Notes under the pieces: generated by a model
The model's database searches: none
Told to the model about the DNA's origin: nothing
What the model saw: only the letters and a program-made list of their open reading frames with translations
Source of the DNA: an uncultured Clostridia bacterium
GTDB taxonomy: Bacteria > Bacillota > Clostridia > Christensenellales > Borkfalkiaceae
DNA: 64,000 bases
Assembly: GCA_944363395.1 (NCBI GenBank)
Contig: CALVUC010000002.1
Location: 11,798-75,797, forward strand
Direction of reading: 5' to 3'
Translations under genes and position numbers: made by a program
In this document: positions 1 to 64,000 of the stretch, in pieces
Position numbering within the stretch: position 1 is the first letter of the stretch
Layout of the letters: each line of letters opens with the position of its first letter

Positions 1-628
1 TCCCGACAATTTTAAACATACCGAGTTTTACATCATTCACATAAAATCTGTCTACGCCGAGCGCGCCGAAAAAAATTGCAAGCAGGATCGCCACAACTTT
101 TTTCTTGAGCGGAATGCTCATGAGGCGCGCGTATCCTTCCGATGTGATCGTATCGATACGCTTGACAAAAATGTCCATCCACCGAGATGACAATGCATTA
201 TGGTACCTCCCGATCAGCCGGCTTTTTTCCTCTTGCGTGATCAAGGGTTCGCTTGCCGCCGCAGGCACGTTGTTTGTCGTTCGGTCTGCCGCCGCAAAGA
301 CCGGCGATGCAGGCGCAGGAGCTGCGCTTTCAGACACGGCGCTCACCGCAGACCCGGCAGAAACGGACGTATTTTTTACGGCAGACGTTCCCGTTCTCTG
401 CGGCGCGGAAGGTCCTGTTGCAGCGATTGCCGGCGTCTTTTTTTTGTAAGGCTTATCCTCACGCAGAAAATACACGATCAACATCCCGGCGATCACCGCA
501 ACGATCGTGGGAAAGATATCGAATTGTATTGCGTTCCACCATATGGAAAAGGTATTGCTCCCAAAATGAAAATCCCCGTTTATTTCAAACGCAGAAAATA
601 CAAATGCAAGAACTGCACCGACCGCCAT
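1..628 (-). CDS. TM2 domain-containing membrane protein; C-terminus runs off the window edge
   Basis: My own minus-strand translation (absent from ORF track because no stop in window): MAVGAVLAFVFSAFEING...KKVVAILLAIFFGALGVDRFYVNDVKLGMFKIVG. The GxxGxxRFY segment within a hydrophobic helix is the TM2 signature. The middle is an Ala/Ser/Pro-rich linker. Start uncertain (ATG 628, GTG 631 or TTG 661). Confidence 0.55.
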   Translation of the reverse strand, partial: MAVGAVLAFVFSAFEINGDFHFGSNTFSIWWNAIQFDIFPTIVAVIAGMLIVYFLREDKPYKKKTPAIAATGPSAPQRTGTSAVKNTSVSAGSAVSAVSESAAPAPASPVFAAADRTTNNVPAAASEPLITQEEKSRLIGRYHNALSSRWMDIFVKRIDTITSEGYARLMSIPLKKKVVAILLAIFFGALGVDRFYVNDVKLGMFKIVG

Positions 629-641
629 CACGGAAAGGATA

Positions 642-905
642 TTGCGTAAGAAATTTGCCAAATTTTTTCCGTCCGTTCCTGATCTCCATAGGAGACATTG
701 TATCCGCTCCAACGTCAGGATCAGGGAGATCCGCACAGACAATCATCTTACGCAATCACAGTTCGGAGAAAAGATCTCCGTCTCCCAGGATACGGTATCG
801 CTTTGGGAAAAGGGAAAGAGCGTTCCGACGACCGAATACGTCATACGGATCGCGGAAACGTTTTTTGTGAGTGCAGACTACCTGCTCGGGCTTTCGGAAT
901 ACTGA
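642..905 (+). CDS. XRE-family helix-turn-helix transcriptional regulator
   Basis: ORF 642..905. IREIRTDNHLTQSQFGEKISVSQDTVSLWEKGKSVP...ADYLLGLSEY is a classic Cro/C1-type HTH. The real start may be further downstream (AGGAGA at 690..695 followed 6 nt later by in-frame ATC 702). Confidence 0.75.
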   Translation: MRKKFAKFFPSVPDLHRRHCIRSNVRIREIRTDNHLTQSQFGEKISVSQDTVSLWEKGKSVPTTEYVIRIAETFFVSADYLLGLSEY

Positions 906-943
906 GCCGCGTCCCCCCCATGCGCCCGATCGGGCGGCCCCTG

Positions 944-978
944 CAAAAAAAGAAGCCCCCTGCCGGAGCAGAGGGCTT
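944..978 (-). terminator. Rho-independent terminator downstream of gap (possibly bidirectional)
   Basis: Stem aagccccctgc / gcagagggctt (1 mismatch) at 953..978, flanked by an A7 run on the plus strand, which is a U-tract on the minus strand. Confidence 0.7.
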
Positions 979-990
979 GTCTGTTGTCTT

Positions 991-2013
991 TTAGTTGAGT
1001 TCCGCGAAGTACTTGATCGTGCGGACCATCTGGCTGGTGTAGGAGTTCTCGTTGTCGTACCAGGAGACGACCTTGACGAGCGTCGTGCCGTCGCCGATGG
1101 GCATACACTTGGTCTGGGTCGCATCGAACAGCGAGCCGTAGGTGATGCCGATGATATCGGAGGAAACGAGCTCCTCTTCCGTGTAGCCGAAGGAAGCGGA
1201 AGCCGCAGCCTTCATCGCCGCGTTGACGTCCTCCGCCTTCACCTCGCCCTCGCAGACAGCGACGAGCTGGGTCAGGGAACCGGTGGGAACGGGAACGCGC
1301 TGCGCGCAGCCGTCGAGCACGCCGTTGAGTTCGGGGATGACGAGACCGATCGCCTTTGCAGCGCCCGTCGAGTTGGGAACGACGTTGACCGCAGCGGCAC
1401 GCGCACGGCGAAGATCGCCCTTGCGGTGAGGCCCGTCGAGGACCATCTGGTCGCCCGTGTAAGCGTGGATGGTCGTCATGTAGCCCTTCTTGATCTTGCA
1501 CAGCTTGTTCAGCGTGTCCGCCATGGGAGCAAGGCAGTTGGTCGTGCAGGAAGCGGCGGAGATGATGGTATCCGTAGGCTTCAAGGTCTTTTCATTGACG
1601 CTGTAGACGATGGTGGGAAGATCGTTGCCCGCGGGAGCGGAGATGATGACCTTCTTTGCGCCCGCATCGATATGCGCCTGGGACTTCGCCTTGGAGGTAT
1701 AGAAGCCCGTGCATTCGAGGACGACGTCCACGCCGATCTCTGCCCAAGGCAGATCCTTCGCGTCCTTCTCCTTGTAGATCCTGATGGTCTTGCCATCAAC
1801 GGTGATCGTGCCCTCTTCGTCGTTCGCGCTGACGGTGTCCGCAAGAGCATATCTGCCCTGTGCCGAGTCGTACTTCAGAAGGTGCGCGAGCATCTTGGGG
1901 CTGGTGAGGTCGTTGATCGCAACGATCTCATAGCCGGGTGCGTTGAACATCTGACGGAATGCAAGACGCCCGATACGGCCGAATCCGTTGATCGCAACTT
2001 TTACGTTTGCCAT
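991..2013 (-). CDS. gap: type I glyceraldehyde-3-phosphate dehydrogenase
   Basis: 340 aa. [23 protein letters not shown]-binding N-terminus, SCTTNCLAP active-site motif, WYDNE near the C-terminus. GGAGG RBS upstream. Confidence 0.97.
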
Positions 2014-2071
2014 TGGTGTATTCCTCCGAATAATTATTGCGCCGTAGTTCGGGCGCTATTTTTCGCATATC

Positions 2072-2100
2072 ATTGTACTACAAATCATGGGCGCTGTCAA
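2072..2100 (-). promoter_or_regulatory. sigma-70-type promoter of gap
   Basis: Minus strand reads TTGACA-17 nt-TACAAT (tgtcaa 2095..2100, attgta 2072..2077). Confidence 0.6.
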
Positions 2101-2120
2101 TAGTTGTTTATGAAATTTTA

Positions 2121-2136
2121 CTTTGAATTTTCAAAG
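2121..2136. promoter_or_regulatory. perfect 7-2-7 palindrome CTTTGAA-tt-TTCAAAG in the gap/fba divergent region (candidate operator)
   Basis: Read directly from the sequence. It lies 21 nt upstream of the gap -35 hexamer. Confidence 0.35.
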
Positions 2137-2268
2137 CCGACGCCCTGCCGCAGGGGAGCATCCCCTTTATTTTTTATATACCCGCTTTTTTTGCGCGCAA
2201 AACGCGCGGCGCGAAAAAATCTTGTCCGTGGCTGAGAAATTTGGACGCGAAAATTTTGCCGCAAAGGG

Positions 2269-2297
2269 TTGATTTTTCCTTGAAAAGGCTTTATAAT
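2269..2297 (+). promoter_or_regulatory. sigma-70-type promoter of fba
   Basis: TTGATT (2269..2274)-17 nt-TATAAT (2292..2297), about 30 nt upstream of the fba ATG. Confidence 0.65.
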
Positions 2298-2327
2298 ATA
2301 GGAAAACGTTTTGGAGGAAAAATACCC

Positions 2328-3263
2328 ATGCCTTTGGTCACTACGACTGAAATGTTCAAAAAGGCGTACGCGGGCGGCTATGCGGTCGGCGCGTTCAACG
2401 TCAACAATATGGAAATGATCCAGGCGATCGTGGAAGCGGCGAACGAGTGCCGTTCCCCCGTCATCCTTCAGGTCTCCGCGGGCGCGAGAAAGTACGCCAA
2501 CCCCGTGTACCTTCGCCACCTTGTCGAAGCGGCGGTCGAGACGACGGATATCCCGATCGCAATGCACCTTGACCACGGCGCAGACTTCGATATCTGCAAG
2601 TCGTCCATCGACGGCGGCTTCACTTCCGTCATGATCGACGCCTCGTCCAAGCCTTGGGAGGAGAACATCGCCATCACGAAGAAGGTCGTCGAATATGCGC
2701 ACGATCACGGCGTGGTCGTCGAAGCGGAGCTGGGCAAGCTCGCGGGCATCGAGGACGACGTACACGTCGCCAACGACGACGCCATGTTCACCTCTCCCGA
2801 CGAAGTGGAGGAATTCACCTCCCGCACGGGCATCGACTCGCTCGCCATCGCCATCGGCACCAGCCACGGCGCGTACAAGTTCAAGCCCGGTCAGGATCCC
2901 AAACTGCGCATCGACATTCTGGAAGAGGTCGGCAGGCGTCTGCCCGGCTTCCCCATCGTCCTGCACGGCGCATCCAGCGTGCCGCAGGAGCAGGTCGCCG
3001 TCGTCAACCGGTTCGGCGGCTCCATGCCCAACGCGATCGGCATTCCCGAGAGCGAGCTCAGGAAGGCGGCAAAACTTGCGGTCTGCAAGATCAATATCGA
3101 CTCCGACCTTCGCGTCGCTTTCACGGCTGCGATCAGAAAGCACCTTGCGGAAAATCCTTCCCACTTCGACCCCCGCCAGTACCTCGGCGATGCGCGCGCG
3201 AACATGAAGGAAATGGTCAAGCACAAGATCGTCAACGTCCTCGGTTCTGCGAACAAGGCGTAA
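2328..3263 (+). CDS. fba: class II fructose-1,6-bisphosphate aldolase
   Basis: ORF 2241..3263 trimmed to ATG 2328 behind GGAGGA (2313..2318). MPLVTTTEMFKKAYAGGYAVGAFNVNNME..., HLDHG and GTSHGAYKF motifs. Confidence 0.95.
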   Translation: MPLVTTTEMFKKAYAGGYAVGAFNVNNMEMIQAIVEAANECRSPVILQVSAGARKYANPVYLRHLVEAAVETTDIPIAMHLDHGADFDICKSSIDGGFTSVMIDASSKPWEENIAITKKVVEYAHDHGVVVEAELGKLAGIEDDVHVANDDAMFTSPDEVEEFTSRTGIDSLAIAIGTSHGAYKFKPGQDPKLRIDILEEVGRRLPGFPIVLHGASSVPQEQVAVVNRFGGSMPNAIGIPESELRKAAKLAVCKINIDSDLRVAFTAAIRKHLAENPSHFDPRQYLGDARANMKEMVKHKIVNVLGSANKA

Positions 3264-3277
3264 AGACCCAAAACAGA

Positions 3278-3303
3278 AAGACCCGCGCTGCGGGTCTTTT
3301 TTC
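3278..3303 (+). terminator. Rho-independent terminator of fba
   Basis: aagacccgc-gct-gcgggtctt followed by a T run. Confidence 0.8.
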
Positions 3304-3328
3304 ATGCCGCGAATGCCGTCCGCGCACC

Positions 3329-3357
3329 AAAAAGGACCCGCGCCGAAGCGCGGGTCC
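3329..3357 (-). terminator. Rho-independent terminator of the collagen-like lipoprotein gene
   Basis: ggacccgcgc-cgaa-gcgcgggtcc preceded by A5 on the plus strand, which is a U-tract on the minus strand. Confidence 0.8.
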
Positions 3358-3372
3358 CGTCCGATCTGTCCT

Positions 3373-6165
3373 TTAAGGCTGTGCCGGGATGACCTTAACA
3401 TCCGCAGAGTCTTTACCGACAACGATATCTTTGAACCCGACCCCCGTTGCGGCGGTGTAATCGAGCGTCGTCGTAAAGGGCTTGCCATCGTTGATGCCCT
3501 CGTACACGTCCTCGTTGGCATAGACATAGATGGGCGGCGTTTTCGTGTCTTCCGCAAGGTTGAATTTGATCTCGCCCTTCAGGGTGCAGACCGCATCCGC
3601 ATAATATGTCCCGTTGCGGTTTCCGAGCGTCAGCGCCGCGCGCACACCGCTCGTGCCGCTGTCCCAGTCTTTCGTCAGATATTCGTCCGTTTTGTTATAC
3701 GACGTGCCGAGCGTACTGTCGCTGATCTCCGCCGTGCCTGCGCGCAGGAAGATCCCCTGCTCCGCGCCATAGATCGTGCTCCCGGAGACGGTGAGCGTGC
3801 CCGCGACATTAAAGAGGATGCCGGACCCGAGCGTAGCATAAAGTTCGGACTTTGTCACTTCTATGTTGACATTTTTATAGGCATTGTCGCCGTCCTTGAC
3901 CGATGCATTCGTCCCGACGGCATATCCCCCGCCTTCGATCGTGCTGCCCTTAATGACGATCTTGCTCGCCGTGGCGGCATCGTCCGTACCGTCGCCCTGT
4001 ACATAGATCGCCGTACCGTTTGCCGTGTAATCGACGTTTTCCAGCGTCAACGAACTGTTCGCCCCCGATACGATGAAGTTGGCGTTTGCCGTCGGGGAGC
4101 CGTCGCCGATCGTTGCCTTCAACGTGCCGTTCTTAAACGTAAGATGCGCGCCGTTCAAAATGCCGTTGCTCATCGCGCCCGAATTGAGCGTGAGCGTTTT
4201 TTCATTCAGATCGATCGCCGCGTCCTCTGTAAAGGCGATCTTTTCGGAAAACGTCACATCCTCCGAGAGCATGACGTTCTGCGCGCCGCCGTTGAGCAGG
4301 GCAACGAGCGCGTTTGCACTCGACGCCGCAAAGACCGCGTCGGGGTTTTCTGCCACGGAGAGGACTTCGTACACCGTCCTGTCGCCCTCCGTCGTTTGCA
4401 CAACGCCGTAGCCTTCCGCCAAGAACGTCCCGCCGAGGTTGTCGTCACCGAGCGCAGGGCTGCGTCCGATGAATTTGCCCCCATAGACGACGAGATCGGT
4501 GACTGCCGCACTATTGGAGACGTTGACCGTAAGCGGCGCACCGCCACCATAGGCATACTCTTCGTCGCTCTCATTGATGAACGTACCGCCGTTGACGGTG
4601 ACCTTCCCGCCATTGCCCGCGAACAGGCACGATTCCTTTGCCGTTCCGACAACGATCGTACCGCTTTCCACAACGACCGCTGCGTCCTCTTCCATTGCAG
4701 CGACGGGAACGGTCGTATCGTCTGCGCCCGTCGCGTCGATCGTGCCTTCGCCGATGATCGTGAGCGTAGCGCCCCTGCACACACGGAGCGCGGCGAAATT
4801 GCCGATCCCTGCGCCGACCGAAAGGGTCGCGCTACCAAGATCGAGCGTCACGTCCGAGGTGATACGCAGTACCTCGGGCATCTCGAAATCCGCTTCAAGG
4901 ACGACTTCCTTCGCGCCGCTGTTGAGCAGGGCAACGAGCGCGTTTGCACTCGACGCCGCAAAGACCGCGTCGGGATTTTCTGCCACGGAAAGGACTTCGT
5001 ACACCGTCCTGTCGCCCTCCGTCGTTTGCACAACGCCGTAGCCTTCCGCCACATAACTTGTGTCTTCGCCTTCGGGGTTTGCAGAAAAGTCATAGGGATA
5101 TGTTCCGCCGCGAAGTTCAATGACAGCCGTCCCGTCCTTGAAATTTGCGTCGATACAATTGACAACAAACTTTGCATACGAATCGGGACACGCCTCGGTC
5201 AAATCGAAATTGCCGTCGTTGACGACCAGCTTGCCCTTTGTGACCTGTACCGCCGTGGTACCGCCATAGAAATTGCCGCCGTTGATCGTAAGGGAGCCGC
5301 CGTTGACAATGTCAATGGCATACGAATTATTACTGCCCGCTTCGGCGTCTATCGTCCCATCGCCCTCGATGACGACGTCCGCGCCGTCGACCGCGATCAG
5401 AACGGGCGTCGAAGGCAGTTCCCCTATCCCTTCCTCATACCCAAGCGTCTTGCCGTTCAAATCAAGCGTCATATCGCTCGAAATGATCAGCTGCGGAACA
5501 TTTGATTGGGGATCGGCGTCGGGTGCCATTTCGGGCGCAAACGCAATGTTTTCTTCAAGGACGACTTCCTTCGCGCCGTAGGCGAAGAGCGCTTCCAACG
5601 CGTCTGCCGAGGATGCGCCGTAGCTGTCCGCCGTCAGCGTGACGTTTTCAAACCCCGCCTGATAGTAGGCGAGCGCTTCTTCCGTCGTCGCCGCTTCGTA
5701 TGCCGCATCGGGGCTGGCGGGAACGGGGATACGCACCTCGTACGTCGTCCCGTCCGTCATCCAGAACGTGATGACGGTGACAATGCAGGCGTCCTCTGCG
5801 GAAAATTCCTGCGTATATGTAATATCTTTGATCCCGACGCCCGCGGGTCCCTGCTCGCCGTCCTCACCGGGTTTTCCGGGCGCGCCGCCAAAGCCGGTAT
5901 CGCCCTGTTCACCCTGCTCGCCCTGCTCGCCTTTTTCGCCCTGTTCGCCTTTTTCACCCTGCTCGCCCTGCTCGCCCTTTTCGCCGGGCGCACCCTGTTC
6001 GCCCTTCAGGCTTTCGAGCCATTCCGCTTCGCTGCCGACGAAGCCGTGCTCCACGGCGATCTCGTAGGCGGACTTGCCGTTCTGCGGTTCGCTGCACGCC
6101 GCGAGCGGCACGCAAAGCGCCGCCGAGAGCGCAAGAACGGCGATCGTCTTGAGTAATTTCTTCAT
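3373..6165 (-). CDS. surface lipoprotein with a collagen-like (Gly-X-Y) segment and three beta-helix-like modules
   Basis: ORF 3373..6510 trimmed to ATG 6165 behind [33 protein letters not shown] is a lipobox. About 19 GXY triplets follow ([19 protein letters not shown]...GPAGVG). Then three related modules with ...TLDLNGKTL...GDGTID...INGGNF... patterns. Confidence 0.85.
4283..4421. repeat. 139-bp internal direct repeat, copy 1 (inside the lipoprotein gene)
   Basis: Aligned by eye to 4913..5051 with only 3 mismatches. Encodes [42 protein letters not shown]. Confidence 0.9.
4913..5051. repeat. 139-bp internal direct repeat, copy 2
   Basis: See copy 1. The copies are 630 bp apart, in frame. 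A weaker third copy of the adjacent 25 bp (ttcaaggacgacttccttcgcgccg) is at 5554..5578. Confidence 0.9.
5833..6003 (-). repeat. 9-nt periodic tandem repeat encoding the Gly-X-Y collagen-like segment (aa 55-111)
   Basis: Plus strand shows repeated ctgctcgcc / ctgttcgcc / ttttcgccc units, translating to GEQ/GEK triplets. Confidence 0.85.
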
Positions 6166-6195
6166 ATCGCGTTTCACCTCCTTTGAAACATCTCC

Positions 6196-6224
6196 ATTAT
6201 ACAACACCCCCCAATACCTGTCAA
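6196..6224 (-). promoter_or_regulatory. consensus sigma-70 promoter of the collagen-like lipoprotein gene
   Basis: Minus strand reads AAAGTATTGACA-17 nt (contains G6)-TATAAT. The -10 lies about 30 nt upstream of ATG 6165. Confidence 0.7.
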
Positions 6225-6275
6225 TACTTTTCACGAAATTTGTAGGGATATGGAACACTTTTGTAAAATTTGTAC

Positions 6276-6303
6276 AAAAAAACGCTCCCTGTCGGGAGCG
6301 CTT
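6276..6303 (-). terminator. Rho-independent terminator of trkA
   Basis: cgctccc-tgtc-gggagcg preceded by A7 on the plus strand. Confidence 0.8.
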
Positions 6304-6323
6304 GTCTGCAAAAGACGGATGCG

Positions 6324-6977
6324 TCAGTTCTGTTTGTTCATATAGGCAAGGATCTGCGCCGAATTGCCGAACACGAGAAGCTGATCGTTGGAGCGAAACA
6401 CATAGCCCGCGTCGAGCGTGGAGATGACCTTGCCGCCGTTTTTGATGGTGAGGATATTCATGCCGTAACGCTTGCGGGGGTTGACCTCGACCAGCGTTTT
6501 GCCGATCCATTTTTCGGGAACGGCGATCTCAAAGATGGAATAGGCGGAATCGAGATCGATATAGTTGAGGACGTTGCGCGAACTCAGCCGCACGGCGAGC
6601 TTTTCGGCAATGTCGTTTTCGGGATAGATGACCTCGTCCGCGCCGACGCGCAGCAGGAACTTGCGCTGGATGGGCGTCGTCGCGCGGGAGATGACCTTCT
6701 TTGCGCCGCAGTCCTTTAAGTTGGACGTGATCTCGAGGGAAGCCTGGAAATCTTCGCCGATGGTGACGATGCACACGTCAAACGAGGGGATGTCCATCGT
6801 CTCGAGATTGTCCATGCTCATGCAGTTGGCGATGAGCGCGTTGGTGTAGCGGGGCGCAAGCGAGTTGATGACGTCCTCGTTCTTGTCGACGATCATGACC
6901 TCGTCGCCCATGCCGAGCAGCTTTTCGCCCAGCGTCCTGCCGAATTTGCCCATGCCGATAACCAGTACGGAAACCAT
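6324..6977 (-). CDS. trkA: TrkA/KtrA-type potassium uptake regulatory subunit (NAD-binding)
   Basis: 217 aa. MVSVLVIGMGKFGRTLGEKL Rossmann GxGxxG motif plus a C-terminal TrkA_C-like half. Confidence 0.9.
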   Translation of the reverse strand: MVSVLVIGMGKFGRTLGEKLLGMGDEVMIVDKNEDVINSLAPRYTNALIANCMSMDNLETMDIPSFDVCIVTIGEDFQASLEITSNLKDCGAKKVISRATTPIQRKFLLRVGADEVIYPENDIAEKLAVRLSSRNVLNYIDLDSAYSIFEIAVPEKWIGKTLVEVNPRKRYGMNILTIKNGGKVISTLDAGYVFRSNDQLLVFGNSAQILAYMNKQN

Positions 6978-7064
6978 ATTGTACTCCTGTCGATTTTATT
7001 TGGAAGATGATATGCGGCGTTCCCGCCGCCCGCGGCGCGCAGGGAAAAAACGAGGCGCGCGTCC

Positions 7065-8426
7065 TCAGCCGATGAACACGTTGTCCACGGGGCGGCGCAC
7101 GGCGGCTTCGCTCTTCTTGCTGCGCCTGAGCGCAAAGGCAAAAGTCAGGATGCCCACGCGTCCCAGATACATGAGAAGGATGAGGATGAACTTGGAAACG
7201 GGCGAGATGATGGAAGTGAGCGCCATCGTGAGCCCGACCGTGCCGATCGCCGAGACCGTCTCGAACAGCACCGCATCGAACGCCGCGACGCTGTCCGGCT
7301 CGATGGCGTTGATGAGCAGCGTCGCCGTGATGGTCAGGACGAGATAGGCGACGAAGATCGCAAGCGCCTGCCCGAGCACGCTCTGATCGATACGGCGCTT
7401 TCCGATCGTGATGTCCTTTTTGCCGCGCATGACGGAGAGCATACCGAAGATGATGACGGTAAAAGTGCTCACCTTGACGCCGCCGCCCGTCGAACCCGAA
7501 CACGCGCCGATGAACATCAGGATGATCATGAGCAGCACGCCGCTGTTGGACAGCCCCGCGGGGTCGGTCGTAAAATACCCCGCCGTGCGCGCCGTGGTCG
7601 CGTTAAAGAAGGAGCAGAGCAGCTTGTCTCCAAAATTGTAATTCTCTTCTACATATGCCTCATTATTCCACTCAAACACCATGAACAGCGCCGTGCCGAC
7701 GATAAGCAAAACCGCCGTACCGATGAGCGCCATGCGCGTATAGAAGGAGAACTTTTTGGGATTGCCCTTGCAGTCCACGACGTCCCCCCACACGCAAAAT
7801 CCGAGGCCCCCGATGATGATGAGCGCGCAGATGACGAGCGAGACAAGCGGATCGCATGCATATGCGACCAGCGACTCGTCACCGATGATGTCAAACCCCG
7901 CGTTACAGAACGCCGAAATGGCGTGAAAGACGGCGTACCAGATGCCTATCGCGCCCTCTTCGGGGACAAAGCGGATCATGAGGAGCAGCGCGCCCGTCAT
8001 CTCAAAGATGAGCGTCCCCAAAAGGATGCGTTTGACGAGCGTCCTTACGCCCGTGAGCTTGCTCCCCCCGACCGACTGGATCATTGCGGTGCGCTCGTAC
8101 AGTCCCATCCCCTTGCTGCGGATCGCCATGAAGAGAATGGAGACGAGCGTCGTAAAGCCGAGCCCGCCGATCTGGATGAGGCAGATGATGACGACGTGTC
8201 CGAAGGTCGTCCAATGATCTGCCGTGACGACGGGCGTGAGCCCCGTGACGCAGGTCGCGGACGTGGCGACGAACAGTCCGTCAAGATAGCCGACGAAATC
8301 GCCCCATGTATTGCTCGTCTTGGCAAAGGGCAGAAGAAGCAAAAGGCTTCCTGTAAAAATGAGCAGCGCGTACCCGAGCGCGAGATAGCGCCAGACGCTC
8401 ATCCTCGGTTTGATCCTGAACTTCAT
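7065..8426 (-). CDS. trkH: TrkH/KtrB-family potassium transporter membrane subunit
   Basis: ORF 7065..8618 trimmed to ATG 8426 (MKFRIKPRMSVWRYLALGY...). Polytopic, with repeated ..TGF/..GGLG.. selectivity-filter-like motifs. The upstream 64 aa of the ORF are Arg/Ala-rich and overlap terminator hairpins. Confidence 0.9.
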   Translation of the reverse strand: MKFRIKPRMSVWRYLALGYALLIFTGSLLLLLPFAKTSNTWGDFVGYLDGLFVATSATCVTGLTPVVTADHWTTFGHVVIICLIQIGGLGFTTLVSILFMAIRSKGMGLYERTAMIQSVGGSKLTGVRTLVKRILLGTLIFEMTGALLLMIRFVPEEGAIGIWYAVFHAISAFCNAGFDIIGDESLVAYACDPLVSLVICALIIIGGLGFCVWGDVVDCKGNPKKFSFYTRMALIGTAVLLIVGTALFMVFEWNNEAYVEENYNFGDKLLCSFFNATTARTAGYFTTDPAGLSNSGVLLMIILMFIGACSGSTGGGVKVSTFTVIIFGMLSVMRGKKDITIGKRRIDQSVLGQALAIFVAYLVLTITATLLINAIEPDSVAAFDAVLFETVSAIGTVGLTMALTSIISPVSKFILILLMYLGRVGILTFAFALRRSKKSEAAVRRPVDNVFIG

Positions 8427-8545
8427 GAATTCCTCTGACAGCGGGCGTCCCGCGCCCGACGCTCCTATCCTATCATATCCGCCGCCCGAAGTCAATCGTT
8501 TGCACGCCAAATGCTCCCGCAGTTTTGCGAGCATCTCCGCAAACG

Positions 8546-8608
8546 AGCCCCCGCGGGCGGCGGCGCGCCCGCGGGGGCTTTGCGCGCCTCGCGCCCTTGC
8601 GCGAGGCG
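8546..8608 (-). terminator. two tandem GC-rich hairpins after the helicase gene (U-tract poor)
   Basis: 10-bp stem at 8585..8608 and 13-bp stem at 8546..8579, read from the sequence. Neither is followed by a clear U run. Confidence 0.4.
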
Positions 8609-8614
8609 GCAGGT

Positions 8615-11600
8615 TCATGCCAGGCTGATGCGGTCGGATACCGAGCGGACGAACAGCCCCTTCTCCTCGCCGTACGAGACGCAGTCGCGCAGGAAGGACT
8701 GAAATTTCTCATCCGGCTTGACATCGGGACAGACGCCCGTGACGAGCGCCGAGACCTCGTCCATGTACAGCGAGACGCGCTCCTCGAGCGCCGCCTTGAT
8801 GAAGGAGACGATCTCATAGACGGTGAAGTCCTCGCTGCTCTTCCTGAGCGCGGGCGCCTCTTCCACGCGGAACTTGCCGACGAGAACGGCGCGCGGGTTC
8901 TTATAGAAGTAGTCCGTCCCCATCACGCGGTCGCGGCGCATTCCGCAGCCGTCGATGAGGGAATCGAGGCGGCTCTCCACCTTGCTGCCGCTCTTCTGGA
9001 TGCCGAAGGTCGCCAGCACCCGCTTTTTCAGGAAGGCACGGGAAATGGGCTCCTCGGCGGCGACGATCTCCTTGATGCGCGCCATGACGGCGGCGTCGTT
9101 CTCGCCCGAGGTGATATAGGACGCGAGCTCCGTTCCCGTCGCCTTGACCGCCTTGTAGGGGCGCGACCACTTGGCGATCCAGCTCCCCGGCTTGTGATCG
9201 GCGCCCGTGAGACGGTCGAGGATATCCTTGATGCGCTTGATCTCCCGCTTTGGATTGTTGTAATAGTTGACGCTGTTGATGCGCAGCACGTTCCAGTTGC
9301 CGCGCTTGAGCGACTGCACCTGCAAAATGTTCCTGTCCTTGACGGAGAACTGATCGGTGCCGTCGCACAGCACGCCCAGCACGAAACGGTGTTTGTTCGC
9401 GGGGTCGACGACGGCGACGTCCACCTTGAAATCGGACGCGCCCACGTCGTAGCGGCACTCATAGCCGTATGCGGAGAGCTCCTCGGCGATGTACTTGCCG
9501 ATGCCTGTCCCCGTGCGCACGGACGCAGAAGGCGCAGCCAGCGTCGTCCTGCCCTTTTCGGCAAATTCGAGGAACGCCTTGAGCCCCGCGACGCCCTTGG
9601 AGGAGGTCTTGGCGAGGTCGATCATGGGCGAAGTCATCGTGGAAAAGACGAGCATCTCCTCCCTTGCGCGCGAGACGGCGACGTTGAGACGCCGCCAGCC
9701 GCCCGCCTGATTGAGCGGTCCGAAGTTGAGCGAGACGCGCCCGGAGGCGTCGGGACCGTAGCACACCGAGAACAGGATGACGTCGCGCTCGTCGCCCTGC
9801 ACGTTCTCGAGGTTTTTGACGAACACGGGCTCTTCCCTGTCATAGGCGACGGTCTCCAGCCGCTTTGAGACGATCTCCTTGCTCAGGAGCCGTTCGATAT
9901 ACTCGCACTGCGCCGTGGAGAAGGTGACGACGCCGATGCTCGACTTGGAGAGCACGGGATCGGAGAGCCTGCGCACGACCTCGGCGACGAGCGCCTCCGC
10001 CTCCTTGGCATTGCGCTTGGTGAAGCCCCTGTCATACACGCCGTTCACGAGCATGAGCCGCACCTTGCTGTCCATCGCGTCGGGCGAGGGGAAGGTGCAG
10101 AGGCGGTTGTCATAATACATACTGTTGGAGAAGGCGATGAGGCTCTCGTGCTTGCTGCGGTAGTGCCAGATGAGGTGGCGTTCGGGCATCCCGAGCGCGA
10201 GGCAGTCGTCGAGCACGCTTTCGAGATCCTCGTTTTCGAGGTTCTCCTCGTCCACATACGCCGAACGGAAGAAGGCGGTGGGCGGGAGCTGTTTGGGGTC
10301 GCCCACGACGATCGCCGCCTTGGCGCGCGCAATGGAGCCGACCGCCTCCGCCGTAGACATCTGCGAAGCCTCGTCGAAGATGACGAGATCGAAGATATCC
10401 GCCTCGGGACGCAGGTACTGCGCGACGGTGGTCGGGCTCATCAGCATACACGGGCAGAGCACGCCCATGAGCGTGGGGATCTCGGCGAACAGCCCGCGCA
10501 GCCCCGAGCCGCGCAGATTGCTCTTGGACAGACGGGTGTAGGCGTTCAGTTCCACCGAGAGGCTCCCCTCCCCGTCCGAAGGCAGGCGGGAGACGAGCTC
10601 CGCGCGCAGATGATCGCGCGTGAGGCGGGTGAACTCCTCCCATGCGATGCGGAATTTTTCGATGGTCTCCTCGAGCGTGCCGACCGTCATGCGGGAGAGC
10701 GCGGGATCGGCGGGGATGTTGATCTCGAGGAAGTTGCGGTAGACGTTCTTTTCAAAGCCCGCAAGAACGTTGTCCGTGCGGAACCTGCCGCTCTCCAGCG
10801 CTTCGGTGATGAAATTGAGCCCGCTCTCGGCGAGCGTCGCCGCCGTCTTGCGGTACATACACCAATTGGGGAGCATATCGATATTGTCGATGAGGGCGCT
10901 CGCCTTGGCGGAAAAGTAATCGAGAACGTCCTCGTCCCGCAGCTTGGAGCGGTCGGCGTTCGTGATGCCCAAAAAGGCGTCCTGCGCGTGGAAATAGCTC
11001 TCCGCCGCCTTTAAGTACCCCTCGAGGACGGGCTTTGTATAGCCGCTCGTCGCGCGGATGCACATCCCGTTGAAGGCGTCCGGATTGTAGTCCATAAACA
11101 CGTCCGCGGCGCGCGCGTGCAGGTCCTTGAGATCGGACAGGAACTCCGCCCGCTTTTTGAAGTTGATGCGCCCCGCGCGGTCGGTGAAGGCGCGCGAGAG
11201 CGCGGTGTTCGCCGTGATGCGCGCCATCGCGTCATAGATATCGATGAGGGTGCGCAGATATTTGGGGACGTCCTTGCTTTCGACGGTGTGATAGCAGGCG
11301 CGTTCCAGCTTTTTGACGATGCCGCGCATGGTGCGGTTGAGCCGCCAGTCCCCCGACGTCTCGACAAAGCGGCGCAGCTCTTCGAGATCGCGGTCGGGGT
11401 CGACGAGCGTCCTGAAATGCTTGTTGTAGTATTCGAGACAGGCGTCGAGGCGCTTGTCCGCATTGTAGAAGGTGTAGAACTGCGCCTCGTCCACGCCCGC
11501 AAAGTACTTGTCGTACGCGCCCTCTGCCATGCGGCGGGCGAGCTCGGAGAGCGCGCGCACCTTGCGCAGCGTGAGCGTGGAGATCTTCTGCCTGTAAAAT

Positions 11601-14227
11601 TCCAGAAAGAGCGCAAGGAACGCCTTCAGGTGCCTGATCTCGGCGAGCATGACTTCACACGCGCAGAACACCTTGTCGCGCAGCGCCTGCGAATAGGCGG
11701 TGAGGTTGACGTTCTCGAAGGGAGAGTTCTTCACCCCGCCGCACTCCTTCGCCGCCGCGGCGGCGGAGAGGATCATGCGCTTGCATTCGTAGAGCTTGCT
11801 CTCGGTGAGCGAATCGTAGAACGAACTCTCGATATCGAGGATGTCGGGCGCGTTTTTGTTCTGCAGATACAAGAGGATCGCCTGATAGACGGAAATGCCC
11901 AGCCGCCGCTTCTTGTGCAGGGCGCGCATGGGCGCGCTGAGTTCCTCGCGCATGGCGACGAGTTCCTTGGCGCGTTCGGAAAAGCCCGTCACGTCCTCCG
12001 CTTTCGCGAGCGCGAGGGTGTTGTCGAGGCGGCGCAGCACGTCCGCCTTGTCCGTCTTGTTGGAATGCAGTTCCAGGCAGAATTCGCCGATGCCGACCAC
12101 GTCGAGCCGCTTTTTGACGACGTCGAGCGCCGCCTTCTTTTCGGCGACGAACAGGACGCGCTTGCCGTCCGAGAGGGCGTTGGCGATGATATTGGTGATG
12201 GTCTGGCTCTTGCCCGTCCCGGGCGGGCCGTGCAGCACGAAACTCGCGCCCGCCGCCGAGAGCGCGACCGCGGAATACTGGGAACTGTCCGAAGGCAGGG
12301 GCAGCAGCACCGCGGCGGGATCGGCGTCGTCCTCCTCCGCGGGCGCGGGGACGTCCGCGCGTTCCATGCGGTTGTTCATGAGCGCCGCGACGACCTTGTT
12401 CTTGGAGAGCGCCCCGATATGACTGCGGATATCGTTCCACATGAGATAGCGCTGGAAGGAGAACGCCGCGAGATATACGTCGCTCACGACGTCCCAGCCC
12501 TTCATGTTCGCCGTCTCGGCGCGCACCATCGCAAGGATCTCGGCAATCTTCAGCGCGCCGACGTCCCCGCCCAGGCCGCGGACGTCGATGTTGAACTCCT
12601 GCTTCAGATATTCGAGCAGGGTGGAATTGACGAAATAGCCGTCGTCCTGCGAGAGGCTGACGGAGAAGTCCTCGTTGCCCTTGGCGCGCGCGACGGCGGC
12701 GGGCGCGAGGACGAGGGGCGCGTTGCGCGTCACGCCGTCCGACGAGACATAGCGCAGGAACCCGAAGGCGAGGTACAAGATCTTGGCGCCCGTCTCCTCC
12801 TCCGCCTCGCGGTTGCGGCGCAGCAGTTTTGCCGCCGTCTCGACGGTGGTCTTGTTGTCGTTATAGGCGCGCAGGATGCCCTTCTGCTGTTCCAGGAGCA
12901 CGAGTTCCTTGCGCTGACCGGGAAGTTCGACGCCGAACGTGACGGGATCCTGCGCCATCTTCTCGCCCGTGAGCCGCATCTTCCCCTTTTCGAGCAGAAC
13001 GCCGTAGAGAGGATCGGCGCCCGCGCTGTAAATATGCAGGGCATTCTTGCCCGTAAAGCTCAGAAGCGCGTTCTTGGTCGTAAGGTCGAGCAGTCTGCGT
13101 TCCCACTGCTTGTTCTTGGGCTGTTTGACGTCCAGCTTGAGGCTGCGGAAGGACGGGATGGGCGCGGGCGCCGCATCGGAGGACATCTCCTCCTCCTTTA
13201 ACAGCTCATACCCCTTGACGCCCTTGCCGCGCAGCGGGCAGGGGCGCACGCCGTCCATGCGGCAGCGGCGGATATCGACGAAATACTCGTACATCCCGCC
13301 CGAAAGTTTCTGGCGGAAGTGCTTTTCCGAGGGCGTGAACGCCGCGTTGGATGCGGAAAAGAGGTCCTCCACGTCAAAAAAGGACAGGTTGTTGATGCCC
13401 TCGGAGACATACTTGGAGACGATGTCCGCATCGTCCGTGACGGGATCGAGGAAACAGCTCTCGTACAGCCACAGCCCGACGGCGACGCCGCTTTTTCCGA
13501 CGGCAAGCACGGGATTGAGGTGCGCCTCTTCGAGACAGGCGGCGGCGAACGTCGCAAGTTCGAGGGCGGTCGCTTTGCGCTCTTTGAGGATGGAGCCGGG
13601 GCGCGCCGCGCGCACAGGCGCGGAGAGGTCGCACGTCCCCTCCTGTTCGGGAGAATACCCCTTGATCGCGGCAAAGATGGCGGCGGCGATCTCGCGCACG
13701 CCGTTCTTGTCCGTACCCGTATAGCCGTCCACTTCGCCGCTCTTTTCCCAGCGCTTCAGCCGCTTGCCCGCCTCCGCGAGCACCGCGGCGCAGTCCCCGA
13801 GTCGGGGACGGACGAAGGCGGCGAGGCGCTCGGCATTGCCCGAAAGCCCCTCCCACCAGTCGTAGGGCAGCGCCGTGACGGTCAGCTCCTGCGTGGCGAC
13901 CGTCCTGCCGTCCAGCTTTGCCGCGACCAGAACGGGGCAGGGGCGCAGTCCGTCGTTCTCCGCCAGAAACAGCGGGGAGAAAATGCGCTCCGCGGCGAGC
14001 TGCACGGCGCTCTCGAAGGGGACTTCGGCGCGCGCCTCGTACGGCACGAGCAGCCCGCTCTCGCAGGAGATGGAGACGGTCAGCGAGACCGCTTCCGTAA
14101 AATCGTTGCGCACCTGCACGGTGACGGGCGTTGCAAGGAAGTAGTCCGCATAGCCCACATATTCGGGGAAGCGCGCCTCCAGCGTGAAATTCTTTTTATC
14201 GGTCGCCTTCGTTCGTTTTGCTGCCAT
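8615..14227 (-). CDS. 1870-aa SF1 (Upf1-like) helicase with N-terminal unknown region, DUF4011-like segment, REase-like (DUF559/Vsr-like) domain and DUF3320-like C-terminus
   Basis: AAGGAG RBS. Walker A LHGPPGTGKSQT (nt 12206..12229), DLVIFDEASQM, VVGDPKQLPPT, HYRSKHESLI, QGDERDVILFS, RLNVAVSRAREEM. FKVDVAVVDP...VLGVLCDGTDQF endonuclease-like motif (about 9230..9469). LLDLTTKNALLSF and ILYLAFGFLRY are DUF4011-type motifs. Confidence 0.85.
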   Translation of the reverse strand: MAAKRTKATDKKNFTLEARFPEYVGYADYFLATPVTVQVRNDFTEAVSLTVSISCESGLLVPYEARAEVPFESAVQLAAERIFSPLFLAENDGLRPCPVLVAAKLDGRTVATQELTVTALPYDWWEGLSGNAERLAAFVRPRLGDCAAVLAEAGKRLKRWEKSGEVDGYTGTDKNGVREIAAAIFAAIKGYSPEQEGTCDLSAPVRAARPGSILKERKATALELATFAAACLEEAHLNPVLAVGKSGVAVGLWLYESCFLDPVTDDADIVSKYVSEGINNLSFFDVEDLFSASNAAFTPSEKHFRQKLSGGMYEYFVDIRRCRMDGVRPCPLRGKGVKGYELLKEEEMSSDAAPAPIPSFRSLKLDVKQPKNKQWERRLLDLTTKNALLSFTGKNALHIYSAGADPLYGVLLEKGKMRLTGEKMAQDPVTFGVELPGQRKELVLLEQQKGILRAYNDNKTTVETAAKLLRRNREAEEETGAKILYLAFGFLRYVSSDGVTRNAPLVLAPAAVARAKGNEDFSVSLSQDDGYFVNSTLLEYLKQEFNIDVRGLGGDVGALKIAEILAMVRAETANMKGWDVVSDVYLAAFSFQRYLMWNDIRSHIGALSKNKVVAALMNNRMERADVPAPAEEDDADPAAVLLPLPSDSSQYSAVALSAAGASFVLHGPPGTGKSQTITNIIANALSDGKRVLFVAEKKAALDVVKKRLDVVGIGEFCLELHSNKTDKADVLRRLDNTLALAKAEDVTGFSERAKELVAMREELSAPMRALHKKRRLGISVYQAILLYLQNKNAPDILDIESSFYDSLTESKLYECKRMILSAAAAAKECGGVKNSPFENVNLTAYSQALRDKVFCACEVMLAEIRHLKAFLALFLEFYRQKISTLTLRKVRALSELARRMAEGAYDKYFAGVDEAQFYTFYNADKRLDACLEYYNKHFRTLVDPDRDLEELRRFVETSGDWRLNRTMRGIVKKLERACYHTVESKDVPKYLRTLIDIYDAMARITANTALSRAFTDRAGRINFKKRAEFLSDLKDLHARAADVFMDYNPDAFNGMCIRATSGYTKPVLEGYLKAAESYFHAQDAFLGITNADRSKLRDEDVLDYFSAKASALIDNIDMLPNWCMYRKTAATLAESGLNFITEALESGRFRTDNVLAGFEKNVYRNFLEINIPADPALSRMTVGTLEETIEKFRIAWEEFTRLTRDHLRAELVSRLPSDGEGSLSVELNAYTRLSKSNLRGSGLRGLFAEIPTLMGVLCPCMLMSPTTVAQYLRPEADIFDLVIFDEASQMSTAEAVGSIARAKAAIVVGDPKQLPPTAFFRSAYVDEENLENEDLESVLDDCLALGMPERHLIWHYRSKHESLIAFSNSMYYDNRLCTFPSPDAMDSKVRLMLVNGVYDRGFTKRNAKEAEALVAEVVRRLSDPVLSKSSIGVVTFSTAQCEYIERLLSKEIVSKRLETVAYDREEPVFVKNLENVQGDERDVILFSVCYGPDASGRVSLNFGPLNQAGGWRRLNVAVSRAREEMLVFSTMTSPMIDLAKTSSKGVAGLKAFLEFAEKGRTTLAAPSASVRTGTGIGKYIAEELSAYGYECRYDVGASDFKVDVAVVDPANKHRFVLGVLCDGTDQFSVKDRNILQVQSLKRGNWNVLRINSVNYYNNPKREIKRIKDILDRLTGADHKPGSWIAKWSRPYKAVKATGTELASYITSGENDAAVMARIKEIVAAEEPISRAFLKKRVLATFGIQKSGSKVESRLDSLIDGCGMRRDRVMGTDYFYKNPRAVLVGKFRVEEAPALRKSSEDFTVYEIVSFIKAALEERVSLYMDEVSALVTGVCPDVKPDEKFQSFLRDCVSYGEEKGLFVRSVSDRISLA

Positions 14228-14278
14228 GTCCGCTCCTTTGGTCTGTACCTTTCGTTCATAAAACGTCTGTTCTTATCT

Positions 14279-14307
14279 ATTATAGCAGACCTTGCCGAAA
14301 TTGACAA
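14279..14307 (-). promoter_or_regulatory. sigma-70-type promoter of the helicase gene
   Basis: Minus strand reads TTGTCA-17 nt-TATAAT. One copy of the TTGCCGAAATT direct repeat overlaps the spacer. Confidence 0.55.
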
Positions 14308-14354
14308 CCCCTGCCGCAAAGGTTGCCGAAATTTGTGATAAAATCGCCGCAATC

Positions 14355-14378
14355 AAAAAAGCGCGCCGCAGCGCGCCG
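14355..14378 (-). terminator. Rho-independent terminator of yraN
   Basis: gcgcgc-cgca-gcgcgc preceded by A6 on the plus strand. Confidence 0.65.
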
Positions 14379-14382
14379 ACGT

Positions 14383-14742
14383 TCAGATGAATGCGCCCTC
14401 GAAGTATTCGAGCTCCCCTTCGAGAACGGACGCCACGTCGTAGCGGACGGGGACTTCCCGCCGCTTGCTCGCACAGAAAAAGCGCGCGATCAGGCGGTAA
14501 CGCTCCTGCTTGGCGCGCGTGACCGCCTCCGACGGGAGCGCAAGGATGTCGCCCGCGCGCGTCTTGACCTCGACGAAGCAGTACGTCCCCTTGTAAAAGG
14601 CGACGATGTCCGCTTCGCCGAAGGGCGTCTTATAGTTGCGCGCAACGATGCGGTAGCCGCGCCGCTTCAGGAATTTGCAGACGAGGGTCTCTCCCTTCCG
14701 TCCCAGAATTTTGTTACGAAGGTCCTGCGATGGATCGGGCAT
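14383..14742 (-). CDS. yraN: YraN-family (UPF0102) endonuclease-like protein
   Basis: 119 aa. GRKGETLVCKFLKRRGYRIVARNYKTPFGEADIVAF...CFVEVKTR is the YraN pattern. Overlaps the 3' end of rnhB by 76 nt. Confidence 0.85.
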   Translation of the reverse strand: MPDPSQDLRNKILGRKGETLVCKFLKRRGYRIVARNYKTPFGEADIVAFYKGTYCFVEVKTRAGDILALPSEAVTRAKQERYRLIARFFCASKRREVPVRYDVASVLEGELEYFEGAFI

Positions 14743-15302
14743 ATCCCCACCTCCCGGATCGCCTGTATGTGTTCTTTGGTGCCGTATCCCGCGTTGCGCT
14801 CAAAGCCGTATCCGGGATACGCCGCCGCATAGTCCGCCATGAGCGCGTCACGGTACACCTTTGCAAGGATGCTCGCCGCGCCGATGGAATAGACGCGCGC
14901 GTCCCCCTTGACGATGCTGCGCTGCGGGAAGGCGATGTCCAGCGTCATGTTGCCGTCCGTGAGCACCATGTCGGGCGGGGGCGAGAGCCGCTCCACGGCG
15001 CGCTTCATCCCCAGCCGCGTCGCCTGCAGGATATTGACCGCGTCGATGGTCGCGGCGTCCACCTCGCACAGGGCGTAGGCGAGCGCCCGTTCGCGGAGGA
15101 GCGCGGCGAGCTGCTCCCGCTTTTTTTTGGAGAGCTTCTTGCTGTCATCCACGCCCGGGACGCGCAGCGCCTCGTCGAGCGGCAGGATGACCGCCGCGCA
15201 GACGACGGGACCTGCCAGCGGACCGCGCCCCACTTCGTCCACGCCCGCGACGGCGCAAAACCCGCGCGCGGCGTATTCGCGCTCGAGGACGGGACTATCC
15301 AT
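14667..15302 (-). CDS. rnhB: ribonuclease HII
   Basis: ORF trimmed to ATG 15302 (MDSPVLEREY...). AGVDEVGRGPLAGPV catalytic motif, DSKKLS, ASILAK. Confidence 0.93.
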   Translation of the reverse strand: MDSPVLEREYAARGFCAVAGVDEVGRGPLAGPVVCAAVILPLDEALRVPGVDDSKKLSKKKREQLAALLRERALAYALCEVDAATIDAVNILQATRLGMKRAVERLSPPPDMVLTDGNMTLDIAFPQRSIVKGDARVYSIGAASILAKVYRDALMADYAAAYPGYGFERNAGYGTKEHIQAIREVGICPIHRRTFVTKFWDGRERPSSANS

Positions 15303-16158
15303 CGATGAGCCCCGCCGCAATGAGGTCGTCCGTGCCGTCGAGGCACACCCTGCCCAGCCTGCCCTTACGGAAATCGTCCAAAAGCGCGTTCGCGCCGCGC
15401 CCGTAGTCGTATTCCCCGCCGCGCAGCACAAAGCCGCGGCGCCTGCAAAGCGTCTCGTACATCGCGAGCGGCGCGCCCCCCTCGATGCCGTAGCGCTCCG
15501 TCAGGGACGCGGGGTACTTCTCCCACAGCTCTTCGAGCAGGGCAAGGGCGACTTCCTCCTTGTCGAGGATGTCGTCGTTGACGCTCCCAAGAAAGGCGAG
15601 GCGGCGCGCCATGCGCTGATCGGTGAGCGCGGGGGGCATGGTGCCGGGGGTATCCATGAGTTCAAACGCCCCGCAGCGCACCCACTGTTTGGTGCGCGTG
15701 ACGCCCGCCTTGTCCCCCACCTGCGCCTTCTTCCCGCCCGCGAGGAGATTGATCACCGTGCTCTTGCCCGTATTGGGGATGCCCGCGACCAGGAAACGGA
15801 CGGGCTTTGCGACGCCCTTTTCCGCATAGCGGGCACGTTTTTGCGCCGTGAGCGCCTCCATCGCCCCCTGCAGGGGACGCAGCGAGGAGGGCGCGCAGGC
15901 GTTGAGTTTGATCGCCGCCTTCCCCGCCGCCTGCATGGCGGCGAGCGCCCTGTCCGCCCCGCCGTCGGCGAGGTCGGCTTTGCCCAAAAGATATAAAACG
16001 GGCCTTGCCCCCGCGAGTCCGGCAAGGCGGGGGTTATAGCAGGACGCGGGCGCGCGGGCGTCGAGCACATACAGGACGGCGTCGCACAGCGTGAGATTTT
16101 CTTCCATCATGCGCATGGCTTTCGCCATGTGACCGGGAAACCATTGGATGGTCTTCAT
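15295..16158 (-). CDS. rbgA: ribosome biogenesis GTPase A (YlqF/RbgA)
   Basis: ORF 15295..16905 trimmed to ATG 16158. MKTIQWFPGHMAKA signature, circularly permuted GTPase motifs (LGKADL ... GIPNTGKST). Confidence 0.93.
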   Translation of the reverse strand: MKTIQWFPGHMAKAMRMMEENLTLCDAVLYVLDARAPASCYNPRLAGLAGARPVLYLLGKADLADGGADRALAAMQAAGKAAIKLNACAPSSLRPLQGAMEALTAQKRARYAEKGVAKPVRFLVAGIPNTGKSTVINLLAGGKKAQVGDKAGVTRTKQWVRCGAFELMDTPGTMPPALTDQRMARRLAFLGSVNDDILDKEEVALALLEELWEKYPASLTERYGIEGGAPLAMYETLCRRRGFVLRGGEYDYGRGANALLDDFRKGRLGRVCLDGTDDLIAAGLIDG

Positions 16159-16820
16159 TGCAGCAGATCGGGGCGGTTCTTTTTGGTGAGGGCGACCGCC
16201 TGTTCCCTGCGCCATTTGTCGATCTCGGCGTGGTTGCCGCTCCTTAAGACCTCCGGCACGCGCAGGCCGCGGTATTCGACGGGGCGGGTATACTGGGGAT
16301 ATTCGAGCAAATTCTCGGAAAAGCTCTCCTGCACGAGCGAAGCGGGCGAGAGCACGCCGTCCACATAGCGGGCGACGCAGTCGATGACGACCATCGCGGG
16401 CAGCTCGCCGCCCGTCAGGACATAGTCGCCGATGGAGAGTTCCTCGTCGATGAACAGGTCGATGGCGCGCTGATCGACGCCCTCGTAATGCCCGCACAGC
16501 AGGACGAGCTCCTCCTCGGCGGCGAGTTCGAACACCTTCTGCTGGCAGAGCGTCCTGCCCTTGGGCGAAAGATAGATCCTGCGCGCCCTGTGCGCGGGAT
16601 CGACGGCTTCGACCGCGCTGCCGACGGGCTGCGCCATCATGACCATGCCCGCGCCGCCGCCGAAGGGATAGTCGTCGCACTTGAGATGTTTGTCCTCGGT
16701 ATAGTCGCGGATGTTGACGATATGCAGTTCCAGCTTCCCCTCCTTCTGCGCCCTGCCGAGGATGCTCGCCGAGAGCGCCGAAAACATTTCGGGGAAGAGG
16801 GTGAGTACGGTGATCTTCAA
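16155..16820 (-). CDS. trmD: tRNA (guanine37-N1)-methyltransferase
   Basis: 221 aa. MKITVLTLFPEMF..., DDYPFGGGAGMVM, GHYEGVDQR motifs. Start/stop overlaps with both neighbours. Confidence 0.96.
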   Translation of the reverse strand: MKITVLTLFPEMFSALSASILGRAQKEGKLELHIVNIRDYTEDKHLKCDDYPFGGGAGMVMMAQPVGSAVEAVDPAHRARRIYLSPKGRTLCQQKVFELAAEEELVLLCGHYEGVDQRAIDLFIDEELSIGDYVLTGGELPAMVVIDCVARYVDGVLSPASLVQESFSENLLEYPQYTRPVEYRGLRVPEVLRSGNHAEIDKWRREQAVALTKKNRPDLLQ

Positions 16821-17317
16821 AGGACTGCCACCTCAAAAAAGCGTTTCTTGTCCACGGTGATGGTGCCGGAGGCGACGTCCACCGCCGTGACGACCCCGTC
16901 CGCAACGGGGAAGAGCACCTCGCGGTCGCCGTCGTTGAGCGTATAGATGTCCGTCGCCGCCTGCCTGACGTCCGTGAGCGTGCCGAGCACCGTCCCCTCC
17001 TCGGTGACGATCCTGCAGCCCAGAAGATCGGCGATGTAATACCTGCCCTCTTCGGGTGCGGGCGCCTCCGAACGGGGGATGGCGATGCGCTTGCCGCGCA
17101 AAAGTTCGGCGGCGTTGCGGTCGGCGACGCCCTTCAGTCCCAAAAACACCGTTCCCGCGCCCGTGCGCACCGAGATGACCTTATATTCCGTCCCATCCAG
17201 AAAGACGCGCGAAAAGGCGTGAAAGTCCTCCGCGTCGTCCGTAAAGGGCTTCACTTTGAGTTCGCCGCGGATGCCCTGCGGCTTCAGAACTTCTCCCACG
17301 ATGAGCGTATCCGTCAT
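16817..17317 (-). CDS. rimM: 16S rRNA processing protein RimM
   Basis: ORF trimmed to ATG 17317 behind GGAGGA. IVGEVLKPQGIRGELKVKPFTD... plus a PRC-barrel-like C-terminus. Confidence 0.9.
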   Translation of the reverse strand: MTDTLIVGEVLKPQGIRGELKVKPFTDDAEDFHAFSRVFLDGTEYKVISVRTGAGTVFLGLKGVADRNAAELLRGKRIAIPRSEAPAPEEGRYYIADLLGCRIVTEEGTVLGTLTDVRQAATDIYTLNDGDREVLFPVADGVVTAVDVASGTITVDKKRFFEVAVL

Positions 17318-17946
17318 GCCTGTCCTCCGAACAGCGCAAGCACCGCCTTCCGCACGTTTGCCTGCGTCTTTTCCTTTTCCTCCTCGCTCCTGACGACGAC
17401 GAGATGCTCGCGCTCGCCGAAGCGCTCGAAGAGCCGATAGTAGTTGTCGCGGATGGCGCGCTGTTTTTCCGCCGTCTCGTAGCGCTCCGTCTCGCCGCGG
17501 CGGGAGACCCTGCGCATACTCTCTTCGGGCGGGACGTCCAGAAAGACGGTGAGATCGGGGCGGATGAGTTCCATCGCGGGGCGGTTGAGTTCGATGACCC
17601 ACTCGAGCGGCACAAAGCCGCCGTTGTAGGCAAAGGACGAGAGATAAAACCTGTCGCACAGTACGCTGACGCCCGCCTCCAGCGTCTTGACGATGCCGTT
17701 GACGGTGTTGGAGATATGATCGAGGCGGTCTGCGGCGAACAGCGCCGCGATGGCGCGCTCGTCCGTCTCCACGCGCCCCGTGAGACAGGAGCGCAGCAGC
17801 GCCCCGAAGGGGGAGTCGGTGGGTTCGTGCGTCAGGACGCAGGGGATGCCCCTGCCGCGCAGGAACTTCCCCGCCATCTTCATCTGCGTGGACTTGCCGC
17901 TGCCGTCCGTCCCCTCGAATACGATAAATTTTCCTCTTTCTGCCAT
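17314..17946 (-). CDS. tmk: dTMP (thymidylate) kinase
   Basis: ORF trimmed to ATG 17946. MAERGKFIVFEGTDGSGKSTQ P-loop, DRF/DRY motif. Confidence 0.93.
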   Translation of the reverse strand: MAERGKFIVFEGTDGSGKSTQMKMAGKFLRGRGIPCVLTHEPTDSPFGALLRSCLTGRVETDERAIAALFAADRLDHISNTVNGIVKTLEAGVSVLCDRFYLSSFAYNGGFVPLEWVIELNRPAMELIRPDLTVFLDVPPEESMRRVSRRGETERYETAEKQRAIRDNYYRLFERFGEREHLVVVRSEEEKEKTQANVRKAVLALFGGQA

Positions 17947-17955
17947 GATAGAGAC

Positions 17956-17984
17956 ATTATACCATCCCGCGCCGCGTTTGTCAA
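17956..17984 (-). promoter_or_regulatory. consensus promoter directly abutting the tmk start (leaderless-type)
   Basis: Minus strand reads TTGACA-17 nt-TGgTATAAT. Only 9 nt separate the -10 from ATG 17946, and there is no Shine-Dalgarno. Confidence 0.6.
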
Positions 17985-18006
17985 CGGGGCAAAAACGCGG
18001 ACGGCG

Positions 18007-18049
18007 CAAAATCAAGCGCGCCCGCCGCGCTTGCAAGCGCGGCGGGCGC
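18007..18049 (-). terminator. terminator of degV
   Basis: 13-bp perfect stem gcgcccgccgcgc / gcgcggcgggcgc, followed on the minus strand by gcttgatttt. Confidence 0.65.
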
Positions 18050-18063
18050 AGCCACCACCCGTA

Positions 18064-18927
18064 TCAGTCGATCTTGTCTCCGACGAAGATGACGCCCAGC
18101 GTGCCGGGACCGCAGTGCGACCCGATGACGGGGCCCACGATCTGGCGCACGATCTTTGCTTCGGGGCGCTTCTCCAGAATGAGGTCGCGCAGCCTGTCGC
18201 CGTCCTCGGGACAGTCGGCGTCGACGATATACACCGAGCATCCGGTATCGCGCAGTTCGTCGATGACGCGCTCGGCAAGCGTGCGCATCGCCTTCTTGCG
18301 CCCCGCGATCTTGCCGATGACCGCAAGGCTTCCCTCCTTGTCGACGGTGAGCATGGGTTTGAGCCCCAGGAGCGTCCCCGCGACCGCCGCCACGCCCGAG
18401 CATCTGCCGCCGCGCTTCAAGTGCATGAGATCGTCCACCGTGAAGTAGACGTGGATGCGGCGAGAGAAGTCCTCCAAAAAGGCGAGGAGCTCCTCGTCGG
18501 AAGCGCCCGCCTGCTTGCGCTTCGCCGCCTCCTCCGCCTGGATGCCCGCGCCCAGCGAGATGTTCCTCGTATCGAACACCGTACACTTGCGGTCGGGAAA
18601 CTGCTCTTTCAGTTCCTGCAGGGCAAGATTGAGCGACTGAAAGGTGCCGCTCAGCTTGTGCGAGAAGGAGACGTAGAACACGTCCTCGCCCCGTTCAAAG
18701 TAGGGCGTCAGGATGCGCTTGTAATCCTCGGGATTGAGCGCCTGCGTCTTGGGGATCTCCCCCGCGCGCACTTCGTCGTAAAATTTACGGAAGTCCGTCG
18801 CCTTGCCGAGGTCATAGCAATACTCCTTGCCGTCGATATAATAGGGCATGGAGATGTAGTCGAGCCCGAGCTCTTCGGCACGGGTATGCCAGAGTTCGCC
18901 GTTGGAATCAAAAATGAGTACGCTCAT
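18064..18927 (-). CDS. DegV-family fatty-acid-binding protein
   Basis: 287 aa. ...SFSHKLSGTFQS..., GTLLGLKPML and overall DegV layout. Confidence 0.88.
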   Translation of the reverse strand: MSVLIFDSNGELWHTRAEELGLDYISMPYYIDGKEYCYDLGKATDFRKFYDEVRAGEIPKTQALNPEDYKRILTPYFERGEDVFYVSFSHKLSGTFQSLNLALQELKEQFPDRKCTVFDTRNISLGAGIQAEEAAKRKQAGASDEELLAFLEDFSRRIHVYFTVDDLMHLKRGGRCSGVAAVAGTLLGLKPMLTVDKEGSLAVIGKIAGRKKAMRTLAERVIDELRDTGCSVYIVDADCPEDGDRLRDLILEKRPEAKIVRQIVGPVIGSHCGPGTLGVIFVGDKID

Positions 18928-18968
18928 AAGATCTCTCCGATGATTTGTGATCGTGATGTGATAGTTTT

Positions 18969-18997
18969 ATTTTACGCCTTTTTTCGTCATTTGTCAA
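18969..18997 (-). promoter_or_regulatory. sigma-70-type promoter of degV
   Basis: Minus strand reads TTGACA-17 nt-TAAAAT. Confidence 0.55.
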
Positions 18998-19058
18998 CAG
19001 GATAAATTTGTTTATTTTACTTTATCAACATTCGGGCGGCAAATTTCACAGACCGCGC

Positions 19059-19087
19059 TTGACATTTCCCCTTTTCTCTGCTATGAT
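19059..19087 (+). promoter_or_regulatory. promoter of the GNAT gene, leaderless-type
   Basis: TTGACA (19059..19064)-17 nt-TATGAT (19082..19087). The ATG at 19094 is 6 nt after the -10, and there is no SD. Confidence 0.55.
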
Positions 19088-19093
19088 AGCGGC

Positions 19094-19522
19094 ATGATCC
19101 GTTTGTTTACGCCCGCGGACAGGGCGCTCTTTCTTGCAATGTCCGAAGAATTTTACACTTCCCCCGCCGTCTCGCACGATATCCCGCGCAGCTATCACGC
19201 GCCCGCCTTTGACGAGGCGCTGAAGGGCGAACTGCTCATCGGCGTCATGCTCGAAAGCGAGGGCGTCCCCGCAGGGTACGCGCTGCTGCAGAGGACGTAC
19301 TCGCGCGAAGCGGGCGGCATCTGCCTGTGGATCGACGAGGTGTACCTGCGCCCCGCCTTCCGCGGCAAGGGGCTGGGACACGAACTCTTTGCCTATGCCG
19401 AAACGCTGGGCGCGAGCCGCCTGCGGCTCGAGGTGGAGCCCGCGAACGTGCGCGCCAAAAAGCTGTACGAGGCGCTCGGCTTTACGCCGATGCCCTATCT
19501 TCCGATGGTCAAAGAACTTTGA
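19094..19522 (+). CDS. GNAT-family N-acetyltransferase
   Basis: 142 aa. IDEVYLRPAFRGKGLGHELF (acetyl-CoA binding motif A) and ...AKKLYEALGF. Confidence 0.88.
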   Translation: MIRLFTPADRALFLAMSEEFYTSPAVSHDIPRSYHAPAFDEALKGELLIGVMLESEGVPAGYALLQRTYSREAGGICLWIDEVYLRPAFRGKGLGHELFAYAETLGASRLRLEVEPANVRAKKLYEALGFTPMPYLPMVKEL

Positions 19523-19549
19523 AAAGCCGCCCCGAACGGGGCGGCTTTC
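19523..19549. terminator. bidirectional terminator between the convergent GNAT and mutY genes
   Basis: aaagccgcccc-gaac-ggggcggcttt. Confidence 0.75.
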
Positions 19550-19590
19550 GTCACGATAACGGTGGTACGTCCCCCGTTTTTTGTTACCGT

Positions 19591-20583
19591 TTACCGCAGC
19601 CACGCCTTGAAGGCGGAAAACGCCGAAGGCAGGGCATAGCGCGCTTCGATCTCCTCCGCCGTCGCCCAGACATAGGGCGCAAAGGGCTGCGCGGCATCGA
19701 CAAGTTTTCCCGTCATGTGCCATTCGACGTGCGTAAAGACGTGCGTCGCCCGCTTCTGCGCGAGGACGGGTCCGAAGTCGGGCGCCTCTCCTTCAAAGAA
19801 GGGAAACTGCCACATCCGCGCCAGCAGCCCGCCTTCGCCCCGCCGTTCCAGCGCGAAGGTGTCGCGGCAGCGCAGCACGAGAACGGTCGCTTCGACCTGC
19901 TTTCTCGCCCGCTTTTCCCTGCGCACGGGATAGCGTTCCGCCTCGCCCGCGCGGCGCGCAAGGCAGAGATCGCGCCACGGGCAATGCCCGCACAGCGGCG
20001 CGCCGTTGGGCGTGCAGACGATGGCGCCCAGCTCCATGAGCGCCTCGCAGAAGTCCGCTGTCTCCTCGGGATAGACCTCGCGCAAAAGCCCGGCGTATTC
20101 CGACTTCACGCTCCCGTCGTCCACGCAGCGCCCGTCCGCGTACAGGCGGCTCAGGATGCGCAGCACGTTGCCGTCCACGGCGGGCTCCTTCTGCCCGAGC
20201 GCGATGGAACAGACCGCGCCCGCGGTATAGTCCCCCACGCCCGGAAGGGCACGCACGCCCGCAAAGTCCTTGGGAAAGCCCTGCGCCGCGACGATCTTTG
20301 CCGCCTTATGCAGGTTGCGCGCGCGGGAATAGTAACCCAGCCCCTCCCACAGCTTTAAGACCTCGTCCTCCTGCGCCGCGGCGAGCGCCTCCGCCGTCGG
20401 GAAACGGGACAAAAAGCGCACATACCGCTCGCGCACCGCCTCGACGCGCGTCTGCTGGAGCATGAGCTCGGCGACGAGCGCCGTATAGGGCGTGCGGCAA
20501 TGCCGCCACGGAAGGTCGCGTTTACAAACGCGGTACCACGCCAGAAGGGGTGGTACCGCGCGAAGGAGCAGTTCCCGCCGCAT
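19591..20583 (-). CDS. mutY: A/G-specific adenine DNA glycosylase
   Basis: 330 aa. LPWR..PY..LVAELMLQQTRV HhH-GPD motif, Cx6CxxCx5C Fe-S cluster loop (CTPNGAPLCGHCPWRDLC), NUDIX-like C-terminus. ATG shares one base with the fhs stop (TGATG). Confidence 0.92.
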   Translation of the reverse strand: MRRELLLRAVPPLLAWYRVCKRDLPWRHCRTPYTALVAELMLQQTRVEAVRERYVRFLSRFPTAEALAAAQEDEVLKLWEGLGYYSRARNLHKAAKIVAAQGFPKDFAGVRALPGVGDYTAGAVCSIALGQKEPAVDGNVLRILSRLYADGRCVDDGSVKSEYAGLLREVYPEETADFCEALMELGAIVCTPNGAPLCGHCPWRDLCLARRAGEAERYPVRREKRARKQVEATVLVLRCRDTFALERRGEGGLLARMWQFPFFEGEAPDFGPVLAQKRATHVFTHVEWHMTGKLVDAAQPFAPYVWATAEEIEARYALPSAFSAFKAWLR

Positions 20584-22247
20584 CAGAACAGCCCCGAAAT
20601 GTTGCCCTGCTCGTCCACGTCGATCTTTTCGGCGGCGGGAACGGGCGGGAGCCCCGGCATCGTCAGGATATTGCCCGTGAGCACGACCACGAATCCCGCG
20701 CCCGCGGAGACTCTGACGCTGCGCACCGTGACCGTAAAGCCCTCCGGCGCACCGAGCAGCCCCGCGTCGTCCGAGAAGGAGTACTGCGTCTTTGCCATGC
20801 AGACGGGCGTCTTGTCAAAGCCCAGCCGCGTGAGCCGCGCGATCTCCTCCTCCGCTTCGGGCGTGTACGCGACGCCCCTGCCGCCGTACACGCGCGTGAC
20901 GATCGCCCCGATCTTTTCCTTGATGGGAAGAGAGGCGTCGTAGCAGTATGTAAAGCGGCTCTCTTCCCCGCACAGGCGGACGACCTCGCGCGCGAGCGCC
21001 TCGCCCCCCTTTCCGCCCTCCGCCCAGACGGTGGAGAGTACCATGTTGACGCCAAGTTCGGCGCATTTTTTGAGGACGAGCGCGATCTCGGCGTCGGTAT
21101 CCGTCGGGAAACGGTTGAGCGCCACGACGGTGGGCAGCCCGTAGACGTTCTTCATGTTGGAGACGTGCCGCAGCAGGTTGGGCAGCCCCTTTGCGAGCGC
21201 GGCGAGGTCCTCCTTCCCCAGCTCGTTCTTGGGAACGCCGCCATGCATCTTGAGGGCGCGCACCGTGGCGACGACCACGCAGGCGGAGGGCTTGAGCCCC
21301 GCCACACGGCACTTGATATCGAGGAATTTCTCCGCGCCGAGATCGGCGCCGAACCCCGCCTCCGTGACGACGTAGTCGCCCAGCTTCAGCGCGGTGCGCG
21401 TCGCGACGACGGAATTGCAGCCGTGCGCGATGTTGGCGAACGGACCGCCGTGGACGATGGCGGGCGTGCCTTCGAGCGTCTGCACGAGGTTGGGCTTCAT
21501 GGCGTCCTTGAGCAGCGCGCACATGGCGCCCGCCGCCTTCAGATCGCCTGCCGTTACGGGCTTCCCCTCATAGGTATACCCGACGACGATGCGCGCAAGG
21601 CGCGCCTTCAGGTCGGACAGCGACGTCGCAAGGCAGAGGATCGCCATCACTTCGCTGGCGACGGTGATGTCGAAGCCGTCCCTGCGCGGAACGCCGTTCT
21701 TCCCGCCGCCCAGACCGTCCTCCAGAACACGGAGCTGGCGGTCGTTCATGTCGACGCAGCGCTTCCATGTGATGCGCTCCTTATCGATGCCCAGCGCATT
21801 CCCCTGGAAGATATGATTGTCGAGCATAGCGGCGAGCAGGTTGTTTGCCGCGCCGATGGCGTGCATATCGCCCGTAAAGTGCAGGTTGATCTCCTCCATC
21901 GGAACGACCTGCGCATAGCCGCCGCCCGCCGCGCCGCCCTTGACGCCGAACACGGGACCGAGCGACGGCTCGCGCAGCGCGACGACGACGTTCTTGCCGA
22001 TGCGCCTGAGCCCGTCCGCAAGCCCGATGGTCGTGGTCGTCTTGCCCTCGCCCGCGGGCGTGGGCGTGATGGCGGTGACGAGGATGAGCTTGCCGTCCGC
22101 GCTCTCCCGCGCCATGACGGAAGGCGCGATCTTCGCCTTGTATCTTCCGTACTGTTCGATCTCGTCCTCCGAAAGCCCCGCCGCGGCGGCGACCTCGGAG
22201 ATCGGCTTCAGCTTCGCGCTCTGCGCGATCTCGATATCGGATAACAT
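20583..22247 (-). CDS. fhs: formate--tetrahydrofolate ligase
   Basis: ORF 20583..22271 (GTG). I prefer ATG 22247 ([16 protein letters not shown]...) behind [24 protein letters not shown]-loop. Confidence 0.96.
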
Positions 22248-22280
22248 CAACTTTTTCTCCCTCTCAAACACTGCCTGCGC

Positions 22281-25200
22281 TTATTTGAAATATCTCACCG
22301 CGCTCTCGAAGAGGTGCATCTCGTACGAGCCGGGGACGTTCTTATAAAGCCCGTCGCCCTTGCGCTCGGAATGCCCCATCTTGCCGAACACCCTGCCGTC
22401 GGGCGAGAGGATGCCCTCGATCGCCGCGGCGCTGCCGTTGGGATTGAAATGCACGTCCATCGTCGCGTTGTCCGTAAGATCGACGTACTGCGTCATGATC
22501 TGCCCGTTCTCCGCAAGCTGCGCGATGAGCGCGGGGCTTGCCACGAACTTACCCTCGCCGTGAGAGATGGGAACGGCGTACACTTCGCCCGCGTCCACAA
22601 GGGAGAGCCAGGGCGATTTGACGGAGGCGACGCGCGTGCGCACGATGCGCGACTGGTGACGCCCGATGTTGTTGTAGGTGAGCGTCGGGCAGTCGGCGTC
22701 CGTTTGGACGATCCTGCCGAAGGGGACGAGTCCGAGCTTGATGAGCGCCTGGAACCCGTTGCAGATGCCGCCCATCAGCCCTTCGCGCTCCTCCAGAAGG
22801 CGGGTCACTTCGTCCTTGACGCGCTCGCCGCGGAAGAACGCCGTGATGAACTTGCCCGAGCCGTCCGGCTCGTCGCCGCCCGAGAACCCGCCCGGGATAA
22901 AGACGATCTGGCTTTCCCCGATCTTGGCGGCAAACTCGCGCGCGGAAGCGGCGACCTCCTCCGCCGTACGGTTGCGGATGACGAAGATCTCGGGCGCGGC
23001 GCCCGCGTCGGCGAACGCCTTTGCCGTATCGTATTCGCAGTTGGTGCCGGGGAATACGGGGATGAGCACGCGGGGCTTCGCGAATTTTTCCGCGGAGAGG
23101 AGCGTGCTGCGCGTGCGGTAGGTGTAGTTCTCCACCGAGCCCGCGGGCGTGGGGATGTTGCAGGGATAGACGGGCTCCAGCTTGCCCTCGTAGACGGAGA
23201 GCAGTTCGGAAAGGAGCAGGCGCTCCTCCCCCAGCCCGATCGCATTGATCGCCGTGGTCTCGCCGAGCGCCATCCCGACGGCGGCGGCGTCCTCCGAAAG
23301 CTCCAGAATGAAGGAGCCGTAACGATAGCCGAAGATGTCGTCCAAAGAGACGTTCTCGTCAAAGCGGAAGCCGACCATGTTGCCGAAGCTCATCTTCATG
23401 ATGCCCTCCGCAACGCCGCCGTAGCCGGGCGTATACGCGGAGAGCGCGCGCCCGGAGCGCAGCAGCGCCGTCACGCGGGCGTAGATGCTCTTGAGCGACG
23501 AGGTGACGGGCAGACCGTTCTCGTCATAGTCGGGGGCGAGAAGAACGACCTTGTGTCCCGCGCCCTTGAATTCGGGGGAGACCGCCTCGTCCGCCCTGCC
23601 AGTCGTCACCGCGAAGGAGACGAGCGTGGGCGGGACGTCGATGTGCTCGAAGGTACCGCTCATGGAGTCCTTGCCGCCGATCGCCGCGATGCCCAGCTCC
23701 GTCTGCGCCTTGAACGCGCCGAGAAGGGCGGAAAGCGGCTGCCCCCAACGCTTGGGATCGTGTCCGGGCTTCAGGAAATATTCCTGGAAGGAGAGATAGG
23801 TGTCGTCGAGCGAGGCGCCCGCCGCGACCAGTTTGGAGACGCTCTCCACGACGGCAAGATAGGCGCCGTGGTAGGGGCTCTTTTCGGTGACATAGGGGTT
23901 GCCGCCCCACGCCATATAGGAGACGGTGTCCGTGTGTCCGTGCTCCAGCGAGACGAGGTGGACCATCGCCTGCGGCGGCGTCTGCTGATATCTGCCGCCG
24001 AAGGGCATGAGGACGGTCCCCGCGCCGATGGTGGAGTCGAACCGCTCCGAAAGCCCGCGCTTGGAGCAGACGTTGAAATCGCCCGCCAGCTTTCTCATAT
24101 TCTCCGCAAACGAGCCGCTCACCGTGCGCGCATAGTTCCCGCACGCGGCGGGCGCGACGGTGATATGCTTTTCCGCGCCGTTGGAATTGAGGAATTCGCG
24201 CGAGACGTTGACGATGGTCTTTCCGTTCCAGCGCATGACGAGACGGGGGCTCGACGTGACCGTCGCAACGACGGTCGCCTCAAGATTTTCCCGCTCGGCA
24301 AGGGCGATGAACTGCGCCGCCTTGTCCTCCTCGACGACGACCGCCATGCGCTCCTGCGATTCGGAGATCGCAAGTTCGGTGCCGTCCAGCCCGTCGTACT
24401 TCTTCGGCACGGCGTTGAGGTCGATATCCAGCCCGTCGGCAAGTTCGCCGATGGCGACGGAGACGCCGCCCGCGCCGAAATCGTTGCAGCGCTTGATGAG
24501 CAGCATCGCCTCCTTGTTGCGGAAGAGGCGCTGCAGCTTTCTCTCCTCGGGCGCGTTGCCCTTCTGCACTTCCGCCCCGCAGTGGGTGAGCGATTCGAGC
24601 GTGTGCGATTTGGAAGATCCCGTTGCGCCGCCGCAGCCGTCGCGCCCCGTCCTTCCGCCCAGAAGGATGACCTTGTCGCCGGGCGCGGGGACCTCGCGGC
24701 GGACGTTTTCCGCAGGGGTCGCAGCGATGACCGCGCCGATCTCCAGCCGCTTTGCGACATACCCGGGATGGTAGAGTTCGTCCACCTGCCCCGTCGCGAG
24801 CCCGATCTGGTTGCCGTAAGAGGAATACCCCGCCGCAGCCGTCGTGACGATCTTGCGCTGCGGGAGTTTGCCGCGCAGCGTGTCCCTGACGGGGACGGTC
24901 GGATCGCCCGCGCCCGTGACGCGCATGGCGGCATAGACGTAGCTCCTGCCCGAGAGCGGGTCGCGGATGGCGCCGCCGATACAGGTCGCCGCGCCGCCGA
25001 AGGGCTCGATCTCGGTGGGATGGTTGTGCGTCTCGTTCTTGAAGAGGAGCAGCCAGTCCTGCGGCTCGCCGTCCACATGGACGGTGATCTTGACCGTGCA
25101 GGCGTTGATCTCCTCCGACTCGTCCAGCTTGGGCAGCATCCCGCGCGACTTCAGCAGCTTGCAGGCGATGGTGCCGATATCCATCAGGTTGACGGGCTTG

Positions 25201-25973
25201 GTGCGCATGAGTTCGCTGCGTGCCGCAAGATAGTCCTTGTATGCCGATTCGAGCAGTTCATCCTCGAAGGTGACGCTGTCGATGGTCGTAAGGAAGGTCG
25301 TGTGGCGGCAGTGATCGGACCAATAGGTATCGATCATGCGGATCTCGGTGAGCGTGGGATCGCGCCCTTCGCGCTGGAAATACGCCTGACAGAAGGCGAT
25401 GTCGTCCTCGTCCATCGCGAGGGCGTACTTCTTGACGAAGTTCGCAAGCCCCTCCTCGTCCAGGGACAAAAATCCCGTGAGCGTGGGAACTTCCGAAGGA
25501 ACGGGGTGATCGATCCTGAGCGTCGCGGGGATGGCGAGGGAGGCCTCCCTGCTCTCCACGGGGTTGATGACGTACTTTTTGATCGCCTCCAGATCGCTCT
25601 CCGTCACGCCGCCGTAGACGGCGTACACCTTTGCGGTGCGGATGACGGGGCGCGTCCCCAGGGAGACGAGCTGGATGCACTGCGCCGCCGAATCCGCGCG
25701 CTGATCGAACTGCCCGGGCAGATACTCGACGGCGAACACGCGCGATCCCGAAAGGTCGACGCCCTCGCTCGCCCTGTCCATCTGCGGCTCGGAGAACACC
25801 GTCCCGACGCACTCCCGGAAGAGCTGCGGGTCGATGTCCTCGGCGTCGTACCGGTTGAGGATGCGGATGCGCTGCACGCTCTCGATGCCGAGCAGCTCCC
25901 GCACGTCCGAACAGAGCGTGCGCGCCTCGTTGTCGAAGCCCTCTTTCTTCTCCACATAGATCCTGTAAACCAC
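22281..25973 (-). CDS. purL: phosphoribosylformylglycinamidine synthase, single-chain large form
   Basis: ORF 22281..26183 trimmed to GTG 25973 behind AAGGGGG (VVYRIYVEKKEGFDNEA...). Start is 1 nt after the purD stop. C-terminal glutamine amidotransferase motif GICNGFQAL. Confidence 0.93.
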   Translation of the reverse strand: MVYRIYVEKKEGFDNEARTLCSDVRELLGIESVQRIRILNRYDAEDIDPQLFRECVGTVFSEPQMDRASEGVDLSGSRVFAVEYLPGQFDQRADSAAQCIQLVSLGTRPVIRTAKVYAVYGGVTESDLEAIKKYVINPVESREASLAIPATLRIDHPVPSEVPTLTGFLSLDEEGLANFVKKYALAMDEDDIAFCQAYFQREGRDPTLTEIRMIDTYWSDHCRHTTFLTTIDSVTFEDELLESAYKDYLAARSELMRTKPVNLMDIGTIACKLLKSRGMLPKLDESEEINACTVKITVHVDGEPQDWLLLFKNETHNHPTEIEPFGGAATCIGGAIRDPLSGRSYVYAAMRVTGAGDPTVPVRDTLRGKLPQRKIVTTAAAGYSSYGNQIGLATGQVDELYHPGYVAKRLEIGAVIAATPAENVRREVPAPGDKVILLGGRTGRDGCGGATGSSKSHTLESLTHCGAEVQKGNAPEERKLQRLFRNKEAMLLIKRCNDFGAGGVSVAIGELADGLDIDLNAVPKKYDGLDGTELAISESQERMAVVVEEDKAAQFIALAERENLEATVVATVTSSPRLVMRWNGKTIVNVSREFLNSNGAEKHITVAPAACGNYARTVSGSFAENMRKLAGDFNVCSKRGLSERFDSTIGAGTVLMPFGGRYQQTPPQAMVHLVSLEHGHTDTVSYMAWGGNPYVTEKSPYHGAYLAVVESVSKLVAAGASLDDTYLSFQEYFLKPGHDPKRWGQPLSALLGAFKAQTELGIAAIGGKDSMSGTFEHIDVPPTLVSFAVTTGRADEAVSPEFKGAGHKVVLLAPDYDENGLPVTSSLKSIYARVTALLRSGRALSAYTPGYGGVAEGIMKMSFGNMVGFRFDENVSLDDIFGYRYGSFILELSEDAAAVGMALGETTAINAIGLGEERLLLSELLSVYEGKLEPVYPCNIPTPAGSVENYTYRTRSTLLSAEKFAKPRVLIPVFPGTNCEYDTAKAFADAGAAPEIFVIRNRTAEEVAASAREFAAKIGESQIVFIPGGFSGGDEPDGSGKFITAFFRGERVKDEVTRLLEEREGLMGGICNGFQALIKLGLVPFGRIVQTDADCPTLTYNNIGRHQSRIVRTRVASVKSPWLSLVDAGEVYAVPISHGEGKFVASPALIAQLAENGQIMTQYVDLTDNATMDVHFNPNGSAAAIEGILSPDGRVFGKMGHSERKGDGLYKNVPGSYEMHLFESAVRYFK

Positions 25974-25974
25974 G

Positions 25975-27249
25975 TTATACCCCCTTTTGTGCGGCAAGCG
26001 CACGCCTGCCGATGTCCCTGCGCATATAGGCGTTCGCAAAGGAGATCTTTCCCGCGAGCGCATACGCCCTGTCGATCGCCTCCCCGAGCGTGGGCGCCGT
26101 GGCGACCGCGCCCAGCACCCTGCCGCCCGAAGTGAGGAGCTTGCCCCCCTCGAGCCTGGCGCCCGCGACGTAGATGCTTTCATTCGCGCCCGTCTCGGGC
26201 AGGGAGATCTCGAAGCCCGTCTCGTACTTTGTGGGATAGCCTTCGGACGCGAGCACGACGCAGCACGCCGCGTCCTGCGAGAAGCGGACGTGCTCCTTGC
26301 TCAGCGTCCCGCCGCGGACGGCGAGCATGATCTCCAGAAGATCGCTCTTGAGCAGCGGCAGCACGACCTGCGTTTCGGGATCGCCGAAGCGGCAGTTGTA
26401 TTCGATGACCTTGGGACCGTCCTTGGTGAGCATGAGCCCGAAATACAGACAGCCCTTGAAGGTGCGCCCCTCCGCGTTCATCGCGCGGATGGTGGGAAGG
26501 AAGATCTTCTCCATGCACTCGGCGGCGATCTCCTTCGTATAATAAGGATTGGGCGCGACCGTCCCCATGCCGCCCGTGTTCAGCCCCGTGTCGCCGTCGC
26601 CCGCGCGCTTGTGATCCATCGAGGAGATCATGGGGACGACGGTCTTGCCGTCCGTAAAGGAGAGCACGGACACCTCGGGTCCCTCCAGAAATTCCTCGAC
26701 GAGGATGCGCTCGCCGCTTGCGCCGAACACCCGCCTGACCATGATATCATCCACGGCTGCGGCGGCTTCCTCATAGGAGCCGACGATGAGCGCGCCCTTG
26801 CCGAGCGCAAGCCCGTCCGCCTTGACGACGGCGGGATATTTGCAGGTCTTCAGATAGGACAGCGCCTCTTCGGCGGAGGAGAACGTCTCGCTCGCCGCCG
26901 TGGGGATATGGTACTTTTGCATGAGCTGCTTGGAAAAGACCTTGCTCCCCTCGATGATCGCCGCGTCCTTATTGGGTCCGAAGCAGGGAACGCCCGCCGC
27001 TTCCAGCGCGTCCACACAGCCCAGAACGAGCGGATCGTCGGGCGTGACGACGGCAAAATCCACCTTCTTCGCCCTTGCAAAGCGGACGATGCCCTCGATG
27101 TCCGTCGCCTTGACGGGAACGCACTCCGCGTCGGCGGCGATGCCGCCGTTCCCGGGCAGCGCATAGATCTTGCCCGCCCTTCTGCTTGCCTTCAACGCCT
27201 TGATGACGGCGTGCTCTCTGCCGCCGCCGCCTACGACCAAAATGTCCAT
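25975..27249 (-). CDS. purD: phosphoribosylamine--glycine ligase
   Basis: 424 aa. MDILVVGGGGREHAV..., ATP-grasp layout. Confidence 0.96.
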   Translation of the reverse strand: MDILVVGGGGREHAVIKALKASRRAGKIYALPGNGGIAADAECVPVKATDIEGIVRFARAKKVDFAVVTPDDPLVLGCVDALEAAGVPCFGPNKDAAIIEGSKVFSKQLMQKYHIPTAASETFSSAEEALSYLKTCKYPAVVKADGLALGKGALIVGSYEEAAAAVDDIMVRRVFGASGERILVEEFLEGPEVSVLSFTDGKTVVPMISSMDHKRAGDGDTGLNTGGMGTVAPNPYYTKEIAAECMEKIFLPTIRAMNAEGRTFKGCLYFGLMLTKDGPKVIEYNCRFGDPETQVVLPLLKSDLLEIMLAVRGGTLSKEHVRFSQDAACCVVLASEGYPTKYETGFEISLPETGANESIYVAGARLEGGKLLTSGGRVLGAVATAPTLGEAIDRAYALAGKISFANAYMRRDIGRRALAAQKGV

Positions 27250-27288
27250 AGTTGATGCCTCTCAATGTAATCGCGAAAAAATGCTTGC

Positions 27289-27319
27289 GCGCAAACCCGC
27301 GGAAAACGCGGGTTTGCGC
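27289..27319. other. perfect 13-bp-stem palindrome between purH and purD (internal attenuator or processing site candidate)
   Basis: gcgcaaacccgcg-gaaaa-cgcgggtttgcgc. On the minus strand it is followed by gcaagcatttttt. Confidence 0.45.
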
Positions 27320-27334
27320 GTAAAAAAGGGTCGC

Positions 27335-28519
27335 TCAGTGATGGAACAGACGCATTCCCGTGAACGCCATCACCATGCCGTGGCTGTCCGCCGCCTCGAT
27401 GACGAGGTCGTCGCGCACCGAGCCGCCCGGCTCGGCGACGTACGTCACGCCGCTCGCCGCCGCGCGCTCGATGTTGTCCGAGAAGGGGAAGAACGCGTCG
27501 CTGCCCAGCGAGACGCCCTTGACCGTCGCAAGGTACGCCGCCTTTTCCTCCCGGGTGAAGGGCTCGGGACGGACGGCGAAATTCTTGCGCCAAACGTCCT
27601 CGCCCAGCACCTCTTCGGGCGCGTCCGAGAGATACAGGTCGATGATGTTGTTCTTTTCGGGACGCCCGACGCCCTCGGCAAATTGCAGCGAGAGCACCTT
27701 CTCGTGCTGGCGCAGGTGCCACAGGTCTGCCTTCTGCGCCGCAAGGCGGGTGCAGTGGATGCGCGACTGCTGCCCCGCGCCCACGCCGATCGCCTGACCG
27801 TCCGCCGCGAAGCACACCGAATTGGACTGCGTGTATTTCAGGGTGATGAGCGAGATGATGAGATCGACCGCCTTGTCCTCCGGCAGCGTCTTGTTCTTGG
27901 TGACGATGTTATCGAGCAGCGCCCTGTCGATCTTGAAATTGTTCCTGCCCTGCTCAAAGGTGATGCCGAACACCTGCTTCCTCTCGATCGGGTCGGGAAC
28001 ATAGGAGGGATCGATCCTGACGATATTGTATCCGCCCTTGCGCTTGGCCTTTAATATCTCCAGCGCCTTGGGAGAATATGCGGGCGCGATGATGCCGTCC
28101 GAGACTTCGCGCGCGACGATCTTTGCCGTCGTCTCGTCGCACTCGTCCGAGAGCGCGATCCAGTCGCCGAAGGAGGACATTCTGTCCGTGCCGCGCGCAC
28201 GCGCATAGGCGCAGGCGAGCGGAGAATCGTCCAGCCCCTCGATATCGTCGACGAAGCAGGACTTTTTGAGCGCCGCGGAGAGCGGCTTGCCGACGGCCGC
28301 CGAAGTGGGCGAGACGTGCTTGAAGCTGGTCGCGGCGCACATCCCCGTCGCCTCCTTGACCTCCTTGACGAGCTGCCACGAATTGAACGCGTCGAGGAAA
28401 TTGATGTAGCCCGGTCTGCCGTTCAGGATCTCCACGGGCAGATCGCCGCCGTCCGCCATGAAGATGCGGGCAGGCTTCTGATTGGGGTTGCAGCCGTATT
28501 TGAGCTGAAATTCGTTCAC
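27335..28519 (-). CDS. purH: AICAR formyltransferase (short PurH lacking the MGS-like IMP cyclohydrolase domain)
   Basis: 394 aa. MNEFQLKYGCNPNQKPARIF... and a C-terminal ...GMRLFHH ending typical of AICARFT. Confidence 0.88.
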   Translation of the reverse strand: MNEFQLKYGCNPNQKPARIFMADGGDLPVEILNGRPGYINFLDAFNSWQLVKEVKEATGMCAATSFKHVSPTSAAVGKPLSAALKKSCFVDDIEGLDDSPLACAYARARGTDRMSSFGDWIALSDECDETTAKIVAREVSDGIIAPAYSPKALEILKAKRKGGYNIVRIDPSYVPDPIERKQVFGITFEQGRNNFKIDRALLDNIVTKNKTLPEDKAVDLIISLITLKYTQSNSVCFAADGQAIGVGAGQQSRIHCTRLAAQKADLWHLRQHEKVLSLQFAEGVGRPEKNNIIDLYLSDAPEEVLGEDVWRKNFAVRPEPFTREEKAAYLATVKGVSLGSDAFFPFSDNIERAAASGVTYVAEPGGSVRDDLVIEAADSHGMVMAFTGMRLFHH

Positions 28520-28537
28520 GTTCTTGTCCTCCTGCGC

Positions 28538-29254
28538 TTATTTTCCGTACTTGTTGGTCACGATGCGCTGCATTTCGCCCGTTGCAAGGTCGAACGCGCA
28601 GCAGACGAGGGAGATCTTGTTGTCCTTATCGAGGCTCTCCCAGATCTCCTCGGAAAATTGTTTGACGTCGTTCGGGATGAGGACGCGCTCGGGTTCGCCT
28701 TCAAAGGTGGGCAGCGGAGCGCCGTCCCGCATATAGGTGTGGATGAAGCGCCCCTCGCCGTCCACGGGCTCGAAGGCAAAGTTGAAGCGGTCGCACTTCT
28801 CTCCCTTGCCGTCCGCGCTCTTCAAAATGGACATCTCATAGGAAAACCCGTCCTTGAAGTGCAGGATGGCGCTGATGCGGGGGGTGTAGTTGGGGGCGTC
28901 CGGCTCGAAGCAGCGCGTCTTTAAGGCGCAGACGAAGCACTTGCCCTCCTTCAGGTACTGCTCGACGGTGTCCGTCTGGTCGCCGTTGGTGACGATGACG
29001 TCCTGCCCGACGCGCTTGACGGGAGAATAGATGATGAGGGAAGGATCCTTCACCTTGCTCTCGTCGTAGGGGTAGATGGTGACGTTGTCCCCCTCTTCGA
29101 CAAAGATGCGGTTGCGGCTGTTCTCGCTCCTGCCCATAATGAAGTAGGCATAGAACGCCTTGGCGCCGTCCGCGCTCTTGCCGACGACGATGCCGCGCCC
29201 CGGATAGCTGTTGCCCGTGAGCGCCGAACGCATGGTTTTAGCTTCGTATCCCAT
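28538..29254 (-). CDS. IMP cyclohydrolase, PurO-like (archaeal-type)
   Basis: ORF trimmed to ATG 29254 behind GGAGAGGAA. ...NSYPGRGIVVGKSADGAKAFYAYFIMGRSENSRNRIF... matches the PurO-type IMP cyclohydrolase pattern. Confidence 0.8.
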   Translation of the reverse strand: MGYEAKTMRSALTGNSYPGRGIVVGKSADGAKAFYAYFIMGRSENSRNRIFVEEGDNVTIYPYDESKVKDPSLIIYSPVKRVGQDVIVTNGDQTDTVEQYLKEGKCFVCALKTRCFEPDAPNYTPRISAILHFKDGFSYEMSILKSADGKGEKCDRFNFAFEPVDGEGRFIHTYMRDGAPLPTFEGEPERVLIPNDVKQFSEEIWESLDKDNKISLVCCAFDLATGEMQRIVTNKYGK

Positions 29255-29255
29255 A

Positions 29256-29864
29256 TTATTCCTCTCCCTGTAATTTTTTGGCGACGAGTTCCACGGCTTC
29301 GGGCAGGATGACCCATTCCGCCTCGCGCATGACGCGCTTTTGCAGCGTCTCGGGCGTGTCGTCCTCCCTGACCTCCACTGCCTTCTGGGCGATGACGGGT
29401 CCGCCGTCGCACACTTCCGTAACATAATGCACCGTCGCGCCCGTCACTTTGACGCCGCGCGCCAGCACCGCCTCATGCACTTTGAGCCCGTAATACCCCG
29501 GCCCGCAGAAGGACGGGATGAGCGCGGGATGGATGTTGATGATGCGTCCCTCATACGCGCTCACGAAGTCGGCGCTCAGAATGGTCATAAATCCCGCAAA
29601 GACGATAAACTCGATATCGTGTCCGCGCATGACGGAGAGGATGACCTCCTCCCGCTCGGCGCGGTCGGGAAATTCCCGCTTGTCGACGACGACGCTCTCG
29701 ATATGATAGCGCGCCGCGCGTTGCAGGACGTAGGCGTCCTTGTTGTCCGCGACGACGAGGACCACCTCCCCGTGGGGGATGAGCCCCGCCTCCTGCGCGT
29801 TGACGATCGCCTGAAAATTGGTGCCGCCGCCCGAACAGAGGACGGCGATGCGCGTCTTTCTCAT
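29256..29864 (-). CDS. purN: phosphoribosylglycinamide formyltransferase
   Basis: 202 aa. RIAVLCSGGGTNFQAI, INIHPALIPSF, HYVTEVCDGGP. Confidence 0.95.
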   Translation of the reverse strand: MRKTRIAVLCSGGGTNFQAIVNAQEAGLIPHGEVVLVVADNKDAYVLQRAARYHIESVVVDKREFPDRAEREEVILSVMRGHDIEFIVFAGFMTILSADFVSAYEGRIINIHPALIPSFCGPGYYGLKVHEAVLARGVKVTGATVHYVTEVCDGGPVIAQKAVEVREDDTPETLQKRVMREAEWVILPEAVELVAKKLQGEE

Positions 29865-30898
29865 ACGAGCACCACGCCGTCGTCGCTCCGGACGATCGTC
29901 CCGAGGGCGTAGGCGTCCTCGCCCTGCGCGCGCAGGACGGAGAGCGCCCTGTCCGCATCCTCTTCGGCAACGACGATGCCCATGCCGACGCCCATATTGA
30001 AGGTGTTGAACATATCGTGCTCGGAGATGCCGCCCGTCTTTTGGATGAGGTCGAACACGGGCAGCACCCTTACGTCCTCCCGTCTGATCCTGACGCCCAG
30101 TCCCTTGGGGATGGAACGGGGCATATTCTCATAGAAGCCGCCGCCCGTGATGTGCGAAATGCCCTTGACGGTGACCTCTTTGAGGAGCGCAAGGACGCTC
30201 TTGACATAAATTTTCGTGGGCGTCAGGAGCGTCTCGCCGAGGGAGGCGCCGCCCAGCGCCGCGACGGGCGAGGTGAGATCGCAGCGGTCGACGTCGAACA
30301 CCTTGCGTACGAGGGAAAATCCGTTGGAATGCACGCCCGACGAGGCGAGCGCGAGCATGACGTCCCCTTCCTTCATCGCGCCGTTGTCGATGACCTTGCT
30401 CCTGTCCACGACGCCGACGGCAAACCCGGCGAGGTCGTACTCTTCCGCGGGCATGAGCCCGGGATGTTCCGCCGTCTCGCCGCCGATGAGCGCGCAGCCC
30501 GCGCGCACGCAGCCCTCCGCGACGCCGCCCACGATGGCGGCGATCTTTTCGGGTTCGTTTCGCCCGCAGGCGATATAGTCGAGGAAGAAGAGCGGCTTTG
30601 CGCCGCAGCAGATGATGTCGTTGACGCACATGGCGACGCAGTCGATGCCGACCGTATCGTGCTTATCGAGAAGGAAGGCGAGCTTGATCTTGGTCCCAAC
30701 GCCGTCCGTACCCGAGACGAGCACGGGCTCTTTGAGCCCCGCCATGTCGAGCGGGAACAGCCCGCCGAATCCGCCGATGTCCGCTTTGCCTTCGGGCATG
30801 GTGCGCGCGACGTGCTTTTTCATGAGCTCGACCGCCCGGTAGCCCGCGGTGATGTCGACGCCCGCCGCCTTATAGCTGTCGGAATAGCTCTTTTCCAT
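29861..30898 (-). CDS. purM: phosphoribosylformylglycinamidine cyclo-ligase (AIR synthetase)
   Basis: 345 aa. SYKAAGVDI..., SGTDGVGTK, DCVAMCVNDI. Confidence 0.96.
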   Translation of the reverse strand: MEKSYSDSYKAAGVDITAGYRAVELMKKHVARTMPEGKADIGGFGGLFPLDMAGLKEPVLVSGTDGVGTKIKLAFLLDKHDTVGIDCVAMCVNDIICCGAKPLFFLDYIACGRNEPEKIAAIVGGVAEGCVRAGCALIGGETAEHPGLMPAEEYDLAGFAVGVVDRSKVIDNGAMKEGDVMLALASSGVHSNGFSLVRKVFDVDRCDLTSPVAALGGASLGETLLTPTKIYVKSVLALLKEVTVKGISHITGGGFYENMPRSIPKGLGVRIRREDVRVLPVFDLIQKTGGISEHDMFNTFNMGVGMGIVVAEEDADRALSVLRAQGEDAYALGTIVRSDDGVVLV

Positions 30899-30901
30899 GC
30901 G

Positions 30902-32368
30902 TCAATTCTCCTGTTTCTTTTTGAACTTCGGGTTTTCGCTGATGGGTCTCCCGGCGATGGGACGCTCGAAGCAGTCCTTTCCCGGCTCCGCGGGGATCTC
31001 CGTGGGGTAGACGCCGTCAAAGCAGGCGCAGCAGAAGCCGCTGCCGTCGCCGCCCGCCAGAAGGCGCGCGTGCTCGATATCGAGATAGCCGACGGAATCC
31101 GCGCCGATGATCGCGGCGATCTCCTCCGTCGTGTGATGGCAGGCGATGAGGTTCTCGCGCGAGTCGATGTCCGTGCCGTAGTAGCAGGGGTTGAGGAACT
31201 TGGGCGCCGAGGAGAGGAAATGCACCTCGGTCGCGCCCGCGTCGCGCAGCTGCTTGACGATGGGACGGCTGGTCGTGCCGCGGACGATGGAGTCGTCCAC
31301 GAGGATGACGCGCTTGCCGCGGATCGCCGATGCGATGACGTTGAGCTTGATCTTGACGCGGTCCTCGCGCATCTTCTGATCGGGGGCGATGAACGTCCTG
31401 CCGATGTACTTGTTCTTCAGAAAGCCGATGCCGTACGGGATGCCCGACGCCTGCGCGTAGCCGAGCGCCGCATCCAGCCCCGAATCGGGAACGCCGATGA
31501 CGATATCGGCGTCGATCTTGTACTTTTCCGCAAGGAACGCGCCCGCGCGCTTGCGCGCGTCGTGTACATAGCAGCCGTCGATCTCGGAATCGGGACGGGC
31601 GGTGTAGAAGTACTCGAACACGCAGAACGCCTTCTTTCCGCCGCAGTGGGAGGTGTCGTTCTTGATGCCGTCCTTGGTGATGACGAGCATTTCGCCCGGT
31701 TCCACTTCGCGGATCTTATGCCCGCCGACGGCGTTCAGCGCGCACGATTCGGAGGCGATGAGATAGCTCCCGTCGTCCCGCTTCCCGAAGCACAGCGGAC
31801 GCACGCCCAGCGGGTCGCGCGCGGCGATGAGCTTGGAGGGCGACATGACGACGAGGGAATAGGCGCCCTTGAGCTTGTCCATCGCGGCGAGCACCGCCTC
31901 CTCGATGGAATTGCACTTGACACGCTCGCGGGTGATGACGTAGGCAATGACTTCGGTGTCGCTCGTCGTGTGGAAGATGCAGCCGTCGTTCTCCAGCTCG
32001 GTGCGCAGTTCGGCGGCGTTGATGAGGTTGCCGTTGTGCGCGAGCGCCATATTGCCCTTCAGGTGGTTGACGACGATGGGCTGCGCGTTCTCCCTGCCGC
32101 TCGTTCCCGTCGTGCCGTAGCGGACGTGACCGATCGCCATGTTGCCGAGCCCGAGTTTCGTGAGCACGTCGGACGTGAACACGTCGTTGACGAGCCCGAC
32201 GTCCTTGTAACAGGAGAACACGCCGTCGTTGTTGACGACGATGCCCGCGGACTCCTGCCCTCTGTGCTGGAGCGCGAACAGGGCATAGTACGTCGTGGAG
32301 GCGACGTTCTGCGCCTCGGGCGCGAAGATGCCGAACACGCCACACTCTTCGTGGACTTCATGTTCCAT
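30902..32368 (-). CDS. purF: amidophosphoribosyltransferase
   Basis: 488 aa. ...ECGVFGIF N-terminal nucleophile Cys, LQHRGQESAGI, PRPP-binding VILVDDSIVRGTT. Confidence 0.96.
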   Translation of the reverse strand: MEHEVHEECGVFGIFAPEAQNVASTTYYALFALQHRGQESAGIVVNNDGVFSCYKDVGLVNDVFTSDVLTKLGLGNMAIGHVRYGTTGTSGRENAQPIVVNHLKGNMALAHNGNLINAAELRTELENDGCIFHTTSDTEVIAYVITRERVKCNSIEEAVLAAMDKLKGAYSLVVMSPSKLIAARDPLGVRPLCFGKRDDGSYLIASESCALNAVGGHKIREVEPGEMLVITKDGIKNDTSHCGGKKAFCVFEYFYTARPDSEIDGCYVHDARKRAGAFLAEKYKIDADIVIGVPDSGLDAALGYAQASGIPYGIGFLKNKYIGRTFIAPDQKMREDRVKIKLNVIASAIRGKRVILVDDSIVRGTTSRPIVKQLRDAGATEVHFLSSAPKFLNPCYYGTDIDSRENLIACHHTTEEIAAIIGADSVGYLDIEHARLLAGGDGSGFCCACFDGVYPTEIPAEPGKDCFERPIAGRPISENPKFKKKQEN

Positions 32369-32371
32369 GCG

Positions 32372-33085
32372 TCACTCCCCCTGCGTCACGCGCTTGAAGA
32401 TCTCCGCATAGGCGTCTTCGACGCCGCCCATGTCGCGGCGGAACCTGTCCTTATCCAGCTTTTCGTTGGTCTTGGCGTCCCAGAAACGGCAGGTGTCGGG
32501 AGAGATCTCGTCCGCGAGGACGATGGTCCCGTCGCCGAGCCTTCCGAACTCGAGCTTGAAGTCGATGAGCTTGACGCCGAGGTGCAGGAAGTACGCCTTT
32601 AGCACTTCGTTGACCTTGAAGGCATACTTTTTGATGGTCTCGATCTCCTCCTTGGTCGCAAGTTTGAGCGCGAGCGCGTGATAGCTGTTGATGAGGGGAT
32701 CGCCCAGATCGTCGTTCTTGTAGGAAAATTCGATGGTGGGCTCGTCGAACACGATGCCCTCCTCGACGCCGTAGCGCTTGGCGAAAGACCCTGCCGAGAC
32801 GTTGCGGATGATGACTTCGAGCGGGACGATCTTCACCTTCTTGACGAGGGTGTCGCGCTCGGAGAGCTCCTTGACGAAGTGCGTGGGAACGCCCGCCTGT
32901 TCGAGAAGCTGCATCAACAGGTTGGTCATGCGGTTGTTGACGACGCCCTTGCCGGCGATGGTACCCTTTTTGAGCCCGTTGAACGCCGTCGCGTCGTCCT
33001 TGTACGAGACGATGCAGAGCTCCGCATCCGTCGTTGCGTATACTTTCTTCGCCTTGCCCTCATAGAGCTGCTCGGTCTTTTCCAT
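32372..33085 (-). CDS. purC: phosphoribosylaminoimidazole-succinocarboxamide synthase
   Basis: 237 aa. [10 protein letters not shown]..., LEVIIRN, DKDRFR. Confidence 0.96.
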
Positions 33086-33117
33086 GATGTATCTCCTTTC
33101 CTTTTTCGGATAAAATT

Positions 33118-33615
33118 TTATTCTCTGCCGTATTTTGCGGAGATCTCCGCATCCTTTTTCAAAACCTTCTCCGCCGCCGCGATGCGCGCCGTGAGCAGTT
33201 TTTCGCGGACGGACTCGTCCGAGACCGCAAGGATCTGCACGGCGAGGAGCGCCGCGTTCTGCGCGCCGTCGATGGCGACGGTCGCCACGGGAATGCCCGA
33301 AGGCATCTGCACGGTCGAAAGCAGGGCGTCCAGCCCGTCCAGCGTGGAGCTCCTGACGGGGATGCCGATGACGGGCAGCACGGTGTTCGCCGCGAGCGAG
33401 CCCGCAAGATGCGCCGCCTTGCCCGCAGCCGCGATGATGGCGCCGTAGCCGTTGTCCGCCGCGCGCATCGCGAACTCACGCGCCTCAAAGGGCGTGCGGT
33501 GCGCCGAATAGACGTGTACGGAATAGGGAACGCCGTACTCTTCCAACACGGAAAACGCCTTTTCCACGACGGGAAGATCACTGTCGCTTCCCATGATGAC
33601 TGCTACTTTCTTCAT
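33118..33615 (-). CDS. purE: 5-(carboxyamino)imidazole ribonucleotide mutase
   Basis: ORF trimmed to ATG 33615 behind [23 protein letters not shown]..., [15 protein letters not shown]. Confidence 0.95.
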
Positions 33616-33646
33616 ATCTTGTCTCCTTTTGCGGTGATGACGAACG

Positions 33647-33693
33647 AAAATGAAACGGAGCGGTTTTTTCTGCGCGAAAAAAACCGTCTCCGT
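33647..33693 (-). terminator. intrinsic-terminator-like attenuator hairpin in the pur operon leader
   Basis: Minus strand reads ACGGAGaCGGTTTTTT-tcgcgcag-AAAAAACCGCTCCGT followed by TTCATTTT. It sits about 40 nt upstream of the purE ATG. Confidence 0.6.
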
Positions 33694-33757
33694 CCAACGT
33701 TCAATTTTTGTTTTTCTGCCGAGCGCGGCAGATGCGAACTGCCTTGACCATGCCTTC

Positions 33758-33786
33758 ATTATACCAAATCGCGGTATGCCCGTCAA
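33758..33786 (-). promoter_or_regulatory. consensus promoter of the pur operon
   Basis: Minus strand reads TTGACG-17 nt-TATAAT, giving a roughly 140-nt leader. Confidence 0.65.
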
Positions 33787-33832
33787 GCGTTCGCGCGACA
33801 AATTATATGCTTTTTTGCACGCCTCATACGCG

Positions 33833-34590
33833 CTATGCGAGGGCGACGTCCAGCACCATCATCAGGCAGAATCCCGCCACGACGCCTGCCGACGCGATCG
33901 CCTTATTCCCCGCAAAGCACTCGGGGATGAGCTCGGAGCAGACGACGGCGATCATTGCCCCCGCCGAAAAAGCGAGCGTCCAGGGAAGGAGCGCCCCCAC
34001 CGCCCCCGCCGCGAGCGCTCCCAGAACGCACGCGGGGACTTCCACCGCGCCCGAGCCCTGCGCAAAGAGAAAACTCTTTGCGCGGCTCATGCCCCGCGCG
34101 CGCATCGGGAACGCGACGCACATCCCCTCCGGAAAATTCTGCACGGCAATGCCGAGCGCCAGCAGCGCCCCCGCGAGCGCGCCGTCCGCCGCGGCGAGCG
34201 CGACGCCCACCGCCATGCCCTCGGGGATGTTGTGGAGCGTCACGGCAAAATACAGCAGCGCCGTGCGCCTGTCTCCCGGCGCTTTGAGACGGCGCTGCGT
34301 GCGCGACAAAAGAAGATCGCTCGCAATGAGAAACCCGCCGCCCAGCAAAAATCCGCCCGCCGCGGGAACAAAGGCGGGGAGCGCGCCCTCCGCCTCGATG
34401 GCAGGCAGGAGCAGCGAGAAAAAACTCGCCGCGATCATGATGCCCGCCGAAAGCCCGAGAAGAAGGGTGAGCGCGCCCTCCTTCGGACGGCGGGAAATAA
34501 AAACGCACGCCGCGCCCAACGCCGTCATCGCATACATCGCCAACGAGCACAGCAGCGCCTGCTGCCAGACCGCGAGCCGTAAAAACCACA
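33833..34590 (-). CDS. ZIP-family divalent metal (zinc) transporter
   Basis: ORF trimmed to ATG 34590 (MWFLRLAVWQQ...). HNIPEGMAVG and QNFPEGM motifs, polytopic. Confidence 0.85.
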
Positions 34591-34716
34591 TGAAAAGCCC
34601 CCTGTCTGCCCCTCGGGGGCAGCCGCGCCATCCTATGCGGGAGCGGGCTTTTTTGACACAAGACTGCGGCGCGGATGGTCGCGTTTTTCGGGGGACGTAC
34701 CCCGCGATCCGCGACC

Positions 34717-34744
34717 AAATAAAAAGCTCCGCACAAGGCGGAGC
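34717..34744 (-). terminator. Rho-independent terminator after the nucleoside ABC operon
   Basis: gctccgc-acaag-gcggagc preceded by an A-rich run on the plus strand. Confidence 0.75.
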
Positions 34745-34749
34745 GTCTG

Positions 34750-35733
34750 TTATCTGTCCTCGCGGAAGTAGGGAAGCCCGAGGCTCGCGGGCGGCTGCGT
34801 CTCCCTGTGTCCCACGATGCTCGTGACGATGAGCACGAGGATGGTGACGACGAAGGGGATGAGGTTGAGCAGCGGGATCTGCTCGAACGAGATGCCCGTG
34901 ATGCGCGTCGAGACAAAGTACAGCGCGCCGAACAGGATAGAGCCGAGGATGGCGAGCGCGGGACGCCACATCGTGAAGATGACGAGGGCGATGGACAGCC
35001 AGCCGATGCCCTGGATGGTCTGCGCGACGGTGGAGCCGACGGTCCCGTTCATATAGCCCATGACGTAACACAGTCCGCCGAGCCCCGCGACCGCCGCGCC
35101 GGTCATGATGAAGCCGTACTTGTAGCCCGTCACGTTGACGCCGACGGCGTCCGCCGTTGCGGGATTTTCCCCGATGGCGCGCACATTGAGCCCCACGCGG
35201 GTGTAGCGCAGCACGACGGCAGCCGCGACCGCCAGCGCGATCGCGAGATAGGCGAGCACGCCCTGTTCGAGAAAGATGCCGCCGAACCAGCCGAGTTTTT
35301 CCGTCCCCGGGATATGCGCGTTAAAGAAGTAGCGCCCCGCGTACGCGATCTTACCGATCACGACGCTGTCCCTGCCTATGACGACGGAGTTGATGAACCA
35401 GGTCGTAAATCCCACGCCGAAGATGGTGCAGGCAAGTCCCGTGACGTTCTGATTGGCGCGCAGCGAGACGGTGAGGAAGGCGTAGACCGCCCCCAGCGCG
35501 CCCGCAAACAGCACCGCAAAGAGGATGGCAACGACGACGGTCAGAACGCCGCTCGGGGCGTCCGTGCCCATCACGCACAGCTTTACGCCGAGACAACCTC
35601 CCGCCGCGCCCATACACATGATGCCGGGGATGCCGAGGTTGAGATGCCCCGATTTTTCGGTGAGGATCTCCCCCACGCAGCCAAACAGAAAGATGACGCC
35701 GATGGAAATGGCGCTTGCGAAAAAGTCTTCCAT
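34750..35733 (-). CDS. ABC transporter permease (BMP/nucleoside type, NupQ/YufQ-like)
   Basis: 327 aa polytopic protein. GHLNLGIPGIMCMGA motif typical of the branched-sugar/nucleoside permease family. Operon context. Confidence 0.85.
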   Translation of the reverse strand: MEDFFASAISIGVIFLFGCVGEILTEKSGHLNLGIPGIMCMGAAGGCLGVKLCVMGTDAPSGVLTVVVAILFAVLFAGALGAVYAFLTVSLRANQNVTGLACTIFGVGFTTWFINSVVIGRDSVVIGKIAYAGRYFFNAHIPGTEKLGWFGGIFLEQGVLAYLAIALAVAAAVVLRYTRVGLNVRAIGENPATADAVGVNVTGYKYGFIMTGAAVAGLGGLCYVMGYMNGTVGSTVAQTIQGIGWLSIALVIFTMWRPALAILGSILFGALYFVSTRITGISFEQIPLLNLIPFVVTILVLIVTSIVGHRETQPPASLGLPYFREDR

Positions 35734-37041
35734 TTACGTTTCCTCCTCTTGCCGCTGCCGCGCCCCGCCCGAAGCATCGGGCGGAGCGGGCGCTTCCTCG
35801 CCGCGCCCCGCGCCGGTCTCCTCGGGCGCTTCGGACGCCTCGGGCGGCGCTTCCGGCGCTCCGGACGCGTCGGATGCTTCGGACGATCCGTCCTTTTGCG
35901 CCCCTTCGACGGCAAATTCCGGCGCCGGACGCGAACGGCGCCCCGCGACGTTGAAATGCACCCGATAGGAAATGAAGAACTCGCAGCCGATCAAAAAGAA
36001 ATAGATGAGTCCGATGACGACGTCGGAGAGCGCGTCGTTGGAGATGCCGAAGTCGGAGCACACCTGCGCCATGCCGCGCGTCAGAAAGACGATAAAGAGG
36101 GAGACGCCCGTCATGATGAGGGGGTTGAACTTGCCCATCCATGCGACCATGATGCCCGTAAATCCTCTGTTGCCGTCCATCGTCTTACTGACCATGTGAT
36201 TGATGGAGCCGACGAGCAGGAAGCCCACCAGCCCGCACAGCGCGCCCGAGAGCACGAGCGTGCGGATGATGACCTTTTTGACGTTGATGCCCGCATAGCG
36301 CGCCGTGTTTTTGCTGTCCCCGATGAGCCCGATCTCATACCCGTGCTTGGAGAAGCGCAGATAGCAGAAGATCGCGGCGGTAACGAGGACGGCGACGAGG
36401 ATGACGGGAAGGCTCTTGCCCATCTGCCCCGCGCCGAACGTGGGCAGGTTGGCGTCCGAAAGGGGCGGCATTACGCCCGTTCCCTCGGGGTACCACAGCG
36501 CGACGAAGAAGACGACGAGATAGAACGCCACATAGTTCATCATCAGCGTAAACAGGGACTCGTTGGTGTTGAAGAACGCCTTGAAGAGAGCGGGGATGAG
36601 CGCCCAGACGGCGCCCGCCGCCACGCTCGCGACGAGCATCAGAAGCCACACGAGAGGATCTTCCGTCTCGCCGCCGAGATAGTACATACACGCGGCGCAC
36701 GCGAGGCATCCCATGAGCACCTGCCCGTTGCCGCCGAGGTTCCAGAACTTCATCTTGAATGCGACGACGAGCGCGATCGCCACGCACAGGAGCAGCGCCG
36801 TTTCTTGCAGCGTCAGCCAGAAGTTGTTCATTTCGCCGCGGCGGTTGACGTAGAACGTCCCCTCGAACAGCGACTTGAAAAAGCCGCCGAAGCCCTTGGA
36901 ATTGGGCGCGGAGAGCGTCAGAAGCAGTGCCGCGATGAGAAGCGCGGCCGCCACGGCGCCGACGCGGATACAAAGCCCCTTCCAGAGAGGCATCCCCTCG
37001 CGGCGGGTGATATGGATGAACGGTTCTCTTACGCGTCCCAT
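35734..37041 (-). CDS. ABC transporter permease (NupP/YufP-like) with an acidic Pro/Ala/Ser-rich C-terminal tail
   Basis: 435 aa. Polytopic core, then about 60 aa ...SSEASDASGAPEAPPEASEAPEETGAGRGEEAPAPPDASGG... Confidence 0.82.
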   Translation of the reverse strand: MGRVREPFIHITRREGMPLWKGLCIRVGAVAAALLIAALLLTLSAPNSKGFGGFFKSLFEGTFYVNRRGEMNNFWLTLQETALLLCVAIALVVAFKMKFWNLGGNGQVLMGCLACAACMYYLGGETEDPLVWLLMLVASVAAGAVWALIPALFKAFFNTNESLFTLMMNYVAFYLVVFFVALWYPEGTGVMPPLSDANLPTFGAGQMGKSLPVILVAVLVTAAIFCYLRFSKHGYEIGLIGDSKNTARYAGINVKKVIIRTLVLSGALCGLVGFLLVGSINHMVSKTMDGNRGFTGIMVAWMGKFNPLIMTGVSLFIVFLTRGMAQVCSDFGISNDALSDVVIGLIYFFLIGCEFFISYRVHFNVAGRRSRPAPEFAVEGAQKDGSSEASDASGAPEAPPEASEAPEETGAGRGEEAPAPPDASGGARQRQEEET

Positions 37042-38699
37042 GTCTCGTCCTCCCCGATGAGGGAATCTTTGGCGACCCCCATCACTTTGCCCTTTTCCTC
37101 CATGAGATCGAGGGCGCCTGCCATCATGAGCCCCAGCTCCTCCTTGCTCGTCTTGGCGGCATGGACGACGCCCATGAGCCTGCCGTGGCAGAGCACCATG
37201 ATCTTATCGCACAGGGCGAGCATGACGTCGAGGTCCTCGCCGATGAAGAGGATGCCCGTCCCCTCCCGCTTGCGGCGGTTGAGGATGTCGTAGATGAGAT
37301 AGGAGGAATTGATGTCCAGCCCGCGCACGGGATATGCCGTGATGAGCACGTTGGGATCGGTCAGGATCTCCCTGCCCAGCAGCACCTTCTGCACGTTGCC
37401 GCCCGAGAGCCGCCGCACGGGCGTCTCGGCGGAGGGCGTGACGACGCCCAGCTCCTCAATGACCTGCTCCGCCTCGCGGCGCGCCTGTCTGCGGTCGACG
37501 AAGGGACAATGCCGGTTCAGGAACGCTCCCAGACGGTTGCGGATGCGCAGCCCCTTCGCACGGGGCGAGTCGTCCCCCGGTTCGACGGGAACGGGCTCGA
37601 TGCCGTAGCCGTGCGTGGGATAGTTTTTGAGCATCATATTGTCGGTGACGGAGAGCGAGGGCGCAAGCCCCATGCCCAGCCTGTCCTCGGGGATAAAGCT
37701 CATGGCGATGCCCTTTTCCGAGATGGCGCGCGGGCTCAGCCCCACGATGCTCTCGCCCTCGTGATAGATGCCGCCCGACTCCACCTTCCGAAGCCCTGCG
37801 ATCGCCTCGCACAATTCGCGCTGACCGCAGCCCGCAACGCCCGCGACGCCCAGGATCTCGCCGCCGCGGATGAAGAAGCTGAGCCCGTCGATGGCGCGGC
37901 TGCCCTCGTCGCTCCTGACACAGAGATCTCGGATCTCCAGAAGAGGGCGGTCGAACTCCGTCTGCGGGCGCTCGATGTTGAGCTCCACCTTCTGCCCGAC
38001 CATCATTTCGGTGAGGGACGCCTCGCTCGCCTCCGCCGTGGGGACGCAGCCGATGTACTCGCCCTTCCTGAGGACGGCGACGCGGTCGGAGATCTCCATG
38101 ACTTCGTGCAGCTTGTGGGTAATGATGATGATGGACTTGCCGTCCTCCTTCATCGCCCGCATGACGGAAAAGAGCTTCTCCGTCTCCTGCGGGGTGAGGA
38201 CCGCCGTGGGCTCGTCCAGAATGAGGATATCCGCGCCGCGGTAGAGGACCTTGACGATCTCCACCGTCTGCTTTTCCGAGACGGACATATCGTAGATCTT
38301 CTTCTGCGGATCGAGCTCAAAGCCGTACTTCCGGGCGATCGATCCAACCTGCTCGTTGATGCGCCGCACGCCGTATCGCCCGCCCGCGCCCAGAACGACG
38401 TTCTGCGCCGCGGTGAAGATATCGATGAGCTTGAAGTGCTGATGCACCATGCCGATCTTGAGGCGGAAGGCGTCCTGCGGGGAGGAGATGACCGCCTCCT
38501 GCCCGTCGACGAAGATACGCCCCTCGTCGGGATAGTAGATACCCGAGATCATGTTCATGAGCGTCGTCTTGCCGCTGCCGTTCTCGCCGAGCAGCGCCAG
38601 GATCTCGCCCTTTTCGAGCGTGAGGCTGATATCCTTGTTCGCAGCGACCGAGCCGAAATATTTGCTGACGTGTTTGAGTTCCAGAGCGGGTTCTGCCAC
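37029..38699 (-). CDS. ABC transporter ATP-binding protein with two fused nucleotide-binding domains (NupO/YufO-like)
   Basis: 556 aa with GTG start behind GAGGTGA. GENGSGKTT Walker A, a second NBD with LSGGNVQK signature. Confidence 0.9.
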   Translation of the reverse strand: MAEPALELKHVSKYFGSVAANKDISLTLEKGEILALLGENGSGKTTLMNMISGIYYPDEGRIFVDGQEAVISSPQDAFRLKIGMVHQHFKLIDIFTAAQNVVLGAGGRYGVRRINEQVGSIARKYGFELDPQKKIYDMSVSEKQTVEIVKVLYRGADILILDEPTAVLTPQETEKLFSVMRAMKEDGKSIIIITHKLHEVMEISDRVAVLRKGEYIGCVPTAEASEASLTEMMVGQKVELNIERPQTEFDRPLLEIRDLCVRSDEGSRAIDGLSFFIRGGEILGVAGVAGCGQRELCEAIAGLRKVESGGIYHEGESIVGLSPRAISEKGIAMSFIPEDRLGMGLAPSLSVTDNMMLKNYPTHGYGIEPVPVEPGDDSPRAKGLRIRNRLGAFLNRHCPFVDRRQARREAEQVIEELGVVTPSAETPVRRLSGGNVQKVLLGREILTDPNVLITAYPVRGLDINSSYLIYDILNRRKREGTGILFIGEDLDVMLALCDKIMVLCHGRLMGVVHAAKTSKEELGLMMAGALDLMEEKGKVMGVAKDSLIGEDETWDA

Positions 38700-38783
38700 C
38701 GTGTCACCTCGTAAAAATACTCACAAAACAACAAGCGGCGGAGAGTTCTTCTTCGCCGTCTTGTCTTTTCCGTTTGTCGTTTG

Positions 38784-40010
38784 TCAATCCGCGTTGAGTT
38801 CCGTGATGCCGTCGATGCGCAGATCGAAGTAGGGCGCGGAGCGGTACTTGGATTCCATGAACACGCCGTTTTCAATGACCTGCGTATCCTTCTCGTATCC
38901 TTCGTCCGTGTCGACGTCCGCCATGTACTCGGTGATATGCTCGCCGTTCACGGTGAACTTGGAGCAGTCAAAGACGTGGAGCGTTCCCGCCATGAGCTGC
39001 GCCTTGACCTCTTCGATCTTCTCCGCCGTGCCCTCTGCGGCAGCCGCGCCGACCTCGGTGAGGGCGACCGCGCCGTTTGCGAGCGTACCCGTCCAGTCGG
39101 CGGCGATCTCTTCGCCGTTCATCACGCAGTCGATCATATACTCAAAGTAAGGGACCCAGTTGATGCGCGAGGAGATGATGTAGGTATTGGGGCAGGCGTT
39201 TGCCGTGCTGCCGTTATAGGAGACGTTGGGAACGTCCTTCACTTCGCAGGCAGAGGGAGCACCCATGGAGTCCGCGTGCTGGGAGATGAGCGCCGCGCCG
39301 CGCGACATGAGGTTGTTTGCGCTCTCGCGCTCGGCAGCCTCGTCAAACCAGCTGCTCGTATAGGTGACTTCCATCGAGACACTGATGTCCGTCTCCTCTT
39401 CCACAACGGACTGTGCGCCGAGGAAGAAGGACGTGTAGCCCGAAACGACTTCCGCATAGGGATAGGCGCCGACATAGCCGATCTTGATGTTGCCGTCCGC
39501 GTCGTAGTTGGCTGCTTCGAGCTCGCCCGCCTCGTGCATCTCCACAAGCTTCATTCCCGCGGCGACGCCTGCAAGGTATCTGCCCTCGTAGATGTGCGCA
39601 AAGGCATTGTGATGGTTGGCAACGCCCTCCGTGTGCGCCATCGTACCCGTCGCGTGGCAGAACTGCACTTCGGGGAACTCCTTGGCAGCCGCAAGGATGA
39701 AAGGCTCATGCCCGAAGGAATCGGCAAAGACGACGTCGCAGCGCCCCGCAAGATCCACCGCCTTGTCGTAGCAGTCGTTCTCTTCGGGAACGTTCGTGTA
39801 GATGATGAGGTGGTCGTCATCGATCCCCTTGTTGGCGCAGGCTTCGCGGATCGCGTCCAGGAAGTTCTTGTCGTAGGTCGAGTTATCGTCATGCAGGGCG
39901 ATAAAACCGACGGTGATCTCGTCGTCCGCAGGCGTGCAGCCCGCAAGCGCAGCGACGCCCGCAACGGTCATCGCCGCCGCAAGCCCCATTGCCATCCACT
40001 TCTTCTTCAT
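38784..40010 (-). CDS. BMP-family (PnrA/Med-like) nucleoside-binding lipoprotein
   Basis: ORF trimmed to ATG 40010 behind AAGGAGGAA. MKKKWMAMGLAAAMTVAGVAALAGC lipobox. BMP-family layout. Confidence 0.85.
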   Translation of the reverse strand: MKKKWMAMGLAAAMTVAGVAALAGCTPADDEITVGFIALHDDNSTYDKNFLDAIREACANKGIDDDHLIIYTNVPEENDCYDKAVDLAGRCDVVFADSFGHEPFILAAAKEFPEVQFCHATGTMAHTEGVANHHNAFAHIYEGRYLAGVAAGMKLVEMHEAGELEAANYDADGNIKIGYVGAYPYAEVVSGYTSFFLGAQSVVEEETDISVSMEVTYTSSWFDEAAERESANNLMSRGAALISQHADSMGAPSACEVKDVPNVSYNGSTANACPNTYIISSRINWVPYFEYMIDCVMNGEEIAADWTGTLANGAVALTEVGAAAAEGTAEKIEEVKAQLMAGTLHVFDCSKFTVNGEHITEYMADVDTDEGYEKDTQVIENGVFMESKYRSAPYFDLRIDGITELNAD

Positions 40011-40068
40011 AGTTTCCTCCTTTTGCAATTGCTTGCAATCAAAATTTTTTCAACAAAAAAACCGCGCA

Positions 40069-40647
40069 CTACCCCTGTACGCGGAAGCTGACGCTCTCAT
40101 CCGTCATCGAATCGATGATGGCGAGAGACTCAACGCGGATCCCCTCGGCGCGGAGCTTGTCCCCTGCGCCCTGGAACCCCTTTTCAATGGCGATCGCGCA
40201 CCCGACGAGCGTGGCGCCCGCCTCTTCGATGATGCGCATGAGCCCCTGTACGGCGTTGCCGTTGGCGAGGAAATCGTCCACGATGAGGACGCGGTCCTCG
40301 CTGCCGAGATACTCCTTGGCGACCGCGATCTCGTACGTCTCCTTATGCGTATAGGAATAGACGGACGCGGTGTACACTTCCTTGGGCATATTGGCGCTCT
40401 TATGCTTTTTGGCAAAGACGGACGGAACGTGCAGCGCGATCCCCGCCGCGACGGCAAGGGCGATCCCCGACGCCTCGACGGTGAGCACGCGCGTCACCCC
40501 TTCGTTCCCGAAAAGGCGCGCGACCTCTTTCCCGATCTCCATGATGAAGTCGGAATCCATCTGTTGATTGAGGAAACTCCCCACTTTGAGCACATTGCCG
40601 GGTAAGACCGTGCCTTCCCGCAAGATCTTTTCTTCAAGCGCCTTCAT
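40069..40647 (-). CDS. xpt: xanthine phosphoribosyltransferase
   Basis: ORF trimmed to ATG 40647. MKALEEKILREGTVLPGNVLKVGSFLNQQMD..., PRPP motif VLIVDDFLANG. Confidence 0.93.
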   Translation of the reverse strand: MKALEEKILREGTVLPGNVLKVGSFLNQQMDSDFIMEIGKEVARLFGNEGVTRVLTVEASGIALAVAAGIALHVPSVFAKKHKSANMPKEVYTASVYSYTHKETYEIAVAKEYLGSEDRVLIVDDFLANGNAVQGLMRIIEEAGATLVGCAIAIEKGFQGAGDKLRAEGIRVESLAIIDSMTDESVSFRVQG

Positions 40648-40675
40648 TCGCGATACCCACAAAAAGTATGCTATC

Positions 40676-40704
40676 ACTATATCACATTCGACAAAACAAG
40701 TCAA
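40676..40704 (-). promoter_or_regulatory. sigma-70-type promoter of xpt
   Basis: Minus strand reads TTGACT-17 nt-TATAGT. The leader is only about 25 nt, which leaves no room for a riboswitch. Confidence 0.55.
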
Positions 40705-40752
40705 ATAAATTGCCCGCGCGTGTAAATTTTCTTTTACAAAAACATCACGCGG

Positions 40753-40790
40753 CGCGCACACGCCCGCCGCGCACACGCCCGCCGCGCACG
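40753..40790. repeat. 2.5 tandem copies of the 15-nt unit cgcgcacacgcccgc
   Basis: Read directly. Intergenic, between the giant-gene terminator and the xpt promoter. Confidence 0.8.
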
Positions 40791-40794
40791 GCAT

Positions 40795-40822
40795 AAAAAA
40801 AGCACCGCCGCGAGGGCGATGC
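40795..40822 (-). terminator. Rho-independent terminator of the giant surface protein gene
   Basis: gcaccgcc-gcgag-ggcgatgc (one G-U pair) preceded by A7 on the plus strand. Confidence 0.75.
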
Positions 40823-40832
40823 CTTTTTGTTG

Positions 40833-43800
40833 TTATTCCGTCTGCCCGGAGCGGTCCTCCGGCTCCGCAGGTTCTTCAGGCTCCGCGGGTTCTTCGGGTT
40901 CTGCGGGCTCTGCGGGTTTTTCGGGCGCCGCAGGTTCTTCGGGCTCTGCGGGTTCTTCGGGCGCCGCGGGTTCTTCGGGCTCCGCAGGCTCTGCCGCGTC
41001 TGCCGCCGCTGCCTCCGCTGCTTCCTCCGTCCCCTTCTTTTTAAGAAGGAACACGAGAAGGATGGCGACGAGGAGGATGACGACGACAGCGCCGAGGATC
41101 CAGCAGACCGTCACTTCCGCGGGCGAAAAGACCGCAAGGAACATGGGCAGCGCCGCGACCGAAGCCGCCTTTGTGCCGCCCGCACCGCCGTCCCCGCCGT
41201 CGCCGTCCCGCTTTTTGCGGCGGACGATGCCGACGATGAGGATGACGAGCTCGATTGCCGCGATGACCGCAAGCAGGATGATGAGCCACAGGAGCGAGAG
41301 CACTTCCTCTTCGATGAGCCAGGTGAACGTCACGGCGTCCGTCGTGCCGTCCGACCAGCAGTAGTTGGCGGGATCGCGGAGCGTGACGTACACGGTGTAC
41401 GTCCCCGCATCCAGCCTGATGTTGCCCTCGATCTCCATCGTTTCGTCATCGAAGCCCTCGGGCACATACTCGAGCAGACCGCCGTCCGCAATGAAGGCAT
41501 CCTTGTCTGCCGCGGGCTTTTCAATGGCGAGTTTTGCGATCGTCCACGTCAGGGTAGCGGTTTCGCTGCCGTCCTCCCAGACATAGTTGCCGCTCGTGAG
41601 CGCGATCTTCACCGTGTAGACGCCCGCATTGACCTCGCTGAGGACGGTCTTTCCGTCCACGACCGCGACTGCGCCTTCCGCGACCGCCATCATGAGCGGA
41701 TCGTAGCCGACGATCGCGTTCGTGAGCGATCCGCCGCTGTAGACGGACGAGCCCGTCTCGAGCGAAGGCAGCGCCACAGGGCGAGGAAGGATGCGGAACG
41801 CGACCGCCTCGGAGACGGCGCCGCCGTAGTTGCCCGCCGCCTCGACGTACGCTCTCACATAGTAGCTTCCCGCGTCCTCGGGAACGACGGACGAATACTC
41901 GCCGTCCTTCTCCGCCGAATACTTGTAGACGATAAAGTCGTTTCCGTACAGCGCCTGCGCGCCCGAAGGCACATTGGGTTCGTCGCCGTACATCCAGTCT
42001 TCGATGACGGGAGACTTGATAAAGGCGTTCTCCGCAGACGTGATGCGGAAGGTGACGGAGGCGACCGCCGCATTGGCATTGTCCCAACGGTAGTTCGCCG
42101 TATCCTTTAAGGTGAGGGTGACGGTGTAGCTGCCGACGTCCACCCAGTCGTCGCCCTGTTCGACCGTGTAGAGATCGGTCTCCGTGAGGTTGGACTGCTG
42201 CGGCTTGCCCGTGTAGGGCTTGGAGCCGGGCGAAGGCACGCGGACCATCTGCCGCTCGATGACGAACGCCGCGCTCGTCGTGCCGATCAGGCGATAGCTG
42301 TCGGTCGTGAGCGTTGCCGTCACGATATAGGTACCCGCCTTCGTGGGAACTGCCGTGGAGTTATAGGACGTGCCGTCGTTCGCGGTGCCCGTGTAGGTGA
42401 GGATCACGCCGACTTCGTCGTCCTCGTACGCGCCGTGGAGCGTCGCCGTCGCAGGCGTAATGGTGCCGCCGTACACGCCGCCGCCCGCAGCGATCGTGAC
42501 CGTGAGGTCGACGGAGCGAACAAAGAGCGTACCCGTCCTGTAATCGATCTCGTAGTTTTCCGCTTCCAGACCGCTTGCCCTGACCGTGTAGGAGCCTGCG
42601 GCGGAACCCGCGGTGTACCCGACGACCGTGAAGGTGAGGCTGCCCGTGAGCACGCTCTCGTCCTCGCCGCCGACAAAGCCGGCGTACGTCACGCCGAACG
42701 CGGAAGGCGCGTCTTCCCCGTAGTCGATGGTCGCCGTTCCGACGCGGACGACGAGCTGCGCCTTGCGGATGACGACGGTGAGTTCCACGAACGCATCGGC
42801 ATGGTTGACGGCGCTGAGCTTGCAGTAGACGGTGTATGTCCCCGCGTCCGTGAACGCGATCTGCTCGGTGCTCCAGACGGTGTCCTCGTCGTTGGTGAGC
42901 GCGTACTGCCAGGTGACCGCGCTGCCGTCCACCGCCGCGGCGCTGCCTGCCGTGCGGGCGTTGTGTTCTTCCGCATCGTAAGTGCCGGTATAGCCCTTGA
43001 CGCCCGAAAGCGCGATCTCGGCGGGAAGGATGGTAAACGTGAAGTAACCTTCCGCCGCGTTCCAGCTGTCCGTTGCCGCGACGGATGCGCGCAGCACATA
43101 GCTGCCGACGTCCGAAGGCATCGCGTCCGTCCAGTCGAGCGCCGAATAGTCGCCCGCAAAGTCTACGGGCAGGACCGCGTAGGCAAACACGGGTTCGCCG
43201 AACGCAGCCGTTGCGGAAGGCGTCTCGGGATCGCGCGCGCCGAAGTACGTCCATTCGTCGTCAAAGACGATCTCCTCGATCGCGTTCTCCGCCGCCGTGA
43301 CCGTCCAGGTAAGTTCGATGACGTCGTCCTCGCCCTGCCAGACGTAATTGAGGTCGGTGAGCGTGACGGTGACGGTGTAGACGCCGCCCGCCGTCGCATA
43401 GACGACGCCGTTTTCCGCACGCGCGCCCTCGGTGACGGAGACTTCCATCTTCGCGCCGTCGAAGTCCGCGATGACGTTGGAGAGCTCGTCGCCCGTGTAC
43501 GTCGTCTCGCTGACCGTGAGCGAGGGAAGCGGAAGCTGCGCGCGCCTCACGGTGAAGGCGAACGCCTCGGACTGCGCGCCCTTCCAGTTGCGGTCCCCCG
43601 TGACGACGGCGATCAGCCAGTAGTCGCCTGCGGCAAGATCGGTCATGTCGCCCCAGGTAAACCATTCGGTGACTGCGGACGTGTCGTCGCCCGTCCTGAC
43701 GGCGTACTCGTAGACGACGTCGCCGAAGTCCGCGGCTGCGTCTGCGGGCGCGTTGACGGTATCGTCGTATTCGCCGTACGTCCAAGGCGTGACGACGGGC

Positions 43801-46800
43801 TGCTCCGTGAACTTGTTCGCCGCCTGTTCGATGGTAAAGCCGACCGTAACGGTATCGCCCTCGGCGCCCTTCCACTTGTAGTTGGGGTCGATGATGGTGA
43901 GTTCCACGTCATAGGTGTTGACGTTGATCCAGCCGCCGCCCTGTTTGACGGAATAGATGTCGTTCGTCGCAAGATCTGCGGTGAGCGGCTTGCCCGTATA
44001 CGGCTTGCTCTGCGCGGCGGGGATCTCCACCTCGGCGCGCCCGATCGTAAACACCGCGCTCGTGGGGTCAAGGCTGTAATTGCCCGCATCGGCGCCCGCA
44101 AGCGTCGCCGTTACGATATAGGTCCCCGCATCCGTCGGCACATCCGTGGAATTGTAGGACGCGCTGTCCGTATAGGTGAGCGTGATGGTGACCGTGTCGC
44201 CGCTGACGATGTCGCCCGCCGCAAACGCCGCCTCGGCAGGCGTGACCGTGCCGCTATAGACGCCGCCGTTCGGGGTGATGGTGACCGTGACGGGCTTCGC
44301 CGTGATGGTGTAAGCGCCGTTCTTAAAGACGATCTCGTAGTTGCCGATGCCCTCGGGCGAGCCGACGATGCTGCCCTCGACGGGATAGCTGCCGACGTCG
44401 CTCGTCGCGTCCGCCGTCGTCGAGAGTGCGATATAGTCCCCGTACGCCGCTGCAAACGCCTCGTCGTCCGCAGACCATGTCACTTCGTCCGCCGAGACCT
44501 CGCTGCCGTAGACGGAGGATGCGCTGCCGATGGTGACGTTGACCGTCTTTTTCCTGACGATGAGCGTGCCCTTGACGATATCGAAGTCGTAGTTTTTCGC
44601 TTCGATCCCCGAAACGGTGACATCGTACTCGCCCGCCGCGCCGCTGTACCCTTCGGCGGTGAACACGGGCGTACCCGTAATGACGGTCTGCGTCTCGCCG
44701 AGGACAAAGCCGCGGTATTCGATCGAATAGCTTTCGGGCGCTTGTTCGCCGTAGACGATCTCGGCGCTGCCGATGACGACGCCGAGCGTCGCCTTATCGA
44801 TCCTGACCCGGAAGGAGCTGGTCGCATCCGCATGGTTCTTTGCGCTGACCTTGTACCAAACGGTGTATTCCCCCGCGTCCTTCAACGCGATCTGCGCCGT
44901 CTGCCAATCGTTCTGCCCGTCGAGGCGGTACTGCCAGGTGACCGCGCTTCCGTCCACCGTCTCGGCGGTACCCGCCGTGCGGGCGTTGTGCTGCCTGCCG
45001 TCGTAGGTGCCGGCATAGCCCGCGACACCCGAAACGGCGATCTCGGCGGCTTCGATCGTGAACTGCTTATACGCGACCGCGCCGTTGTAGTTGTTCGTCT
45101 TTGCGACGGTGGCGCGGACGACGTACCTGCCCGCATCCGTCGGGAAGCCGCCCGTCCAGCCCGTCACCGCGCTGTAATCTTCACCCGTGAAGCCTTCGGG
45201 CAGGAGCGCGTACGCATACACCGCCGTGCCGTACGTTGCCGAAGCCTGCGGAAGCGTCGACGGCGTGTCGCCGTACGTCCAGCTGTTGCCCCCCTCGGCA
45301 TCGGGAATGGCGACGGTGTTGTCCGCTGCCGCGCGTACCGTCCAGGTGAGGACGACAGCTTCGGCAGTACCGTCTTCCCAGACGAAGTTGTCGCTCGTCA
45401 GGGCGATCGTGACCGTGTACTCGCCCGCGTTGCTCGTCTGCACGCATACGGTGAACCCGCCTTCCGTCGACGTCGCGATCGTCGCGGTCGAGGAAACGGT
45501 CATCGTGCCGGAGACATAGCCGTTGACGTTGTTGGTAAGAGGCGTGCCGTTGTAGACGTCCACGTTATAGGTGCTTTCCGCCGTATCGAGCGCAGGAAGC
45601 GCGACCCCCAGCGGCGAAATGGTGAACTCGGCATACGCAAACGCCGTGCCATACCCGCTTGCAACATTGCCGGGATAGTACGCGCGCACCCAATAGCTGC
45701 CCGCGTCGGAAGGAAGGGTCTTGGAATAGACCGCGCCCGCGGGCGACCCCGCTTCCGTCCGTACGGCATACGAGAAGATGATATCCGACGTATCGCCGTA
45801 GGTAAGTTGGAGGATGTTGTCCAGACCTGTGCCGTTCGTCCACGCTGCGGGCGTTCCGTACGTCCAGCCGAGATCGGCTTCTTCCAGGAAGGAAAGCTCG
45901 TTGAGTTCCGCGGAGACCTCGAAGCCGATCGTCGTCTCGTTCCCCTCGTCAAACGTATAGTTGTTAAAATCTTTGATGGTGATGACGACCGTATACGTTC
46001 CTGCCACGCCGTTTACGGTGATCGTGTAATCGTTGGTGCTGACTGCCTGCTGCAAGATCTGCGCCCCGTTACCGACCGCCACCTGCGTGCCGACCGAAAG
46101 GACGGTGTCGATCGGGTCTTCGTAGCCATCGAGGCCGTAAAACAGCAGCCGGTTCTTGTGCTCGGTTATGTCCTGATCGACCTGGATCGCAGTCTTCTCC
46201 CAATCGGCATCCAGCAGGCGCTTTGCGATGTCGTACCCGAACTCGTCCGAATACGTCTCGCCTTTCGCAAAGATATAATTGTCGTCGGTGATCTCGACCT
46301 TTGCGAAGTATACGCCCGCATTGACGGGCTCCGTCGTCACCCATTCGTCTGCGCTGCCGCCGAGGAAGGCGCCGTTGTTGCACGTTCCCCTGTACCAGAC
46401 TTCATGCGCAACGCTGTCCGTGTCGTACTTGTTTGTAAATTCGACGATCGCGGCGATCGGATCGCCGTAGCAGTACTGCTCGCTGCCCGGCGTCACGCTG
46501 ACCGTGACGACGCGCTTTTCGACCGTGAGCGTGCCTTTCTCGAACACGATGGTATAGTTGGAGGAAGTGAGCCCGCTCGCCGAGATCGTGTATTTGCTGC
46601 CTGCCGCGTCGCCCTGCGCATACGCCGCGTTGCCGTCCTTGCTCGCCGTCGTATAGACGATCGTACCCTTGAGGTCGGAGAATGTGGAGCCGTTCTCGTT
46701 CCCTTCGTTATTGACAAAGCCGCTGTATTTGACGGTAAACAGCGCATCGGCGTCGAGCGCGTCGCCGTAGGTGATGGAAGCATCCTGCACGGTAACGGTG

Positions 46801-49800
46801 AGCGTCGCCCGCCCGATCGTGAGTTTGCCCCAGGTGTTGCCGCCTTCCTGCGAGCCGTTGCCCGCGAACGTCACGGCATAGTTGCCGTTTTCATACGTCG
46901 CCGTGATGTCGTGTGTGCCCGCGTTCACGCCCGTTGTCGCAAGCGTGACGTGGAGATCGGCTTTGTCGTCGCCCCCGTAGAGGTCATCGACCGTGAATTC
47001 GCCCTGCGTAAGCGCCGCCGTGACGCCCGTGTACGTCGTGGTCTGATCAAGGATGGTGACCGTGACCGCGCGCTGTTCGACCGTGAGCGTCGCCGCTCCC
47101 ACAATGATATTGTAGTTGCCCGAGGAGAGGCTCTCCGTCGTCACCTCGTACACGGAGCCCGCCGCCGCGCCCGGCGCGTAGGCATTGCCGCCGCTGTCGC
47201 GGGTCAGATAGACGATGGCGTCATAGCCTTCCAGCAAGCGCTCGTCCTCGCCGTCCGCAAAGCCGCTGTACGAAACGGAGAATGCGACCGAACCGATCGC
47301 GTCGCCATAGACGATCGCGCCTTCACTGCCGCCGTCCACAAGGACGGTAACGGTGAGATCCCGCCTTTCGATCGCGAACTCACGCGCGGCGTCCGCCATC
47401 GCATAGTTGGGATCGGTGACACGGACGGTGACCTTGTAGCTGCCGACGCCGACGGGCGCCGTGGACGAAGCCGCATAGTCCGTGCCGTCCACGCCCTCGT
47501 AGGTCACCGTGTAGCCGTTCCATTCCTCGTCGACGATCGCCGCAGCGCCCTCCTTGGTGAAGGTGAGCTTGACGGGATGCTCCTGCGCGTCGTAGGTGAG
47601 ATCCGGATCCGGCGTGATCGTGACGCCGATCGCACGCGCAATGATCTCGAAGGAGATCCCCGACGAACCTGCGGTGAAGTTGGGGTTATCCGACGTGAAC
47701 TGCACGCGGTAGTACCCGGCGTCGACGGGGGCATATTCCTGCCCTTCCCCGAGCTCCTCAAACTTGCTAAGGTCGGCAAGATCGGGGTTCCAATCTTCCG
47801 CCGCTCCTGTGTAGACATAGTACACGGGCGTAAGCTGCGCCGCTTCCCCGCCCTGCGTGGTCGCGGAATACTGCTTTGCCGCGCCGTCATACTCAAGAGA
47901 CCCTGGTGCGGTGATATTGATGGAGACCGTCGTCACGCCGATCGTGTAGCTGCCGACTTCGCCCTCGTAGACGGTTTCGCCGTCGGAAGTGATGGTCTGC
48001 GTGCCGCCGTTTCCCTCAAACCCGATCTCGTAATTTTTGGCGTAATCATTGAGAACGGGGTAGATATAGTACGTCCCGACGGGAGACGTGTTCGTTGCCG
48101 TGGTGCGAAGTTCGAAGGGAACCTCGCTGTTGTAGAATGTCTCCTCGATGCAGCTCCATGTCAGGTCACCGAGTTCGGCAAGATAGTCGCTGCCCGCGTC
48201 GTTGATCCGCACGGTGACGGCGCGCTTGTTGACAGTGAGGTAGCCATCGACCGCGGTCACCGTATAGTTTTTGGCTTCGCCCAAGAACTTCGTATAGATC
48301 ACATAGGAGTTTTCGCCCGCGGCGTTGCCCGTGAAATAGCTTGTCTCAATGGTGTCGACCGAAAGCCCGGTTTTAAGGAGGGTGTCAAAGTTCTCGCCGT
48401 TTGCATAGGCGCCTTGCGTGGCGCGCGCCACATACGAGCTGTGCTCGTCGCCCTTGAAGTCTTCGGCGGCGCCGTAGCCGTAGGTGACCTCGCCATAGAT
48501 GGCGATGGAGATGGCGATCTTTTCGATCTTGACCGTGACGAAGTCGATCACGTCTTTATGGTTGTCGGCGCTGACTTTGTACCAGACGGTGTATTCCCCC
48601 GCGTCCGTAAACGTCGGCATCGACGTCCAGCCTTCCGCATCCGCAGCGGGCTGCGAGTCGCTGACGATGAACGTCCAGTCGGCATCCTTTCCGTCCGCTG
48701 TCGCAGCGGTATACCCATCGACGAGGGCGTTGTGCGCCGCGGCGTCGTACGTTCCCGCATAGCCCTCTGCGCCGTCGACGGTAATGTCCGCCTTTTTGAT
48801 CGTGTACTTATGCGTGAAGGTATCGCCGAGTTCGTAGTTGTCGCCCCAATCGCCGATAGTTGCCGTGAAGGTGTATTCTCCCGCGGCGATGAAGTCGGCG
48901 GAACTGCCGTCCTTTGCAATACTCTCGCCGAGGTCGAGCGTGCCGTCATCATTGACGCCCGTTGCCGAAGCGAACGCGCCGCCATTTCCCTCATACAGAT
49001 CTGCGCCCGTGTAAACGAGATCATACGCCGCCCAGTCGACCGACGTGATCGTGTACTTGTCGACGACGAGTTTTTGTTCGGGCGTGTAGTCCCGATCGGT
49101 CTCGCCCTTGGTGAAGGTATAGTTCGGGTTGTCGATCGTCAGCGTGATGGTATAGCTGCCCGCAGGGGAAGCCGCGTCAGCCCAGACGTCGCTTGCGTCC
49201 ACGCCCTCGTAGGTGACTTCGCCTTTGAGGATATCCTGCGCCTCGCCGTTGACGAGACCTTTAACGCTCCACGCCGTCCCCTTCGCGCTGCCGTAAGTGC
49301 CGCCGTCGTAGGTGAACGCAGGCGTCAGGAGGGCGGGCATGATGGTGAAGGCGTCTTCAAAGGTCTTGCGCTCATTGCCCGCGTCGCCCGTCCAGCCCGT
49401 AACGGTAAAGTTGGGGTTGGTGAAAGTGAGCGTGACCGCGTAGCTGCCCGCGTCCCTATTTTCCGCGATCTCGAAGACGATCGCATCGTCGAGGTCGGCG
49501 TCGAAGGTGTCGCCCGTAGTAACGATGTAAGAATCGTTCAGACCGCCCGTGAACACCTCGGAAGCGTCATACGCCGTGCCGCGGTAGGGTTCACTCTTTT
49601 TGACGACGTCGATCCCGATCTCAGCCGGTTTGATCGTGTACTCGTGCGTGAAGGTCAAGGTCGTACTGAGTACATAATTATATGCCTGCTCGGTGGTCAG
49701 TTTCGCCTCAAACAGATAGGTGCCGACATCTTGGAACCTCACCTCGACGCCGTTTTGCGTGATCTTCTCGTCGAGCATGAGCGAATCTTCGTCATAGAGG

Positions 49801-52800
49801 CTGACGCCTTTCGTCGTTGCGAAGCGCTTATCATATTTCTGATACAAATCGGCATTGCAGTAGGTCAGGTCATGACCTCCCCACCAACTCACACTGCCGG
49901 TCATATAGCGCTCAATCGTAAATTCCTTCTTCTGCGACATCGCGCCGCCTGCGAGCTGATAGTTCTTGTTGCCGATGGTCGCCGTGACGGTGTATTTGCC
50001 CGCTTCGAACTTACCCGTAAAGTCTCTTCCGCTGTTGAGCGTGGCCGCATACGAGAAGGAGAGTTCCGCATCTTCATCTTCGATCGTATCTTTCGTAAAA
50101 TCGATCTGAATCTGATCGTCGCCGAGGAAGGAACCGTAGACGGTTTTCTGCGGCTCGATCGTAAAGGCGATCGTATAGGGCGTGATCGTGAAATCCTGCG
50201 AAAGCCCGCTTGCGCCCGTGAGCGTGTAGTTGGCGTTGGTAATTTCGACGATCGCAACGGTGTAGCTGCCGACGTCGACCGCCTTGCCGCCCGTGAGCTC
50301 GCTGTCCTTCTTCGTCACCTGATAGGTGATGCCGAGACCGTCGATCGTATCCTCCTCATACTGCGCGTTGAACGACGCCGCTTCGGGCTGATAGGACGTA
50401 CCCTGCCCGCCGTACTCCGCCGTGCTGCCGTCCCACTTCACTGCGAGCGCGCGCGGTCTGATCGTGAAGGAAGCGTCCGTAACGTTCAGGATGAAGTTGT
50501 CCGTGTGGATGGAAACGCCGTCCGCCCATTGCGCCGTGACGGTGTAGCTTCCCGCGTTGCGGGGCTTGCCTGCGACGAGCTGCGCGCCCGTGGTGCTTTT
50601 ATAGACGAGCTGCAGCGAGCCTGCCGTGACCTTCTCGTAGGTAAAGCCGCCGCCGTCGGTCGCGTTGTCCTTGATGTCGGCATCTGCGATGGCAGCTTCC
50701 TGCCATTCGCCGTACATCGCGCCATTGCCGTGTACGGTGACGCCGATCGTGCGCGCCTCGATGGTGAAGGAAACGGGATCGGATGTCGTGCCGGAGTAAG
50801 CGTCTGTCTGCGCAACGCTTGCGACGACATAATATTCGCCGACATTCGTTGGCATTCCGTTCAACTCGTCGCGCCCGCCCTCATCGTAGGCATCTTTTTC
50901 ATAATAGAGGTAGGTGACCTCACCGGGGTCGGAAACAGGCGCGCCGCTCGCGTCGGTGATCGTGGTATTCAGTTTGATCGCACCGTTGCCGCCATAAGTC
51001 CAACTGCTTTCGCTGAGAGAGACCTCCGCCTTGACCTGCGCCTTCGTGATCTCATACACGACCGTAACGGTCACACCGTTTGCGGAGAGCGTATCCTCAA
51101 ACGTATCGTCCTTATACAGCCCGGTCCACGCATAGTTTTCGGGATGGGTAAGCTCGATCGTGACCGTATATTGGGCAACCGCATTGCCCGAAGGGCTGCG
51201 CGTGACAATCGTGTAGAGTTTGGGATTCTCCTCGATCTTAAGATGGCTGTCCGCCGAGTTCGTGAAGGGAATACGGCGGTCGCCGTCAGTCAGATCGCCT
51301 TCGATATCCGGTTCCGAGACGATCTCCGAAACGCTGATCTGTGCCTTGGTAATGGTGAAATCGCTTTCACACTGTTCTGCGTTCAGATAATAGTTGCCTT
51401 CGCTGATGGAGAGCGCGACATGATAACTGCCCGCATTGACCGCGCTGTCGCCCGTAAGTTCGCTGTCCTCCTTCGCCGTCACCTCATAGGTGATGGTGTA
51501 GTTGGCGCTGTCGCCTTCCGGCATCCAGCCGCTGACAGTATATTCGGGAACAAACGCCGCCTCATCATATGCCGCGGAGAGCTCGTCCCATTGGACGGTC
51601 AGTTCTGCCTGTTTGATGACAAAGTCCTCGAACACAACGGGGTTGCGATCGTCGCCGTCCGACCACTTATAGTTATCGGAAGCAAGGCTGACCGTGACGG
51701 TGTATGTACCGGCATTTGTCTGCACGTTCCCGTCGATCATCATCGTGCTTTCGCCGAAAGGCTTCGGGTCGTAGCCTTTGGGCATATAGGTTTGCTCGCC
51801 GCCGTTATAAGTGAAGTCGACGTTCGCCATTGCCGTGGGCTTGTCGACCGCATAGGGCGTGATCGTGAAGTCCTTTGAAAGATCGGCTGCGTCTTTGAGC
51901 GTGTAGTTGTCGTTGGTAATTGCGTCGATCGCAACGGTGTAGCCGCCGACGTCGATCGCCATGCCGTCTGAGAGCGCGCTGTCCGCCTGCGCCGTCACCT
52001 GATAGGCGATGCCGACGGTGTCCTGCACGCCGTTCTGCGAGGCGAGGTTTACGATCGTCGCTTCGGGGTTCCACGCATCCCCGTCATATACATGGGTCAG
52101 CGTCCCCCACTGCACTTCGATCACGCGCGGGCTGATCGTAAATTCACACGTTACATCTTCGGGCAGCGTGTAGTTGTCCGCGCCCGTGCCCTCGATCCGC
52201 ACGACTTCGGCGGTGTAACCGGTACCCGCATTCGTCCGCTCGCCCGAGACCGTCAGAGAGATGCCGTCGCGGGCATAGGCGTTCGCCGCCGTTGCCGTGG
52301 GCTTGTGCGCCCCGCCGTCGTAAATGAACGACGTGTCCGACCAGCCGATCGTAAGTTCGAGCGGCGTGATCGTGAAGGAGAGTTCTTTCTCTGCCGCCGT
52401 CGAAGCGTCGGGGTTCGTATCGTCCGCCCACTTGTGGTTGTCGCTGTCCGTAAGGGTCAGCGTGACGGGGTATGTAGCCGCATCCACCCAATCGCCGCCT
52501 TGTTCGACGGAGTACAGGTCATTTTGCGCAATGTCGGCGGTCTGCGCCGCGCCGTTGTAAGTCTTGGAGCCGATCGTGGGAACATCGACTGCCTTCTTGG
52601 CGATCGTCCATGTAAACGGCTTATCATCGGTCGTCCCGTCCGACCACACGAGGTTGGCGGTATCGCCGAGGGAGGCGGTGACGGTGTACTTCCCCGCATT
52701 GGTCGCCTTCAGTTCACCGCTCGCAAGATCGGCGGACGCGCCGTCCGAGATCGTAAGCGTGACGCGCGTCTCGATCGAAAGCCCGGCGGAAGGCGCCCAG

Positions 52801-54695
52801 CCCGCAAGCGAGGCCGTCTGCGTGCTGCCGCTGTATGTATAGCCGGGATCGGTGAAGGAAGGCGCGGAGATCTTCAGTTTGGCGATCGAGTAGGTGATCG
52901 TCAGGGTGTTGCCGCTGACCGCGTAACCTTCGCCGTCGATGTCCTCGCTCCAGGTCGCCTCGTCCGCGTCCTCGATCGTAAACGTCGCGGTGTATTCGCC
53001 CGCATCGGTGCCGCCCGCATTCGTGACGGCGAGATAGCTCGCATCGTTCTCCCCCGCGTAGGTCACGGCGGGAGCCTGACTTGCGCCCGTATAAGTGAGC
53101 GCGGAAAGCGTCGGCGCACCCAGCACGCGCTGCCCGATCGTGAACGTGGCGAGCTCTTTGTCCTCCACCGCCGTGAAGTTGCCGCTCGCCGCGACGCTGA
53201 CGGTGAGCGTGTAAGTCCCCGTCTCGTTGGGAAGGTTGGGTTCCGTCCCCGAGCCGCTCGTCGGGCCGCCGCCCGTCTTGCTGTAAGTGTAGGTGACGTC
53301 GCCGCCGCCGTAGTTATTCAAAAGGGTAAAGGAGACGTCGTCGTCGCGGTTCCAATGAAGCTCGCCTTCCTGATAGGCGCTCTCGCTCCATTTGAGCTCG
53401 ATCGGCGGCTCCACGGGATAGATCTCATATTCGACCGTGACCTCGCGGAGATCTTCGTTATTCTCATCATTACGGAAGAAGTACGCCTGCGCCGACTCTT
53501 TCAGCGCCACGGTCACGGTATAGGTGCCTGCGTCCGTGACGGTAATGGAACCGTTGGAAGCATTATACGTCGGCGCCGTCCCGGAAAATCCTTCCTGCGC
53601 GGAGACGCCCGTGATCTCCATGATGGCGGGATCATAATAACTGTTCAGTCCGATCGTCTGCTTTGTCCCCGTGACGATATTGTCCGAAACGGAATATTGA
53701 TAATCGCTGCCCTCTGCGGAGAAGTTGGGGGCAGTCACGGCGACGCGGCTGACTTGAAGATCGGCATAACATTCTACCGATGTTCCGTTTTCAGTATAAG
53801 TGATCTTGACCCTGCCGCTTCCGTCTTCATAAATGTAGCCCGTAGCGTCGGGATCGACTTCCCAGCCGCCCTCCTCGGTCTTGCGCATATATTCAACGCG
53901 ATATGCACCGAAGGACAGCGTAACCGTACCGCCCGAATATACGACCGTCACAGTCAAATCGCCTGCCTTACAAGGCGCAAGCGCATTGACGGAACTTCCT
54001 ACCGCAAACATGGAAACGGGCGTAGCCGGGTTGACGCCGGTGACCGTACAAGGGCAGGTGATATTGGTCACGCTGCCGCCCTCTTGATACGCGACCGTAA
54101 CTTCTACGTCGTACGGAGCATTCACATTCGGCGTCTTGGGCGCAAGGTTCCCCTGGATCGTATATTCGCTTTGAGAAAGGGTGTCTTCCGTCCCATCCCA
54201 CCCGATCGCCTTCACGGTGAAATAACTCGGGATCGTGACAACGGGCGTATACGAATAGAGCGTCGCGCCGCCGTTGTATGTAGCAGAAATCGACCTTACC
54301 GCATCCTTCTGCGCGGTAAAGCCTGTAATATGAAACGGCTCGGACTGCACGTCGCCCCCCGAAACGACGACGGTAAATTCGTTCGTTTCGTTGGAACCTT
54401 CCGCAAAGTTCGCCTCCAATTCAAATTGCGACGCCCCGAGTTCGCCCAGCGACGTCCCGTCGGCATCAAACGCCTCAACGGTAAGCGCATTCTTGAGCTG
54501 CGCGTACGAGGTGTTTTCGTCGATCTCGTAACCGGGATCGAGTTTCAACCCGACCTTGACGGACTCGATCGCACTTGTGTCCTCCACGTCCGCGGAAGCC
54601 GGGACGGGCTCCGTGCAGACCCACGCAAATACCGCCGCTGCGATCATCGCCAGCAGCAGGAAAAAGCGCGTCCATGTTCTGACCTTTGTTCTCAT
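40833..54695 (-). CDS. giant (4620 aa) repetitive cell-surface protein: signal peptide, about 45-50 Ig-like/MBG-YDG-type repeats, C-terminal membrane helices, acidic PE-repeat tail
   Basis: ORF 40833..54734 trimmed to ATG 54695 behind GGAGGG. MRTKVRTWTRFFLLLAMIAAAVFAWVCTEPVPASA signal peptide. I counted about 47 (D/N)(A/V)GxYxV signatures. Many ...TITxAxLTVxxxxxxxxYG/YDG...Y.GFV.GE... units. No LPXTG. Confidence 0.9.
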   Translation of the reverse strand: MRTKVRTWTRFFLLLAMIAAAVFAWVCTEPVPASADVEDTSAIESVKVGLKLDPGYEIDENTSYAQLKNALTVEAFDADGTSLGELGASQFELEANFAEGSNETNEFTVVVSGGDVQSEPFHITGFTAQKDAVRSISATYNGGATLYSYTPVVTIPSYFTVKAIGWDGTEDTLSQSEYTIQGNLAPKTPNVNAPYDVEVTVAYQEGGSVTNITCPCTVTGVNPATPVSMFAVGSSVNALAPCKAGDLTVTVVYSGGTVTLSFGAYRVEYMRKTEEGGWEVDPDATGYIYEDGSGRVKITYTENGTSVECYADLQVSRVAVTAPNFSAEGSDYQYSVSDNIVTGTKQTIGLNSYYDPAIMEITGVSAQEGFSGTAPTYNASNGSITVTDAGTYTVTVALKESAQAYFFRNDENNEDLREVTVEYEIYPVEPPIELKWSESAYQEGELHWNRDDDVSFTLLNNYGGGDVTYTYSKTGGGPTSGSGTEPNLPNETGTYTLTVSVAASGNFTAVEDKELATFTIGQRVLGAPTLSALTYTGASQAPAVTYAGENDASYLAVTNAGGTDAGEYTATFTIEDADEATWSEDIDGEGYAVSGNTLTITYSIAKLKISAPSFTDPGYTYSGSTQTASLAGWAPSAGLSIETRVTLTISDGASADLASGELKATNAGKYTVTASLGDTANLVWSDGTTDDKPFTWTIAKKAVDVPTIGSKTYNGAAQTADIAQNDLYSVEQGGDWVDAATYPVTLTLTDSDNHKWADDTNPDASTAAEKELSFTITPLELTIGWSDTSFIYDGGAHKPTATAANAYARDGISLTVSGERTNAGTGYTAEVVRIEGTGADNYTLPEDVTCEFTISPRVIEVQWGTLTHVYDGDAWNPEATIVNLASQNGVQDTVGIAYQVTAQADSALSDGMAIDVGGYTVAIDAITNDNYTLKDAADLSKDFTITPYAVDKPTAMANVDFTYNGGEQTYMPKGYDPKPFGESTMMIDGNVQTNAGTYTVTVSLASDNYKWSDGDDRNPVVFEDFVIKQAELTVQWDELSAAYDEAAFVPEYTVSGWMPEGDSANYTITYEVTAKEDSELTGDSAVNAGSYHVALSISEGNYYLNAEQCESDFTITKAQISVSEIVSEPDIEGDLTDGDRRIPFTNSADSHLKIEENPKLYTIVTRSPSGNAVAQYTVTIELTHPENYAWTGLYKDDTFEDTLSANGVTVTVVYEITKAQVKAEVSLSESSWTYGGNGAIKLNTTITDASGAPVSDPGEVTYLYYEKDAYDEGGRDELNGMPTNVGEYYVVASVAQTDAYSGTTSDPVSFTIEARTIGVTVHGNGAMYGEWQEAAIADADIKDNATDGGGFTYEKVTAGSLQLVYKSTTGAQLVAGKPRNAGSYTVTAQWADGVSIHTDNFILNVTDASFTIRPRALAVKWDGSTAEYGGQGTSYQPEAASFNAQYEEDTIDGLGITYQVTKKDSELTGGKAVDVGSYTVAIVEITNANYTLTGASGLSQDFTITPYTIAFTIEPQKTVYGSFLGDDQIQIDFTKDTIEDEDAELSFSYAATLNSGRDFTGKFEAGKYTVTATIGNKNYQLAGGAMSQKKEFTIERYMTGSVSWWGGHDLTYCNADLYQKYDKRFATTKGVSLYDEDSLMLDEKITQNGVEVRFQDVGTYLFEAKLTTEQAYNYVLSTTLTFTHEYTIKPAEIGIDVVKKSEPYRGTAYDASEVFTGGLNDSYIVTTGDTFDADLDDAIVFEIAENRDAGSYAVTLTFTNPNFTVTGWTGDAGNERKTFEDAFTIMPALLTPAFTYDGGTYGSAKGTAWSVKGLVNGEAQDILKGEVTYEGVDASDVWADAASPAGSYTITLTIDNPNYTFTKGETDRDYTPEQKLVVDKYTITSVDWAAYDLVYTGADLYEGNGGAFASATGVNDDGTLDLGESIAKDGSSADFIAAGEYTFTATIGDWGDNYELGDTFTHKYTIKKADITVDGAEGYAGTYDAAAHNALVDGYTAATADGKDADWTFIVSDSQPAADAEGWTSMPTFTDAGEYTVWYKVSADNHKDVIDFVTVKIEKIAISIAIYGEVTYGYGAAEDFKGDEHSSYVARATQGAYANGENFDTLLKTGLSVDTIETSYFTGNAAGENSYVIYTKFLGEAKNYTVTAVDGYLTVNKRAVTVRINDAGSDYLAELGDLTWSCIEETFYNSEVPFELRTTATNTSPVGTYYIYPVLNDYAKNYEIGFEGNGGTQTITSDGETVYEGEVGSYTIGVTTVSINITAPGSLEYDGAAKQYSATTQGGEAAQLTPVYYVYTGAAEDWNPDLADLSKFEELGEGQEYAPVDAGYYRVQFTSDNPNFTAGSSGISFEIIARAIGVTITPDPDLTYDAQEHPVKLTFTKEGAAAIVDEEWNGYTVTYEGVDGTDYAASSTAPVGVGSYKVTVRVTDPNYAMADAAREFAIERRDLTVTVLVDGGSEGAIVYGDAIGSVAFSVSYSGFADGEDERLLEGYDAIVYLTRDSGGNAYAPGAAAGSVYEVTTESLSSGNYNIIVGAATLTVEQRAVTVTILDQTTTYTGVTAALTQGEFTVDDLYGGDDKADLHVTLATTGVNAGTHDITATYENGNYAVTFAGNGSQEGGNTWGKLTIGRATLTVTVQDASITYGDALDADALFTVKYSGFVNNEGNENGSTFSDLKGTIVYTTASKDGNAAYAQGDAAGSKYTISASGLTSSNYTIVFEKGTLTVEKRVVTVSVTPGSEQYCYGDPIAAIVEFTNKYDTDSVAHEVWYRGTCNNGAFLGGSADEWVTTEPVNAGVYFAKVEITDDNYIFAKGETYSDEFGYDIAKRLLDADWEKTAIQVDQDITEHKNRLLFYGLDGYEDPIDTVLSVGTQVAVGNGAQILQQAVSTNDYTITVNGVAGTYTVVITIKDFNNYTFDEGNETTIGFEVSAELNELSFLEEADLGWTYGTPAAWTNGTGLDNILQLTYGDTSDIIFSYAVRTEAGSPAGAVYSKTLPSDAGSYWVRAYYPGNVASGYGTAFAYAEFTISPLGVALPALDTAESTYNVDVYNGTPLTNNVNGYVSGTMTVSSTATIATSTEGGFTVCVQTSNAGEYTVTIALTSDNFVWEDGTAEAVVLTWTVRAAADNTVAIPDAEGGNSWTYGDTPSTLPQASATYGTAVYAYALLPEGFTGEDYSAVTGWTGGFPTDAGRYVVRATVAKTNNYNGAVAYKQFTIEAAEIAVSGVAGYAGTYDGRQHNARTAGTAETVDGSAVTWQYRLDGQNDWQTAQIALKDAGEYTVWYKVSAKNHADATSSFRVRIDKATLGVVIGSAEIVYGEQAPESYSIEYRGFVLGETQTVITGTPVFTAEGYSGAAGEYDVTVSGIEAKNYDFDIVKGTLIVRKKTVNVTIGSASSVYGSEVSADEVTWSADDEAFAAAYGDYIALSTTADATSDVGSYPVEGSIVGSPEGIGNYEIVFKNGAYTITAKPVTVTITPNGGVYSGTVTPAEAAFAAGDIVSGDTVTITLTYTDSASYNSTDVPTDAGTYIVTATLAGADAGNYSLDPTSAVFTIGRAEVEIPAAQSKPYTGKPLTADLATNDIYSVKQGGGWINVNTYDVELTIIDPNYKWKGAEGDTVTVGFTIEQAANKFTEQPVVTPWTYGEYDDTVNAPADAAADFGDVVYEYAVRTGDDTSAVTEWFTWGDMTDLAAGDYWLIAVVTGDRNWKGAQSEAFAFTVRRAQLPLPSLTVSETTYTGDELSNVIADFDGAKMEVSVTEGARAENGVVYATAGGVYTVTVTLTDLNYVWQGEDDVIELTWTVTAAENAIEEIVFDDEWTYFGARDPETPSATAAFGEPVFAYAVLPVDFAGDYSALDWTDAMPSDVGSYVLRASVAATDSWNAAEGYFTFTILPAEIALSGVKGYTGTYDAEEHNARTAGSAAAVDGSAVTWQYALTNDEDTVWSTEQIAFTDAGTYTVYCKLSAVNHADAFVELTVVIRKAQLVVRVGTATIDYGEDAPSAFGVTYAGFVGGEDESVLTGSLTFTVVGYTAGSAAGSYTVRASGLEAENYEIDYRTGTLFVRSVDLTVTIAAGGGVYGGTITPATATLHGAYEDDEVGVILTYTGTANDGTSYNSTAVPTKAGTYIVTATLTTDSYRLIGTTSAAFVIERQMVRVPSPGSKPYTGKPQQSNLTETDLYTVEQGDDWVDVGSYTVTLTLKDTANYRWDNANAAVASVTFRITSAENAFIKSPVIEDWMYGDEPNVPSGAQALYGNDFIVYKYSAEKDGEYSSVVPEDAGSYYVRAYVEAAGNYGGAVSEAVAFRILPRPVALPSLETGSSVYSGGSLTNAIVGYDPLMMAVAEGAVAVVDGKTVLSEVNAGVYTVKIALTSGNYVWEDGSETATLTWTIAKLAIEKPAADKDAFIADGGLLEYVPEGFDDETMEIEGNIRLDAGTYTVYVTLRDPANYCWSDGTTDAVTFTWLIEEEVLSLLWLIILLAVIAAIELVILIVGIVRRKKRDGDGGDGGAGGTKAASVAALPMFLAVFSPAEVTVCWILGAVVVILLVAILLVFLLKKKGTEEAAEAAAADAAEPAEPEEPAAPEEPAEPEEPAAPEKPAEPAEPEEPAEPEEPAEPEDRSGQTE
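40857..40997 (-). repeat. tandem repeat encoding (P-E-E-P-A-E)n in the C-terminal tail of the giant protein
   Basis: Plus strand shows reiterated ggttcttcgggctc(t/c)gc(g/a)g units, translating to AEPAEPEEPAAPEEPAEPEEPAAPEKPAEPAEPEEPAEPEEPAEPE. Confidence 0.85.
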
Positions 54696-54715
54696 ACCGT
54701 TTCCCTCCGATATCC

Positions 54716-54741
54716 CATATGCGCACATCTGCACGCATATG
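54716..54741 (-). other. 8-bp-stem hairpin in the 5' leader just upstream of the giant gene RBS
   Basis: catatgcg-10 nt-cgcatatg, about 8 nt from the GGAGGG Shine-Dalgarno. Confidence 0.4.
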
Positions 54742-54977
54742 CGGCACCCCTTGGAAGATGCCGTGTTCCCATGCGGTCTCCCGCACTTGCTGCCTTTGCC
54801 CGCGGAGCCGCAGCCCCGCCCGTTATGACGGCTCTATTATAGGATAGACGCCGCACGCCGTGCCTTTGACATTTTGTCCTTTCCTGCAAGATCGCGTCGA
54901 GTTTCGCCCGCGACGGCATTTTGTTAAATTTCCTAACAATATTGGGAAGAGGATAAAATTGCCCATTAGACATATCT

Positions 54978-55004
54978 ATTATAGCACCCCCCCCGTTTTG
55001 TCAA
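54978..55004 (-). promoter_or_regulatory. candidate promoter of the giant gene with a G8 homopolymer in a 15-nt spacer
   Basis: Minus strand reads AAAGTATTGACA-aaac-GGGGGGGG-tgc-TATAAT (tgtcaa 54999..55004, C8 54987..54994, attata 54978..54983). It lies about 280 nt upstream of ATG 54695. Confidence 0.5.
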
Positions 55005-55240
55005 TACTTTGAGGAAAAAAAGTTTGCCTTTTTGATAAATTTTTCATGAAAGCGTTAAAAAAAATGTACGCATTGTGTCTATTTCTGACAGTTTATTGGC
55101 ATTTTTCCTGAAAAACCCAAAATTCCATTGGCATTTTCTGTAATTTTTGATAAAATCAAACATCTCTACCCACAGTAGAGACAAAAAATGTCACTTGCGC
55201 CGCGGCGGGGCGCGTTTTCGCGAGCGCCCCGCCGCGGCGC

Positions 55241-55269
55241 AAAAAAAAGCAGCCGCGCGCAGCGGCTGC
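55241..55269 (-). terminator. Rho-independent terminator of rlmD
   Basis: Minus strand reads gcagccgc-tgcg-gcggctgc followed by T8. A second 17-bp perfect hairpin lies immediately downstream at 55197..55240. Confidence 0.8.
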
Positions 55270-55284
55270 CGATGACGTTATCAT

Positions 55285-56703
55285 TTATGGTTCCGCACGC
55301 CCCAATGGCGGCTGCGCGCGGTCGGCGGGCAGTTCAAACACGGCGAGCGTCTCCACCCACTTGGTCTGCGGGAACATATCGAAGGGCTCGACCGAGCGCA
55401 GAACGTAGCCATCCTGCGTACCCGTCTTGACGAGCGCGCCGTCCCGCTCCGCAAGCGCCCCTGTCAGAAGCCCCGCGTCCCTTGCGAACGTGGCGGGATC
55501 GCAGGAGATCATCACGATCTTTTTGGGACGTTCCCGCAGCAGCAGCGCAATGACCTCGCGCGCGACACCCGCGCGGGGCGGATCGAGCACGACGAGCGCG
55601 GAGGGCTCCTTGGCGAGCACGCCCGCCAGCTCGTCCTCCACCCTGCCGCAGAGCGCGGTCATCTTCCCCGAAAGCCCGTTGCGCCCGGCGAGCGCCGCGG
55701 CGCAGGCGGAGGCTTCGGGAACGACTTCGATGCCGTACGCCCTTTTGCACTTTTTTGCAAACTTCGCCGTGAGCAGCCCGCCGCCCGCGTAGCAGTCGAT
55801 GACCGTATCCCCTTCGTCCGCGCAGGAGAGGGCGCGCTCGTAGAGCTTGGTCCGCACGTTCTCGTTGACCTGCACAAAGGTGCGCGGCCCCGCCTCGTAA
55901 GAGATACCGCCCTCCGAGCATTCATAGATGCCCTTCCCCTTCAGCAGGGTAAACGTTTCGCCGAAGATGACGTTGCTCTTTTTATCGTTGTAGTTGAGAT
56001 AGAAGCTGAACTCGCGGAAGATCTCGCCCAGACGGAACAGGAGATAGTCGATGCCGTTGAGGACGGGCACGGTGACGACGAGCGTGATGATGAACTTGCC
56101 GCGCAGTTCGCGCACGACGATATGGCGGATCTGCCCCTCGCCCGTCTCCTCGTCGTAGCCGTCCAGCCCGCACTTCTCCATAAAGTTGTAGACCGCCGCA
56201 ATGAGCTTGTCCGCCCACTCGGGGTGCAGCGGGCAGCCGTCGATCGGCACGATCCTGTGCGAACGTTCGGCAAAAAAGCCGATCACATTCCTGCCGTCCC
56301 TGCGCCCGACGGGAAGCTGCAGCTTGTTGCGGTAGCCATACTCCTTCTCGCTGCGCTCGCACGCGGCGACGGGGACGCCGATTCCCGCGATCTTCTTTAA
56401 GGCGTCGCGCACGAGCCCCGTCTTGAAGCGGAGCTGCGCGCGGTATTTGACGTGCTGGAGCTGACAGCCGCCGCAGCGCCCGAACACGGGGCAGGCGGGA
56501 CGCACGCGCTCCTCGGCGGGCGTCAGAAGTTCTTCGATCTTCGCATAGGCGATATTGCCCTTGCATTTGAGGATCCTGACCGAGGCGCGCTCGCCGGGCA
56601 GAAAGCGCGGCACAAAGAAAGTGACGCCGTCCGCACGGGCGATCCCCTCGCCCTGCGTTCCCAGCGCTTCGCAAGTCACGGTGATGATGTCGTTCTTTTC
56701 CAT
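55285..56703 (-). CDS. rlmD: 23S rRNA (uracil-C5)-methyltransferase RlmD/RumA family
   Basis: 472 aa. N-terminal TRAM domain, Fe-S Cys cluster CPVFGRCGGCQLQH, SAM-MTase motifs (DCYAGGG, DPPRAG). Confidence 0.9.
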   Translation of the reverse strand: MEKNDIITVTCEALGTQGEGIARADGVTFFVPRFLPGERASVRILKCKGNIAYAKIEELLTPAEERVRPACPVFGRCGGCQLQHVKYRAQLRFKTGLVRDALKKIAGIGVPVAACERSEKEYGYRNKLQLPVGRRDGRNVIGFFAERSHRIVPIDGCPLHPEWADKLIAAVYNFMEKCGLDGYDEETGEGQIRHIVVRELRGKFIITLVVTVPVLNGIDYLLFRLGEIFREFSFYLNYNDKKSNVIFGETFTLLKGKGIYECSEGGISYEAGPRTFVQVNENVRTKLYERALSCADEGDTVIDCYAGGGLLTAKFAKKCKRAYGIEVVPEASACAAALAGRNGLSGKMTALCGRVEDELAGVLAKEPSALVVLDPPRAGVAREVIALLLRERPKKIVMISCDPATFARDAGLLTGALAERDGALVKTGTQDGYVLRSVEPFDMFPQTKWVETLAVFELPADRAQPPLGRAEP

Positions 56704-56752
56704 GCGCGTTCCCCCCTTTTTGTCTTGCGCGCGGACGCCCCGCGGCGCGGCG

Positions 56753-57304
56753 TTACTGCCCGATGCGGCGCATCACGCCGTCCGCCGCCCGCTGGCAGAG
56801 AAAGATCATATAGTCGTATACGGCAAAAAAGAGCGTGCCGCCGACAAATAAAATGAGATAAAAGTGCTGCGCGACGAAGTCGTGCCACGTCATTTCGGAA
56901 AGCCCCAGAAACTCGCCGAGGACGACCCACGCGAGCCAGAGCGAGAGGTCGAACCACACCGCTTTCAGACAAAACCAGAGCAGATGCAAAGGCTTCTTTT
57001 TGGTGTATTCCCTCTGCAGCCAGTTGACGAGCGGATGCAGCCCGAAAAACGCCGCAAAGGGCAGCAGCTGCATGAGCCCGACTGCAAAGCCCGTGAACAA
57101 AAACGAGAGGACGACCGCCCCCGCATACGCGAGCAGATACCCGCGCACCATGCGCTTGGTGAGCGGGATCATGAAGGCAAAGACGGCGATCATATAGCCC
57201 GCAGCAAGCAGGAAGTCGACGTACGAGCCGAGCGTGAGCGCGACGGCTGCGACGGCGCAGGCGATCGCGGCGAGCGCGATCTCTCGGGAACGGGAGCGTT
57301 TCAT
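56753..57304 (-). CDS. hypothetical polytopic membrane protein (about 5-6 TM helices)
   Basis: 183 aa, strongly hydrophobic segments, no motif I recognise. In operon with the J-like and DUF5685 genes. Confidence 0.7.
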   Translation of the reverse strand: MKRSRSREIALAAIACAVAAVALTLGSYVDFLLAAGYMIAVFAFMIPLTKRMVRGYLLAYAGAVVLSFLFTGFAVGLMQLLPFAAFFGLHPLVNWLQREYTKKKPLHLLWFCLKAVWFDLSLWLAWVVLGEFLGLSEMTWHDFVAQHFYLILFVGGTLFFAVYDYMIFLCQRAADGVMRRIGQ

Positions 57305-57307
57305 CGG

Positions 57308-57922
57308 TCAATGGCAGTTGCAGCAGAGGTTGAAAAGGCAGTTGACGCAAAGGCAGGTGTAGCAGAAGGAAAAGCACTGCGTACACCAGCTCCCGCCCAT
57401 CTGCTCGTCGCCCGGCACGGGGCCGGGATCGGGATTTGTGTTGGGCGCGCCGCCCGTCTCCCCCTTGTACTCCGCGCGTTTGGAGAGCTTTTCATACGCC
57501 TCGCGGTACTTGGGCTGCGAAGGGTCCATCTGCATGGCGATCTCGAGCTGCTTCTTGCTCTCGTTCATCCAATGCTTCCTGTAAAAGACGACCGACTGCA
57601 GGTAGTGCCACTCGGCGCTGCGCTCGTTGAAGTCGTCAAGGAGCTGCTGCGCCCTGTTGATGTCGCCCGCGCGGATGGCGTCGCCGACCGCTTCGATGGA
57701 AGACGCGCCGCTCGTGTTCTTTTCCCGCTCGCGGCGGGATTCCATGATCTCCGAATAGGCGGCGTCCAGCTTGCCGAGCATCCGCGCGGCTTCATTGCCC
57801 GCCTCGCCGTCCTTCCACTTCTCCTCGTTATAGAAGGCTTTGAGACGCTCGTAGCTCGCCTTGATCTCTTCGTCGGTGGCGCTTTCCTCCACCTGTAAAA
57901 TGCGGTAACTTTCCTGATCCAT
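57308..57922 (-). CDS. J-domain-like protein lacking the HPD motif, with a C-terminal cysteine-string tail
   Basis: 204 aa. SYRILQVEESATDEEIKASYERLKAFYNEEKW aligns to J-domain helices I-II, but HPD is replaced by NEE. A TPR-like middle follows. The last 26 aa, WCTQCFSFCYTCLCVNCLFNLCCNCH, contain 10 Cys. Confidence 0.75.
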   Translation of the reverse strand: MDQESYRILQVEESATDEEIKASYERLKAFYNEEKWKDGEAGNEAARMLGKLDAAYSEIMESRREREKNTSGASSIEAVGDAIRAGDINRAQQLLDDFNERSAEWHYLQSVVFYRKHWMNESKKQLEIAMQMDPSQPKYREAYEKLSKRAEYKGETGGAPNTNPDPGPVPGDEQMGGSWCTQCFSFCYTCLCVNCLFNLCCNCH

Positions 57923-57949
57923 ATCCTGTTTCCTTTGCCCGCACCGAGG

Positions 57950-58819
57950 TCATCTCGCGTCGATGCGGATCTCTTTGCGGGGCTCGCCCCGCATGACGCG
58001 CTGCGTCTCCAGAGGGATGCCGCGCAGAATGACGTTGTCCGTAAGATCGCGGTTGAAGTAAAACTTCACGCCCGCGAGCCCTTCGCGCATCTCGAAAAAG
58101 AGCGTGTCGAACAGGAACGCGAGTTCCTGCCCCTTCTCCCTGACGAGCGCCTCCCGCGTCGGCTGCCCGTACGCGAGCACGAAGGGATTGTAGCCGCCCT
58201 TCTTCATGTCCTTGTCGTAGTCGTCGAGCGCGTCGATGAGGTACACCCACTTGCCGACGGCATAGAAGAGCTGTTCCGCCGCCTGCGAATTTTTGTCCCG
58301 CAGGAAGTGCGGGGCGAGCGCGCGCAGGAGCGCCGCCGTGGGCTCCGCCGCCTCGTCGGGCGAAGGGGAACGCTTGCTCTCCACCGCCGCCTGCGCGCCG
58401 ACGTAGTCCTTTACGAGCGCCGCGAGCCGCGGATACTGCGCCCCGGCGCGCTTTGCGCCCGCCCTGAACCACGCGCGCTCCGCCCTTCCGCCGTTCCCGT
58501 CGGCGACGTCGTCGGAGAACTTCGCATAGGTGAGCAGCGTGTTGAGGGCGCCCAGCTCGCGGGTGAGCTCGTCCGCTTCGGCGATGGGGCGCTTTCTGAC
58601 GGCGTGCTCGAAACAGTTCTGCCGCGTGATCGTGACGCCCTGCCCCGTCATGTTGTGCAGCAGCGCCGATAAAAAGGTCACGTCATAGGTGAGACCCAGC
58701 CGCGCGCGCTGCCCGCAAGCCGCGGCGATGCCCTTGCAAAGCCCGCAGTACATCGCCTTATAGAGCAGGAAATCTTTTACCTGCAGGTTGGGCAGATCGT
58801 AGCGAACATATCCGAACAC
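57950..58819 (-). CDS. DUF5685-family protein (function unknown)
   Basis: 289 aa. MFGYVRYDLPNLQVKDFLLYKAMYCGLCKGI... matches my recollection of the DUF5685 N-terminus. Family assignment needs an HMM check. Confidence 0.65.
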   Translation of the reverse strand: MFGYVRYDLPNLQVKDFLLYKAMYCGLCKGIAAACGQRARLGLTYDVTFLSALLHNMTGQGVTITRQNCFEHAVRKRPIAEADELTRELGALNTLLTYAKFSDDVADGNGGRAERAWFRAGAKRAGAQYPRLAALVKDYVGAQAAVESKRSPSPDEAAEPTAALLRALAPHFLRDKNSQAAEQLFYAVGKWVYLIDALDDYDKDMKKGGYNPFVLAYGQPTREALVREKGQELAFLFDTLFFEMREGLAGVKFYFNRDLTDNVILRGIPLETQRVMRGEPRKEIRIDAR

Positions 58820-58822
58820 CGC

Positions 58823-59827
58823 TCACTCTCCCCGGTAGAAGCCGACCTTCCTGTACACCTTGAGGAGCGTCCTGCGCGCCGTATGCGCCGCCGCCTGCGC
58901 CCCGCGGGAGAGGATGTCCGAAAGGTACGCCTTGTCCGCGAGCAGACGCTTCTGTTCCGCCTGGATGGGCGCGAGAACGTCCGCGACCGTCTCTCCGACG
59001 GCGAGCTTGAAGTCCCCGTAGCCCTTGCCCGCGAACTCCTTTTCCGCCTCGGCGACCGTGCAGCCGCGGAAGGCGGCATAGATGTTGAGCAGGTTGGTGA
59101 CGCCCGGCTTTTGCTCGGAGGCGACGATCGCATTGTCGCTGTCCGTGACGGCGCGCCTGAATTTGCGGATGACGGTATCCCTGTCATCCGAGAGATAGAC
59201 GGAGGCGTTGGGGTTTTCGTCCGACTTGCTCATCTTGTGCAGGGGATCCTGCAAAGAGGCGATCTTCGCGCCCTCCTTGACGATATAGCCCTCGGGCAGG
59301 CGGAAGGTCTCGCCGTAGCGGTTGTTGAAGCGGACGGCGATATCGCGCGCGATCTCGAGGTGCTGGCGCTGGTCGATGCCGACGGGAACGACGTCCGTCT
59401 GATAGAGAAGGATGTCCGCCGCCATCAGCACGGGATATGCCATCAGACCCATGTTGACGTTTTCGGCGTGCTTTGCCGCCTTGTCCTTGAACTGCGTCAT
59501 GCGTTCCATCTCGCCGACATAGGTCATGGTATTGAGCACCCACGCGAGTTCCGCGTGCGCGGGGACGTTGGACTGCACATACAGCGTGCAGCGCGCGGGA
59601 TCGACGCCGCAGGCGATATACAGCGCCGCAAGTTCCAGCGTATGACGGCGCAGCTCCGCGGGGACCTGCCGCACCGTGATGGCGTGCAGGTCTGCGATCG
59701 CATAAAAACAGGTGAACTGCCCCTGCAGCGCGACCCAGTTGCGGATGGCGCCCACATAGTTGCCGATAGTCAGGTTGCCGCTCGGCTGGACCGCCGAATA
59801 TAACACTTTGCTCTGCGCTTCTTCCAT
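58823..59827 (-). CDS. trpS: tryptophan--tRNA ligase
   Basis: 334 aa. SAVQPSGNLTIGNY (HIGH-like region), KMSKSD motif. Confidence 0.96.
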   Translation of the reverse strand: MEEAQSKVLYSAVQPSGNLTIGNYVGAIRNWVALQGQFTCFYAIADLHAITVRQVPAELRRHTLELAALYIACGVDPARCTLYVQSNVPAHAELAWVLNTMTYVGEMERMTQFKDKAAKHAENVNMGLMAYPVLMAADILLYQTDVVPVGIDQRQHLEIARDIAVRFNNRYGETFRLPEGYIVKEGAKIASLQDPLHKMSKSDENPNASVYLSDDRDTVIRKFRRAVTDSDNAIVASEQKPGVTNLLNIYAAFRGCTVAEAEKEFAGKGYGDFKLAVGETVADVLAPIQAEQKRLLADKAYLSDILSRGAQAAAHTARRTLLKVYRKVGFYRGE

Positions 59828-59871
59828 ATCCTCTGCTCTTCCATACCAAATTTTACAATGTTCTTTTTACG

Positions 59872-59900
59872 ATTATACCACATTCCGCCGCAAATTGCAA
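59872..59900 (-). promoter_or_regulatory. sigma-70 promoter of trpS (extended -10)
   Basis: Minus strand reads TTGCAA-17 nt-TGgTATAAT. The leader is about 40 nt, too short for a T-box. Confidence 0.6.
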
Positions 59901-60061
59901 TGGGGGAAGGGGCGGCAGAATGAAAAATTGTTGTGAAGAATGTGCGCAGACCGCTCACAAAACGCTTGCTTTTCGCAGTATATGCGCCCCCCTTGCCATC
60001 TGCGGGAAACTACAGATGCGCCCCGCGGCACATCTGCCGCGGGGCGCGCCCTTTTGCAGGG

Positions 60062-60099
60062 CAAAACATATGCGCGGCGGCACAGATGTGCCGCCGCGC
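60062..60099 (-). terminator. terminator of thrC
   Basis: Perfect 13-bp stem gcgcggcggcaca / tgtgccgccgcgc followed on the minus strand by atatgtttt. A second hairpin lies at 60018..60047. Confidence 0.65.
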
Positions 60100-60104
60100 C
60101 TCTC

Positions 60105-61604
60105 TTATCCGATAAATTTGAGCACTTCGTCGAACATCTTGGCGGGCGCAGCCGTCTCCTTGAAGCGGACGGGCTTGTAGCGGATGTCCTTGAGCTGCTC
60201 CGGCACCTTCATCGCCGTCAGAAGATTGATGCGCTTGATGCCCTTGAAGCTGTCCTTGACGTCGTTGCCCGTGAGCGCATAGAGAACGTCCTGCGGGAAC
60301 TTGTAGGGGCTCGCCGTGGAGACGACGACCATCGGGTTCGTCTCGGCGTTGACGTCCTTGGAGAGGAGCTCCTCATACCGCTGGGCGACGCACATCGCCA
60401 CGCCCGTGTGGGTGTCCATGGGATAGCCGTACGACTCGAAGAACTCGTACATACAGTCCACCGTGTCGCCCTCGTTCGCATAGCCCGCGAAAAACTCCTC
60501 GCGGTACTTTTTGAGTTCCTCGGCGCGGACGGTGTACTTGCCCGTTGCCGCGAGCGACGCCATGCGCTCCTTGGTGAGCGCCGCGTCCCTGCCCGAAAGC
60601 TCGAAGATGAGGCGCTCCAGGTTGGACGAGACGAGGATGTCCATCGAGGGGGACATCGTCTTGTAAAAGCTGCGCTTGGCGTCGTACACGCCCTTCTCCC
60701 AGAAGTCGGTCAGGACGTTGTTCTTGTTGGACGCGCAGACGAGCCTGCCGACGGGAAGTCCCATGCGCTTGGCGTAATAGGCGGCAAGGATGTTGCCGAA
60801 GTTGCCCGTCGGGACGGTGAAGTCCACCTTGTCCCCCATCTTGATCTGGTCGGAGGAGACGAGGTCGCAGTACGCCGAGAAATAGTAGGCGATCTGCGGC
60901 GCGAGTCGCCCGAAGTTGATGGAATTTGCCGACGAGAGGCGGTATCCCTTTTCAAGCAGCGCCTTTGCGCACGCCTCCGAGCCGAAGATCTTCTTGACGC
61001 CCGTCTGGCAGTCGTCAAAGTTGCCCTTGACCGCCACGACGTTGACGTTGCCGCCCTCCTGCGTACACATCTGCAGCTTCTGCATCTTGGAGACGCCGTC
61101 GTCGGGATAGAACACCATCACCTTGATGCCGGGCGCGTCCCTGAAGCCCTCAAGCGCCGCCTTGCCCGTGTCGCCGCTCGTCGCGACGAGGATGAGGATC
61201 TCCTCCTTGATGCCGCAAAGGTCGCACCCCTTGCGCAGAAGGTAGGGCAGGACGGTGAGCGCCATATCCTTGAAGGCGCAGGTGGGACCGTGGAAGAGTT
61301 CGAGCATATACATCCCGTTCTCCACGCGCACGAGGGGCGCGGCGTCCCCTTCGTCAAACTGCGCGTACGCCTTTTTGAGGGCGGCGAGCAGTTCGTCCTT
61401 GTCGTATTCGTCCAGATATTTATGAAGAACGAGCGCGGCGCGTTCGGGATAGTCCATCCCGAGCATCGCCTCCATCTCCTCGCCGCTCACGGCGGGGAAG
61501 CGTTCGGGAACGAACAGACCGCCGTCCGAGGCGATGCCCTTGACGATCGCCTGCGCGCCCGTGACCCGCTCTTCCCCTCTCGTACTGATAAATTGCATAG
61601 TCAT
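60105..61604 (-). CDS. thrC: threonine synthase
   Basis: 499 aa. MQFISTRG..., FKDMAL PLP-lysine motif, long-form ThrC layout. Confidence 0.93.
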   Translation of the reverse strand: MTMQFISTRGEERVTGAQAIVKGIASDGGLFVPERFPAVSGEEMEAMLGMDYPERAALVLHKYLDEYDKDELLAALKKAYAQFDEGDAAPLVRVENGMYMLELFHGPTCAFKDMALTVLPYLLRKGCDLCGIKEEILILVATSGDTGKAALEGFRDAPGIKVMVFYPDDGVSKMQKLQMCTQEGGNVNVVAVKGNFDDCQTGVKKIFGSEACAKALLEKGYRLSSANSINFGRLAPQIAYYFSAYCDLVSSDQIKMGDKVDFTVPTGNFGNILAAYYAKRMGLPVGRLVCASNKNNVLTDFWEKGVYDAKRSFYKTMSPSMDILVSSNLERLIFELSGRDAALTKERMASLAATGKYTVRAEELKKYREEFFAGYANEGDTVDCMYEFFESYGYPMDTHTGVAMCVAQRYEELLSKDVNAETNPMVVVSTASPYKFPQDVLYALTGNDVKDSFKGIKRINLLTAMKVPEQLKDIRYKPVRFKETAAPAKMFDEVLKFIG

Positions 61605-61679
61605 TCCTTTGCCGCCCCGCGGCAGCCGTTTAATTCAAACCGTCCCTTCTGAGAGGGACGGCGTGCGTTCTTGTTTAAC

Positions 61680-62087
61680 TTAAAGGTACTTCTTTGCGAA
61701 GTCGGGAAGTTCCTCTTCCGCGCAGCTGCAAGTGATGTACAGGGTGAGCGAACGCATCTCCGAGACCTTTTCCATCATATAGAAGAACTGCGCCATATCC
61801 TTGATCGCCTTGCCGGCGATACGGGCAATGCCGTCCACATAGATGAACTCGTTGTCGTAGCTGCCCGCGATCACGCCCTTGATGAACCCGCACAGCGCGT
61901 CCTCACCCGCAACGGAGTAATCGCTCGTGTCGATAAAGCGGACTTCGCGCCTGAGATCGTACATATACCGCTTGGTATCGGTGATAAAGACGAGGTTGCC
62001 CTTTGCCGTCTCGACCGCCTGATTCGCCGTATCGATGATGCGCTTCGTCTTGCCGCTTCCCTTGGGGCCGCAGATAACCTTAATCAT
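61680..62087 (-). CDS. small P-loop NTPase-like protein, function unknown
   Basis: ORF trimmed to ATG 62087 behind AGGAGGA. MIKVICGPKGSGKTKRIID Walker A. A hhhhD-like segment (FIYVDG) could be Walker B. Confidence 0.7.
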   Translation of the reverse strand: MIKVICGPKGSGKTKRIIDTANQAVETAKGNLVFITDTKRYMYDLRREVRFIDTSDYSVAGEDALCGFIKGVIAGSYDNEFIYVDGIARIAGKAIKDMAQFFYMMEKVSEMRSLTLYITCSCAEEELPDFAKKYL

Positions 62088-62192
62088 GTCTATCCTCCTG
62101 ACTCGCCCGCAGGCGAACATATTTCTTATGCTTCTATCATACCAAGTTTTCGCGGACTTTTCAAGAGATTTTGAAAAATTCCCCGAAAAAAT

Positions 62193-63389
62193 TTACGAAA
62201 GTTCGTTGAAAAAGGCGTCGATGCGGTCGAGACCCTCCGTCATGTCCTCCATCGAGAGCGAATAGGAGAGGCGGACGCAGTCCTCCGCGCCGAAGGGACC
62301 GCCCGGAACGACGGCGACTTTCTTCGCGTCGAGCAGGGCTGCGGCGAAATCGGCGGCGTTTTCGATCTTCCTGCCCGCATGGCTCTTTCCGAACGCGGAA
62401 GAGACGACGAGCATGATATAAAACGCGCCCTCGGGAACGATGCAGTACGTCCCCTTCATCCTGCCGATGCGCGCGAGCGCCGCTTCCCTGCGCTCCGCGA
62501 AGCGGGAGATCATCTCGCGGATGCACGCCTCGTCCGAACGGAGCGCCGCGATGGCGGCGTACTGCGCGACGGAGCAGGCGTTGCTCGTGGCGTGGCTCTG
62601 GAAGGAGTCGATCGCCTTGGCGATCTCCTTGGGCGCGGCGAGATAGCCGATGCGCCAGCCCGTCATGGAATAGGTCTTGGAGACGCCGTTGACGGTGATC
62701 GTGTGCTCGTACATCGCCTGCGACACCTTCGCCATCGAGAAGGGCTTGACGTCCGTGTAGACGAGGCGCTCGTAGATCTCGTCCGAAAGAACGTAGACGC
62801 CGTGCTTTTCGAGGACGGCGGCGAGCGCGCGCACCTCCTCTTCCGAATAGACCGCGCCCGTCGGGTTGCCGGGCGAATTGAAGATCATCAGCTTGGTCTT
62901 GGGCGTGATGGCTGCTTCGAGCTGTTCGGGCGTGATCTTGAACTTGTTTTCCTTCTTCCCTTCGACAAAGACGGGGACGCCGCCGCACGTCTTGACGACC
63001 TCGGGATAGGTGAGCCAATAGGGCGCGGGGATAATGACCTCGTCCCCCTCGTCGACGAGCGCGTAGCAGACGTTGAAAATGGAATGCTTGGCGCCGTTGG
63101 AGACGATGACCTGCGAAGGCTCGTAGACGAGCCCGTTGTCACGCGCGAACTTCTCGCAGATCGCCTTTCTGAGTTCGGGGATGCCCGAAGAAGGCGTATA
63201 CTTGGTCTTTCCCGTGCGCAGCGCCTCGATGCCCGCCTCCACGATGTGCGCGGGGGTGGGGAAATCGGGTTCGCCGACGCCGAAGTTGACGACGTATTCG
63301 CCCTCCGCCTTCATTGCCTTTGCCTTGGCGCTGATGGCGAGCGTCTGCGAAGGAGAGATGGTACGGATCCTTTTTGCCAGAATTTCCAT
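62193..63389 (-). CDS. aspB: pyridoxal-phosphate-dependent aspartate aminotransferase (class I)
   Basis: 398 aa. NFGVGEPDFPTP, NPGNPTG, SKTYSMTGWRIGY (PLP lysine). Confidence 0.9.
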   Translation of the reverse strand: MEILAKRIRTISPSQTLAISAKAKAMKAEGEYVVNFGVGEPDFPTPAHIVEAGIEALRTGKTKYTPSSGIPELRKAICEKFARDNGLVYEPSQVIVSNGAKHSIFNVCYALVDEGDEVIIPAPYWLTYPEVVKTCGGVPVFVEGKKENKFKITPEQLEAAITPKTKLMIFNSPGNPTGAVYSEEEVRALAAVLEKHGVYVLSDEIYERLVYTDVKPFSMAKVSQAMYEHTITVNGVSKTYSMTGWRIGYLAAPKEIAKAIDSFQSHATSNACSVAQYAAIAALRSDEACIREMISRFAERREAALARIGRMKGTYCIVPEGAFYIMLVVSSAFGKSHAGRKIENAADFAAALLDAKKVAVVPGGPFGAEDCVRLSYSLSMEDMTEGLDRIDAFFNELS

Positions 63390-63427
63390 ATGAGTACCTC
63401 GAAAAAAAGTTTATAGCGGTCGTTGTT

Positions 63428-64000
63428 TCAATTTTCCTCCGCCGCGGCGGCGAGACGGCGCTCCGTCTCGGCGCGGGCAAGGGCGTCGATCATCTCGTCC
63501 AGCCCGCCCGCGAGGAAGTTCTCCATGCCGTGCAGGCTCAGCCCGATGCGGTGATCGGTGATGCGGTCCTGCGGGAAGTTGTAGGTGCGGATGCGCTCGC
63601 TGCGGTCGCCCGTGCCGACGAGGCTCTTCCGGTCGGCGGCTTCCCTGCTCGCCGCGCGCGAAGTATAGAGATCGTACAGCCTGCTCCTGAGCACGCGGTA
63701 CGCCTTTTCCTTGTTTTTGAGCTGGCTGCGCTCGTCCTGACAGGTGACGACGATGCCCGTCGGAAAGTGCGTCAGGCGGATGGCGGTCTCCGTCTTGTTG
63801 ACCTTCTGCCCGCCCGCGCCGGACGAGCGGAACAGATCGACGCGCACGTCCTTTTCGTCGATGGTGACGTCCACGTCCTCCGCTTCGGGAAGGACGGCGA
63901 CGGTGACGGTGGACGTATGGATGCGCCCCTGCGATTCCGTCTCCGGCACGCGCTGGACGCGGTGGACGCCGCTCTCGAACTTGAGGCGGGAGTAGGCGCC
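63428..64000 (-). CDS. prfA: peptide chain release factor 1; N-terminus beyond the window edge
   Basis: [27 protein letters not shown] (GGQ motif), [17 protein letters not shown] are RF1-type rather than RF2-type. Confidence 0.9.

Follow-up and report, generated by a model that had tools for sequence, protein, structure and literature searches.

A single 13.9-kb gene raises the question of what an uncultured gut bacterium would do with a half-megadalton protein, and how such a chain would be held at the cell surface and varied. The host is an uncultured Christensenellales bacterium near Candidatus Gallimonas from the chicken gut, and the window, the whole stretch of its DNA analysed here, is 64 kb long. 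The gene is confirmed as a genuine, intact ORF of this uncultured Clostridia bacterium: a single stop-free frame on the minus strand (40833–54695) encodes 4620 aa plus a stop codon, with a predicted product mass of 0.5 MDa. Sequence comparisons lead us to read the product as probably a phase-variable, antigenically mosaic, fibrillar adhesin-like surface protein.

The gene is monocistronic, with a consensus promoter and a terminator of its own. Its parts are as follows.

54978–55004, minus strand: promoter, with -35 TTGACA (55004–54999) and -10 TATAAT (54983–54978), the latter extended by TG
54696–54971, minus strand: inferred 5' untranslated leader of ~276 nt, read from the sequence, with GGAGG at 54708–54704
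40833–54695, minus strand: coding sequence, 4620 aa plus stop, with a syntenic 4617-aa ortholog (P0221) that is 82% identical
40795–40828, minus strand: intrinsic terminator, a 14-bp hairpin followed by U7, beginning 5 nt past the stop codon

The ORF listing extends the frame to 40833–54734, counted from an upstream GTG; the ATG at 54695 is the credible start because the GGAGG lies 8 nt upstream of it. The transcription start of the leader is placed by the position of the -10 hexamer. The leader matched no Rfam family, and Rfam and tRNA scans returned no matches. The terminator RNA folds at -19.3 kcal/mol (z = -3.97, with 0 of 200 shuffles equally stable), and the next gene has a promoter-like site of its own (40704–40676). 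The antisense frame of the giant gene is also stop-free and can be mis-called as a gene.

The giant gene is an accessory insertion among housekeeping genes. In a sister species (L004), comF directly follows rumA and the giant gene is missing from the site; homology stops at window position 55346 and picks up again at 40738. When 80 rumA loci of related genomes were searched by tblastn, none had a homolog of the giant protein beside rumA, and we therefore regard the gene as accessory. Some contigs end after rumA; the idea that these hide collapsed copies of the giant gene was rejected, as they carry other cargo there. The ABC genes nearby belong to a Bmp-type nucleoside uptake system.

The bulk of the protein is an unbroken array of Ig-like domains. 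Behind a distal four-domain head lie 45 further diverged Ig-like MBG-type domains and a C-terminal transmembrane anchor.

41313–53759, minus strand: stalk of 46 tandem Ig-like MBG-superfamily domains (aa 313–4461), defined by self-profile, alignments and per-domain Pfam
41313–45923, minus strand: C-terminal third (aa 2925–4461), a duplicated ~7-domain super-repeat, nearly invariant between strains

An iterated self-profile recovered 45 back-to-back domains (aa 313–4456) with a single gap at aa 2058–2152, which is visibly a further MBG_2-type unit and brings the total to 46. The domains average 91 aa and are 15–50% identical to the reference domain of alignment A1, with Y16, G55 and Y57 conserved at 90% or more. 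Clustering resolves about six recurring subtypes and pairs domains 30–36 with 37–43 and 44–46, the duplicated super-repeat. Pfam places the array in the MBG superfamily. Scanned whole, the protein matches MBG_2 (PF18676; 1.6e-34, 118.8 bits against a cut-off of 25) over five stretches and YDG (PF18657; 2.2e-7, 31.5 bits, cut-off 25). Scanned singly, the 46 domains match MBG_2 (8), MBG_3 (PF18887; 8), MBG (PF17883; 6), YDG (2), PKD (1) and Big_3_5 (1), with 24 MBG-superfamily matches among them at E ≤ 0.01. One single-domain AF2 model, of aa 4304–4388, represents the stalk structure: an Ig-like beta sandwich of nine strands with a pLDDT of 95. Foldseek returned only generic Ig-like, PKD and titin matches for it (TM ≤ 0.51).

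These results partly support the first-pass annotation, which had described a giant repetitive surface protein; a signal peptide and a 46-domain array agree with that. Its count of about 47 repeats holds to within one, and the MBG/YDG resemblance it proposed holds in Pfam, above cut-off for MBG_2 and YDG. The two repeat styles it distinguished are two or more. The (D/N)(A/V)GxYxV signature it assigned to all of the repeats is found in fewer of them: the strict regular expression (D/N)(A/V)GxYx(V/L/I) matches 24 times and a relaxed version 28 times. The unique N-terminal region, put at about 450 aa, shrinks to a non-repeat part of aa 36–312.

Variation between strains is concentrated in two cassettes, one at the tip and one within the stalk.

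54591–54695, minus strand: signal peptide (aa 1–35), a basic n-region and hydrophobic core FFLLLAMIAAAVFAWV, then ASA with cleavage before D
53424–54578, minus strand: hypervariable cassette 1 (HV1, aa 40–424), the distal tip
50778–51854, minus strand: hypervariable cassette 2 (HV2, aa 948–1306), corresponding to stalk domains 8–11

HV1 comprises three beta modules (~aa 46–125, 133–218 and 226–316) and the first MBG-like domain. Between strains it yields no blastn alignment, whereas its flanks are 98.6% and 91.7% identical. Its alleles share 36–37% amino-acid identity in the a/b and a/c comparisons and 57% in b/c, and a fourth variant occurs in contig L095. Synonymous sites within it are saturated (pS 0.71), against a dS of 0.105 alongside. 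The signal peptide that abuts it is 100% conserved with 0 synonymous changes, even across alleles whose tips are 36% identical. HV2 is 20–48% identical to P0221 compared with 80–100% around it, and likewise gives no blastn alignment. The blastn breakpoints fall at aa 39/425 and 947/1307. One contig, L001, combines a P0221-type HV2 (92%) with a window-type HV1 (95.6%), and the cassettes therefore reassort. The two four-domain cassettes are thus deeply diverged old alleles reassorting among strains that are otherwise 92–99% identical. No extra HV-like copies that could serve as silent cassettes were found elsewhere in the window. Outside the cassettes, identity to P0221 forms a gradient along the stalk from distal to proximal, reaching 96–100% from aa 3700 onward. 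L001 has no equivalent of aa 1595–1878, hinting at a difference in domain number between contigs. A variable cassette in mid-stalk is not something a simple tip-adhesin model predicts.

The head resembles nothing recognised in the databases searched. Its three modules have no detectable Pfam, PDB or MBG-profile relationship; as a whole (aa 36–316) it has no significant Pfam match (best Big_3, E 0.063), lacks a sequence relative in the PDB and matches no specific fold, and the heads of five relatives are likewise without a recognised domain. The AF2 model of the head is all-beta at low confidence (pLDDT 56). A "Big_3-like" label for the head was dropped, the matches being sub-threshold and without a profile relation to the stalk domains. 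A scan of GTDB genomes with the N-terminus found no relative; the head is lineage-restricted.

Expression of the gene may also vary, through its promoter. The spacer consists of AAAC, a G8 tract (54994–54987) and TGC, 15 nt in all in the window. Three perfect TTGACA-N13-18-TATAAT sites occur in the 64 kb, this promoter included, where 0 are expected by chance. Phase-variable promoters with a homopolymer in the spacer are known from Neisseria meningitidis porA (poly-G) and opc (poly-C) and from Bordetella fim (poly-C). The giant gene shares with them a G/C homopolymer in the promoter spacer of a surface-protein gene and length differences of 1–2 nt among close relatives, here giving spacers of 15–17 nt; unlike them, it belongs to a Gram-positive-lineage gut anaerobe and offers a candidate switch read from sequences.

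The tract is G8 in the window and in four contigs (L089, L090, L091 and L093), G9 in four others (L085, L087, L088 and L092) and G10 in L001, lengths taken from the consensus of short-read metagenome assemblies at 3–17x coverage that may include sequencing or assembly error. These consensus lengths differ among near-identical genomes. Over 5419 nt, L088 departs from the window by 4 mismatches and one G (99.9% identity over 5.4 kb), and across 708 nt of intergenic and leader DNA by 0 mismatches and one gap, the G tract itself; the four G8 contigs are identical to the window across that stretch. The commonest state is G8, with its suboptimal 15-nt spacer. Beside G8, G9 and G10, GGAGGGGG is a further promoter variant, and a JGI metagenome scan gave no match to further promoter alleles. 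Tracts of 8, 9 or 10 G in near-clonal contigs suggest phase variation. Slipped-strand change of the tract would set the -35/-10 spacing at 15, 16 or 17 nt, and the change in spacing would switch the gene between low and high expression, as in Neisseria porA/opc-type promoters.

It is possible, if somewhat doubtful, that the tract differences are instead neutral polymorphism or sequencing noise, that expression is constitutive and that only the allelic mosaicism is real. G-rich homopolymers are prone to error in short-read consensus sequences of this depth, and the extended -10 (TGn), which can lessen the dependence of activity on spacer length, may buffer any effect and counts against switching. 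The region also tolerates ordinary mutation, as the interrupted tract in L095 and the loss of the TG in L002 indicate. Several observations count against this reading. No other run of G or C in the window reaches 8, and this one sits precisely in the spacer of a promoter whose -35 and -10 are both perfect. In the 708 nt it is the only difference from L088, and four other contigs are identical there.

Two homologs bear an independent candidate switch, which also weighs against a neutral tract. Upstream of P0054 and P0056 lie a divergent serine recombinase and inverted repeats, both conserved, which point to phase variation by another route. In the homologs on contigs L097 and L103, a segment lies between GTAAAAGTATA inverted repeats. 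For P0056, the candidate invertible element in the upstream region was not found in inverted orientation in the contigs searched.

We propose that the protein works as a surface fibril with an exposed, variable head. The chain would be exported N-terminus first via Sec and halt at the first transmembrane helix, leaving the stalk to span the wall and hold the head some 150–200 nm from the membrane (49 domains at about 3.5–4 nm each). Host mucus, food particles or other cells would present the ligand that the head binds. The head would also be the part exposed to antibody or phage, which may be why the head and outer stalk vary and the membrane-proximal third does not.

This picture fits fibrillar adhesins as defined by Monzon and Bateman (PMC8286594, PMC9210967), among whose catalogued stalk domains are MBG and YDG (PMC9210967). 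Like them, the giant protein has a long tandem stalk of such domains, 46 here, that should project an N-terminal non-stalk module outward. Unlike them, it is attached by transmembrane helices, with no sortase motif or catalogued anchor domain, and Pfam, PDB and fold searches of its head recognised no adhesive domain. That and the poor head model count against the adhesin reading.

The missing adhesive domain leaves room for a non-adhesive coat or spacer, which we consider rather unlikely. Such a protein would form a steric brush that shields the cell, mask surface molecules from antibody, phage or complement, or support the envelope, and its variable blocks would be a mark of escape from immunity or phage, not of ligand specificity. 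The reach of variation into the stalk, through HV2 and the distal-to-proximal gradient, is compatible with this role, which has also been suggested for the staphylococcal giants Ebh, SasG and SraP. Staphylococcus aureus Ebh, a 1.1-MDa protein, is built from alpha-helical FIVAR/GA-type modules. It has an N-terminal secretion signal, a C-terminal transmembrane domain and common truncated alleles (PMC4856396); that paper also links control of surface-protein expression to clumping. The giant protein falls in the same architectural class, with a signal peptide and, in place of LPXTG, a C-terminal transmembrane domain around an enormous repeat array, and related contigs carry truncated alleles as reported there for ebh. 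The repeats are unrelated, with no Ebh-type Pfam match in the giant protein, and the resemblance is an architectural analogy only. Weighing against a coat are the cataloguing of MBG/YDG arrays as adhesin stalks (PMC9210967) and the head itself, a discrete, domain-bounded cassette unlike the stalk fold that has the appearance of a working module more than of filler. Nor do the two roles exclude each other.

Other known systems resemble the protein in part. The 46-domain profile weakly matches the repeat of Limosilactobacillus reuteri CmbA (LAR_0958; PDB 4NG0), a far shorter protein, at E = 0.024, below significance. CmbA is cell-wall-anchored and governs mucosal adhesion in vitro (PMC13339910). 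The likeness is to an Ig-like repeat of a gut-commensal mucus adhesin; the difference is that CmbA repeats are near-identical and form an intragenic macrosatellite (PMC13339910). Periscope proteins (SasG, Rib, Aap and others) are also rod-like surface proteins of tandem domains, and the missing equivalent of aa 1595–1878 in L001 hints at a further likeness; what defines them is expansion and contraction of highly identical DNA repeats (PMC9704523). The giant gene does not belong with them: its best internal DNA repeat is 83% identical over 147 nt, and two strains encode 4620 and 4617 aa, 3 aa apart. A type I-secreted RTX-type giant adhesin (LapA, SiiE, MpIBP) was likewise set aside, given an N-terminal Sec signal and a C-terminal transmembrane anchor instead; Pfam found no RTX repeats, and the ABC genes beside the locus serve nucleoside uptake.

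The protein has a complete, ordinary surface route, formed by a Sec signal and a stop-transfer anchor.

41043–41300, minus strand: membrane anchor, with TM1 (aa 4466–4491), RRKKR, a Gly/Asp loop, a hydrophobic hairpin and KKK
40836–41042, minus strand: acidic Pro/Glu/Ala-rich tail (aa 4552–4620), net charge about -20, recognised by composition and tandem repeats

The signal peptide has a basic n-region and a hydropathy peak of 2.16 over aa 11–29, with its cleavage site placed by the AXA rule. Lipoprotein processing was rejected: AWVC is not lipobox-compatible, and there is no lipobox. At the other end, the final stalk domain passes straight into the TM1 helix (Kyte-Doolittle 3.2), followed by a second hydrophobic stretch at aa 4510–4551 (peak 3.5) that forms the hairpin (aa 4510–4523 and 4528–4551). 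The positive-inside rule predicts an N-out/C-in topology, hairpin included, and places the acidic tail in the cytoplasm by inference. The tail is encoded by 9/18-nt tandem repeats (40861–40994) whose number differs in P0052 and P0221; TRF found tandem arrays in the tail only. Pfam gave only sub-threshold matches to transmembrane regions for the anchor. The module recurs in P0221 and, at 36–46% identity, in P0013, P0053, P0055, P0056 and P0062, the last four sharing the same three-segment type. Some other relatives have simpler single-TM anchors. C-terminal TM segments occur in 43 of the 149 closest relatives and LPXTG in none. A search with the C-terminal 321 aa was dominated by low-complexity Pro/Glu matches.

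The first-pass annotation had correctly called the Sec signal peptide, the lack of an adjacent sortase or secretion gene, and the lack of an LPXTG, SLH, CWB or choline-binding anchor: no sortase or secretion genes lie among the neighbours, and Pfam and motif searches of the protein found no LPXTG-like motif and no SLH, CWB, LysM or choline-binding match. It went astray in overlooking the transmembrane anchor at aa 4466–4551 and in calling the export route unpredictable, as the Sec signal and the conserved anchor provide for both anchoring and export.

It is very unlikely that the C-terminal hydrophobic region serves an unrecognised sortase, exosortase or rhomboid-type system as a sorting signal, leaving the mature protein covalently bound to the wall or shed. 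A hydrophobic helix followed by basic residues does resemble the end of an LPXTG sorting signal, and some relatives end in a single TM and a short basic tail. With two to three hydrophobic segments and a tail of 69 aa, however, the anchor is far longer than a sorting signal, and NCBIfam found no sorting-domain model. An LPXTG sortase substrate was ruled out by the absence of the motif here and in the 149 relatives and of any sortase gene in the 64-kb window. A PEP-CTERM "cistern" match in NCBIfam was discarded, scoring 16.6 bits against a cut-off of 60 and lying within a repeat rather than at the C-terminus.

Misassembly of the giant gene is unlikely because its internal DNA repeats are diverged and the syntenic 4617-aa ortholog P0221 was assembled independently. 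Related short contigs carry a frameshift near aa 600 (L001) and a nonsense codon at aa 675 (L002), and short-read contigs frequently break within the gene, but an artefact or decaying pseudogene is extremely unlikely for a frame that runs 13.9 kb without a stop, has no internal repeat above 83% identity or 147 nt, is intact at the same locus in P0221 on a 90-kb contig at 17x coverage (L085), agrees at 83% by phmmer over aa 3378–4545 with the C-terminal part of P0052 from a second assembly (L086), and shows dN < dS in its stalk. The first-pass annotation held that its description would be overturned by a close homologue of known function or by evidence that the ORF is broken or wrongly assembled; neither turned up for the window.

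By similarity, the protein belongs to a large, uncharacterised family of 3000–7000-aa MBG-repeat proteins. The family numbers 7920 representatives at E ≤ 1e-3, many of them 3000–7000 aa long, and the clear orthologs nearest to the window's protein all come from a single species-level lineage. Giant MBG proteins of Clostridia share an order of parts: signal peptide, non-MBG beta modules, MBG array and C-terminal TM anchor. One of them, P0056 (UniRef100_A0A9D1AEZ0, 4904 aa, "MBG domain-containing protein", Candidatus Coproplasma stercoripullorum), has the repeat superfamily and size range in common with the window's protein. They differ in sequence, with only 34–45% identity by phmmer. No Clostridia MBG giant has been studied, and the family therefore gives a name and no function.

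Two features of present surveys bear on how often such proteins are seen. Adhesin-finding pipelines miss this C-terminal anchor type because they search for sortase motifs. Short-read MAGs break or truncate MBG giants, which leads to under-counting of both how common and how variable they are; the break points lie at the signal-peptide/HV1 junction, where three contigs end, within repeats and, in homologs, at an inverted repeat.

A bolder reading, rather less likely than not, is that of a commensal gut Firmicute that applies a Neisseria-style double variation to a membrane-anchored half-megadalton fibril. Slippage of the promoter-spacer G tract would give on/off or graded expression, and exchange of two domain-bounded four-domain cassettes would give antigenic or ligand variation at the level of the population. 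In sister lineages, homologous giants would be phase-varied by a dedicated serine invertase acting on a ~100-bp invertible element. Christensenellales are prominent gut commensals, almost uncultured, and this locus gives them a concrete candidate for a colonisation factor in host attachment or evasion, one whose parts can be tested: the head module exists in at least four natural alleles that can be expressed and screened for ligands, and the G8, G9 and G10 promoter states can be compared in reporters. If the proposal is true, MBG giants would be widespread, previously unrecognised phase-variable surface organelles in animal-gut Christensenellales, and their head modules a new adhesive or receptor fold.

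The giant minus-strand gene at 40833–54695 adds one more protein to a very large, unstudied family of giant surface proteins built of MBG repeats; it does not represent a new kind of system. Word-indexed searches with its N-terminus returned just two fragments, P0001 (93% identity) and P0002 (48%). An exhaustive HMMER search with aa 3378–4545 retrieved 7920 cluster representatives at E<=1e-3, of which 1137 also reach E<=1e-30; lengths of 3000–7000 aa are common among them. Only one of them bears a name, a 4904-aa protein of Candidatus Coproplasma stercoripullorum annotated as 'MBG domain-containing protein', and no MBG giant relatives were found in the searchable literature. A second, fragmented giant MBG gene occurs in a different genomic context (L084:2-5605) in the same sample as related contig L001. 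Its identity to the window protein is 52% across the final 600 aa, which include the anchor, and it is a paralog or else the homolog of a co-resident species.

Pfam, profile, model and Foldseek results together identify the stalk as an Ig-like MBG-superfamily array without a close solved structure. The signature (D/N)(A/V)GxYx(V/L/I) matches 24 times when strict and 28 when relaxed. A profile seeded from these matches and iterated on the protein itself resolved 45 contiguous domains (aa 313–4456) with a lone gap, aa 2058–2152, that is plainly one further repeat unit. The total of 46 domains (72–111 aa, mean 91) bears out the roughly 47 repeats of the first-pass annotation, and clustering into about six recurring subtypes accounts for its 'mixed styles'. 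The domains follow the consensus Y.G ... AG.YTV ... NY ... FTI, are 15–50% identical to the reference domain of stalk-domain alignment A1, and in the C-terminal third include a duplicated block of ~7 domains (domains 30–36, 37–43, 44–46). Pfam scanning of the whole protein upheld the suspected MBG/YDG likeness, with MBG_2 (1.6e-34) and YDG (2.2e-7) above curated cut-offs; a catalogue of fibrillar-adhesin stalk domains includes MBG and YDG (PMC9210967). Scanned singly, the 46 domains matched MBG_2 (8), MBG_3 (8), MBG (6), YDG (2), PKD (1) and Big_3_5 (1), and no Pfam model recognised roughly half of them. The 46-domain profile gives weak matches to the PKD domains of collagenase ColH (1e-3) and to the repeat of LAR_0958, an L. 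reuteri adhesin (0.024). One Pfam-unrecognised domain of the 'YSG...NY.W' type (aa 4304–4388), with the other 45 serving as alignment, was modelled as a nine-strand beta sandwich at pLDDT 95. Foldseek against the PDB matched this model to generic Ig-like folds only (lambda gpV Ig domain, PKD, ICAM-1, titin, GhpA, SraP, Sap), at TM-scores <=0.51 and with no E-value below 1e-3. Taken as 49 domains of 3.5–4 nm each, the stalk would span ~150–200 nm.

The head, the N-terminal non-MBG part at the distal tip, is preceded by a signal peptide with a basic n-region, a hydrophobic core and ASA followed by D. This peptide is identical even at synonymous sites among alleles whose next 385 residues are just 36% identical. 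Head residues 36–316 have no significant Pfam match (best Big_3, 0.063), no relative in a PDB sequence search, and no profile relationship to the stalk domains by hhalign (probability 0.3%); the heads of five relatives likewise received no assignment. A low-confidence model (pLDDT 56) is all-beta with three modules, and Foldseek matched it only to strings of Ig- or cadherin-like domains.

Variation is concentrated in two cassettes, HV1 and HV2. We compared the window by blastn with the locus of P0221. This ortholog is intact, 4617 aa long and 82% identical; its gene occupies the corresponding position on L085, a contig of 90 kb at 17x coverage assembled from a different chicken sample.

Blastn identity of the P0221 locus to the window, by segment
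Flank, leader and signal peptide (6.1 kb): 98.6%
aa 40–424 (HV1): no blastn alignment
aa 425–947: 91.7%
aa 948–1306 (HV2): no blastn alignment
Remaining 16 kb: 97.5%

Protein identity between P0221 and the window is 20–48% in HV1 and HV2 and ~100% over the membrane-proximal 900 residues. Each cassette comprises four domains and has domain junctions at both borders. P0002 carries a third head allele with the same break points as the P0221 comparison (head identities a/b 36%, a/c 37%, b/c 57%), and contig L095 a fourth variant. The cassettes reassort, since L001 pairs a window-type head (95.6%) with a P0221-type HV2 (92%). Synonymous sites in HV1 are saturated (pS 0.71), while the adjoining stalk has dS 0.105 and dN 0.076; the alleles are old and have been moved by recombination, rather than being products of recent hypermutation. 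Three contigs stop at aa 21–38, the signal-peptide/HV1 junction, where assembly graphs probably branch because alleles coexist. No silent HV copies lie elsewhere in the window.

We propose that the variable non-MBG head would serve for binding and act as the antigenic tip. The strongest competing reading is a shielding or envelope function without adhesion, as for Ebh/SasG (PMC4856396), which fits a head and stalk without a recognised adhesive domain as well as variability that extends inside the stalk.

The first-pass annotation reported no anchor, which holds for wall anchors but not for the membrane, where it missed a conserved three-part C-terminal TM anchor; otherwise its description is largely accurate, and the finding is real. 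The last stalk domain ends in FTW, with an acidic turn directly after. TM1, a 26-residue helix (aa 4466–4491, hydropathy 3.2), is followed by RRKKR, a Gly/Asp loop and another hydrophobic segment (aa 4510–4551, hydropathy 3.5) that SPAE interrupts. KKK comes next, and the final 69 residues form a Pro/Glu/Ala tail with a net charge near -20. Both basic clusters would be cytoplasmic under the positive-inside rule, and the simplest topology would place the ectodomain outside, then TM1, a helical hairpin and the tail inside. The three-part anchor is conserved in P0013, P0053, P0055, P0056, P0062 and P0221; other relatives have one C-terminal TM helix and a short basic tail. C-terminal TM segments occur in 43 of the 149 best representatives and LPXTG in none; the rest are mostly unclassed and many are probably fragments. 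We propose Sec export followed by stop-transfer anchoring. No sortase or secretion gene lies within the 64-kb window, widening the earlier observation that none is adjacent, and processing by an unrecognised sorting system is unlikely.

Tandem repeats of 9/18/36 nt (40861–40994) make up the coding DNA of the acidic tail, whose number of AEPEEP-like units differs among the window, P0052 and P0221. P0054 (L103:1501-15342) continues for ~500 aa beyond the anchor and Pro/Glu tail, with a Ribosomal_L27A (uL15-like) Pfam match there; the extra stretch represents a cytoplasmic extension or else a merged gene call.

The gene is a single uninterrupted minus-strand frame from GTG at 54734 to the stop at 40833. 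ATG 54695 is the credible start because GGAGG precedes it at 8-nt spacing; its product is 4620 aa. That the ORF is an artefact or pseudogene is unlikely: the intact syntenic P0221 ortholog and the diverged internal DNA repeats (<=83% identity over 147 nt) rule out an origin by collapse or chimerism. Periscope-type length variation is not supported, given best internal repeats of 83% over 147 nt and lengths of 4620 versus 4617 aa.

Antisense to the gene run stop-free plus-strand ORFs of 3147 aa (42435–51878) and 916 aa (52092–54842), by-products of its GC-rich, Thr/Ala/Gly-rich coding strand; on related contig L086 a gene caller placed a 1689-aa call of this type on the wrong strand. In two related short contigs the gene is interrupted. 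L001 (~3000) has a deletion or frameshift near aa 600, on the contig with the 'optimal' G10 promoter, and L002 (2458-2460; coverage 2.6x, 13-nt promoter spacer) has AAG to TAG at aa 675. These are either real inactivations or errors.

Because a separate promoter-like site serves the next gene, the giant gene is monocistronic.

Transcription unit and neighbours
Upstream: RumA-type methyltransferase, DUF5685, TrpRS
55004–54978, 5' of the gene: perfect TTGACA and perfect TG-extended TATAAT
3' of the stop codon: 14-bp hairpin with U7, -19.3 kcal/mol, z -3.97
Downstream: ComF-like phosphoribosyltransferase; Bmp/ABC nucleoside uptake system

Perfect TTGACA/TATAAT pairs number three in the window, with none expected by chance. 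The methyltransferase is 77–78% identical to those of Candidatus Gallimonas chicken-gut MAGs; the host is therefore a related, unrepresented Christensenellales species. In Ca. Gallimonas intestinigallinarum comF-bmp-ABC directly follows the methyltransferase, the giant gene is absent, and homology to the window ends at 55346 and resumes at 40738. Other relatives hold unrelated cargo here, including serine recombinases; the giant gene is therefore accessory, and its location variable. Gallimonas-like loci (L006:11605-14419, L027, L009, L013, L017) carry differing cargo 3' of rumA, including large serine recombinases, and the site looks like a hotspot of integration or variation.

Other features of the window
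3373–6224, minus strand: lipoprotein (MKKLL...LAAC lipobox, start about 6162; listed ORF start 6510 probably too far upstream) with collagen-like GEx, then beta-helix-like repeats
6196–6224: its promoter, perfect TTGACA-N17-TATAAT with a G6 run in the spacer
8615–14227, minus strand: 1870-aa protein with DUF4011, AAA_11/AAA_12 superfamily-1 helicase, MTES_1575 restriction-endonuclease-like and DUF3320 domains, a predicted helicase-nuclease architecture

Expression of the giant gene may be modulated at its promoter. The 15-nt spacer, AAAC-G8-TGC, contains the only G/C run in the 64-kb window that reaches 8 nt, and the tract varies among 12 assemblies of the species.

Promoter states in short-read consensus sequences
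G8, spacer 15 nt: window, L089, L090, L091, L093
G9, spacer 16 nt: L085, L087, L088
G9 with AAATA replacing AAAC, spacer 17 nt: L092
G10, spacer 17 nt: L001
G8 with TG lost, spacer 13 nt: L002
Interrupted tract GGAGGGGG, spacer 15 nt: L095

Four substitutions and a single G of the tract are all that separate L088 from the window over 5419 nt. In porA/opc-type promoters a slippage-prone tract tunes promoter strength. The pattern here is as expected for that type, making this a candidate slippage-prone tract; such tuning is unproven because the lengths come from short-read consensus sequences.

Two homologs point to another possible switch. At P0056 (L097:1816-3001; Ca. Coproplasma stercoripullorum) and P0054 (L103:470-1501), for which phmmer gives 36–40% identity to the query region, a small, divergently transcribed serine recombinase lies 440–535 nt upstream of the giant MBG gene. 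The two recombinases (216 and 197 aa) are 73% identical to each other, and each intergenic region has an inverted repeat whose core, GTAAAAGTATA, is common to both loci and whose arms are separated by about 100 nt. Two contigs, L100 and L102, begin within its right arm. As no flipped copy of the segment was seen, this is a lead, a candidate invertible promoter. It nonetheless suggests that expression switching is a family theme of MBG giants.

Domain-bounded reassorting cassettes, a length-polymorphic G tract in a consensus promoter and recombinase-linked homologs lift the protein above an ordinary 'big adhesin', and all three are directly testable.

Follow-up and report, generated by a model that had tools for sequence, protein, structure and literature searches.

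A relative of Candidatus Gallimonas from the chicken gut carries a gene for a giant predicted surface protein behind a strong promoter whose spacer contains a run of eight G residues. We compared this locus, found in a 64-kb stretch of DNA (the window), across 41 contigs. The length of the G tract shifts within very short evolutionary times, and with it the spacing between the -35 and -10 hexamers, which covers 15, 16 and 17 nt and exceptionally 13 and 20 nt. Based on these data, we propose that the tract probably acts in the promoter of the giant gene as a phase-variable switch with graded output.

The giant gene and its promoter

A direct reading of the window gives the minus strand across the promoter as ...caaagtaTTGACAaaacGGGGGGGGtgcTATAATagatatg..., with a perfect consensus -35 hexamer (TTGACA, 55004-54999), a spacer of 15 nt (54998-54984; aaacGGGGGGGGtgc, that is aaacggggggggtgc) and a perfect consensus -10 hexamer (TATAAT, 54983-54978). 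The coordinates bear out a first-pass annotation that had placed TTGACA, a 15-nt spacer and TATAAT upstream of the giant gene. They also agree with its statement that more than half of the spacer is a G8 run, since the homopolymer (54994-54987; C8 on the plus strand) accounts for 8 of the 15 spacer bases. The 3' end of the spacer is TGc, with the TG at 54985..54986 on the minus strand, and the -10 hexamer is thus part of an extended -10 element (TGnTATAAT) that was absent from the first-pass annotation.

We defined near-consensus promoters as those with at most one mismatch of 12, with spacers of 13-21 nt permitted, and found eight of them in the 64-kb window. TGn is present in five of the eight. 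The spacer is 17 nt long in seven and 15 nt only in front of the giant gene; the earlier claim that the other consensus promoters all have 17-nt spacers therefore holds for the spacing, while their number is seven and not eight. Perfect TTGACA-N(13-21)-TATAAT promoters occur three times in the window versus 0.00 expected from 100 dinucleotide-preserving shuffles. The G8 tract is the only G/C run of at least 8 in the window. Base composition alone could account for a single run of this kind in the window: 2.7 are expected, and at least one appears in 85 of 100 shuffles. What is non-random is its placement within the spacer of a perfect promoter.

The gene upstream of the promoter encodes a TRAM-domain RNA methyltransferase of 472 aa (55285..56703, minus strand; Pfam). 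A sequence scan finds three minus-strand hairpins behind it: a terminator followed by a T8 run (55270-55248), a perfect 19-bp hairpin (55242-55195) and a third hairpin with a T-rich tail (55183-55161). Given these three hairpins, read-through into the giant gene is unlikely and the gene should need a promoter of its own. A coding-strand scan of the 590-bp intergenic region confirms the earlier view that the G-tract promoter is the sole near-consensus promoter upstream of the giant gene, and a relaxed scan of the same strand and region finds no other strong promoter.

We also used the methyltransferase to look at related species. A search of genome contigs returned 80 loci with 45-78% identity, in MAGs of Candidatus Gallimonas, uncultured Clostridia/Christensenellaceae and Borkfalkia. 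Most of these MAGs stem from the gut of chicken, rabbit or mouse, and none of them represents the species of the window. The 653 kb of related-species DNA at these loci contain one G/C run of at least 8 and no consensus promoter with a G/C run of at least 7. Runs of at least 8 are thus avoided in the clade, if anything depleted. In the sole relative read downstream of the methyltransferase (L011), the giant gene is not syntenic. A JGI metagenome scan for AGTATTGACAAAA-N3-22-TGCTATAATAGAT gave, among the matches listed, two, both of them unrelated chance promoters of other organisms.

The predicted target of the promoter is the giant gene (40833..54695, minus strand; ORF and Pfam), which encodes 4,620 aa and is the only gene downstream of the G tract. 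A start at GTG 54734 had been assigned to it, but this assignment does not stand: ATG 54695 has the Shine-Dalgarno sequence GGAGGG 7 nt ahead of it (54708-54703) and a typical signal peptide behind it (MRTKVRTWTRFFLLLAMIAAAVFAWVCTEPVPASA/DVE). From this start, and with transcription predicted to begin about 7 nt past the -10 hexamer, we derive a 5' leader of about 276 nt (54696..54971, minus strand). The predicted leader appears structured, as it folds better than shuffled sequences (z = -3.7), and an Rfam search of the leader and the intergenic region returned no family, with sub-threshold noise only. An ORF of 93 aa within this region (54692-54973), whose stop overlaps the ATG of the giant gene, was considered as a leader peptide and rejected. 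Its composition is GC-rich and non-coding-like, it is not preceded by a Shine-Dalgarno sequence, and it is not coding because a 1-nt deletion shifts its frame in three strains.

The giant protein contains MBG_2 (five stretches), YDG, MBG_3 and MBG domains according to Pfam, and an NCBIfam search with it returned no family. Its C-terminus has two hydrophobic segments and an acidic Pro/Glu-rich tail. From these features together with the signal peptide, we predict an anchored, secreted protein that is presumably exposed at the cell surface. Inter-strain DNA homology is 98-99.9% up to 54580 (codon ~38) and collapses beyond this point in most strains (blastn). The conserved part, the first ~38 codons with the signal peptide (54581..54695, minus strand), is delimited by blastn end-points and by translations.

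Behind it, the translated mature N-termini fall into two allele classes, one found in the window, L091 and L097 (DVEDTSAIESVKVGLKLDPGYEIDE...) and the other in most other strains (DVEEDGRQGEVSLLALPENVTV...). Over their first 400 aa, the two classes share ~40% identity (P0002). A homologue search with the N-terminal 400 aa returned 2 proteins only, because this region is hypervariable; full-length orthologues in other strains measure 4,601-4,636 aa. Metagenome contig ends, looked at as a proxy for tract heterogeneity within samples, gather at T runs, at 54580 and at 54630-54632 rather than at the G tract, and in many contigs they coincide with the allele boundary or with the polymorphic codons 22-23. 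Such ends suggest that strains with different alleles co-occur. Judged from its sequence, the giant gene appears to be a typical contingency-locus product, in which the mature part, beginning at codon ~38, is exchanged for that of a divergent allele class.

Variation of the G tract among strains

The locus was recovered from 40 further independent metagenome contigs of this species, which come from several studies and together with the window make 41. Recovery relied on exact-protein look-ups of the methyltransferase, of the members of its 90% cluster (63 members) and of a neighbouring 183-aa protein, and it drew as well on look-ups of two fragments from the N-terminus of the giant protein. 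The recovered contigs share 98-99.9% identity over the intergenic region once the spacer is set aside. The -10 hexamer is unchanged in all 41, and the -35 hexamer is TTGACA in 38 and TTGAAA in three. Of the 15 spacer columns in a 619-column alignment of 28 sequences that span the whole intergenic region, 13 are variable, versus ~11 of ~300 in the leader.

Tract length, whose invariance across strains had been set beforehand as the refuting test, is variable instead, with 13 alleles and five spacer lengths in the 41 contigs. The longest G run ranges from 4 to 13, as read from metagenome consensus assemblies, some of them at 3-7x coverage, in which homopolymers of at least 10 are error-prone. 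At 13 nt (two contigs), the spacer is AAAC-G8-C. The 15-nt spacers (three contigs) comprise AAAC-G8-TGC, shared by the window and L129, and AAAC-GGAGGGGG-TGC in one contig. A length of 16 nt is the most frequent, with 19 contigs: AAAC-G9-TGC (11), AAAC-G9-CGC (3), AAAC-GGCGGGGGG-TGC (2) and AAAC-GGAGGGG-TGTGC (3), the last combined with the TTGAAA -35 hexamer. The 16 contigs with 17 nt carry AAAC-G10-TGC (1), AAAC-G10-CGC (2), AAACA-G9-TGC (4), AAATA-G9-TGC (4) or AAAC-GGGGGAGGGG-CGC (5). Finally, one contig has a 20-nt spacer, AAAC-G13-CGC.

Uninterrupted tracts of G8, G9, G10 and G13 thus occur in strains with otherwise identical flanks, alongside the interrupted variants G2AG5, G2CG6 and G5AG4. 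In one strain lineage of 11 contigs, CGC takes the place of TGC, and the TG is wholly absent in two contigs. The 15-nt spacer of the window is a minority state (3/41), and 35 of the 41 contigs have a spacer of 16 or 17 nt that is reached by any mix of changes (G9+A, G9+TA, G10, G5AG4). Such a prevalence would be expected if selection acts on the spacing and stochastic excursions from it are occasional.

The rate at which the tract changes is best seen in near-clonal pairs, which we define as pairs with at most three substitutions over at least 1.8 kb; those pairs that differ in the tract had 0-1 substitutions over 2.6-4.4 kb. For instance, the window (G8) differs from L005 (G9) by one substitution and one gap, in the tract, over 2,572 nt. 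Likewise, L103 (G10) differs from L105 and L106 (both G9) by one substitution and the tract gap over 4,431 nt, and L108 (G13) differs from all three by the tract gap and 0 substitutions over 3,070 nt. L105 and L106 come from different studies and are identical over 4,431 nt, with G9 in both. Overall, uninterrupted tracts differ in six of seven near-clonal pairs and the tract indel is the sole gap in each alignment. Interrupted tracts are the same in both pairs available (L109/L123 and L112/L113), as expected if interruptions suppress slippage. Nearby A/T runs of 7-8 (T runs at 55057-55064 and 55015-55021) vary among lineages and never within clones. G8 is found in two lineages, those of the window and of L129, whose nearest relatives have G9 or TAG9, which indicates that length changes recur.

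In these comparisons there are at least three length events at a single site versus two substitutions in ~7 kb, from which we roughly estimate that, per site, length changes in the tract are 10^3 to 10^4 times as frequent as substitutions. A rate of this size lies in the range expected of contingency loci. In our view, the hypermutability of the tract is very likely genuine.

A candidate promoter switch and its alternatives

Sigma-70-type promoters have a spacer optimum of 17 ± 1 nt, and their activity drops steeply beyond it. We infer that the promoter of the giant gene is active, that its strength depends on spacing and that switching within clones is frequent and reversible. In the mechanism that we propose, the G tract would be a slippage-prone simple-sequence repeat (SSR) in the spacer of a sigma-70/SigA-type promoter of a giant surface-protein gene, and the gain or loss of G residues at replication would alter the distance from -35 to -10. 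By analogy with porA of Neisseria meningitidis, transcription should be highest with G10 (17 nt), intermediate with G9 (16 nt) and low with G8 (15 nt, as in the window), while spacers of 13 or 20 nt should leave the gene essentially off. The window would then have been caught in a minority low state. The outcome would be a reversible yet heritable heterogeneity in the amount of surface protein, that is, a contingency locus whose output is graded like a volume control. Where a point mutation breaks up the G run, the spacing would be locked, and G5AG4 at 17 nt and G2AG5 at 15 nt may be natural examples of such locked states.

An extended -10 element of the TGn type can free promoters largely from the -35 element, as in E. 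coli and in Firmicutes. A change in tract length may for this reason matter little in TGC-type strains, and the switch may be graded rather than ON/OFF. The 11 contigs of the CGC lineage should depend more on spacing.

The same buffering by TGn gives rise to the main rival of the proposed switch, namely that the tract is hypermutable yet near-neutral. TGnTATAAT would then drive transcription without a -35 element, and the polymorphism would be mutational noise at an unconstrained homopolymer. In line with this, TGc directly abuts TATAAT, TGn is common in the organism's promoters, and spacers from 13 to 20 nt are tolerated, in several cases with intact genes of 4,600 aa. Full-length giant genes coexist with the promoters G9-TGC, G9-CGC, GGCG6-TGC, G5AG4-CGC, AG9-TGC and TAG9-TGC, and the premature stops found in the giant gene of three contigs occur whatever the promoter state. 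We nonetheless think that near-neutrality is unlikely. The -35 hexamer is a perfect TTGACA that nearly all contigs keep, and the spacers gather at 16-17 nt although the tract is clearly able to drift. The TG-less CGC lineage holds 16-17 nt in 10 of its 11 contigs. Lastly, the clade is otherwise purged of long G/C runs, and the persistence of this one in all lineages suggests that it is tolerated or favoured here.

It is more doubtful still that the giant gene has its main start elsewhere, with the G-tract promoter being minor or serving something else. The thought arises from the distance of 283 nt between the -10 hexamer and the true start codon (ATG 54695), an unusually large gap that contains a second perfect TATAAT (54841-54836, minus strand) kept in all strains; an activator-dependent promoter in the leader is another candidate. 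However, the second TATAAT matches only 2/6 at its -35 position and is not preceded by TGn, and no coding-strand site other than the G-tract promoter reaches 9/12 with a 16-18 nt spacer. Nor is there a further gene that the G-tract promoter could serve, as the giant gene is the only one downstream and the leader ORF is not coding.

Differences in tract length could also be thought to be assembly or sequencing errors at a homopolymer. Coverage is low in several contigs (2.6-7x), long G runs are less reliable for Illumina reads and assemblers, and G13 was found once. Errors cannot explain the pattern, however, because the alleles recur, well-covered contigs differ and some changes do not involve G, and we regard this explanation as very improbable. 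Recurrence across independent samples and studies is seen for G9-TGC (11), G5AG4-CGC (5), AG9 (4), TAG9 (4), G9-CGC (3), G10-CGC (2), G8C (2) and G8-TGC (2). High-coverage contigs (10-142x; L093, L105, L109, L110, L112 and L124) differ in allele, the near-clonal alignments are free of any other indel, and some alleles are substitutions or non-G insertions, which are not products of slippage artefacts. A last explanation, that the promoter sits on an invertible segment (inverton), the common means of phase variation in gut Clostridia and Bacteroides, with an incidental G tract, is suggested by an imperfect inverted repeat flanking the promoter (54856-54875 / 55185-55204; 20 nt, 75% complementary, with a 9-nt perfect core), but we reject it as having next to no probability since the repeat is weak, all 41 contigs have a single promoter orientation and a Pfam scan of nine neighbouring genes finds no recombinase.

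Significance and relation to known promoter switches

We therefore return to the G tract as a candidate graded switch and consider what it would mean. A wider proposal, whose chances we put at about even, is that contingency loci with porA-style poly-G promoters serve uncultured gut Christensenellales (Gallimonas-like) to dial the expression of a giant adhesin-like protein, with exchangeable allele classes behind a conserved signal peptide. As the 14-kb giant gene has no strong promoter other than the one that contains the tract, tract length may decide the expression of ~0.5-1% of the coding capacity of a small genome. Poly-G promoter loci have so far been a hallmark of small-genome mucosal pathogens, and phase variation in gut commensals is now ascribed mostly to invertons and methylation switches. 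If our proposal is true, strain-level variation in commensal Clostridia would have an overlooked source in SSR-based bet-hedging against phage or host IgA, and one that can be detected directly in metagenomes. Consensus MAGs hide tract states, and the 15-nt state of the window is itself a minority allele. The natural series of alleles (13, 15, 16, 17 and 20 nt plus the putative locked alleles) would provide a ready-made experiment.

Homopolymer-in-promoter switches are textbook knowledge in Neisseria, Bordetella, Haemophilus and Mycoplasma, and to our knowledge they are barely documented in commensal Clostridia and have not been described from this chicken-gut lineage. A literature search found no homopolymer promoter switch reported in commensal gut Clostridia or Gallimonas, and its matches concern invertons and methylation. 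Gallimonas is a Candidatus genus that comes from chicken-gut metagenomics (PMC8035907), and the search found no functional work on it.

The G-tract locus shares four features with SSR switches of the porA/opc type. Its repeat, G8 in the window and G8-G13 in other strains, reaches the length of about 7 from which poly-G/C tracts can slip, and this repeat lies wholly inside the core promoter, where it sets the -35/-10 spacing (13 to 20 nt in nature). The tract is polymorphic among close relatives while its flanks are constant. The target encodes a predicted surface molecule whose mature region is highly allelic.

The nearest system is porA of Neisseria meningitidis, with which we group the poly-C tract of opc in the same species. 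In porA, a poly-G tract lies between -35 and -10, and surface expression drops from its level at 11G by a factor of ~2 at 10G and of 13 at 9G (PMC3639595). Both loci have G tracts of comparable length, 9-11 in porA and 8-13 here, which separate the two promoter hexamers in front of a gene for a major surface protein, and in both the tract varies in length among strains; the output of porA is graded. According to van der Ende and colleagues (1995), the porA spacings reportedly correspond to a 17/16/15-nt series, as they do at the G-tract locus. The two differ in that porA is the porin of a proteobacterial pathogen, whereas the gene described here encodes a 4,620-aa MBG-repeat protein of an uncultured Gram-positive-type gut commensal (Christensenellales, Gallimonas-like). 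The G-tract locus further differs by its TGn extended -10 element and its predicted 276-nt leader.

Other SSR switches are more distant. In Mycoplasma hyorhinis (vlp, poly-A) and Haemophilus influenzae (hifA/B, TA repeats), genes for surface lipoproteins or fimbriae are switched by tracts within the spacer that alter the -35/-10 distance. The repeats there are A or TA and belong to small multigene families or to a divergent promoter pair, whereas here a poly-G tract precedes a single giant gene. In Bordetella pertussis, a C-stretch in the promoters of fim2, fim3 and fimX sets the transcript level of surface adhesins (PMC1891110). Strain surveys of the fim genes further find that a single-base length polymorphism tracks transcript abundance, with a 3.8-fold difference between C7 and C8 in fimX (PMC1891110). 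The likeness is a poly-C/G tract in the promoter of a surface adhesin gene. The difference is that the Bordetella tract spaces the binding region of the activator BvgA from the -10 hexamer, while the tract described here parts canonical -35 and -10 hexamers and implies no activator. Invertons of gut Bacteroides and Clostridia (PMC11892184) also give rise to heterogeneous surface structures in commensals. Their outcome is the same, but it is reached by recombinase-driven inversion between inverted repeats.

In its mechanism, the proposed switch would match the class of SSR-in-promoter switches represented by porA/opc, fim, vlp and hif, and would not be a new principle. Its interest lies instead in the host, in the size and allelic diversity of the giant gene and in the natural series of spacer alleles.

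Apparent allele exchange at the start of the giant gene and apparent spread of one clone

The gene for the 4,620-aa MBG-repeat surface protein (the giant gene; 40833-54695, minus strand) changes abruptly between strains of the species. Homology of 98-99.9% between strains ends sharply at 54580 (codon ~38), where the signal peptide ends, in metagenome contigs carrying the same locus (L003 and L091-L118). Beyond this point, the mature N-terminus of the protein falls into two allele classes that are only ~40% identical to each other, and many metagenome contigs terminate at 54580 or at 54630-54632. This looks like a cassette-like swapping of adhesin alleles behind a constant promoter, leader, and signal peptide. 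At the level of single clones, contigs L105 and L106, from two separate studies (BRZ_MB and ONAT22-1 SAMEA6814614), match at 100% identity across their whole loci (4,431 nt), with the hypervariable start of the gene included. This identity across studies points to one clone that is evidently circulating widely among chickens.

Three contigs carry an apparent premature stop or frameshift in the giant gene: L091 at aa 648, L092 at aa 674, and L117 at aa 221. Their promoter spacers measure 17, 13, and 16 nt, respectively; the disruptions occur whatever the promoter state, and both a pseudogene and an assembly error are candidate explanations. The differences between the giant genes of L091 and the window take the form of complex indels and not of homopolymer slips.

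Leader and repeats flanking the promoter

Between promoter and start codon lies a 276-nt leader (54696-54971, minus strand) that is highly conserved and significantly structured (z = -3.7), and for which no family was matched in Rfam. Possible roles include stability, antitermination, and translational control. A 93-aa ORF fills the leader, and its TGA overlaps the ATG of the giant gene; a 1-nt deletion breaks this ORF in three strains.

Upstream of the promoter we find a perfect 19-bp hairpin (55195-55242) with a 10-nt loop (55214-55223). The loop reads CCGCGAAAAC in the window and is replaced by its exact reverse complement, GTTTTCGCGG, in three strains (L101, L104, and L107). This change is an inversion of the loop mediated by the hairpin (template switching), and it segregates in the population. 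An imperfect inverted repeat also lies on either side of the promoter (54856-54875 and 55185-55204; 20 nt, 75% complementary), with a perfect 9-nt core (TGACATTTT/AAAATGTCA). A flipped orientation of the segment between the repeats was found in none of the 41 contigs, and because a single orientation is present throughout, the repeat is probably due to chance.

Homopolymer runs and a second promoter of similar build

Two T runs share the intergenic region of the promoter (A8 and A7 on the plus strand). Their lengths differ among lineages (T6 to T8 at 55057-55064; T5 to T8 at 55015-55021) and are fixed inside clones, and the runs are suitable internal controls for read-level analysis. Besides the promoter G8, the sole G/C run of at least 7 nt in the window is a C7 (913-919), which is located outside any promoter in 3' intergenic DNA shortly past a TGA stop codon (903-905). 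Across 653 kb from relatives, the sole G/C run of at least 8 nt is an intergenic G10 (L011, 5898-5907) in a related species (MAG.400; RNA methyltransferase 77% identical). This run adjoins a terminator-like hairpin, and no recognizable promoter was found around it.

Within the window, a perfect TTGACA-17-TATAAT promoter (6196-6224, minus strand) has a G6 run in its spacer and shares the upstream context GTATTGACA with the giant-gene promoter. In design it may be related to that promoter, as a shorter and stable counterpart. The G6 promoter drives a gene (3373-6165, minus strand) whose product, a 930-aa lipoprotein, carries collagen-like repeats and weakly matches the Scl/Lcl adhesins.
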